Assembly (NCBI GenBank): GCA_030536165.1
Contig: JAUNQM010000001.1
Coordinates: 251 to 37,628 of the forward strand
Source: Prevotellaceae bacterium
GTDB lineage: Bacteria; Bacteroidota; Bacteroidia; Bacteroidales; Bacteroidaceae
DNA: 37,378 nt
Reading direction: 5' to 3'
Shown here piece by piece: positions 1-37,378 of this stretch. The notes beneath the pieces were generated by a model. That model had not been told where the DNA came from. It saw nothing but the letters and a program-made list of their open reading frames with translations, and made no database searches. The first letter of the stretch is position 1; each line of letters begins with the position of its first letter. The position numbers and the translations under genes were made by a program.

Positions 1-3000
1 TGTAGATGACCCCATTTTGGTCTGTAATCTTCACATGCAACTTGCGTGGCTGCTTAGGGTTGTAATACTTGAATCGCATGGCATAGACTTTTGCTACACC
101 CACAGAAAATGCCCATTCCACCGAGTTATTTTTCACAGCGCCTTCTACCTCTATTGTCTTCTTACTGCTTGGCGGAAGCAGCGAATCAGGTGTCTTGACC
201 ATGATATCCTGATTGAAGTCTGCCCACATTGTAGGCTTGCATTTGTTTGGTGCAATCTCAGGGAATCCGTTTTCTGACTCGATGGATATTGCTGCAATTA
301 TCGCTTGTCCTGACTTGATGCGAGGGAATGAAATCTTTATCGTATCGGCATTATTGAAGAACTCTACAGTGCGCTTATACACTTTTCCGTAGCCTACTTG
401 CGACCAAATGTCGAGGTCATGGATCACTGTGCTGTCGTTGATTGCAACATCAAACAATCGCCAACCTTCATAATCGGAATCGTCATGCGTTCCCTTATAC
501 CACGGTTCAACGAAATAGAGGTCGGCTGTGCACTTTCCCTTGTTGGCAGGGATGTGATAATAGAGCTCATGACGACCGAAGCGACTGGTATGATATAGCG
601 GTGAAATCGGCAATTCTGGGCAATATGTCTGTGAACATTGATATGAACTTATGCCTTCGAATCTGTCTCCCCAAGAGTGAGAGAATGTGGTGTTGTCTTG
701 CAACCAAACGTTGCCCAAACTGTCAACAAATTCATCGCCACCGCAGTTGATGTTGATACGGTTCTTGTGCATTGCGGTAGCATTTCTAGATTCGCTAGAA
801 AATATAGAATCTCTAGCAGCCCCTCTATCCTTATACCAATAGAAAGCGTCAGTAGGCTGATCCCATATGGTAAACAATCCCTTATAGTTAAATGGACCGA
901 CCTTATCTATCACTCGCAAAGCCTCGTCAGGCTGACGACGACCAGGGTTGTCGTGGCTATTGAGGAGCCATAGGAACTGTCCACAGACAGCGTCTTTCGC
1001 TTCTTCTGCGAGCGTAACTTTCTTGCTTAATATTCCAAGGTACTTTTCTTCTGTATATCCTTCACCAGTATGATTGCCGAGTGTGCGCCATGCGCCATAT
1101 TCGCCATTGAGTAGCTGGTCTGGTTGTTTTAGTTCATCGGCATACTTTTCAATGTCTCCACCATACGTACCACTCCAGTTTTGCACAACATTCCAATCAG
1201 TTCCTTCGCCACCGTTGCACGTTGCCACGAGTCTTTGTGTGCCACATGTCGGGTCCATTTCGCGTATGATTGCGGTGCATTCTTCGGCAAAGTCTTTCGG
1301 CAGAGTACTTTCATTCTGCAATCCCCACAACACAAGCGAAGGAGAGTTGCGTCTTTCCTTAACCCATTGACGCAGATGGCGCTTGAAACTCTCGCGGAAC
1401 TGCGGTGTGTCGTACCATATATGAGCCGAGAACTGTGCCCACCAGAGTATTCCCTTCTTGTCGAGTAGTTCTTTATAATATAGGTTGTGCGGTTGGTGTG
1501 CATCGCGGAAGGCATTGAAACCAGCACTTACTACCTGGCTGATTCGTGTCTCAATCTGTTCGTGCGTAAAAGCATGGCTTTGTCCAAACAAATGCTCATA
1601 CTCGCAGACTCCATCGATGAAAGTCTTTTCACCGTTCAGATAGAAGCAATTATCCTTTGCACCAGGACTCTTTGGCCATTGCGATGTACGGAATCCGAAA
1701 GGCGTGTCAAGGTTGTCTGTTGTCTTGTTGTTGCGCTTGAGCAGGGTGTTTACATTATATAAATAAGGCTCTTTCAGGCTCCATCGATTCACGTTTATTT
1801 CAGCAAGACTTGCCTGCTGGCGTATTATTTTAGTCTCACCTGGTTGCAGGGTTACGTTTTCTGTAAGCCTTACAACTTGCTTTCCACCTTTTTCGCAGAG
1901 CTTGTTTATGAGCGAAATGTTGTCGGCTGTTTCGCCGTAGTTTCGTATTTCGGTCTCGATAAAGACGCTGTCGCATGCCAGATTGCTCCATACATGAACG
2001 CCGAAAGGTTCGATTCTTACCTTATCGGTGACTTCAAGCGTAACAGGACGGAAGATGCCAAACGGCTGCGAGCCTTCGGAGAATCCCCATTCGCTGCTGC
2101 ATCCGCCACACACCCACGGCATGTCGGTGATGCCCTCAGGATGCGAAATGTTGAGTTGAAGAACATTATCACCACCTTTTACTACGGCTTTTGTAACGTC
2201 AATTGTCTGCGACGTGCGACCGATGTCGTATCGTCCAAGATTGGTGCCGTTGAGCGTGATGTCGGCGTATGTTCCCACACCTTCAAATCGGATAAAATAC
2301 TCCATTTCACCGATGTTTTTTGCAAAAAAATGCTTTGTCCATGTTGATGTTCCATGTAGGTTTCCGTGCTCCTTTTGCAAAGCTCCATAATAGTCGTCAA
2401 GGTTGTATGGAACATCAACATTTTTTCGTATGTTCGTTCCATTGAGTACGACTTCCCAATTCTCATTGAGCGACTGCGTGAATCGCTGACCTGATGGGTC
2501 TGGGGCAGGGAAACGCACTTCACTCTTTCCCATGTGTCGGCTTGTTGCAAGTGCTATGCCACGCTGCTCGGCATTATCAACGGCGCAATAGAAGTGATAG
2601 ACCGTGCCATTATGCTTCACCACACAACTCTTATGTGCAAACATCTCGTCGTAAGGTTTCGACGGCACAATAAGGTCTTCACCGTCCCAGTCTGTCCAAT
2701 GAATCAGGTCATAGCTTGCTGCAAACGTGTTGTATGCATTGTACTTCCTCGTTGGGTTGAAGGCAGAGAAGTAGAACATGACATACAAAGGGTTAGTGGT
2801 TGTAGGTTGTAGGTTATGGGTTGTAGGTTGCATGGACTGCATCTTCACAATCTGTGCATCGCCTGTAATCGTGCCGTCGCTGTCGTGGGCAAAGACTGGA
2901 TTTCCTTCGTAGCGTTTCCATGTCAGCATGTCTTTCGACAGGGCTATACCGATGCGTTCACCTTTAGGATGCGTTTCGTCCTTGCCGCCAGCGTTGTAGA

Positions 3001-3670
3001 ACATCACGAACGGATAACCAAGCAGACGCTTATCTGCCTTATAAATAGTGCTTTTATATTGCGTCAATTGTTCCCACCACTGTGCGTCCTTGTCGTCGTA
3101 ACTCATCAAAGGCTTGCCCATGCAATCCCACGGATGAACCTTCGCTATGTTACCTTTGGTCGATGCAAGGCCTATGCTCAACGGTGCGTTGACACTCTCG
3201 TACCCCGTGCCGCTACCACCGATGTAAGTCATCCAGTGGCGGCCTTTGTATTTCTGCATGGCATAGTTGCCGCCCCAAGTCCAATCAATCAATGCCGGAA
3301 AACCGCCACGCTGGTTAGCATCCCAAGTGTCAGTCGTTGGAAATTCAAGCACGCGTCCGAGTGTCTGCCAATGCAAGAGGTCGGGACTGGAGGCAATCCA
3401 CGTCTCATATCCACGTCCGTCTTTTCCGCCCTTGCCGTTGTAGCATACGTATGTCATGTACCACATATCCCCCTCGCGGAATACCGTCGGGCAATCGTAT
3501 TTCATGCTATTGGTCGTAGGAGCCACCACGAGGCCGTATTTATAAGGCGTCTTCACCTCGTTGTATATCTGTTCCATCACGGCATGGCTCACCTGTGCCG
3601 ATGCAGATGTGCAGAGCGTAATCGCCAACAGTGTGAATATGAGGTTGTGAATTCGTCGTGCCATAGTCAT
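1..3670 (-). CDS. Secreted multidomain glycoside hydrolase, GH137-like + GH2 + malectin (BT0996-like beta-L-arabinofuranosidase/beta-D-glucuronidase); 3' end lies beyond the window edge
   Basis: Manually translated from ATG at 3670 (alternative ATG 3664); no stop found in the segments translated, and the same frame is still coding at the left edge. It begins with a signal peptide (MTMARRIHNLIFTLLAITLCTSASAQ), followed by EVKTPYKYGLVVAP..DCPTVFRE..GRGYETW. GH2 motifs include FRDAHQPH, WGLQNES and LNGEYGAW. A malectin-like segment reads NCGGDEFVD..LYFVEPWY..RLFDVAIN. Family assignment is from recalled similarity, not a search. Confidence 0.85.
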   Translation of the reverse strand, partial: MTMARRIHNLIFTLLAITLCTSASAQVSHAVMEQIYNEVKTPYKYGLVVAPTTNSMKYDCPTVFREGDMWYMTYVCYNGKGGKDGRGYETWIASSPDLLHWQTLGRVLEFPTTDTWDANQRGGFPALIDWTWGGNYAMQKYKGRHWMTYIGGSGTGYESVNAPLSIGLASTKGNIAKVHPWDCMGKPLMSYDDKDAQWWEQLTQYKSTIYKADKRLLGYPFVMFYNAGGKDETHPKGERIGIALSKDMLTWKRYEGNPVFAHDSDGTITGDAQIVKMQSMQPTTHNLQPTTTNPLYVMFYFSAFNPTRKYNAYNTFAASYDLIHWTDWDGEDLIVPSKPYDEMFAHKSCVVKHNGTVYHFYCAVDNAEQRGIALATSRHMGKSEVRFPAPDPSGQRFTQSLNENWEVVLNGTNIRKNVDVPYNLDDYYGALQKEHGNLHGTSTWTKHFFAKNIGEMEYFIRFEGVGTYADITLNGTNLGRYDIGRTSQTIDVTKAVVKGGDNVLQLNISHPEGITDMPWVCGGCSSEWGFSEGSQPFGIFRPVTLEVTDKVRIEPFGVHVWSNLACDSVFIETEIRNYGETADNISLINKLCEKGGKQVVRLTENVTLQPGETKIIRQQASLAEINVNRWSLKEPYLYNVNTLLKRNNKTTDNLDTPFGFRTSQWPKSPGAKDNCFYLNGEKTFIDGVCEYEHLFGQSHAFTHEQIETRISQVVSAGFNAFRDAHQPHNLYYKELLDKKGILWWAQFSAHIWYDTPQFRESFKRHLRQWVKERRNSPSLVLWGLQNESTLPKDFAEECTAIIREMDPTCGTQRLVATCNGGEGTDWNVVQNWSGTYGGDIEKYADELKQPDQLLNGEYGAWRTLGNHTGEGYTEEKYLGILSKKVTLAEEAKDAVCGQFLWLLNSHDNPGRRQPDEALRVIDKVGPFNYKGLFTIWDQPTDAFYWYKDRGAARDSIFSSESRNATAMHKNRININCGGDEFVDSLGNVWLQDNTTFSHSWGDRFEGISSYQCSQTYCPELPISPLYHTSRFGRHELYYHIPANKGKCTADLYFVEPWYKGTHDDSDYEGWRLFDVAINDSTVIHDLDIWSQVGYGKVYKRTVEFFNNADTIKISFPRIKSGQAIIAAISIESENGFPEIAPNKCKPTMWADFNQDIMVKTPDSLLPPSSKKTIEVEGAVKNNSVEWAFSVGVAKVYAMRFKYYNPKQPRKLHVKITDQNGVIY
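2791..2830. repeat. Degenerate heptamer repeat (TAGGTTG)n inside the glycosidase CDS
   Basis: ggttagtggttgtaggttgtaggttatgggttgtaggttg encodes QPTTHNLQPTTTN. The same heptamer occurs intergenically at about 16007-16031. Confidence 0.7.
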
Positions 3671-3685
3671 AGTGTTTAGTTTCTG

Positions 3686-3717
3686 CAAAAGTAAAAATAA
3701 AATCCCACATCTGCAAA
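3686..3717 (-). promoter_or_regulatory. Bacteroidetes sigma-A promoter for the glycosidase
   Basis: Minus strand TTTG (3714-3717), 20-nt spacer, then TACTTTTG (3686-3693), matching the -33 TTTG / -7 TAnnTTTG consensus. Confidence 0.7.
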
Positions 3718-3759
3718 TTTTTTTAATAGACAGAGTACAACCGGTAATAGAAAAGGCCA

Positions 3760-3967
3760 CTGAAAAAGTCCCAAAGGGACGACAAAACATAGGATTGGGC
3801 GTAAGCCCTATCTCATAAAATGCCCCAGTCCTAAAGTGCCGTAGGCACGGCAGAACTCAATCACAAGCAGTTCTGTCGCCCAAACTGGGCTTTATTGATA
3901 GCATGCCTAATAACGCAAGGGTTGGCGCCCTCGTCTATGGTGTTTCGTGGCTACGGCACTTTTTCAG
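3760..3967. repeat. REP/REPIN-like composite inverted-repeat element
   Basis: Terminal inverted repeat CTGAAAAAGT...ACTTTTTCAG. It encloses short hairpins GTCCCAAAGGGAC, GGGCGTAAGCCC, GTGCCGTAGGCAC, GCCCAAACTGGGC, AGGGTTGGCGCCCT and GTGGCTACGGCAC, arranged symmetrically around GGCAGAACT..AGTTCTGTC. Confidence 0.7.
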
Positions 3968-4188
3968 CATTCTTATAGAAATAATATCTTCCCGATGCTC
4001 TCGATAGAAAGACGTTGTTAGTTTAATTTTAGCGGGTCCATTTGCTCTTTTGCTCGATAAAATCCTCGGAAAAATAGGACTTTTGGCTCGGAAATGCTCA
4101 TATTTGCATACGGATAGCGAGTGCTGGCACTTGTATGTGGCTGCATGTAAATATGTTGATGTGGATATCTGATGTTGTCGTTAATTTT

Positions 4189-4288
4189 AGCCCTTCACAC
4201 CTTAGGTGTTACTGGCGAAACACCTAAGGTGTGAGGGGTGGTGACACCTAAGGTGTGACTCATGAAACACCTGAGGTGTGGAGGGCTG
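4189..4288 (+). repeat. Palindrome-array cassette copy 1 (4 x ACACCTNAGGTGT)
   Basis: Units at 4197, 4220, 4244 and 4267 with 10/11/10-nt spacers, flanked by AGCCCTTC...GGAGGGCT. Confidence 0.9.
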
Positions 4289-4360
4289 AAATATGCCTTA
4301 AATGCTGCAGTGATTTATTTTCGATAGCTGCTATAGTTTTTTATAGTTGCTATCGAAAGT

Positions 4361-4433
4361 TTTTTGATAAAAGCAGGACTTTTTTTCCATTTCGGCTCAT
4401 CGTACGCGTGCGCGCGTATATAAATAAGGTATA
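4361..4433 (+). repeat. Dispersed GCAGGACTTTTTT..GGCTCAT..GCGCGCGTA..AATAAGGT element
   Basis: Colinear match to 37061-37130; a partial copy lies at about 4074-4107. Confidence 0.7.
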
Positions 4434-4462
4434 GGTGGTGCGTGGGGATGGGAGACAGGCGC

Positions 4463-5944
4463 TTACAATTCGGCTGCAAGTTTGCGTCCGGCATCGAGGC
4501 GGAGGAAGATGAAGAGGAGTATGGTGAAGCCCCATAGCGAAGAACCGCCATAGCTAAAGAACGGCAACGGGATGCCGATTACTGGCGTGAGACCAAGCAC
4601 CATGCCTACGTTGATGAATACGTGGAAGATGAAGATGCTCGCGACGCAGTAGCCATAGACCCGCGCAAACCGCGTGGCTTGCTGCTCGGATAGGTATATG
4701 AGGCGTATGATGAGTACGAGGAACATGGCGAGGACTGCAAAGCATCCGATGAATCCTTCTTCTTCGCCGATGGTGCAGAAGATGAAGTCTGTGTCCTGCT
4801 CAGGCACGTATTTCAGTTTCGTTTGCGTTCCGTTGAGGAATCCTTTGCCCGTAAATCCGCCTGAACCGATGGCTATCTCGCTCTGGTGTACGTTGTAGCC
4901 AATGCCTGTAACGTCTTTCTCAAGACCGAGCAGTACGTTGATTCGGGCACGCTGGTAGGGTTTCATCACGTCGTTCATCACGTAGTCGGCGGTTCCGAAA
5001 AAGCCTATCGACCCTATCGCGAAGATGGCAATATAGACGTAGTGCATGAAGCTGTTCTTGAATCCTTTGAACAAGAACCATGCTATGAGTGCAGCACACA
5101 TGATGCTCATGACGATGTTGACGTTGAATGGTATGACAAACTTCGAGAATAACACGAAAAGAAGCGTGCTGCCAATGACGGCAATTCCGAGCGTGTATAG
5201 CTCTCGCTTGTCTTTTTCATAGACGTAAGCCATGACGACGGAGAAGACGAGTACGCCGAGAAGCACGAGGAAGGTGCCGAGCGATGTCGGTGTGTCGAGC
5301 ATGTTTACATCGGCATATTTCAGTCCGACGGTGAAGTAATAGACCATTGCAACGCCAACGAAAAGCACGCTGCCCGACATGCCTTCGCGGTAGAACATGA
5401 GGAAGAATGCAAGATATACGAGTGCCGAGCCTGTTTCCTTTTGCAGTATGATGAAGAGCATAGGCATCAGCACAATGCCGACTGCGAGTGCCCAGTGGCG
5501 CAGACGGTTGTGATTGAACTCGTAGGAGTTCATCAGCTTAGCCACCGCAAGTGCTGTGGCGAACTTGGCAAACTCGGCAGGCTGGATTCTGATAGGTCCG
5601 AATACGAGCCACGAACGCGAACCGTGAATCTGCTTCGGGTTGAAGATTGTTAGGAATAAGACTATGAGGAACGCCCCATATATTATATATGAGAAGGCGT
5701 CGAACATGTTGTAGTCGAGCAACATTATCACCAGCGCGATGGCGAGTGCGCTGCAAATCCAGATGATTTGCATGCCAGAGCGCGACGATAGGCTGAAGAG
5801 TTCAGTGTCGCCGTAGGTATAGCTTGCGCCGCAGATGCTGAACCATCCGAACACAAGCATCAGTAGGTAGATGCCTGCTGCCCACCAATCCATAGTGCGG
5901 AATACGCTCGGACGACTGCTGTTTATTTTGTTGTTGTTTAGCAT
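4463..5944 (-). CDS. rodA: Rod shape-determining protein RodA (SEDS peptidoglycan glycosyltransferase)
   Basis: 493-aa polytopic protein with SEDS motifs GSRSWL, IQPAEFAK, IAIGSGGFTGKG, PEQDTDFIF and GIPLPFFSYGGSS; directly downstream of mrdA. Confidence 0.96.
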   Translation of the reverse strand: MLNNNKINSSRPSVFRTMDWWAAGIYLLMLVFGWFSICGASYTYGDTELFSLSSRSGMQIIWICSALAIALVIMLLDYNMFDAFSYIIYGAFLIVLFLTIFNPKQIHGSRSWLVFGPIRIQPAEFAKFATALAVAKLMNSYEFNHNRLRHWALAVGIVLMPMLFIILQKETGSALVYLAFFLMFYREGMSGSVLFVGVAMVYYFTVGLKYADVNMLDTPTSLGTFLVLLGVLVFSVVMAYVYEKDKRELYTLGIAVIGSTLLFVLFSKFVIPFNVNIVMSIMCAALIAWFLFKGFKNSFMHYVYIAIFAIGSIGFFGTADYVMNDVMKPYQRARINVLLGLEKDVTGIGYNVHQSEIAIGSGGFTGKGFLNGTQTKLKYVPEQDTDFIFCTIGEEEGFIGCFAVLAMFLVLIIRLIYLSEQQATRFARVYGYCVASIFIFHVFINVGMVLGLTPVIGIPLPFFSYGGSSLWGFTILLFIFLRLDAGRKLAAEL

Positions 5945-5995
5945 TGTTGTTAAGTTCTTCGAGATTTCGATGGTTCGAGTTTTCGAAATTGTTGC

Positions 5996-7780
5996 TCAAT
6001 CTTTTTTGCTATTAAAGAATCCTCGGAACATCTGTCCTGCAATAGGCACGGCACTTGCAGCGCCGAATCCTCCGTTTTCAACATATACGGCTATTGCAAT
6101 CTTTGGGTTGCGCATAGGAGCGAATCCCATAAACACAGAGTGGTCGGAACCACGGTTCTGCACCGTACCTGTCTTTCCGCAGATGCTCAGACCTGGTATG
6201 TTTGCTGCCGAACACGTACCGCCAACAACGGCAGAACGCATGCCCTGCACAATATAGTCGTAATATCTTGACTTTGCCATCGTGTAGTGGCGCTCGGTGT
6301 AGATAGTGTCGAGAGGCAATCCCTGCACTTCCTTAACCACATGAGGTATGTAGTAGAAACCGCGGTTAGCAATAGTCGCGGCTTGATTGGCAATCTGAAG
6401 TGGAGTGAGAAGCACTTCGCCCTGACCGATGCTGATACTGATGATGGTAAGTCCGTTCCAACGACCAGAATATGCTTTGTTGTAGAACTCAGCGTTAGGT
6501 ATGAGACCACGCTTCTCTCCAGGCAGATCGACTCCGAGTTTGTAGCCGAAGCCCATGCTGACCATATAGTCACGCCATTTATTCATCGCCTCATCGATGG
6601 TGCGATATTTGCGGCGGTTCGACATCATGTAATAAAGTCCCCAGCAGAAGAAACCGTTGCAGCTTGTAGCCAAGGCAGGACCAATGGTGAGTGGAGAGTT
6701 GTGGTAGTGGCAACCTACTTTAAGCCCTTTGTGGACGAATCCGCCATGACACGGATAGGCTGTACCTGCATTGCTGATACCCTCTTGTAGGAATACAAGT
6801 CCTTGCGCTGGCTTGAATGTAGAGCCAGGAGGATACAAGCCCGTGATAGCACGATTGAGAAGTGGTCGGCTTTCGTTTTCCTGCAACTTCATGTGGTTTT
6901 TACCTCTGTTTCTGCCTACAAGCAGACGTGGGTCGTAAGACGGAGCAGAGACCATGCATAGAATCTCGCCTGTGGAAGGTTCGATAGCCACGATACTTCC
7001 CTTGCGACCTCGCATGAGTTTCTCGCCGAGCTTCTGCAACTCAATGTCTAATCCCAATGTGAGATTACGACCAGGGCGCGGCTGCTTGTCCATCGCACCG
7101 TTTTTGTAACTGCCCTGTATGCGTCCGCGAGCATCACGAAGCATGACGTGTACGCCTTTCTCTCCGCGCAGGTACTCCTCGTAATAGCGCTCAACGCCAA
7201 TCTTTCCGATGTAGTCGCCTGGCTGGTAGTAGTCGTCTTCCTCTATGTCGCTTGGGGAAACTTGTGCCACTTCGCCCAGCACATGGGCCGCGTAAGGGTA
7301 ATGGTATTGGCGGATTGCGCGTTTCTGAACGTAGAAGCCAGGGAAGCGGAACATCTTTTCGTGTAGCACATTGAATTCACGCATTGTGAGCTGCGGGAGG
7401 AACAACTGCTGCGAGAAACGTGAGTAGCTTGGATTCTTGTCAGGATTCTTTATGTTATCCATGCGCTCAATGAACTCATCCTTTGAGATTCCGATGCAAC
7501 GGCAGAAATCAGTTGTGTCCATGCTTGGACGCATTTCATTCGTTACCACCATTAAGTCGTAGGTAAGCTGGTTATAGACCATCAGCTTGTTGTTGCGGTC
7601 TTTAATCACTCCTCGTGATGGGAATTCGTTTTTGCGCAGGAAAGCATTGCTGTCGGCATTCTTCTTGTAGTCGCTGCTGGCAATCTGCAGCCCAAAGAGT
7701 CTTATAAGATAAATCAAGACAATTGCCACAGCAACACCTATGATAACATATTTCCTATTTCCAAACTCAAAATCAGTCAT
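5996..7780 (-). CDS. mrdA: Penicillin-binding protein 2 (class B transpeptidase)
   Basis: N-terminal membrane anchor, RGxIxDRN dimerisation motif, and catalytic SxxK (PGSTFK), SxN (SCN) and KTG (KTGT); mre operon context. Confidence 0.95.
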   Translation of the reverse strand: MTDFEFGNRKYVIIGVAVAIVLIYLIRLFGLQIASSDYKKNADSNAFLRKNEFPSRGVIKDRNNKLMVYNQLTYDLMVVTNEMRPSMDTTDFCRCIGISKDEFIERMDNIKNPDKNPSYSRFSQQLFLPQLTMREFNVLHEKMFRFPGFYVQKRAIRQYHYPYAAHVLGEVAQVSPSDIEEDDYYQPGDYIGKIGVERYYEEYLRGEKGVHVMLRDARGRIQGSYKNGAMDKQPRPGRNLTLGLDIELQKLGEKLMRGRKGSIVAIEPSTGEILCMVSAPSYDPRLLVGRNRGKNHMKLQENESRPLLNRAITGLYPPGSTFKPAQGLVFLQEGISNAGTAYPCHGGFVHKGLKVGCHYHNSPLTIGPALATSCNGFFCWGLYYMMSNRRKYRTIDEAMNKWRDYMVSMGFGYKLGVDLPGEKRGLIPNAEFYNKAYSGRWNGLTIISISIGQGEVLLTPLQIANQAATIANRGFYYIPHVVKEVQGLPLDTIYTERHYTMAKSRYYDYIVQGMRSAVVGGTCSAANIPGLSICGKTGTVQNRGSDHSVFMGFAPMRNPKIAIAVYVENGGFGAASAVPIAGQMFRGFFNSKKD

Positions 7781-7793
7781 GGCGTATATGTTA

Positions 7794-8291
7794 TCAATTC
7801 TTGTTGAAGTTTTCCAGTACGAGTATCAATACAATGGTGATGATGGCACTGCAAACAACGCGCAGCAACCAATCCCAGAAGCTGAAAAGATTGAATGTCT
7901 CGAATGTATAGAATAATATGCAGAACAGCGTAGTCATTGTTCCTGCATATTTAATGAATGTTTCCATGCCGAGCGACTTTACCGATGGACTCAGCGTAGA
8001 GTAGTCTTCTTTTGGTATGAAAAGTTGCAGCAGATATGGTTGGAGAAAGCTCATCGCCGTAAGCGAAGCTGCACATACACCAGGAATATTGGTGAAGATG
8101 TCGATGATGAGTCCCATGAAGAATCCCCACAGCAGTAGCATCCACTTTGTGGTTCCGATTGGGAACTTCATAATGAAATAAATGAATAGCAGGGGAGTGG
8201 CATAATGGAACACGTGGATATGGTTCAGCACAAGTACCTGTGCCAAACACAACACTACGAACCATATTAGTCTCCTAACGAATATTTCCAT
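7794..8291 (-). CDS. mreD: Rod shape-determining protein MreD
   Basis: 165-aa hydrophobic protein with GFFMGLIIDIF motif, between mreC and mrdA. Confidence 0.9.
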   Translation of the reverse strand: MEIFVRRLIWFVVLCLAQVLVLNHIHVFHYATPLLFIYFIMKFPIGTTKWMLLLWGFFMGLIIDIFTNIPGVCAASLTAMSFLQPYLLQLFIPKEDYSTLSPSVKSLGMETFIKYAGTMTTLFCILFYTFETFNLFSFWDWLLRVVCSAIITIVLILVLENFNKN

Positions 8292-9128
8292 TTACAACAT
8301 GTTTAATGAGTCCTTTGCAGCCTGCTCTATCTTTATCTTCTCTTTGAACGATGAGTTGTCTATAACTCTCACGTCGCGTAGATGGCTAAAGTCGGTTGAC
8401 AGTTGCACCTTCAGCTTATACGAAAGTCCGTCGGCTGAATTATACGAAGCCACAATCTTGCCCACGGATATACCGCGAGGGAACACTGATGAGTATCCGC
8501 TTGTGGTCACGTAGTCACCTATCTCGAAGTGGGCATGGCGTGGAATGTCGTTGACGTATGCCACATCTGGCTCTCCGCCTTCCCATATCATATAACCGAA
8601 ATATCCTCGGTTGCGAATGACGCAACTGATGTTGGAGTGCGAGTTGAGAACAGAAATAACTACGCTATAATGCTTTGCTACAAGATACACAATGCCTACA
8701 ACACCATTGCCATCGACAACTCCCATGTCTTTCTTTATGCCATCGGCACTTCCCTTGTTGATTGTGATTAGGTTGTTGGCTTCGTTGAGAGTGTTGCTTA
8801 CAACCTTGGCTGGAATATAATTGTATTTTATCTCTTCAATAGTGACCTTCTGCTTTGACTTGGCAAGAGCCTCACGAAGTTGGTCGTTTTCGGCTTGAAG
8901 TTGCAGATTAGTCTCTGTGAGTTTGTCGTTGATTGTGCTTTGCGAGAAAAAGTTGTCGAAGTTAGAGTCCCATTCGAGGAAGACACCAGCAAGCGAATTA
9001 GCCGACGAAAACCACACGCTGCCTTGATAGCCATTATAGCTAACGAGCAGAGCGATGCTGATAATCTCAAGGAAAAAGAATAATATCCAGTGATTGAATC
9101 TTTGTAAGAACTCAATTAAATTGTTCAT
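8292..9128 (-). CDS. mreC: Rod shape-determining protein MreC
   Basis: Transmembrane anchor, coiled coil, ITINKGSADGIKKDMGVV..GVVG and VTTSGYSSVFPRGI motifs. Confidence 0.95.
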   Translation of the reverse strand: MNNLIEFLQRFNHWILFFFLEIISIALLVSYNGYQGSVWFSSANSLAGVFLEWDSNFDNFFSQSTINDKLTETNLQLQAENDQLREALAKSKQKVTIEEIKYNYIPAKVVSNTLNEANNLITINKGSADGIKKDMGVVDGNGVVGIVYLVAKHYSVVISVLNSHSNISCVIRNRGYFGYMIWEGGEPDVAYVNDIPRHAHFEIGDYVTTSGYSSVFPRGISVGKIVASYNSADGLSYKLKVQLSTDFSHLRDVRVIDNSSFKEKIKIEQAAKDSLNML

Positions 9129-9240
9129 TCTATTGCTACCAGTGGTTTCAGTCCAAGGACTTCAGTTATATATACAAAATATAGCCACTATAGAGACTTT
9201 AGCAACTATAGGGGCTATAGTTATAAACTTACAATCATTA

Positions 9241-10263
9241 TTATCTCATCAAGAATTGGAATCTGTCAACATTCTTGAGTGCAATACCGACACCCTTTGC
9301 CACACTGTGAAGTGGGTCTTCGGCAATGTGGAACGGAATCTTTATCTTCTCAGAGAGGCGCTTGTCGAGCCCGCGAAGCAATGCACCACCACCAGTAAGG
9401 TAAATGCCATTCTTGATAATGTCTGCATACAACTCCGGCGGAGTGCTTTCGAGGGCGCTGAGCACAGCAGCTTCAAGCTTTGCTACCGAGCGGTCAATGC
9501 ACTGTGCAATCTCCTGATAGCAGATAGGCACATGTACAGGGAGAGAAGTTATTCTGTTAGGGCCGTTTACGAGATAGTCTTCAGGAGCATTCTCACCGAG
9601 GTCGGTTATGGCTGCTCCAACGTGAATCTTGATTCGCTCAGCCATACGCTCTGACACCTTCACATTGTGCTGTCGGCTCATATATTCGCGGATGTCGTTA
9701 GTGAAATCATCACCAGCAACACGGATAGAGTTGTTCGACACGATACCACCTAATGAGATGACAGCGATTTCCGTCGTACCACCACCTATATCGACCACCA
9801 TGTTTCCTTCTGGTGCCTCAACGTCAACACCGATACCGATGGCTGCTGCCATAGGCTCGAATATCAGATACACGTCGCGGCCGTTTGCATGCTCAGCTGC
9901 ATCGCGCACTGCACGAAGCTCAACTTCAGTACTGCCTGAAGGCACGCCGATTACCATTCTCAGCGATGGAGATACGAACTTGCTGCCTGTGTGTGCCATC
10001 TTTATCAGTCCTCGCATCATCTGCTCGCAGGCAGAGAAGTCGCTGATTACACCATTGTAAAGCGGACGAATGGTGCGGATGTTGTCGTGCGTCTTTTCAT
10101 ACATCATCTTTGCTTTCTCGCCTACGGCAATCATCTTGTCGCTGCGACGGTCAACAGCTACGACACTTGGCTCGTCAACAACAATCTTGTCATTGCTGAT
10201 GATGATGGTGTTGGCTGTACCCAAGTCCATTGCTATTTCCTGTACAAATGAAAAGATACCCAT
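9241..10263 (-). CDS. mreB: Rod shape-determining protein MreB
   Basis: Actin-fold motifs DLGTANT, EPSVVA, EPMAAAIG, VDIGGGTTE and LTGGGALLRGLD. Confidence 0.98.
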   Translation of the reverse strand: MGIFSFVQEIAMDLGTANTIIISNDKIVVDEPSVVAVDRRSDKMIAVGEKAKMMYEKTHDNIRTIRPLYNGVISDFSACEQMMRGLIKMAHTGSKFVSPSLRMVIGVPSGSTEVELRAVRDAAEHANGRDVYLIFEPMAAAIGIGVDVEAPEGNMVVDIGGGTTEIAVISLGGIVSNNSIRVAGDDFTNDIREYMSRQHNVKVSERMAERIKIHVGAAITDLGENAPEDYLVNGPNRITSLPVHVPICYQEIAQCIDRSVAKLEAAVLSALESTPPELYADIIKNGIYLTGGGALLRGLDKRLSEKIKIPFHIAEDPLHSVAKGVGIALKNVDRFQFLMR

Positions 10264-10301
10264 ATTATCTTGTATTATTTATTAATTCACAATTCTTGCT
10301 G

Positions 10302-10333
10302 CAAAATTACTAAATATTAGTAATATTTCCAAA
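10302..10333 (-). promoter_or_regulatory. Bacteroidetes sigma-A promoter for the mre operon
   Basis: Minus strand TTTG (10330-10333), 20-nt spacer, then TAATTTTG (10302-10309). Confidence 0.7.
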
Positions 10334-10401
10334 ACTATATTACTATTTTTTCAATCACAATATTTTTTTCTTGGCGGTTGATGGTTGTCGGTTGTTTATT
10401 A

Positions 10402-10437
10402 GGTTCCCCCTGGCCATCCCACGAAGGGATGGAACCA
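10402..10437. repeat. GC-rich hairpin (REP-like)
   Basis: GGTTCC..CCATCCC-ACGAA-GGGATGG-AACC stem-loop. Confidence 0.45.
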
Positions 10438-10521
10438 AAAACAGCAACCTAACTTGGGGCAACGGAAAAATACAGTGGTGGAATTTGTAAGTTGTAAGTT
10501 TTTTTGAAGACACAATGGTCG

Positions 10522-10634
10522 ATTTTTGCAGCACTAACGTGCTATGCAGTCATCTGCTTATAGCCTTTTGCAAGCAAGCTTGAAAACTCTATAATCAGCC
10601 GCCTGCACCTTGACTGTGTCAAGGCTGCAAAAAT
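10522..10634. other. Highly structured intergenic element (candidate ncRNA or miniature inverted-repeat element)
   Basis: Closing stem ATTTTTGCAGC/GCTGCAAAAAT, side hairpins GCAC-TAAC-GTGC and CTTGAC-TGT-GTCAAG, and a long central bulged stem around CAAGCAAGCTTG. Confidence 0.55.
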
Positions 10635-10677
10635 ATTTTCCGAACAATTGCGAACAATTTTTTTTCTTCCATCTCTT

Positions 10678-10763
10678 TTCGTCATCCTGAACTTGATTCA
10701 GGATCTCCATTGTTGCGTACAGTCCTCTTCGTAACGTAGGAGATTGACTATTGTCAATGACGA
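10678..10763. repeat. GTCATCCTGAACTTGATTCAGGATCT-type REP pair
   Basis: TTCGTCAT-CCTGAA-CTTGA-TTCAGG-ATCTCC ... GGAGAT-TGAC-TATT-GTCA-ATGACGAA; the outer arms are complementary. Lies just downstream of the TolC stop. Confidence 0.7.
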
Positions 10764-10856
10764 AGGTGGGGCGTATGCCGATATGATAATAAATTGTTCT
10801 TTGAAAAAAGTGGATGGCAGGCGTGGTAGTATAACAATTGCAAAGAATTAATTATA

Positions 10857-12197
10857 TTATCGTTGATAGATTTCGAGGATTTTGTTTTTTAAGATATAGT
10901 CATACTTCGAGCGGACGGACTCTTCGAGATTCTGGAGCCAATGTTGCTGACTCTGAACTAAGTCGAAGATTGTGGCACGCCCTGCCTGATAGCTTGATTC
11001 AACGTAGCCAAGACTTTCTTTTGCAAGTCGTGCTGCCTTTTCAGCACTAATCTGCTTGTCACGGGCAGTAAGAGCATCGTAGTAAGCATTCTGTATGTCA
11101 TGGTGTATCTGCTGCTTTGATTCTTCAAGCGATAGCTGCGCATCGACTTTGTTAATCTGGGCAAGACTTACCTTGCGCTTGGTTGCACCTCCGTTGAAGA
11201 GGTTGTATTTAAGGTTGAGGCCTACGATGAGATTGTAACGATTCTTTAGCTGAGTCCACAGACTTGGTGTTGACTGGTTGAACAATATGGAATATTGATT
11301 GCCTGCGGTACCCGTGAGCGATAGGGTCGGCATGAAGTCGCTCTTGGCAAGTTTGATTTGGTTTTCAGCGCTTTCAATACGATATTTTGCCGCTATGACT
11401 GAAGGATATTTCTCAATGCTTCCAGCAAAATCGATAGTTGGAATCTGCACATTGTCATCTGCAATATCGGCTACATCGAAGCCTTCAATATCGTTGAGAT
11501 TGAGCAGTTGTGCGAGCCTGATGAGCGACAGTTTGACATCGTTCTTTGCCTTGAGCAGAGTGTATTCGTCTTCGCTAACAGTCGCCTCTGCCTGAACAAC
11601 ATCGCCCTTAGGCTTCTTGCCTTCATCATAGAAAATCTTTGTCTGCTTCAAGGTTGATGTACTTGCGTCAAGTTTTTCCTGTGCCACCTTTACCTCTGTG
11701 CGGTTGTAGAGCACCTGAAGATAGCCGGCAATCACGTTTATCTCCACTTGTTTCTGGGAATAGCGCAAGTCTTCTGCAACGGCTTTAAGGCTGAACTCGT
11801 CGCTTATCTTCTTGTACTTCAACCTGCCAAAAGTGTAGAGCGGCATGGATGCATCAATCTGTGCGGTGGTGTTTGTGCGGTCGTACGAAAGGAAGTCATA
11901 CCCAGATTGTGCTTTGTTGAGTGTGAGGTCTTGCGATAATTGTGCATCGACAACAGGCTTCCATGCGTTCTTGCTATCCTCAAGGGTATTCTCTGCTACA
12001 CGTTGCTTATTGATGCGCTGCTGAACTTCGATGTTATGGTCTAAGGCATAGTTTATACACTCGTCGAGAGTCCACGCCTTGCTCTGAGCATGCATGGCGA
12101 ATGGCACGATAAGCACTGCTACGATTAACGATAATCTGTATAGCCCCCTCCATCTTCCCCCGTAGGGGAGGGTTAAGTTTGTGCAAATGTATTTCAT
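10857..12197 (-). CDS. TolC family outer membrane efflux protein
   Basis: 446 aa with a signal peptide, WTLDECINYALDHN, two OEP repeats and YQAGRATIFDLVQSQ; last gene of the exporter operon. Confidence 0.92.
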   Translation of the reverse strand: MKYICTNLTLPYGGRWRGLYRLSLIVAVLIVPFAMHAQSKAWTLDECINYALDHNIEVQQRINKQRVAENTLEDSKNAWKPVVDAQLSQDLTLNKAQSGYDFLSYDRTNTTAQIDASMPLYTFGRLKYKKISDEFSLKAVAEDLRYSQKQVEINVIAGYLQVLYNRTEVKVAQEKLDASTSTLKQTKIFYDEGKKPKGDVVQAEATVSEDEYTLLKAKNDVKLSLIRLAQLLNLNDIEGFDVADIADDNVQIPTIDFAGSIEKYPSVIAAKYRIESAENQIKLAKSDFMPTLSLTGTAGNQYSILFNQSTPSLWTQLKNRYNLIVGLNLKYNLFNGGATKRKVSLAQINKVDAQLSLEESKQQIHHDIQNAYYDALTARDKQISAEKAARLAKESLGYVESSYQAGRATIFDLVQSQQHWLQNLEESVRSKYDYILKNKILEIYQR

Positions 12198-12201
12198 ACG
12201 A

Positions 12202-13317
12202 TTAGTCCTCCTTTTTGTTGCCGCGAAGAATGTCGCCTTTCTTTACTTCTGATTTAAGCTCAATATGAATGCCATCGCTGAGACCTATTGTCACAGGAAC
12301 GCGTTCAAATGTCTGAGTGCTTCCGCTATTTTCCTTAAGACGATAAACGTATGTGCTATCGCCACTAAACTCAAGGGCAACTTCCTCGACTGAAAGCACA
12401 TTCTCCGCACAGTCGGTAATAATCTCCGCGTTGGCGCTATATCCTGAACGACTTATGGACTTAACACCGTCAACAGGCTCTACGCTACCCTTAATCTCGT
12501 ACATCACTGTACCGTTGTCAATAGTGCTGCCAGATGCAATCTCCTCAATGAAGCCAGTATAGCGTGCGCCCTTTGATGCTCCGATTGTGATGTTCATCGG
12601 CATTCCTATATAGATGCGTTCCACCTCCGATTCGTCAATCTTTCCAGAGAAACGAAGCTGACTGAGGTCGGCAATAGTAGCGATGGTTGTACCTTGATTG
12701 TAAGAGTTTGTGGCTACAACCGAAGCACCCTCCTTGAGAGGAAGGCTCACAATAGTTCCATTCATCGACGCCTTGACAATAGTGGTGTTGACATTACCGG
12801 CACGTGAGCTGCTACCAGTCAGGACAACATCTAGTGCACTTTTTGCCTTGATATGCTTCTCCTTGTCGATGGCGAGCGTGCTCATAGCCTTCTCATATTC
12901 CTCGCGACCTACAACCCCCTTGTCGTAAAGCACGCTTACACGATTAGCCTCACGTTGCGACTCCTCGACTTCAAGTCGTGTAGATTCCACGTTACTCTTT
13001 GCCTCGCTTAGGCTGAGCATGTCAGGAATAATCTCTATGATAGCGATAGTCTGCCCTGCCGTAACGGTCTGTCCGATGGTGACGCAGATCTGTTTGATAG
13101 TACCTGTTGCACGAGGTTTGACTTCAATCTGCTTGCGCGACTCGATAGAACCCGTGGCAACACAAACGCGCTTGATAGTACGCTTTGCAGGGGTAAGCAG
13201 TTCATAGACTTCTGGCTTTGGTTGAGATTGTGCCCAAAGGAAATAAAAAGTGTAGGCAACGAAGCACAATACCAATGCCCACAATACTTTCTTGTAGATG
13301 TTTTTTGAGATTTTCAT
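12202..13317 (-). CDS. Efflux periplasmic adaptor subunit (MacA/HlyD-like membrane fusion protein)
   Basis: N-terminal transmembrane segment, ATGSIE..IEVKPRATGTIKQI, coiled hairpin, VKASMNGTI, IADLSQL and VTIGLSDG. Confidence 0.92.
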   Translation of the reverse strand: MKISKNIYKKVLWALVLCFVAYTFYFLWAQSQPKPEVYELLTPAKRTIKRVCVATGSIESRKQIEVKPRATGTIKQICVTIGQTVTAGQTIAIIEIIPDMLSLSEAKSNVESTRLEVEESQREANRVSVLYDKGVVGREEYEKAMSTLAIDKEKHIKAKSALDVVLTGSSSRAGNVNTTIVKASMNGTIVSLPLKEGASVVATNSYNQGTTIATIADLSQLRFSGKIDESEVERIYIGMPMNITIGASKGARYTGFIEEIASGSTIDNGTVMYEIKGSVEPVDGVKSISRSGYSANAEIITDCAENVLSVEEVALEFSGDSTYVYRLKENSGSTQTFERVPVTIGLSDGIHIELKSEVKKGDILRGNKKED

Positions 13318-13378
13318 TGTTCTTTATGTTTTTTTTTCGATATTTCGAGGTTTCGATGTTTCGGAGGGGTAAATGATT

Positions 13379-14647
13379 TTATTCTTCACGCAAAGCTTCA
13401 ATCGCTTTCACCTTCAAGGCTCGTTGGGTTGGGAAGTAACCGGCAAGCAATCCTCCTGCAATAAGAATCACTAACGCCGCAAGCGTAGGCACGATGCTTA
13501 TCATCGGATGCTTGATGAGCGTCATCGACGACCCATCGCTACCTGACATCAGTGAATCTAATCCATATAGGCACCACACTCCAGCCACTATACCTGCTAT
13601 GCCGGCAGTAAGAGTGAGCGTAAGGCTTTCCATCATTATCTGCTGAATAATCTTCGATGGCTGTGCACCAAGAGCACGGCGGACGCCAATCTCCTGTGTG
13701 CGTTCCTTGATGGTTACAATCATTATGTTAGCAATGCCTATAAGTCCTGCGGCAAGGGTGCCGATACCTATTATCCATATCAGTATGTTGATGCCAAGCT
13801 GTATGCCAAGAAAACCAGCAAGTGCCGACTTTAGGCTAAAGACATACACTGCATTTTCATCATCAGGAGCGATATGGTGTTCTTCCTTCATGGCAGACAC
13901 TATGCGTTCCTCGTCATCCTCGATAGGGTATTGTGGCAGGTTGGTAAGCGACATGAAGTCGAACTCATTATGCCGGTTCATCACGTCCTGCTCGGTGGTG
14001 ATTGGCAGTACAACCGATTCCGTAGGGTCACCGCCCAACTGGATATTGTCGTTTGTGCGCTTTATCACTCCTACAACAGTATGCATCACTCCTGCAACGG
14101 AAACGTGCTGGCCGAGAGGAGTATCGTCAGCAAACAACACTTTTGCCACATTCGTTCCTAAAAGACAGACTTTGCGATGCTGCTCCACATCAATCTGGTT
14201 GATATATCGCCCTGCCACGATGCGTTGCGGCACCACCTTAATATAATTAGGCGTAATGCCAAGCACCGAGTATGAACTTGATGTTATGTCATGCTTCACC
14301 TCAATATCATTGTCAGCATTTACCTGCATGATGTTATCCAGACGGTCAGCAAGTTTTGCCTTGAGCAGACCGATGTCACTGTTCTTGAATTTCCATGTCC
14401 GATCACGGTCGTAGCCTTGATACGGCATCGTGGTATTCTCTGGGAATAGGAAGAACGTGTTTGAGTCAAGACTTGTCAACTGTCCTATGATTCCGTTGCC
14501 AAAGCCAAAACCGCACCCAACGAGGAGTATGAGCATGAATATGCCCCAGAACACCCCGAACATCGTCATCAGACTTCGCATCTTCTGCTGACTGACGGTT
14601 ACGACAACTTCGTGCCACAGGTCGCTATCGAATATTTTTATGTTCAT
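13379..14647 (-). CDS. ABC transporter permease (MacB/FtsX family)
   Basis: RSLMTMFGVFWGIFML, GRYINQIDVE and GIANIMIVTIKERTQEIGVRRALGA. Start placed at ATG 14647 (MNIKIF) because the longer ORF start overlaps the upstream gene and runs through a 9-mer repeat. Confidence 0.92.
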   Translation of the reverse strand: MNIKIFDSDLWHEVVVTVSQQKMRSLMTMFGVFWGIFMLILLVGCGFGFGNGIIGQLTSLDSNTFFLFPENTTMPYQGYDRDRTWKFKNSDIGLLKAKLADRLDNIMQVNADNDIEVKHDITSSSYSVLGITPNYIKVVPQRIVAGRYINQIDVEQHRKVCLLGTNVAKVLFADDTPLGQHVSVAGVMHTVVGVIKRTNDNIQLGGDPTESVVLPITTEQDVMNRHNEFDFMSLTNLPQYPIEDDEERIVSAMKEEHHIAPDDENAVYVFSLKSALAGFLGIQLGINILIWIIGIGTLAAGLIGIANIMIVTIKERTQEIGVRRALGAQPSKIIQQIMMESLTLTLTAGIAGIVAGVWCLYGLDSLMSGSDGSSMTLIKHPMISIVPTLAALVILIAGGLLAGYFPTQRALKVKAIEALREE

Positions 14648-14714
14648 TGTATATTTTTTCAAAGTTCTAGATATTCTAGAGTTTCTATGGTTTCTAGTAG
14701 TTCTAGCCTCAATA

Positions 14715-15959
14715 TCATGAAATTCCAGCAAGGGCATCAACCAGTTTTACCGTCGTAGCTTTTTTTGCTGGTATATAGCCCGCAATCAGTCCGCAGACAA
14801 CCATTATCGCATTGGCAATCAATACCACCGATAGGTTGACCGTAGGATTGCAGAATATAGTGTTGTTCACTCCGAGTACTGAATCGGTTACGCCTTTAAG
14901 CAACTGCGTCAGCCCTACGCCTATCAGCATCCCGATATACCCGAATATTACGGTTATGACAACTGACTCGAACAAGACCAGACGTATTATCTCGCCCGAC
15001 GATGCCCCCATCGCCTTCCTCACTCCAAGCTCCTTGATGCGTTCCTTAACCGAAATCAGCATTATATTGCTTATACCTACAACGCCGATGCACAGGGTTG
15101 CCAGACCGATAATCCAGATAAAAATCCGCAGAGCATTCATCACATTGCGTATCTGGAGGAAAAACTCGAAGGAACTGTTTACCTTTACAGCCTTTTCATC
15201 CTTAGGCGAAAAGCCCTTGCTCTCAGCAAAAAACAACCGTATCGACTGCATAAACTTCTCGTTTGCCTCCTCCGTGTCGAGGTTGTCGGCAACGATACTA
15301 ATCGATGCCAGTTTGTCGTTGCGGAAGAAAAGATTCTTCACAGTGGTAATCGGAGCATACAGTGATTTCTCCTCGTCGTTGCCGCTATACGACTTCGCCA
15401 CACCGACTATCAGGAAGCTGTTGTTATATACCTTTATGCGCTGCCCTACGGCATCTGCGTCATGGAACAGACGTTTAGCCAGCGGAGCCGTGACCACACA
15501 CACCTTCCTGCCTTCGTTAATGTCGAGCTGGCTAATGTCGCGTCCATCCGAAACGTAACGGCTCCTCAAGCCTAAGTAGTCGGTCTCGTAGCCGAAGATA
15601 GGCACGTTTATGTGGTCGTTGCCACAGTTCACCTGCACCGTCGTGTCCATCTCTGGCATCGTCTTTCTTATCACGTCGGGGAATCGGCGTTGCAGCTCCT
15701 TGCAGTCAGAGAAGTAGAAGTCAACCTTCGACCCCACCTGTCTGCCACCAGCAGCATACATGGTCTTGCCTGGCGCGACGGTGATAATGTTATTGTCCGT
15801 GCCTATGAAACCATTCTCTATGCCATTGATGATGCCATTGCCCGAACCTAACATGACAATAAGCAGAAAGATTCCCCAACCCACCGAGAAACCAGTGAGG
15901 AGGATTCGCGTCTTATTATGACCCATCGACGACAATACTTCTGAAAGCATCTCTATCAT
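14715..15959 (-). CDS. ABC transporter permease (MacB/FtsX family)
   Basis: NKTRILLTGFSVGWGIFLL and GISNIMLISVKERIKELGVRKAMGA. Confidence 0.93.
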   Translation of the reverse strand: MIEMLSEVLSSMGHNKTRILLTGFSVGWGIFLLIVMLGSGNGIINGIENGFIGTDNNIITVAPGKTMYAAGGRQVGSKVDFYFSDCKELQRRFPDVIRKTMPEMDTTVQVNCGNDHINVPIFGYETDYLGLRSRYVSDGRDISQLDINEGRKVCVVTAPLAKRLFHDADAVGQRIKVYNNSFLIVGVAKSYSGNDEEKSLYAPITTVKNLFFRNDKLASISIVADNLDTEEANEKFMQSIRLFFAESKGFSPKDEKAVKVNSSFEFFLQIRNVMNALRIFIWIIGLATLCIGVVGISNIMLISVKERIKELGVRKAMGASSGEIIRLVLFESVVITVIFGYIGMLIGVGLTQLLKGVTDSVLGVNNTIFCNPTVNLSVVLIANAIMVVCGLIAGYIPAKKATTVKLVDALAGIS

Positions 15960-16076
15960 AGGCTGTTATCTTTTTTTTACGGTTTTGGGCTTTTGGTTTT
16001 AGGTTAAACCTACAACCTACAACCATCAACCTTTTTACGGTTTTTACTATTATCAAATTCTGTTGTCCATTATCTT

Positions 16077-16152
16077 AGCCTTCCACACCTTAGGTGTTTA
16101 GGCTGTCACACCTTAGGTGTTACAAGCTTCACACCTCAGGTGTGAAGGGCTG
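16077..16152 (-). repeat. Palindrome-array cassette copy 2 (3 x ACACCTNAGGTGT), inverted relative to copies 1 and 3
   Basis: Units at 16085, 16108 and 16131 with 10-nt spacers, flanked by AGCCTTCC...GAAGGGCTG. Confidence 0.9.
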
Positions 16153-16261
16153 ATTCTATTGATAGAGCCTAATTTCCATTCGGAAATATGGTTTTCTAAT
16201 CTCGTAATCATTTGATTTATACTAAATTCACATTGGTGTAAACAATGTCAACCTTAACGAA

Positions 16262-16939
16262 TCATTTCGCTCTTTCGTCTTTGAAGATTACGCCATCCTT
16301 GAAGAAAATACGACGGTCGGTCTGGTCGGCAATCTCTTGTTCGTGGGTGACGATGATGACCGTCTGACCGTTGTCACGATTCACGGCTCGCAGCATATCC
16401 ATCACCTCCTGAGTGGTCTTCGAGTCAAGAGCACCCGTAGGCTCATCGGCAAGGAGAATCTTTGGTTTCGTAATCAGCGCCCGTGCAATAGCCACACGTT
16501 GCCGCTGACCACCCGACATCTGCATCGGCAGATGGTTCCAATGCCCAGCGAGCCCTACCTTGTCAAGATATTCCAATGCCATCTCGTTGCGCTCCTTCCT
16601 GCCCACGCCCCTATAGTAGAGAGGCAGAGCAACGTTCTCCATCGCATTCTTGAAGTTGATGAGGTTAAACGACTGGAAGATGAATCCAATGAGCTCGTTA
16701 CGGTAACGACATTCCTGCGACTCGGTGAGATTCTTTATCAGATTCCCCGCCAGACGGTATTCCCCCTCATCGTAATTGTCGAGGATGCCCATGATGTTGA
16801 GCATTGTTGACTTTCCAGAACCCGACGGTCCCATGATGCTGACCAGTTCGCCTTCATCAATGTGGAGGTTCACACCCTTGAGCACATGCAGCGGCTGGGC
16901 TCCTGGATAAGTCTTATGTATTCCCTTGAGGTCTATCAT
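16262..16939 (-). CDS. ABC transporter ATP-binding protein (MacB/LolD-like)
   Basis: Walker A GPSGSGKS, signature MSGGQRQR, Walker B ILLADEPT and H-loop VTH. Its start overlaps the NRPS stop (ATGA at 16936-16939). Confidence 0.95.
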   Translation of the reverse strand: MIDLKGIHKTYPGAQPLHVLKGVNLHIDEGELVSIMGPSGSGKSTMLNIMGILDNYDEGEYRLAGNLIKNLTESQECRYRNELIGFIFQSFNLINFKNAMENVALPLYYRGVGRKERNEMALEYLDKVGLAGHWNHLPMQMSGGQRQRVAIARALITKPKILLADEPTGALDSKTTQEVMDMLRAVNRDNGQTVIIVTHEQEIADQTDRRIFFKDGVIFKDERAK

Positions 16940-19900
16940 TTTTTCGCCTTGTTATAGTCCTTGTTCACTATCTTTACGACGAAGTCAGAGTGTATGTCAG
17001 AGCAGACAATCTCGTCGTGAGTGCCTGGCAGGTCGTAAATCTTCAGGTTAGAACACTTCGACCGCCAGAAGTTTTTGTTTTCCTCTATGTCATGTCCCTC
17101 GCATATCGATGCAGCAAACAATACTGAATATCCGTCATAAGTAGGTATGACAGTATCCTTCGAAATCATACGCACGAAGCGCAGACGGTTCTTGAGGAAC
17201 TCAGGCAGGTCATCGTAGTTCAGTCCGTGTTCGTCAACTTCATCATACTCGTATGATTCCTTGAAAGTAACTTCAGGCCATGAATCGAGCATATATACCA
17301 ACGGATGACAACCTTCTGCATCATCCATAAGACGTGCCATCATCAGTGCGATTACTCCACCGAGACAGTAGCCAATGTATGCGAAAGGATGCACATCATC
17401 AGGCAAGTACAAGCCGATGATGTCATGGTAGAGTCCGACAATCTCGTTGAGTGAGTCTTCCGAGAACCCATACTCGGCAAAGTCGAATGTAGGCCAGAAG
17501 ATAAGCACGTTGAACGTCTTCGACAGTTCGTTCATCCTATATGTAAGATATTCCTGTGGCACCATACCGCAGATAGATACGATGACAGGCTTCGACTCAT
17601 CGTAAGGCATGTGCCAGTAGGCAAACGATTGCTGACCTGTGACGAGTTCACGTATGGTGCGCTTATTGATGAGGTCTTCTTTCGAGATATGTATTCCAGC
17701 ATCTTCGGAAGCTTTTATAAAGTCATCAACAAATGTGAAATTGTTTGCAATCGTGACAATATCGTGTACGACACTAATGTGGTCGTTACCAAGTAAGTCG
17801 CTTGCTATGTCAAGGAGTTTAGACTCAGTCTCGGAAGAAGGCGCAGTAGGGAGTTTGTTCTGTTCGCTCTCAATGAGTTGCTGAACGATGCGACGCGCTG
17901 TCTTTCCTTCGGTAATTGCACGGACAGTCAGCCACTTCAACCCTGACTGGAACTGAAGTTTGAGTGCTGCAAGCGATGTGCCGCCGAGGCGGAAGAAGTC
18001 GTCGTCGATACCTATTCGCTCCATCTGTAACACGACAGCCATAGCATCGCAGATGGCTTTTTCGGTCTCACTGCGAGGTGCTACATATTCCGTCTGCTTG
18101 ATGTCAGGCAATGGCAAAGCCTTGCGGTCAATCTTTCCGTTAGCATTGTAAGGCATGGCATCAAGCATGACGAATGCCTCTGGAATCATGAAGTGTGGCA
18201 GCGAGGATGATTCAAGAATGTTGCGCAACTGTTCTTCTTCAATGTTAACACCTTCGTTTACAGTATAGTAAAGCACCAGATGCTGCATTCCCGCAATATC
18301 CTTGACTACGGCAGCAACCTGATTGATGCCTTCGATAGCAAGAACCTGATTCTCTATCTCTCCGAGTTCGATACGCAATCCGCGCAGCTTCACCTGATTG
18401 TCGATACGTCCGAGGAACTCGATATTTCCATCTTCCGACCATCGCACAAGGTCGCCAGTGCGGTAAGCCTTCTTGCCATTGAAAGTGATAAACTTCTCTG
18501 CCGTAATGTCAGGGCGGTTGAGATATTCACGTCCAACACCAATGCCAGCAACAACAAGTTCGCCAGGCACACCACGTGGAACAAGTTGCATATTAGCATC
18601 AACCACATAGAGCTGATAGTTGTAGAGAGGGCGGCCTATGATTGACGTCTTACCATCGTAGTCGCCTTCCACCTTGAAGCAGGTAGAGTAGAGTGAGCAC
18701 TCGGTAGGACCGTAGCCGTTGTATATCGGATACGAAGCCTTCTTTGTCGGAGGCATCTTCTCGCCGCCAATCGTCATTGCCCTGAGATTGTTGTCAGGGA
18801 ACAGCGATGCTATCTGGCAGCCAATCTGAGTGGTGAAGAAGGCTACGGTTATGCCATTGTCGTTGATGTAGTTGTTAAGAGCATTGAAGTCCATACGCAC
18901 ACCCTCGGTAAGTATATGCAGTGTCGCACCCGAGAGCAGCGTAGGATATATGTCAATCATGTGGGCATCGAAACCGAAATTCGCGTATCCAGCAACCACG
19001 TCCGTCTCGTTCATCTGCAGCATATCCTTGTACCAGTGAGCATAGTTCACTATGCCATGATGTTCAAGCACGCATCCCTTAGGCATACCAGTAGAACCAG
19101 AGGTAAAGAGGATGACTGCTGCATCATTGGTCTTTGTGGTAACATTGAATCGACCCTCAAGTGCTGGCAAGGAATCCATATCGCGGTCGGAGACTATAAT
19201 GCCATCAAACTGTGGAAGAATGTTATTAGCAAGTTGCCCATGAGTAAGGATTACCTTTACGCCTGCATCCTTGCACATAAACATCAATCGGTCTTCAGGG
19301 AACTTGTTGTCGAGCGGCATATACGCACCGCCAGCCTTCATCACTGCCATTGAGTAGATGAGAATAAGTTCCGAACGGTTTATCATCAATCCTACCGCAC
19401 TCTCCCTGCCTACTCCAAGCGACTGGAGATAAGCAGCCAGACGGTCTGACAAATCATCCACCTCACGATAAGTATATTGACGTCCGTTGCAAACCACACA
19501 CACAGCATCAGGTGTCATGTCTGCCTGATGGCGCAACACATCGACCATCGTGTCGCTGTAGTCATATTCAAACTTCTCACCGCAACCGAGCGTCATAAGT
19601 TCCTCGACAGCTGCATCTGGCACAAGCTTCAGCATCGAGAGCTTAACGTCGCCCTGCTCTGCTATGTTCTTCAGCAATTCGTGCATCGTGTCGAGCACTT
19701 GCTTAATCTCATGTGCACGATACATAGAAGTGTCGTAACTCATGTTGAAACGCATCTTGGTCTTGGCATCGTTTATGCTCACACTGAAACTGAGTTCCGT
19801 GAACACTTCCTCGTTATAGTCATCGCCCGTAATCTTGAGTGCTACAGGCTCATCACCCTTCTTGTCGTCGTCAGGATAATTCTCAAAAGCCATGACCGAC

Positions 19901-22900
19901 TGGAACAACTCTGACTGTAACGACGTCTGGGCTATAATCTCCGACAACGGACAATAGTCGTGTTCATTCGTCTCGGCAGCCTGTGCCTGCACCTTCTTCA
20001 AGGCTTCCACCACCGTGTCGTTATAGTCGAACCGCACACGCACTGGAACTGAGTTGATGCAAAGTCCAACCACGCTGCTCAGGTTCACCGACGAGGTGTT
20101 ACGCCCCGATACCACCTTCACAAACACCGCATCCTGCGTGCGGTTATATACACCAAGCGTCATGCCCCATACCAGTTCCACGACTGAATTGAGCGTCACG
20201 CCTGCTTTCTCGCTGACGGCAACAAGCCCACTCATCACCTCTGGCTCAATGTCGAGAAGGGCATAGGCATCGTCGCTGCGTTCATCTTCCGCCACTACTC
20301 CCTGTGAAGGAACCACTGCCTTCTGCTCATAGTCGGCCAGCAACTCCCTCCAGTAGTCCATCGATGCCGAGCGGTTGCGCTTCGCAAGTTCGCGCACGTG
20401 CTGCTCATACACTCCAGCATTCTCATCCTCGATAGTGTCGATACTGATATTCGCTCCGTTCACAAGTCCGTCCGTGAGGTCGGCAAACACAAGATGCAGG
20501 CACCAGCCGTCGATGATGATATGGTGGAAGAACAGCATCAGCTTGCACGAGCCCTCGCCCGTCTTCACGCAGACTATGCGCATCAGCGCATCATCCTGAA
20601 GGTCGAAGCCTCGCTCGGTCTCTCTCTCGCGTACATTATCTATAAATGCATTCATGTCGTCAGCCTTCGTAGCATCTTCCATGATGACTGGTATCGTTCG
20701 GTCGGTCAATGCCTGGCGATAACTGCTCACGTCCTTATATATGAACGCCGTGGTGAGCACCTCGTGTCTGCCTGCCAGCACCCGTGCCGCCTTCTCCACC
20801 TGTTCCCTCGTCAGCAGGGCATCCACGTTCAGCTGATAGAAAATCCTGTAAGCCGCCGTGTCAGGCTCTGCCATCACCTTCAGCAGCATGCTCTCCTGCA
20901 TCGGCGTGAGCGGATAGATCCTGCGGATGCCGACTCCCTGTCGGCGCAGGGTGGCTTGCACTCTCTGGAACTCTTCGTCGCTCCATGCCGTCTCGCCCAG
21001 GTCGGAGGCTGTGACCTCTGCCTCTGCCACCTGCGAGGTGTGCTCAACAATCTTGCGTAACTCGTCCAAGTAGTATTCGTTCAGCCTGCCTATATCCTCG
21101 GCGGTGAACAGGGCTTTGTTGTAGAACACTCCATATTGCAACCTCCCCTCACTCACATATCCGTTGATAGAGATGTTTGTCACCATCGCATTGCGCACCG
21201 ACACGCCCGAACCGTGGGCAACACCTTCCTCAATAGCAAAGAAACCACCTTCCTCCATTCCCTGACCTTCATCGAAATTACCGTGATAGTTAAACCCCAC
21301 CATCGGCGCCTTGTGGTAGTCCATGCCAAAGAGCTGACCATAGCCTACTCCCTTGTTCGGTATGGCATGCAGTGTTTCCTTCGTTCGACGGATGTCGCTA
21401 CGCATATCACCGCCAAGACGGCTGAGTACAAGTGGGAACACTGAAGTGAACCAACCCACCGTGCGGTCTATCTCCAATGGCTCGTTGATGCTCTCCCTGC
21501 CATGACCCTCAAGCTGCACGGAGACATCTTCCCTCCCCGTCAACCGATAATATGCTCTGCCTAAGGCTGTGAGAAGTAGGTCGTTGATTTCCGTGTTGTA
21601 TGCCTGATTCGAGTTGTGGAGCAGTTTGTCTGTAGTGTCCTTATCAAGAGCCGCACTCGCAAAATCGAACTGGCGTGTGTAATCATCCACCTGCGAACCT
21701 TCCATGTCTTGCAGCTGAATTCTTACGTTTGTCCAGTAGTCTTTTTCAAGTCCAAGTTCGTAGCTCTGCTTATACCGCGCCATTGCCTCGGTATAATATT
21801 TATATGAATGAGTCTTTGCAGGAAGTTTAGGTTGCTTGCCTTTCAAGATTTCTGAATAGGCTATGTTGAAGTCTTCGACAATGATTCGCCACGATACTCC
21901 GTCAACCACCAAGTGGTGGATAATGATAAGCACATAGTCACATTCTTCGGCGTGGAAGACAGCAATACGCATCATATTGCCATTCTCTATGTCGAGTGTT
22001 GCCTGAAGGGTTGTGCCTATTTCGAGGATTTCATCCTTGTCGTCAACATTATATTCATATATATCATAGTATGCACAGCCGTTCTCATATTCTCGCACAT
22101 TAAGTCGGTTTTCTTTCACCTGTGCACGCAGCACGTCATGGTGTCTTACTATTTCGTCTGCACATGCTTTCAGTGTATTCATATCTATGCGGTCAGCACA
22201 GCGAAGCATTGTGTCTTGGTTGAAGTGCCAAGGCTCTGGCATATTCAGGTCGAAGAAATACTGCACAATAGCACTATTCTCTATTTCCCCGCTCCAGTTG
22301 TCTTGGTCTATCTTCATACTCTCATCGGTCTCGGTAGCTGCCGCTGCAATAGCCGCAACAGTCTTGAGGCTCATAATTTGAGCCACCTTGAGCGAGATAC
22401 CTTCTTGTCGCAGCATGCTGACCAGTCGGATTGCCTTGATGGAGTCGCCGCCGAGTGAGAAGAAGTTGTCGAGCACGCTGACAGGTGTTGTGAGGTTGAG
22501 CACATTGCTGAAGTATTGTGCCACAATCTTTTCTGCATCGGTCGTAGGCTCAACGAACTCCACTTCGCTGGCAATGACTGGCAGAGGGAGAGCTTTTCGG
22601 TTCACCTTTCCATTAGGAGTGAGAGGCAACTTATCGAGAGGAATGTATTGCGACGGCACCATAAATTCAGTGAGGTTTTCACCGAGATATGCCTTCAAAG
22701 CCTCTTCGTCGATAGCGGCATCTGCCACATAGTAGCAGCAGAGATGCTGGGCGCCATTCACTTCTTTGACATCGACAACAACCTGACGTACCCCATCGTA
22801 TTTTGCTGCCACAGCTTCAATTTCTCCGAGTTCGATACGAAGTCCACGCAGTTTCACCTGATTGTCGATACGTCCGAGGAATTCGATGTTGCCATCTTCC

Positions 22901-25578
22901 GTCCATCGCACGAGGTCGCCTGTGCGGTATGCTTTATGTCCGTCGATGGTGATGAACTTCTCGGCTGTTGTGTCAGGGCGGTTGAGATATTCCCGTCCAA
23001 CGCCGATGCCGCTTACCACCAGTTCGCCTGGCACGCCGCGCGGCACGAGGTTCATCGATGTGTCAACAATGTAGAGCTGGTAGTTGTCGAGAGGTCGTCC
23101 GATGACAGACCTGTCGGCAGAGAAGAAGGCTTCGTTTATCTTGTAGTAGGTAGAGAACAGCGAGCACTCCGTAGGGCCATACACATTATAGAAGCCATAG
23201 GCTGGTGTCTTCACAGGTGGCATCTTCTCTCCACCAGTGGCTACGGTGCGGAACGACTTATTGTCGAAGAGGGTTACCATCTGGCAACCTATCTGTGTGG
23301 TGAAGAAAGCCGTGGTGAGACCATTTGCCTCGATATAGTCGTTCATAGCCACCAAGTCCATACGCAGTTCTTCTGGCAGGATATGTACGGTACCGCCAGC
23401 GAGAAGGGTTGGATAGATGTCTATCATGTGGGCATCGAAACCGAAGTTAGCATATCCCACGCTTCGGCTCGTTGTGTCCATCTTCATCTCCTTTGCATAC
23501 CAATGGGCAAAGTTGACGATGCCGTGATGCTCGAGCACGCATCCCTTAGGCTTGCCGGTAGAGCCTGACGTAAAGAGGATGACGGCAGCATCGTCGGTCG
23601 TTGTCTCCACGACGAACGGAACGGCACAATCGGCAAGCGTTGTCAGTTGTTCAGACTGGAACACATTGCCCTCGAAGTGTGGCATGACGTTTTTCACCAG
23701 TTCGCCCTCCGTCAATATGAGTTTCACTCCAGCGTCCTCGCACATAAATGTGAGTCGGTCTTCAGGGAAATGAGGGTCGAGCGGCATGTAGGCGGCTCCT
23801 GCCTTCATGATAGCCATAGGATAGACGAGCATGAGTTCTGAGCGCTCTATCATCACGCCCACAGCCTGACCTCTGCCAACGCCGATGGTCTTGAGATGAT
23901 ATGCCAGGCGGTCGGTGATGTTGTCAACCTCGGCGTAGGTAAGCCGATGGTCTTTATATACTATAGCCGTAGCATCGGGGGTGATGGCTGTCTGCTGACG
24001 GAGAATATCGACCATTGTCGATGAGAAGTCGTAGTCGAGGCTATCGCCACATCCGAGAGCCTTCAGTACCTCTGCCTCATGACTGCCGACGAGGGTGATG
24101 CGGTTGAGAGTCGTGTCGTGCTCACACACCTGCGTTGCTATTGTGGCGTAGGCATTGATGAGACGGTTGATGTCAACGGCATTGTAGAGATTGGTGTCGT
24201 AGTCGATGTTAATCTCATATTTATCATTGCCCAGAGCCTCGACCTCGATGGTGATAGGGGTCTTGGTGGTGTCGAGTGAGAGAGATATGTTTTCTGATTT
24301 CACATTGCTTTCGGCTTCCTCCATGCCAGCACCGTCCTGATAGGCAAAGAGAATCTCAGGGCGCACACCATGACGCTCAACCATAGTGGTGAACGGATAG
24401 AAGTCGCGTTCTGCCACGTTGATATACTGCAAATGAGCTTTCTTGGCATAGTCGGCGAAAGACTCCGTCGCCATATTCGCACTCGTGAGGGTGCTTGTCA
24501 CAGGTAGTGTCTTGACAAACATACCCATGATGTCCATCATATCCATCGAGTTGCGTCCGTGGGAAATGGTGGTGTACATCACGTCGTCCTCGCGCGTCAC
24601 CTTGTGCAAGAGTAACGACAGGGCTGCGATGAAGAAGCTGTTTGGCGTGATGGTATGCTGACGGCAGTAGTCGCTTACAGCAATGTTGAGATTCTTGCGC
24701 ATGGTCTGGCTCTGCGTCTTCGACTCGTCAAGTTCTGGCGAGTGAGGGTACGACGTGGCAGTCTGACCGCTGAGCATTGAGTCGAAGAACACCTCAGCCT
24801 CGGCAAACTGTTCGCCCTGCTGGCGTGCAGATTCCTCGATTGAGAAGTCGTATGCAGTATAGGTCTCCTTCTGTATGGCGTTTCCCTCGTAGGCATCTTG
24901 AAGCTGCGACGAGAATATGCCCATCGATGCTCCGTCGAAGATGATGTGGTGTATATCTCGGAAAAGATATACCGCAGTTGGTGTCTGACAGACTACGATT
25001 CGATACAAGTTATCGTTGAACAGGTCGAATGGTTGCACCATTGCCTGGAAGAAACCTTTGTCGGGTTCCACCTTGAGGGTCTTGACTTCGACGACGGTCT
25101 CGGCATCATCCCTACGATGTTGCATCACTCCGTCGGCAGTCTCCTCCAGTCGCATCTTCAGGTATGGATGCGCATCAACAACGGTATGAAGGGCGCTGAC
25201 GAGCCTTTCCGCATCGATGCCCTCATAGCGTGTGAGGGTCGGGATGTTATACTGCGTGGTGTCGCGATTCAGTTCCCAGTCGGCATAGATGCCCAATTGG
25301 TTACCCGTGAGAGGGTAGTATTCCTGTTCGGTTTTAGGCTCTACGACTCCGAGTGAGGCAATGAAATCCTCCTGCGAGAAGTTGATCTCTCCGTCTTCGT
25401 CGCGGAAATAACCGTCGCCGAGGAGGTTCTCGTAGAGGGTTACGAGATTGTCCGTGTCGTTGAGCGACTCGTCAAAGTCCTCGAAGAGGAAGTTGATGCT
25501 GCCATCTTCATCCTTGAAGTAACCATCGTTGAGAAGGTTATCATAAAGGTTTCTTCTGTTTTGCTGTAGTTCTGTCAT
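16936..25578 (-). CDS. Non-ribosomal peptide synthetase 2: N-repeat-C-A-T-E-C-A-T-(pseudo-T)-TE
   Basis: C domains HHIIFDG and HHIIIDGWC; two A domains FTSGSTG(K/M)PKG/YGPTE; T domains LGGDSI and LGGTSL; E domain HHLVVDGVSW/EGHGRE/RTVGWFT; TE GYCLGG..PGTH. Start placed at ATG 25578 (MTELQQN) because it aligns with the NRPS1 N-terminus. Confidence 0.95.
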   Translation of the reverse strand: MTELQQNRRNLYDNLLNDGYFKDEDGSINFLFEDFDESLNDTDNLVTLYENLLGDGYFRDEDGEINFSQEDFIASLGVVEPKTEQEYYPLTGNQLGIYADWELNRDTTQYNIPTLTRYEGIDAERLVSALHTVVDAHPYLKMRLEETADGVMQHRRDDAETVVEVKTLKVEPDKGFFQAMVQPFDLFNDNLYRIVVCQTPTAVYLFRDIHHIIFDGASMGIFSSQLQDAYEGNAIQKETYTAYDFSIEESARQQGEQFAEAEVFFDSMLSGQTATSYPHSPELDESKTQSQTMRKNLNIAVSDYCRQHTITPNSFFIAALSLLLHKVTREDDVMYTTISHGRNSMDMMDIMGMFVKTLPVTSTLTSANMATESFADYAKKAHLQYINVAERDFYPFTTMVERHGVRPEILFAYQDGAGMEEAESNVKSENISLSLDTTKTPITIEVEALGNDKYEINIDYDTNLYNAVDINRLINAYATIATQVCEHDTTLNRITLVGSHEAEVLKALGCGDSLDYDFSSTMVDILRQQTAITPDATAIVYKDHRLTYAEVDNITDRLAYHLKTIGVGRGQAVGVMIERSELMLVYPMAIMKAGAAYMPLDPHFPEDRLTFMCEDAGVKLILTEGELVKNVMPHFEGNVFQSEQLTTLADCAVPFVVETTTDDAAVILFTSGSTGKPKGCVLEHHGIVNFAHWYAKEMKMDTTSRSVGYANFGFDAHMIDIYPTLLAGGTVHILPEELRMDLVAMNDYIEANGLTTAFFTTQIGCQMVTLFDNKSFRTVATGGEKMPPVKTPAYGFYNVYGPTECSLFSTYYKINEAFFSADRSVIGRPLDNYQLYIVDTSMNLVPRGVPGELVVSGIGVGREYLNRPDTTAEKFITIDGHKAYRTGDLVRWTEDGNIEFLGRIDNQVKLRGLRIELGEIEAVAAKYDGVRQVVVDVKEVNGAQHLCCYYVADAAIDEEALKAYLGENLTEFMVPSQYIPLDKLPLTPNGKVNRKALPLPVIASEVEFVEPTTDAEKIVAQYFSNVLNLTTPVSVLDNFFSLGGDSIKAIRLVSMLRQEGISLKVAQIMSLKTVAAIAAAATETDESMKIDQDNWSGEIENSAIVQYFFDLNMPEPWHFNQDTMLRCADRIDMNTLKACADEIVRHHDVLRAQVKENRLNVREYENGCAYYDIYEYNVDDKDEILEIGTTLQATLDIENGNMMRIAVFHAEECDYVLIIIHHLVVDGVSWRIIVEDFNIAYSEILKGKQPKLPAKTHSYKYYTEAMARYKQSYELGLEKDYWTNVRIQLQDMEGSQVDDYTRQFDFASAALDKDTTDKLLHNSNQAYNTEINDLLLTALGRAYYRLTGREDVSVQLEGHGRESINEPLEIDRTVGWFTSVFPLVLSRLGGDMRSDIRRTKETLHAIPNKGVGYGQLFGMDYHKAPMVGFNYHGNFDEGQGMEEGGFFAIEEGVAHGSGVSVRNAMVTNISINGYVSEGRLQYGVFYNKALFTAEDIGRLNEYYLDELRKIVEHTSQVAEAEVTASDLGETAWSDEEFQRVQATLRRQGVGIRRIYPLTPMQESMLLKVMAEPDTAAYRIFYQLNVDALLTREQVEKAARVLAGRHEVLTTAFIYKDVSSYRQALTDRTIPVIMEDATKADDMNAFIDNVRERETERGFDLQDDALMRIVCVKTGEGSCKLMLFFHHIIIDGWCLHLVFADLTDGLVNGANISIDTIEDENAGVYEQHVRELAKRNRSASMDYWRELLADYEQKAVVPSQGVVAEDERSDDAYALLDIEPEVMSGLVAVSEKAGVTLNSVVELVWGMTLGVYNRTQDAVFVKVVSGRNTSSVNLSSVVGLCINSVPVRVRFDYNDTVVEALKKVQAQAAETNEHDYCPLSEIIAQTSLQSELFQSVMAFENYPDDDKKGDEPVALKITGDDYNEEVFTELSFSVSINDAKTKMRFNMSYDTSMYRAHEIKQVLDTMHELLKNIAEQGDVKLSMLKLVPDAAVEELMTLGCGEKFEYDYSDTMVDVLRHQADMTPDAVCVVCNGRQYTYREVDDLSDRLAAYLQSLGVGRESAVGLMINRSELILIYSMAVMKAGGAYMPLDNKFPEDRLMFMCKDAGVKVILTHGQLANNILPQFDGIIVSDRDMDSLPALEGRFNVTTKTNDAAVILFTSGSTGMPKGCVLEHHGIVNYAHWYKDMLQMNETDVVAGYANFGFDAHMIDIYPTLLSGATLHILTEGVRMDFNALNNYINDNGITVAFFTTQIGCQIASLFPDNNLRAMTIGGEKMPPTKKASYPIYNGYGPTECSLYSTCFKVEGDYDGKTSIIGRPLYNYQLYVVDANMQLVPRGVPGELVVAGIGVGREYLNRPDITAEKFITFNGKKAYRTGDLVRWSEDGNIEFLGRIDNQVKLRGLRIELGEIENQVLAIEGINQVAAVVKDIAGMQHLVLYYTVNEGVNIEEEQLRNILESSSLPHFMIPEAFVMLDAMPYNANGKIDRKALPLPDIKQTEYVAPRSETEKAICDAMAVVLQMERIGIDDDFFRLGGTSLAALKLQFQSGLKWLTVRAITEGKTARRIVQQLIESEQNKLPTAPSSETESKLLDIASDLLGNDHISVVHDIVTIANNFTFVDDFIKASEDAGIHISKEDLINKRTIRELVTGQQSFAYWHMPYDESKPVIVSICGMVPQEYLTYRMNELSKTFNVLIFWPTFDFAEYGFSEDSLNEIVGLYHDIIGLYLPDDVHPFAYIGYCLGGVIALMMARLMDDAEGCHPLVYMLDSWPEVTFKESYEYDEVDEHGLNYDDLPEFLKNRLRFVRMISKDTVIPTYDGYSVLFAASICEGHDIEENKNFWRSKCSNLKIYDLPGTHDEIVCSDIHSDFVVKIVNKDYNKAKK

Positions 25579-25682
25579 ACTGCTATTATGTTCTGTTATT
25601 GTTGGTTCTCCATGCTGTTGAGGCTCGCCCCAAATTGTAAATTGTAAATGGTAAATGGTACATGTATTGGTCCTCCGACTAT

Positions 25683-25876
25683 GACTCATCGTATATCATC
25701 AATCGAGTCGTCGTATTGCCTTACTTTACACGTCCGTTTAACTCGGAAAAAGTTTTGCAAAACTTCAGTCAAAGTTTTGCAAAACTTCCGTCGAAGTTTT
25801 TCAAAACTTTTTGCGAGTATTAACGACGTGTGAAGCGACGACTAACGACGAGTGTTGTGTCGCATATTGACGAGTC
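25683..25876. repeat. Inverted-repeat cassette with 3 x AAGTTTTGCAAAACTT palindromes at 22-bp period
   Basis: Units at 25750, 25772 and 25794 (third has one mismatch). Arms CTTTACACGTCCGTTTAACTCGGAAA / TTTGCGAGTATTAACGACGTGTGAAG, plus outer AGTCGTCG/CGACGACT. Confidence 0.85.
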
Positions 25877-25920
25877 GATAATTTTTATGGTTCAAGCTTC
25901 TGCCCTGATACGCCCAAAGC

Positions 25921-28900
25921 CTATTTCGACAATGGGTTTTTCTTCAGAGGATTCGCCTTCGGAGCCAATGGGTTTGGCTTCGCTGCCAGTGGGTTAGCCT
26001 TTGGTGCTCCCGAAGGTTGTGGAGTTTCGCTGCGCTTATTAAACAATGCGTTGGTCTTTGGTGCCGCAGTTTTTTCTGCGCTGCGCTCGACGAGATTTGC
26101 TATCTGTCGTATGGTCGGAGCCTTCATTATGTCAGCCACAGTGACTCTGACGTTGTGCCCCTGAGTGATTGCCATCGACAATCGCATAGCCAGAAGCGAC
26201 GTGAGTCCGAGTGAAAGCAGGTTGCTCTGCACGCTGATGCGCTCAACCTTGAGCATTTCTTCGAGTCCTTCAGCCAATCGACGTTCGATGTCGTTGGATG
26301 GTGCTATGTACTCGTCGGCTGCGATTTCTGGCTCTGGAAGTGCCCGACGGTTGATTTTTCCGTTAGGGAGTCGTGGCATTTCGTCGAGTTTCATGTATGC
26401 TGAAGGGTACATATAGTCAGGGAGTGCAGATGCTTCTACCACCTTCATGATGTCGGTATCGGTAGTAGCGGCATCGACAACAGTGTAATAGAGGGCTATC
26501 ATTGCTGTTCCGTTGACTTTCTTCACGGCAGCTACGACCTCGTTGATACCTTGCGTAGCCATTGCCACACTCTCGATTTCGCCGAGTTCGATACGATAGC
26601 CACGCACCTTGACCTGTCCGTCGATACGTCCGAGACAAAGCAACTGACCGTTGTCGTCGTAGCGTGCGAGGTCGCCAGTGTGATAGAGTCGTACTGGTGT
26701 GCCGTTGATGTTTTTATCTACAAACGGACAGTCGCCATATACTTTTGCTGTCTGCTCTGGCAGATGCCAATAGCCAACGCCGACCTGAATACCCGCGATG
26801 CAGAGTTCGCCTATTGCACCGTAAGGCACGAGTCGTCCGTGATTATCGACGATGAAGCACCAGCTGTTTGCTACCACGTGTCCGATAGGTATGTCGGCAT
26901 ATTCCTTGTTTTCTTCCATAGGGAACACGCTGATGTGGTCGGTACATTCCGTCGGGCCATAGAAGTTTAGTATCTGTGCCTTGCGTGATATGACGCCTGT
27001 GAGCTTCTCTCCGATGGCACTGATGTAGCGCACAGGGAGCTCGAAGTTATTGGCAATGAGTGCTGCGATGGATGTTGTGTATCCTCCACCAGTGATGTTG
27101 TGGCGCACGACGAAGTCATAAACAGCCTGCAAGTCTTTGCGTATTGACGATGGCATGATGTGCAGACTACCGCCGAGAAGTAGTATTGGGTAGAGGTCTT
27201 CGATATGGCTATCGAATGAGAATGAGCGGTGCGAGCTGATGCGGTCGGATGGTGTGAGCTGCAGTTCTTCCGTCGTAGAGAGGATGTAGCTCATGAGTCC
27301 GAGGTGATGGAGCACGACGCCCTTTGGCTTGCCTGTTGAGCCAGACGTGTATATTATATATGTGTAGCAGTCCGGTGTGCAGAGGTTGATAGGCTTGTAG
27401 TCTTCTGTCCAGTCTATTTCGTCGAGGAAGAGGATCTTGCCGTTGTCAAGCATTGTCTGCAACATGTCGAAGCCTGCTGTCCCACGTTTCGTGTCGAAGA
27501 CGTCGTGGGTGGTGATGAGTATTGGTGCTTCGCTGTTTTCGAGCATATAAGCCAGTCGCTCTACAGGGTATTCGAGGTCGAGAGGCAAGTATGCCGCCGC
27601 TGCCTTGTGGATGGCAAATACGGATGTAGGGAAGTCGATGCTTCGCTCAATCATCACACCGATGAAACTCTGCTTGTGCGCACCCTTTTCTATGAGTTTA
27701 TGCGCGAGCAGGTTGGAGCGATGTTCGAGTTCGGCGTATGTGAGTTGGCGTGTGTCGTCGTCAACAGCGAGATTGTCAGGCACCTCGTGAGCCTTCGCGA
27801 TGAAGTAGTCGAGATACGTCTTAGAATAATCAAACGGCATATCCTTGCCTTTCGAGAGACGTATGACCTCAGCCTTGTCGGCTTCAGACATGAGCGATGT
27901 CTCTGCCACCTTGCTGTCTATTGCCGATGGCAGGCTGGTGAGCAGATGCTGCATGGTCTGCATGACGGTCTGCATGCGACGGTCGGAATAGAGGTTGCCG
28001 TCGTACATCATGTTTATGCTCATCGACATGTTTGCATCGTCGAGGGCTATGACGAGACGCAGTTCGTTGAATATCTCTTCATCGTTCTGGAGCGGACGGA
28101 TGTTCATCTTTTCGCCGATAGCGTTGACGGTATCCTTACCAGCGTAGTTCTCGAAGATGAGAGTGCTCTGGAGCAGGTTGCTGCGGAGCGACGACTGCTG
28201 CTGTATCTCTGCCAGTGAGCAGTAGTCGTGGGCTGCCGAGTCGGCTGCCTGCTGCTGCAATGACTGGAGCGCAGAGAGGACGGTCGTATTGTCTTCGGTG
28301 CGCACTCGTACTGGTATAGTATTGATAAAGAGTCCGACGAGGTCGGCAACGTCGCCATGATTTCGCCCAGACACGACCTTTCCGAATATAGCGTCGGAGT
28401 TGTTGTTGAATATGTGGAGAGTTGTTCCCCATACGTATTCCATGATGGTGTTGAGCGTTATCTGATGACGGCTGCAGATGTCGTGCAGCTGCTGCATTGT
28501 ATCGCTGTCGATGTCGAGCGTCAGGCTCCGTGCTATGCGTACAGCCTCTGTCTCTGGCTTGTAGGAATATGGGATGATGGCTTTGTCGGTATAGTCGGCC
28601 ATCAGTTCTTTCCAGTAGGCGAGTGACGACTTCTTGTCGAACGCGAGGAGGTTGCGCACCGCTTCCTCATATCTGCCCGATGCGGCGGCGACGATAGGAT
28701 GCTCGTTGCCAGCCATTGCGTCGAGGAGGGCGCCGAGGAAGTCTTGGAAGTAGATAGGTTGGCACCATCCGTCGATGATGATGTGATGGGTGATTAGGAG
28801 TATGTGGCACGAAGTGTCGGAAGTCTTTAGCACCACTACGCGATAGAGTGGTGACGACTGGAGGTCGAACGATGCAGCCAGTTCCTCACGGTGTATGCGC

Positions 28901-31900
28901 TCGGATGTGGCAAGGATGTCGCCCTCGTAGGATATGTCGATATATCGGAGACCGAGCTTTCGGTCGATGATAGCCTGGCAAGGAGCATCGACGCCGCGAT
29001 AGATGATGGAGGTGCGGAACACCTCGTGCTTGGCGGCGATGACGTCGAGGGCATAGCGCACCTGCTGCTCGGTAGGCAGAATGCTCAGCTCGTAGCGGTT
29101 GATGAGCACGTAGGCAGAGGTCTTAGGGTCGTTCATATACTCAAGGAGTATGCCCTCCTGCATAGGGGTGAGAGGGTAGATGCGCTGTATGGTCTCGCCA
29201 CGATCGGCATATTGCCGGCTGATGCTCTCATACTGAGCGTCGGTCCAGCCAATGGCACCGAGGTCGGAAGCCGTAGGCTCGGTAGCCTTCACTGAAAGGG
29301 TGTGGCTCACTATCTCCTCAAGCTGACGGCAGAAACCGTCGGCAATGGCGCGGGCTTGCTGAGGGGTATATACCTTTGTGTCGTAATCGACATTGATGTC
29401 GAACACTCCTTCGATGATGGTGCAGTTAATCATATAGGTGACACCCGTCTCGCCCTCGGTGTTGACGGAGAGCCCCGTATCGACAGCGTCGGCAATCTTG
29501 AAGTCGCCCATAGTGTCGGCAGACTTCACGTCGCCGAGGTAGTTGAAGCCGAGACACTCGGTGAGGTCGGTGCGGAGGTTGGTGTCGTCGTCGAGCGATG
29601 GGATATATTGCAGTATGCCATAGCCGAGACCCTTGTTAGGCACAGCGCGGAAGGTCTCTTTCACGAGACGTACATCGTGGCGGACATCGCCGTTGAGTCC
29701 TTCGACCACGACAGGATACATAGAGGTGAACCAGCCGACGGTGCGGTCGGTGACCAAAGGTTCGTGGATAGGTTCGCGACCGTGCCCCTCCATCATAAGG
29801 CTTGCACTGTCGTTGCCAGTCACGTTGCGGTAACTGCGCAGGAAGGCAGCGATGAGGAGGTCGTTCTCCGTAGTGTTGTAGGCATCGTGGGCATCGGTGA
29901 GAAGATGCGACAGACAGTCGTTGCTATACTGGATATTGAATCGGCTGAAATGCTCTGCGCTGCCACCGCCTTGAGGCAGGGTGGTCATCTTCCTCTGCAC
30001 ATTCTCCCAGTAAGGCTTTTCGAGACTGAGCTTATAGCTGTCGCGATAGCGCTGGATGGCTTCGGTATAATATTTGAACGAGTGGGTCTTTTTAGGCAGG
30101 GAAACCTCCTTGCCGGCAATAAGCTGGTTGTAGGCGAGGATAAGGTCTTCGGTGATAACTCGCCACGACACTCCATCCACTGCCATGTGGTGGCAGATGA
30201 GCACGAGGACATCGCTTGCTGGAAGATGATATACCCCGACCTTCATCACAGGGCCATGCCTGAGGTCGATAGCGGCATGCATCTTTCCTGCATGTTCGGT
30301 TATCTCGTCCTTGCTGCTGATGGTGAGTTCTGCGAAATTGTAAAGAGTGTGGTCGGTGTCGTTGATAAAGATTTTGCCATCTTCTGCCCTCATGCGGAGC
30401 ATATCATGATGTATTGCCACTGCATCTAAGCTCTTGCATAGTGCATCGATGTTGATAGGCGTAGCCGATTCGATAGCCACACTCTGGTTGAAGTGTTCGG
30501 CGTGAGGCAGGTTCATATTGAAGAAATAACGCTGGATAGCACCAGGGAGAATTTCGCCTGTGACAGTCTCTTGGGCGATATTGCTTTCTGCACCTATCTC
30601 AGCCGAAGCAGCGATAGCCTTTACCGTCTTATGCTTCATCACGTCAGCCACGGTGAGCTGTATGCCTTTTTGCCGCAACATGCTCACCAGGCGGATAGAC
30701 TTGATAGAGTCGCCGCCGAGCGAGAAGAAGTTGTCCATTGCTCCCACCTTGCTGTCAGTGTTCAGTACCTGTGATATACATTCAGCCACGGCAATCTCTT
30801 TCTCGCCAACAGGCTCAACATATTCCGTCTGCTCTATCACTGGTTCAGGCAGTGCCTTCGTGTTTACCTTGCCGTTAGGAGTCAGTGGCATCTCGTCGAG
30901 TTGCATATATACATCTGGCACCATATAGTCTGTGAGCTGGGCTGAAAGGTGTTCATCCAGCGATGCTGTGTCGATGTTTGTGTCGGCAGAATAGTATGCA
31001 ACAAGATGCTGCACACCATTGACAGTTTTTACCAATACCTTTACGAGCTGAACGCCGCCATAGCTTGCTATCTGCGACTCAATCTCGCCAAGCTCGATGC
31101 GGAAACCACGGAGTTTCACCTGTGAGTCGATACGTCCGAGGTATTCCAACTGCCCTTCTTCGTTGTAGCGAACGAGGTCGCCAGTGTGATATACTTTCAC
31201 ATTCTTGCCGCCGATGAGGAGAGTATTGAATTTTTCTTCGGTCAAATCCTGTCGGTTCCAGTAACCTGCTGCCATCTGTATTCCTGCCATACAGAGTTCT
31301 CCTGCAACACCGTCTGGCATCAGATTGCCGTATTTATCAACGACGTATGCTGCCGTATTGTCCAACGGACGACCGATAGGGATATTGCTGTATTCGCGGT
31401 TTGGTTCGAGTTTGTAGATAGTGGCATCTACGGTAAACTCGGTAGGACCATAGGAATTATACAAATCGCACTTGCAAGGCAGGTTCATGGTCATCTTTTC
31501 GCCACCCACATTGAAGTAGTCTAACTCCATGTCAGGATATTGCTGGAGCAGGAGCATACCAAACTGTGTAGAGTAGCCGCCGCCCGTAATGCCGTTGTCG
31601 ATGATAAACGAATGCAGTACGTCGATGTCCTTTCTTGCCTCCTGTGGAACTACATACAGAGTACCTCCGACTGTCAGAACAGGGTATAAGTCTTCAACCG
31701 AAGCATCGAACGAGAACGATGAGTGGCAACAGATGCGGCTGTTCTCAGTGTGGTGGAATAGCTTGGCAATGAAGTGTATGAAGCTTGTCTTTGCACGGTG
31801 AGGAATCATCACACCCTTCGGCTTTCCTGTTGAGCCAGAGGTGTAAATCATATAGGCAAGACCGTCTGGGGTGGCAAGGTTAAGGGTTTCTGGTTTCAGG

Positions 31901-34900
31901 TTTTTTGTTTCAGTTTTCAGGTCATCGATGAAGATGATATTCTTTGCCGTGAAGTCATCGCCTTGTGAAGTTTTCTCATTATATATATTATGCGATGTGA
32001 TGAGCACTTGGCTCTCGCTATCCTCAAGCATATAGAGCAGACGGTCGTTAGGATAGTCGTAGTCTAACGGCACGTAAGCATATCCTGCACGCTCAACGGC
32101 AAGTGCTGCAACGAGGAAGTTTATCTCGTAGCCAAGCATGATGCTCATAAACGGATGCTGACCAGTATTCTCACCTACGGTGTCTAACAGTTTCTTTGCG
32201 AGTGCATTTGAGAGGGCATCCAACTCTCCGTAAGTATAGCTGCTCTTACCATCAGATACAGCCACAACATCCTTTCTCCTTTCAGCCTGAGCAAGGAAGA
32301 GGCTGACAAAGGTGTCGTTCTTGTCATATACAAGTTCATCACCTTGCGACTGACGGATAATTCTCTCTGCTTCTGACGCAGAAATCAGTGGCACGGCAGT
32401 AGCTACATTGCCCTTCACACAATTCTCAGCAAATGTCTTGAATGCCATGCTCAGTGTCTCCATGTCTTTACGATTGTAGATAGTGGCATCGTATTCAAGG
32501 AAACTCTGATATTCTCCCTTGTCATTGCTAAGTATCGTGATTGAGAGAGGGTTCTTTGCTGTATCCCAGTTTAGGTTGCCATAGTTACCAGCCTGATTGT
32601 CTAAGACAATGTCGGTTTCCAAGTCAACGAAATAGTTATATACGATATTGACACCGATGTCGTGGCGGGCAACCATTTCTTCGAATGGATAGAAATCGTT
32701 GTCGATGGTGTTACGCATTTGCGTATCGATGTCCTTCACTATCTCCGCCATCGGACGCTTGAAGTCTGTGCATACTGATGGCAGCGTCTTCACGAATACA
32801 CCAAAGAAATTATCGAGTTTCAGTTCTGCACGACCATTGCTGATGAAGTGGATGAGAGTCTTGTCCTCACGCGTCAGACGATGAAGCACGGCATGGAACA
32901 CGCTCATAAAGAAACTGCTCGGCAGCAAAAGGTTCTCCTTGCAATACTTGTTTATTTCTGCGGAAACGATGTCGGTGCTGATTGTGTCGTAGCGTTTTCC
33001 TTCGTCGAGTGTTGACGAGTGTGGATAGTCTGTTGTTTCCACACCGTCTAAGAGCGTATCGAAATACGTTTCAGCCTCCTTGCCTCGTTCCGACTCGATA
33101 AGTTCCTTCTCGTCGATTGCACGGTCGTATGCCGTATATACTTCCTTCTCCAATGGCTTCCCCTCAAAGGCTTTCTTCAGTTCGAAGGCAAGCACCTGGT
33201 TACTCGTACCGTCGCTTATCAGGTGGTGAATGTCGATAAGGAGCGATGTCTCGTTCTTGTAATGGAAGATAGTGAAACGGTAGAGTGGGTCATTCATCAA
33301 GTCGAATGGTCGCACCTGACTCTGGAAGAATGCTTCATCAGGGCGAGTGTCGAGTGTCACTTCCGTGATGATAGGCTCGAGGGTGTCGTCTCTGTGCTGC
33401 ATCACCTCGCCATCGTGCTCCTTCAGTCGGCAGTTGAGGTATGGATGTGCGTAGAATACTTCCTTGACAGCGTTGATAAGGCGATTGGAATCTACGTCAA
33501 CGAATGTGGAAACACTCGGAATGTTATACATGATAGCATCAGGATGCACGATGCAGTCGAAATACATACCCTTCTGCGTCTCGCTCATAGGATACCATTC
33601 GCGCATCTCGTGTGGCTGGAGCGGATTCTCCTCTGCAACCACGATGCCGTATGCCGTCTTTACCAACTGACTAATCACTGGGTGCTTCATTATGTCGCGC
33701 GTAGAAAGCTGTATATCGTTACGTGCGAAGATGGCAGACAGACGTATGGCTGCGATAGAACTGAGTCCTACCGACACAAGGTTTGTCTCAACGCCAAACT
33801 CCTTCGTGCCGAGCATCTCGGCTATGAGGTTCCACATCTTCTGTTCCTGCTCATTGCGAGGCATCACTATCTCCTCGGCCTTCATCTGTGGCTCTGGCAA
33901 TGCCTTGACGTTGGTCTTACCGTTTGGAGTCAGCGGCACTTCGTCTATCTGCATATAGATGTCTGGTATCATATATTCTGCCAGCGACGTGCCACGCAGA
34001 GCCTCCTCTATCTTCTCGGCAGTGATAGCCGCACCATCGGCCACTGTATAATAGAGTATCAGATGGTCCATACCGCTAATCTTTTTCACCACGGCAATGG
34101 CCTTCTGTATTCCTTCTATGGTTTCAGCCTGCGTCTCAATCTCTCCGAGTTCCACGCGGAAACCATTTATCTTTACTTGGTTGTCGATACGTCCGAGTAT
34201 CTCCACCTCTCCGTCGGCAGTCCAGCGTGCAAGGTCGCCTGAACGATATACGCGCACTCCGTTGTACTCAACAAATCGCTCCGCCGTCATCTCTGGCAGG
34301 TTGTTGTAGCCGCGTGCCACACCAGGACCGCCAATGAGCAGTTCGCCAGCAATGCCGATTGGCACTTCACGGTCGAACTTATCGACTATGTACTCTACAT
34401 AGTTGAGCAGCGGCCTACCTACCGTCACACGCTTTGCATTCGTAAGGTTGGCTATGTTTGATGAAACGGTAATCTCCGTTGGTCCGTATGTATTGATAAT
34501 CTCAACCCCCAGCGACTGCAACTTCTCCAACAGCGACTGAGGATACATCTCACCGCCCGACCATACCATCTTGCACCTGCTGATTGCATCGCAGAACTCT
34601 GGCAACTCCAGATAACTCTGAATACGTGAGCACGTGCCGTTGATAGCCTCCGCGCCTGTCTCGTTCATGAGTTTTGCAAGGAGTATAGGGTCTATCACCT
34701 CCTGCTCGTCGGCAAGCACGGTCGTGATGCCGTTGTAGAGTGAGCCTGCAAACTCCTTCAGCGACATGTCGAACGACAATGTGGTAATCGACACGTATGT
34801 CTTCACGCCAAGACGCTTCAACCCTGCAATATGAACATTTGCCGGATGGTTATACAGGTAGTTAGTGATACCCACATGTCGCAGCATCACTCCCTTTGGC

Positions 34901-36954
34901 CGTCCTGTCGAACCGCTGGTGTATATGAGGTAAGCAAGGTCTTCTGGCGAAATCTCTACCTCAGGGTTTGCTGTGCTGTATTTCTCGTTCTTGTAAATAT
35001 CGTCTATGTCGATAACCTTATCAGCGTCGTAGTTGGCAATGTAATCCTTAGTGGTAATCACATATTGCGCCTCGGAGTCTGTCATGATAAGGCTGATACG
35101 GTCTGTTGGGTATGCTGGGTCGCAAGGTATATAAGCCGCACCTGTCTTGCTCACACCAAACATCGACACAATTACTGCCGAAGTTCTTGGCAGCAGCAAT
35201 ACTACGCGGTCGCCACGCTTCACGCCACGCTCCATGAGTGCCCACGCAATGCGGTTCGCCTCCTCGTTGAATTGCCTGAATGTCAGCGTGCAGTCCTTGG
35301 CAATCAATGCCACGGCATCTGGCATTTCAACCGCATTCTTTTCTATTGGCTGATGATGCAGTTTGAGTGGCACATCGGCTTGTGCTGTCTGTCGGAACGA
35401 TGCTACCACTTCTTTCTGTTCTGCAGGGAGGATAGAGATGTCAGCCAACGTCTTTGCTTCGCACAACGAAATCGAAGCGGCTATCACCATATCCAGAAGT
35501 TGCTGCATGTCAGCCTCGCTATACAGTGTGGCATCATAGTTTATCTCGAAAGTCTTCTTTCCGCCAGCATGGGTGATAACGCTCATCTTCAATGGAACCT
35601 TTGCCGTGTCGAGCGAAACCTCAACCTGTTCGTAATTCGCAAGTCTTCCTTCCTCGCTGTCGTTTGCAAGGCTTTCTGCGCCTGCAGCGTCTTGGAACAC
35701 ATACATAATGTCTGCCTTCAGACCATTCCTTTTCACCACTTCAGCGAAAGGATAGAAGCCACGCTGCACTGCACCGAGATATTGTTTTTCCAATCCCTCG
35801 GCATATTCCTCGACCACAATACCAGAGGCTTTTCCCTCAGGTAAAGTGCTCACGATAGGCACTGTCTTGACAAACATGCCTATTGTCCCCATCAGTTCAG
35901 CACGGCTACGACCATTGTTTATGGTTGTGATGACCAGACTATCTTCGCGAGTCACGCGGTGCAACACCTGCATGAAGGCTGACATATAGAAGGAATTTTC
36001 GCTCACGCCTCGCTTATCGCAGAACGCATCAATACCTTGTCCGTCAATTGTCTTGTGCAATTCTGCATTACTGTTTTCGAGGTTTTTATCTAGAACGCTC
36101 GAATGAGGATAGGCTATCGATTCAACTCCCTTTACCAAATCGTCGAACCACTTCTCTGCCTCCTGGTAAGCCTCACCATTGCGCAGTTCTTCTTCCTCCA
36201 GTGCATAGTCATATGAACTCAGCATCTCTGACTCAACTTCGCCACCCATATAGGCGCGGGCAATAGCTTCGTCGAGGATTATTCCTGACACACCGTCGAA
36301 CACGATATGGTGAACATCAATAAAGAGATACACACTCTCTGGTGTCTCTATCACCTCCGCACGACAAAGACTGTCCTCTTTCAGGTTGAACGGACGCACC
36401 TTCTTCTGGAAGTATTCATTGTCTGGCTCGAAGTCCAACGTAGCATATCCTGCCTCAATCTGAGCATCCTCGTGTGGATATTGCACCACCTCGTCGTCCT
36501 TCATGCCGAAGGTCGTCTTCAGCACTGCGAACGTATTCACAGCTTTATTCACAGCCTCTTGCAGTCGTCTGCCAAAGTCGTTGCTGTTGCTTCCGAGGCT
36601 CTTTTTCGCGTACTTCCTTATCATCGGAATATTGTACTGCGTGGTCTCAGGGTTCATTTCCCAGTCGAAATAGATGCCTAACTGGTTGCCGGCAAGCGGA
36701 TAGAACTCGCGTTTCTCTTTCCGTGCGCCGACCATCGTCAGGAAGTCTTCTTCCGTCAAGAGTATGTCCTCGCCGTCGCGGAAATAGCCATCGGCAAGGA
36801 GATTGCTGTAAAACACGCGGGCGATTTTTTCCTTACTCAGGTTGTCGCCGAACTGTTCTACCGACAGATTGATTTCATTGTTGTCGTCGCGGAAATAACC
36901 GTCCGCAATCAGCGTATCGTACAGATTCGCTATGTTCTGTTCTATCTTTGTCAT
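25921..36954 (-). CDS. Non-ribosomal peptide synthetase 1: N-repeat-C-A-T-C-A-T-E-C-A-T-tail
   Basis: C domains HHIVFDG, HHLISDG and HHIIIDGWC; three A domains with YTSGSTG(R/K)PKG, YGPTE and NGK; T domains VGLSSI, LGGDSI and LGLTSL; E domain HHMAVDGVSW/EGHGRE/RTVGWFT/PNKGLGYG. Confidence 0.96.
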   Translation of the reverse strand: MTKIEQNIANLYDTLIADGYFRDDNNEINLSVEQFGDNLSKEKIARVFYSNLLADGYFRDGEDILLTEEDFLTMVGARKEKREFYPLAGNQLGIYFDWEMNPETTQYNIPMIRKYAKKSLGSNSNDFGRRLQEAVNKAVNTFAVLKTTFGMKDDEVVQYPHEDAQIEAGYATLDFEPDNEYFQKKVRPFNLKEDSLCRAEVIETPESVYLFIDVHHIVFDGVSGIILDEAIARAYMGGEVESEMLSSYDYALEEEELRNGEAYQEAEKWFDDLVKGVESIAYPHSSVLDKNLENSNAELHKTIDGQGIDAFCDKRGVSENSFYMSAFMQVLHRVTREDSLVITTINNGRSRAELMGTIGMFVKTVPIVSTLPEGKASGIVVEEYAEGLEKQYLGAVQRGFYPFAEVVKRNGLKADIMYVFQDAAGAESLANDSEEGRLANYEQVEVSLDTAKVPLKMSVITHAGGKKTFEINYDATLYSEADMQQLLDMVIAASISLCEAKTLADISILPAEQKEVVASFRQTAQADVPLKLHHQPIEKNAVEMPDAVALIAKDCTLTFRQFNEEANRIAWALMERGVKRGDRVVLLLPRTSAVIVSMFGVSKTGAAYIPCDPAYPTDRISLIMTDSEAQYVITTKDYIANYDADKVIDIDDIYKNEKYSTANPEVEISPEDLAYLIYTSGSTGRPKGVMLRHVGITNYLYNHPANVHIAGLKRLGVKTYVSITTLSFDMSLKEFAGSLYNGITTVLADEQEVIDPILLAKLMNETGAEAINGTCSRIQSYLELPEFCDAISRCKMVWSGGEMYPQSLLEKLQSLGVEIINTYGPTEITVSSNIANLTNAKRVTVGRPLLNYVEYIVDKFDREVPIGIAGELLIGGPGVARGYNNLPEMTAERFVEYNGVRVYRSGDLARWTADGEVEILGRIDNQVKINGFRVELGEIETQAETIEGIQKAIAVVKKISGMDHLILYYTVADGAAITAEKIEEALRGTSLAEYMIPDIYMQIDEVPLTPNGKTNVKALPEPQMKAEEIVMPRNEQEQKMWNLIAEMLGTKEFGVETNLVSVGLSSIAAIRLSAIFARNDIQLSTRDIMKHPVISQLVKTAYGIVVAEENPLQPHEMREWYPMSETQKGMYFDCIVHPDAIMYNIPSVSTFVDVDSNRLINAVKEVFYAHPYLNCRLKEHDGEVMQHRDDTLEPIITEVTLDTRPDEAFFQSQVRPFDLMNDPLYRFTIFHYKNETSLLIDIHHLISDGTSNQVLAFELKKAFEGKPLEKEVYTAYDRAIDEKELIESERGKEAETYFDTLLDGVETTDYPHSSTLDEGKRYDTISTDIVSAEINKYCKENLLLPSSFFMSVFHAVLHRLTREDKTLIHFISNGRAELKLDNFFGVFVKTLPSVCTDFKRPMAEIVKDIDTQMRNTIDNDFYPFEEMVARHDIGVNIVYNYFVDLETDIVLDNQAGNYGNLNWDTAKNPLSITILSNDKGEYQSFLEYDATIYNRKDMETLSMAFKTFAENCVKGNVATAVPLISASEAERIIRQSQGDELVYDKNDTFVSLFLAQAERRKDVVAVSDGKSSYTYGELDALSNALAKKLLDTVGENTGQHPFMSIMLGYEINFLVAALAVERAGYAYVPLDYDYPNDRLLYMLEDSESQVLITSHNIYNEKTSQGDDFTAKNIIFIDDLKTETKNLKPETLNLATPDGLAYMIYTSGSTGKPKGVMIPHRAKTSFIHFIAKLFHHTENSRICCHSSFSFDASVEDLYPVLTVGGTLYVVPQEARKDIDVLHSFIIDNGITGGGYSTQFGMLLLQQYPDMELDYFNVGGEKMTMNLPCKCDLYNSYGPTEFTVDATIYKLEPNREYSNIPIGRPLDNTAAYVVDKYGNLMPDGVAGELCMAGIQMAAGYWNRQDLTEEKFNTLLIGGKNVKVYHTGDLVRYNEEGQLEYLGRIDSQVKLRGFRIELGEIESQIASYGGVQLVKVLVKTVNGVQHLVAYYSADTNIDTASLDEHLSAQLTDYMVPDVYMQLDEMPLTPNGKVNTKALPEPVIEQTEYVEPVGEKEIAVAECISQVLNTDSKVGAMDNFFSLGGDSIKSIRLVSMLRQKGIQLTVADVMKHKTVKAIAASAEIGAESNIAQETVTGEILPGAIQRYFFNMNLPHAEHFNQSVAIESATPINIDALCKSLDAVAIHHDMLRMRAEDGKIFINDTDHTLYNFAELTISSKDEITEHAGKMHAAIDLRHGPVMKVGVYHLPASDVLVLICHHMAVDGVSWRVITEDLILAYNQLIAGKEVSLPKKTHSFKYYTEAIQRYRDSYKLSLEKPYWENVQRKMTTLPQGGGSAEHFSRFNIQYSNDCLSHLLTDAHDAYNTTENDLLIAAFLRSYRNVTGNDSASLMMEGHGREPIHEPLVTDRTVGWFTSMYPVVVEGLNGDVRHDVRLVKETFRAVPNKGLGYGILQYIPSLDDDTNLRTDLTECLGFNYLGDVKSADTMGDFKIADAVDTGLSVNTEGETGVTYMINCTIIEGVFDINVDYDTKVYTPQQARAIADGFCRQLEEIVSHTLSVKATEPTASDLGAIGWTDAQYESISRQYADRGETIQRIYPLTPMQEGILLEYMNDPKTSAYVLINRYELSILPTEQQVRYALDVIAAKHEVFRTSIIYRGVDAPCQAIIDRKLGLRYIDISYEGDILATSERIHREELAASFDLQSSPLYRVVVLKTSDTSCHILLITHHIIIDGWCQPIYFQDFLGALLDAMAGNEHPIVAAASGRYEEAVRNLLAFDKKSSLAYWKELMADYTDKAIIPYSYKPETEAVRIARSLTLDIDSDTMQQLHDICSRHQITLNTIMEYVWGTTLHIFNNNSDAIFGKVVSGRNHGDVADLVGLFINTIPVRVRTEDNTTVLSALQSLQQQAADSAAHDYCSLAEIQQQSSLRSNLLQSTLIFENYAGKDTVNAIGEKMNIRPLQNDEEIFNELRLVIALDDANMSMSINMMYDGNLYSDRRMQTVMQTMQHLLTSLPSAIDSKVAETSLMSEADKAEVIRLSKGKDMPFDYSKTYLDYFIAKAHEVPDNLAVDDDTRQLTYAELEHRSNLLAHKLIEKGAHKQSFIGVMIERSIDFPTSVFAIHKAAAAYLPLDLEYPVERLAYMLENSEAPILITTHDVFDTKRGTAGFDMLQTMLDNGKILFLDEIDWTEDYKPINLCTPDCYTYIIYTSGSTGKPKGVVLHHLGLMSYILSTTEELQLTPSDRISSHRSFSFDSHIEDLYPILLLGGSLHIMPSSIRKDLQAVYDFVVRHNITGGGYTTSIAALIANNFELPVRYISAIGEKLTGVISRKAQILNFYGPTECTDHISVFPMEENKEYADIPIGHVVANSWCFIVDNHGRLVPYGAIGELCIAGIQVGVGYWHLPEQTAKVYGDCPFVDKNINGTPVRLYHTGDLARYDDNGQLLCLGRIDGQVKVRGYRIELGEIESVAMATQGINEVVAAVKKVNGTAMIALYYTVVDAATTDTDIMKVVEASALPDYMYPSAYMKLDEMPRLPNGKINRRALPEPEIAADEYIAPSNDIERRLAEGLEEMLKVERISVQSNLLSLGLTSLLAMRLSMAITQGHNVRVTVADIMKAPTIRQIANLVERSAEKTAAPKTNALFNKRSETPQPSGAPKANPLAAKPNPLAPKANPLKKNPLSK

Positions 36955-37060
36955 ACTTTTTTATGTATATGTGTTGTTTTGTCGTGCTATCTCCTTTCAT
37001 CGCTCGTGCTTAACACGAGGGGGCAGTCGGGAGGGAATTTTTTTCACTCTTTGTGAAATT

Positions 37061-37130
37061 TTTTGCCAAAATGCAGGACTTTTTTTGCAAAATGGCTCAT
37101 ATTTGCGCGCGCGTAATTTAATAAGGTGTA
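37061..37130 (+). repeat. Dispersed GCAGGACTTTTTT..GGCTCAT..GCGCGCGTA..AATAAGGT element
   Basis: Colinear match to 4361-4433. Confidence 0.7.
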
Positions 37131-37170
37131 TCGCGGCATTTTATGGTCGATAATCAGTCATCAATAAAAT

Positions 37171-37271
37171 CAGCCCTTCACACCTGAGGAGTGACAAGCG
37201 TAACACCTAAGGTGTGACCACCCCTAACACCTGAGGTGTGACGGCAGAAACACCTAAGGTGTGGAGGGCTG
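37171..37271 (+). repeat. Palindrome-array cassette copy 3 (4 x ACACCTNAGGTGT)
   Basis: Units at 37180 (one mismatch), 37203, 37227 and 37250 with 10/11/10-nt spacers, flanked by CAGCCCTTC...GGAGGGCTG. Confidence 0.9.
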
Positions 37272-37378
37272 GGATATGCCTTGAGTTTGTTTATGCGTTG
37301 CATCATCCAAATGGGTTCTTAAGGCCCCACCCTAACCAGCGGCTAAAGCCTCCTTCTTTGTTGACCTAAAGGTCAAGT

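Follow-up and report, generated by a model that had tools for sequence, protein, structure and literature searches.

A twin-repeat domain and a repeated N-P-L/F tail form a probable new docking pair of Bacteroidota non-ribosomal peptide synthetases with homology to phage proteins

Why do two adjacent non-ribosomal peptide synthetase (NRPS) subunits both begin with the same kind of acidic tandem repeat? The original prediction for the stretch of DNA analyzed here (37,378 nucleotides, the window) described a 2x37-residue repeat at the start of NRPS1 and NRPS2 and proposed that it docks subunits to one another. The coordinates and sequences of the repeats proved correct (Table 1). In both proteins the motif [LF]YxxL[LI]xDGYF lies at residues 11 and 48, confirming the 37-residue period, and repeat 2 of NRPS1 is shorter by one residue. 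Scanning all six frames of the 2.47 Mb genome with a looser motif returned the same four copies and none elsewhere. The four repeat units share 14 to 22 of 37 residues, and the real score was matched by 0 of 1000 shuffles in each of the 6 repeat pairings. The C domains behind the repeats had been called closely related; this holds for their first ~25 residues but not for the remainder, since overall identity is 36%, no higher than the 37% between NRPS2 C1 and the internal C2 of NRPS1.

Table 1. Features of the NRPS locus, in positions of the window.
Feature	Position	Strand	Description
Five-gene exporter	10857..16939	-	ATP-binding subunit, two permeases, membrane-fusion protein, outer-membrane channel; read from translations
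NRPS2	16936..25578	-	2880 aa; N-domain-C-A-T-E-C-A-T-TE; without tail motif
NRPS2 N-terminal twin-repeat domain (proposed acceptor)	25348..25578	-	residues 1-77; repeat 1 25450-25560, repeat 2 25348-25449; net charge -16
NRPS1-NRPS2 spacer	25579..25920	.	342 bp; 22-bp tandem repeat at 25749-25809
NRPS1	25921..36954	-	3677 aa; N-domain-C-A-T-C-A-T-E-C-A-T-tail
NRPS1 C-terminal basic low-complexity tail	25924..26058	-	last 45 aa, net +8; proposed donor docking motif
Four NPL motifs in NRPS1 tail	25987-25995, 25966-25974, 25945-25953, 25930-25938	-	
Conserved ALFxKR-type motif in NRPS1 tail	26041-26052	-	
Last carrier (PCP) domain of NRPS1	26080..26298	-	immediately precedes tail
NRPS1 N-terminal twin-repeat domain (proposed acceptor)	36727..36954	-	residues 1-76; repeat 1 36826-36936, repeat 2 36727-36825; net charge -10
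Dispersed palindromic repeat	37036..37282	.	between NRPS1 and contig end; present on many contigs of the genome

An AlphaFold model of the domain (pLDDT 88, pTM 0.72) contains four helices in two repeats with only single bridges. Net charge ranges from -2 to -17 over 32 domain sequences, 31 of which have an acidic DxDG loop, and among 11 orthologues the domain is better conserved (76%) than the C domain (70%), with the linker at 14%. The segments had been described as unrecognized, and we likewise found no credible family match. Pfam gave nothing at E<=1, PHROGs nothing credible, and NCBIfam a single sub-threshold match to RNAP-delta; sequence searches of the PDB reached E 0.2-1.4 at best, none credible. 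Foldseek found no match in the PDB (best E 4.7), the ESM Atlas no usable match for the homologue P0030, and the VIA fold search best Z scores of 5.0 (NRPS model) and 4.3 (phage model), with neither a beta-hairpin docking domain nor an EH domain among the 50 fold matches listed. No description of the domain was found in the titles and abstract openings of the papers listed.

The original prediction had overlooked the motif in the C-terminal tail of NRPS1 and the phage homology of the domain. Proline recurs in this tail roughly every 7 residues, and of 1241 ORFs in the genome only one, NRPS1 itself, has at least two copies of the motif. The tail is ~45 aa long, with 2-8 copies of NP[LFM] over related loci; among these, tail length and copy number vary freely, and the motif is kept across 99 copies despite changing spacers. 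The net charge of the tails (+4 to +9, 19 sequences) is complementary to that of the domains.

Domain and tail are distributed reciprocally over subunits. Domain-bearing loci have 28 NRPS genes upstream (25 distinct tails), and 27 of these genes encode 2-8 [ND]P[LFM] motifs within the last 75 aa; the motif is present in 0 of 29 thioesterase-ended subunits (TE ends called by eye). All 6 first subunits seen lack the domain and start directly at the C domain, and every non-first NRPS subunit seen begins with it. Middle subunits (NRPS1, P0042, P0044, P0046) carry both elements. Complementary elements are thus found at the ends that form junctions and are missing at the ends of the line, as expected of a docking pair. 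The basic tail at L039 contains NLF but no NP[LFM], and at 4 of 32 loci there is no upstream NRPS, two of these being contig ends and the other two (L028, L030) having ~2.5 kb of other genes upstream. Three of 39 matches (P0043, P0048, P0051) were removed as low-complexity artefacts. The loci were chosen by way of the domain and are akin to each other, so shared descent could also account for the co-occurrence of tail and domain. On a tree of 25 domains the tail type changes 3 times, a count as low in 0 of 500 shuffles; because related loci carry the same labels and contig C185 was the source of one inferred label, we exclude the tree as evidence of co-evolution. The NRPS-type domain was absent from the viral contigs searched, from 100 drawn relatives and from 35 further genomes of the order that encode C domains, in which two weak matches were non-NRPS.

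The pair also occurs outside the usual carrier-to-condensation boundary. Stand-alone proteins of 168-169 aa (P0040, P0170, P0171, P0175) consist of the domain, a PCP and NPLF; P0038 ends C-A-NPF with no carrier; and in P0035/P0173 an A-domain end with NPF/NLF lies right ahead of the domain. With both T/C and A/T arrangements represented, the domain-tail pair is, judging by domain order, independent of the T-to-C junction.

The presence of the domain on NRPS1 had led to the expectation of a further upstream partner ending in a similar tail. We identified such a candidate, NRPS0 (2561 aa), on contig C185 (G000:C185). It begins without the twin-repeat domain, shows 51-56% identity to the immediate upstream neighbor of the NRPS1 orthologue at four related loci, and is truncated within its tail, where the contig ends at the first DPF motif. 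NRPS0 is the predicted third subunit, placed upstream of NRPS1 by linking C185 to C94 through synteny in relatives. A comparison of the ends of C185 and C94 gave no overlap; the palindromic repeat beyond NRPS1 is the likely reason that NRPS0 is on a separate contig.

Taken as a whole, these data are best explained, and in our judgment probably so, by binding of the acidic domain to the basic tail motifs of the preceding subunit, which would align the subunits. The docking role first proposed for the domain thus gains support from the upstream N-P-L/F tail and the reciprocal distribution, both read from sequence. The acceptor domain would bind the repeated K-x-N-P-[L/F]-x-K-[K/R] motifs at the C-terminus of the subunit before it, holding the carrier domain of one subunit beside the condensation domain of the next. 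We infer that the Asn-Pro turn inserts Leu/Phe into a pocket of invariant Leu/Tyr/Phe residues, that the acidic DxDG hairpins form charge pairs with the flanking Lys/Arg, and that multiple motif copies confer avidity. The order NRPS0-NRPS1-NRPS2, which would make a seven-module line, may be fixed by tail type, with F-type between NRPS0 and NRPS1 and L-type between NRPS1 and NRPS2.

Known NRPS docking classes are few, namely COM, PAX and beta-hairpin (PMC9113145), and such classes are the main tools to split and rewire assembly lines. As in the SLiM/beta-hairpin pairs (TubC_N, PF18563) of TubB/C, EpoA/B, Kj12 and Bamb_5915 (PMC9113145), a short disordered motif that follows a carrier faces a small, distinct N-terminal domain that precedes a C domain, and the pairing would be charge-guided and portable across junction types. 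As modeled, the acceptor consists of two helix-hairpin-helix repeats in place of alpha-beta-beta-alpha-alpha, and the donor is a basic array of 3-8 NP[LF] copies, the tail being ~45 aa, in place of one motif of <15 aa that binds through a strand made of its last five residues. The domain had been judged not to look like TubC_N, a PCP (there being no GxxS attachment motif) or COM, and our searches agree: PF18563 was unmatched at E<=1 in Pfam, and PF00550 was unmatched on both segments. A supposed resemblance to TubC_N was not upheld, hhalign returning 0.1% against three TubC_N members. COM pairs serve E/C junctions by a donor helix and a hand within the C domain, and PAX has a one-helix N-terminal and a two-helix C-terminal part (PMC9113145). 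Although both link NRPS subunits in trans by terminal elements, as proposed here, the present pair is found at T/C or A/T junctions (NRPS1 ends in T-tail, not in an E/C junction), its donor is Pro-rich and probably not of the helical type, and its 75-aa acceptor is predicted to form four helices over two repeats, not the one helix of PAX. We conclude that the pair probably represents a new class of NRPS docking elements, with no sequence relationship to the beta-hairpin type.

Homologues are not confined to NRPS N-termini: a search of 1.84 billion proteins gave 3 non-NRPS matches (E about 1e-4), and the phage family concerned is phrog_24532. hhalign scored the NRPS domain against the phage repeat at 98.6% with all 8 phage sequences, and at 95.7% (score 44.9; 100 column shuffles <=18.6) with the 5 found independently of the NRPS search. 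The phage profile recovers both NRPS starts in the genome, with E values of 3e-9 and 1e-8 per genome. The phrog_24532 model itself gave no match to the NRPS segments at E<=10 and 0 matches in the genome (G000), so the connection depends on profile-profile comparison. The two predicted models have four helices in the same order, and their top BFVD matches differ, that of the NRPS domain being a giant viral protein (TM 0.61, rmsd 2.0) with a non-significant E of 1.9. By these comparisons, the N-terminal repeat found in polyvalent/virion proteins of Bacteroidota phages is a homologue of the twin-repeat domain.

Family members include Cellulophaga phi46:3 gp119 and phi19:3 gp128 ('structural protein') and Bacteroides phage BKO1-TP3 gp55 ('DarB-like'), together with polyvalent proteins as treated in PMC5512222. 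The phage alignment has no credible match in Pfam or the PDB, and the family has no Pfam entry. The phage twin repeat, LYxxLxxxY...F, is likewise mostly N-terminal, with four predicted helices, and a basic doubled motif often ends the gene upstream. Two [NS]P[LFMT] motifs occur within the last 30 aa of 10 of 18 distinct phage upstream tails, as NPM (two tails) or SPT, compared with 1 of 1241 genome ORFs; these positives represent 3 lineages only, the relaxed motif was picked after inspecting them, and the other 8 tails have no doubled motif. Each repeat of the NRPS version contains an acidic DxDG hairpin of 7 residues, and the period is 37; the phage repeat lacks the DxDG loop altogether and has a period of about 29-35. 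Among 112 further phage-type matches, the repeat is N-terminal in 73 and internal or C-terminal in 39, many with signal-like N-termini; it therefore has uses beyond head-to-tail docking.

A phage origin of the docking pair is likely on this evidence. The module would have been recruited from Bacteroidota phages, in which it may tether a virion protein to the adjacently encoded giant polyvalent protein. More tentatively, and with somewhat less than even confidence, we suggest that a phage head-to-tail linker (a basic NP[LFM] array closing one virion protein plus a twin-repeat domain opening the giant polyvalent protein) was captured by Bacteroidota NRPS as a 'tail-stop-start-domain' cassette that permits cuts at T/C or even A/T without functional loss, copy number tuning affinity and Leu versus Phe setting order. 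If so, an NRPS docking system would be of phage origin, a virion domain would gain a function (chaining ejected proteins), and signal-bearing copies would be possible superinfection decoys.

The same homology could be read as history without function: domain and tail might be an inherited phage gene boundary spread by duplication of whole junctions, with subunits meeting through PCP-C contacts or COM-like elements while the ends do little. All loci are related Bacteroidota clusters, the phage homologue is genuine, and tail length and copy number vary freely. Yet conservation is higher in the domain than in the catalytic C domain, the motif has survived in 99 copies while spacers changed, all 29 TE-ended subunits lack the tail, and the 169-aa carrier protein keeps the pair with one element per end; we regard this reading as improbable. 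Slightly less so, but still unlikely, is that the domain serves localization or oligomerization by binding one shared partner, be it the exporter, the membrane or another copy of the domain, and that the tail binds a different target, for example the C domain or the membrane. This would suit the repeat in signal-bearing and membrane proteins, at times in 2-4 copies, the exporter downstream of the cluster, and L028 and L030, which have no NRPS directly upstream. It leaves unexplained why first subunits lack the domain (6/6) and last subunits the tail (29/29), and why A/T arrangements are split; the localization and iterative roles initially offered as alternatives are accordingly less favored than docking.

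The least probable reading, to which we give very little credence, makes the repeats a degenerate, Ca2+-binding EF-hand pair, similar to an EH domain, that regulates the synthetase or gates tail binding. The spacing of EF-hands is close to the 37-residue period, the acidic loop is nearly universal (31/32), and the best PDB profile match is calcineurin B (E 0.26, non-significant). EH domains are EF-hand pairs of about 100 aa with a conserved Trp in a pocket that binds NPF/DPF ligands (PMC8927860), and they share with the present pair a small helical domain, multi-copy NPF/DPF motifs and avidity from repeats. The twin-repeat domain, however, has 75 aa, a canonical 12-residue Ca2+ loop in 0 of 32 sequences and Trp in 0 of 32, and phage homologues lack the loop. 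EF-hand proteins reached only Z <=3.2 in the VIA fold search (rmsd 3.8 over 75 residues), and parvalbumin E 9.8 in Foldseek. The idea was not upheld, and the EH likeness is at most convergence.

As a docking pair, a self-contained 75-aa acceptor and a repeatable 6-residue motif would be an orthogonal, tunable engineering part, and their natural occurrence at T/C and A/T boundaries is relevant to splitting assembly lines. Subunit order would be readable from sequence in uncharacterized NRPS clusters of gut and rumen Bacteroidota. Through the phage homology, the docking domain acquires a testable origin, and the unannotated domain heading giant phage polyvalent proteins a first hypothesis.

The E domains of NRPS1 and NRPS2 are presumed from position and motif, and the labels of the exporter genes are putative, being based on motifs in their translations. 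The first exporter gene overlaps the NRPS2 stop, and the same genes also lie downstream in L003, L005, L017, L018 and L027; the exporter likely moves the NRPS product out. For NRPS2, the ORF finder places the start at 25689, while orthologues point to the Met at 25578; in several of them a stop lies 2-4 bases ahead of this Met. The NRPS1-NRPS2 spacer of 342 bp compares with 2-4 bp at orthologous loci.

The tandem repeat of the original prediction is real: the motif [LF]YxxL[LI]xDGYF lies at residues 11 and 48 of both NRPS1 and NRPS2, and scanning all six frames of the genome with a looser pattern turned up these four copies only. Identity between the four repeat units is 14-22 of 37 residues, and the real score exceeded all 1000 shuffles in 6/6 pairings. 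The C domains that follow, described earlier as closely related, are so at their start only, with 36% identity overall. The domain segments gave no match in Pfam, PHROGs, NCBIfam or PDB sequences. A profile built from 8 segments and searched against 1.84 billion representative proteins yielded 39 matches. Of these, 33 are NRPS-type (several of them fragments), and 32 of the 33 begin with the domain; another 3 are low-complexity artefacts, and the last 3 are proteins other than NRPSs. The domain is rare, occurring at 14 loci in a GTDB scan (all titled Prevotella, Prevotellaceae, Bacteroides, Bacteroidaceae or Cryptobacteroides), at 17 metagenome loci and in 5/400 genomes of the genus. An AlphaFold2 model from 32 rows (pLDDT 88, pTM 0.72) predicts a four-helix fold, with helices at 3-17, 32-38, 42-54 and 69-76 plus short hairpins; compared with solved folds it had no clear match (best Z 5.0, rmsd 3.2, 68 aligned).

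NRPS1 ends in a 45-aa tail of net charge +8 with four NPL motifs, and is the only one of 1241 ORFs in the genome with two or more motif copies. Among 32 tabulated domain-bearing loci (L003-L033 and L039; L034-L036 and L038 excluded), an NRPS lies upstream at 28, and all but one of these NRPSs (27/28) terminate in 2-8 [ND]P[LFM] motifs; the consensus of 99 copies is K-x-N-P-[LF]-x-K-[KR]. The L039 tail is basic with NLF only, and L035 and L038, outside the table, have 5 motifs each. At the four loci where no upstream NRPS is present, the sequence ends within 450 bp (L013, L029) or about 2.5 kb of other genes lie upstream (L028, L030). The motif occurs in 30 of 66 distinct NRPS C-termini, in none of the 29 thioesterase-like ends (identified by eye) and in none of the 7 fragments. 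First subunits begin directly at the C domain in 6/6 cases (L011, L016, L031-L033 and contig C185 of the same genome), four of which are near-orthologues. As an outside control, 35 further genomes of the order that encode C domains lacked the domain, and 20 regions from 15 of them yielded no tail holding at least two motifs, a weak control because many of these regions hold single NRPS genes. Three subunits in the control genomes use TubC_N.

A candidate for the further upstream partner predicted for NRPS1 lies on C185, which encodes a 2561-aa NRPS (NRPS0) that lacks the domain and is cut short by the contig end at its first DPF motif. In L016 and L031-L033 the NRPS1 orthologue has a gene 15 bp upstream whose product is 51-56% identical to this protein and has a tail with 3-4 DPF/NPF motifs. 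From this synteny we infer that C185 joins upstream of NRPS1; the assembly line would then comprise seven modules. The first C domain of NRPS0 (G000:C185, residues 1-450) may be degenerate or starter-type, since it matched none of the HHxxxDG patterns used.

The repeats and the tail are reciprocally distributed and complementary in charge. Docking, in which the tail of one NRPS would be bound by the twin-repeat domain of the next, is the reading we hold with good confidence. The NP[LF] turn would dock into the aromatic core of the domain while tail Lys/Arg meet its acidic hairpins; the repeated motifs may contribute avidity, and the tethered PCP would be handed to the C domain of the next subunit. 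A subunit ordering code by Leu versus Phe tails is a lead only. It is unlikely that the domain serves localisation or oligomerisation, and less likely still that domain and tail are inert inheritance; among 11 orthologues, identity to NRPS2 is 76% in the domain, 70% in the C domain and 14% in the linker. Residues L15, F35, Y49, N51 and F72 of the domain are invariant. Calcium sensing by the domain is the least probable reading, with very little chance of being correct.

As far as the accessible part of PMC9113145 describes these systems, the proposed manner of working resembles that of the SLiM/beta-hairpin pair, whereas the pair differs from PAX docking domains and, as predicted, from COM. 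The twin-repeat domain failed the sequence tests for SLiM/beta-hairpin (TubC_N) membership. The NPF motif resembles that of EH-domain ligands in the available text of PMC8927860; EH-domain membership was rejected, with Trp in 0/32 rows and the EF loop in 0/32 rows. Many NRPS clusters are reported in rumen Bacteroidaceae, with docking unmentioned in the accessible part of that source (PMC8241843). A literature search, with subscription journals and the external LPD alignments of PMC5512222 beyond its scope, returned no description of the pair, which is probably a new class of NRPS docking pair.

Four proteins of 168-169 aa (P0040, P0170, P0171, P0175) consist of domain, PCP and terminal NPLF, P0170 occurring on 6 contigs and P0171 on 3. 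P0038 is domain-C-A with an NPF end and no carrier. In P0035 and P0173 the domain is preceded in frame by the end of an A domain with NPF or NLF, which may reflect either a true fusion or the way the genes were called. From these layouts, the pair appears to occur not only at T/C but also at A/T cuts, whether or not a C domain is present.

Motif positions give the orders N-C-A-T-C-A-T-E-C-A-T-tail for NRPS1 and N-C-A-T-E-C-A-T-TE for NRPS2, the E domains being putative assignments from position and motif. A putative five-gene exporter lies downstream of the two NRPS genes. The NRPS1-NRPS2 spacer is 342 bp in the window versus 2-4 bp in orthologous loci and contains a 22-bp tandem repeat, which differs from the 23-bp tandem unit of a dispersed palindromic repeat; the latter has 3 copies in the window and is also present on many other contigs. 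Between its last PCP and thioesterase, NRPS2 has a helical stretch resembling a Ser-less carrier remnant; its thioesterase motif is G-Y-C-L-G-G, with Ser replaced by Cys. Downstream of the cluster lie what we take to be a rod-shape operon (mreB, mreC, mreD, PBP2, rodA), which is housekeeping, and a large glycoside hydrolase. At L010 a presumed arginase-like gene separates the tail-bearing and domain-bearing NRPS genes, and both docking ends are kept. In related clusters the gene for the first NRPS subunit is preceded by one for a presumably MATE-like membrane protein.

Coordinates of features in the window and in related or phage loci
Feature	Location	Strand	Length
NRPS1	window 36954-25921	minus	3677 aa
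NRPS2	window 25578-16936	minus	2880 aa
Helical stretch and thioesterase, NRPS2 residues about 2580-2880	window 16936-18000		
22-bp tandem repeat	window 25749-25809		
Dispersed palindromic repeat	window 37036-37282 (upstream of NRPS1); 16084-16143; 4197-4280		
Presumed rod-shape operon and glycoside hydrolase	window 4463-10263 and 2-3790		
Presumed arginase-like gene	L010:613-1509		298 aa
Membrane protein gene	L011:449-2218; L016:601-2268; also L031-L033		555-589 aa
Repeat protein and giant gene, Cellulophaga phi46:3	L117:8968-13607		
Repeat protein and giant gene, Cellulophaga phi19:3	L118:5968-11903		

The NRPS domain is homologous to a repeat in Bacteroidota phage proteins, as judged from profile comparison. 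The retrieved proteins P0055 and P0056 match phrog_24532 (E 5e-15 and 0.008), a family present in 5/300 genomes of the bacterial family and picked for the comparison because P0055 matched it. Phage form against NRPS domain gave 98.6%, and 95.7% with a score of 44.9 when five rows independent of the NRPS search were used; among the controls, 100 column shuffles scored no higher than 18.6 and reversal gave 12.8. The DxDG hairpin is missing from the phage form, for which a fold of four helices is likewise predicted (pLDDT 86). The phage form is N-terminal in 73/112 further matches and stands at the start of the Bacteroides phage BKO1-TP3 protein labelled 'DarB-like' and of Cellulophaga phage 'structural proteins'; some long proteins with it hold polyvalent-protein domains, Kinase-PolyVal and LPD13 among them. 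Phage polyvalent proteins sit among virion genes, according to the accessible part of PMC5512222. The upstream gene was recovered at 53 of 57 phage loci, giving 18 distinct tails; two [NS]P[LFMT] motifs, a pattern relaxed after the fact, occur in 10/18 (L065 with NPM twice, L070 with SPM and NPM, and eight from one SPT lineage) and are absent in 8/18. The docking pair likely originated in phages, a direction suggested because the phage form is far more widely spread.

In 39/112 matches (P0058-P0169; also L069 and L067) the phage-type repeat lies inside the protein or at its C-terminus, sometimes in 2-4 copies. Many of these follow signal- or lipoprotein-like N-termini, as in the 165-aa P0068, and in P0133 the repeat lies beside an aspartyl-protease-like domain; such proteins may serve as decoys against phage proteins entering the cell. 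In Cellulophaga phages phi46:3 and phi19:3 a giant gene is immediately preceded by the repeat, which is annotated there as a structural protein of its own (102 aa). A frameshift may join the two, because the repeat frame runs on past a KKK run into unrelated-looking residues. L115 and L116 appear similar in arrangement.
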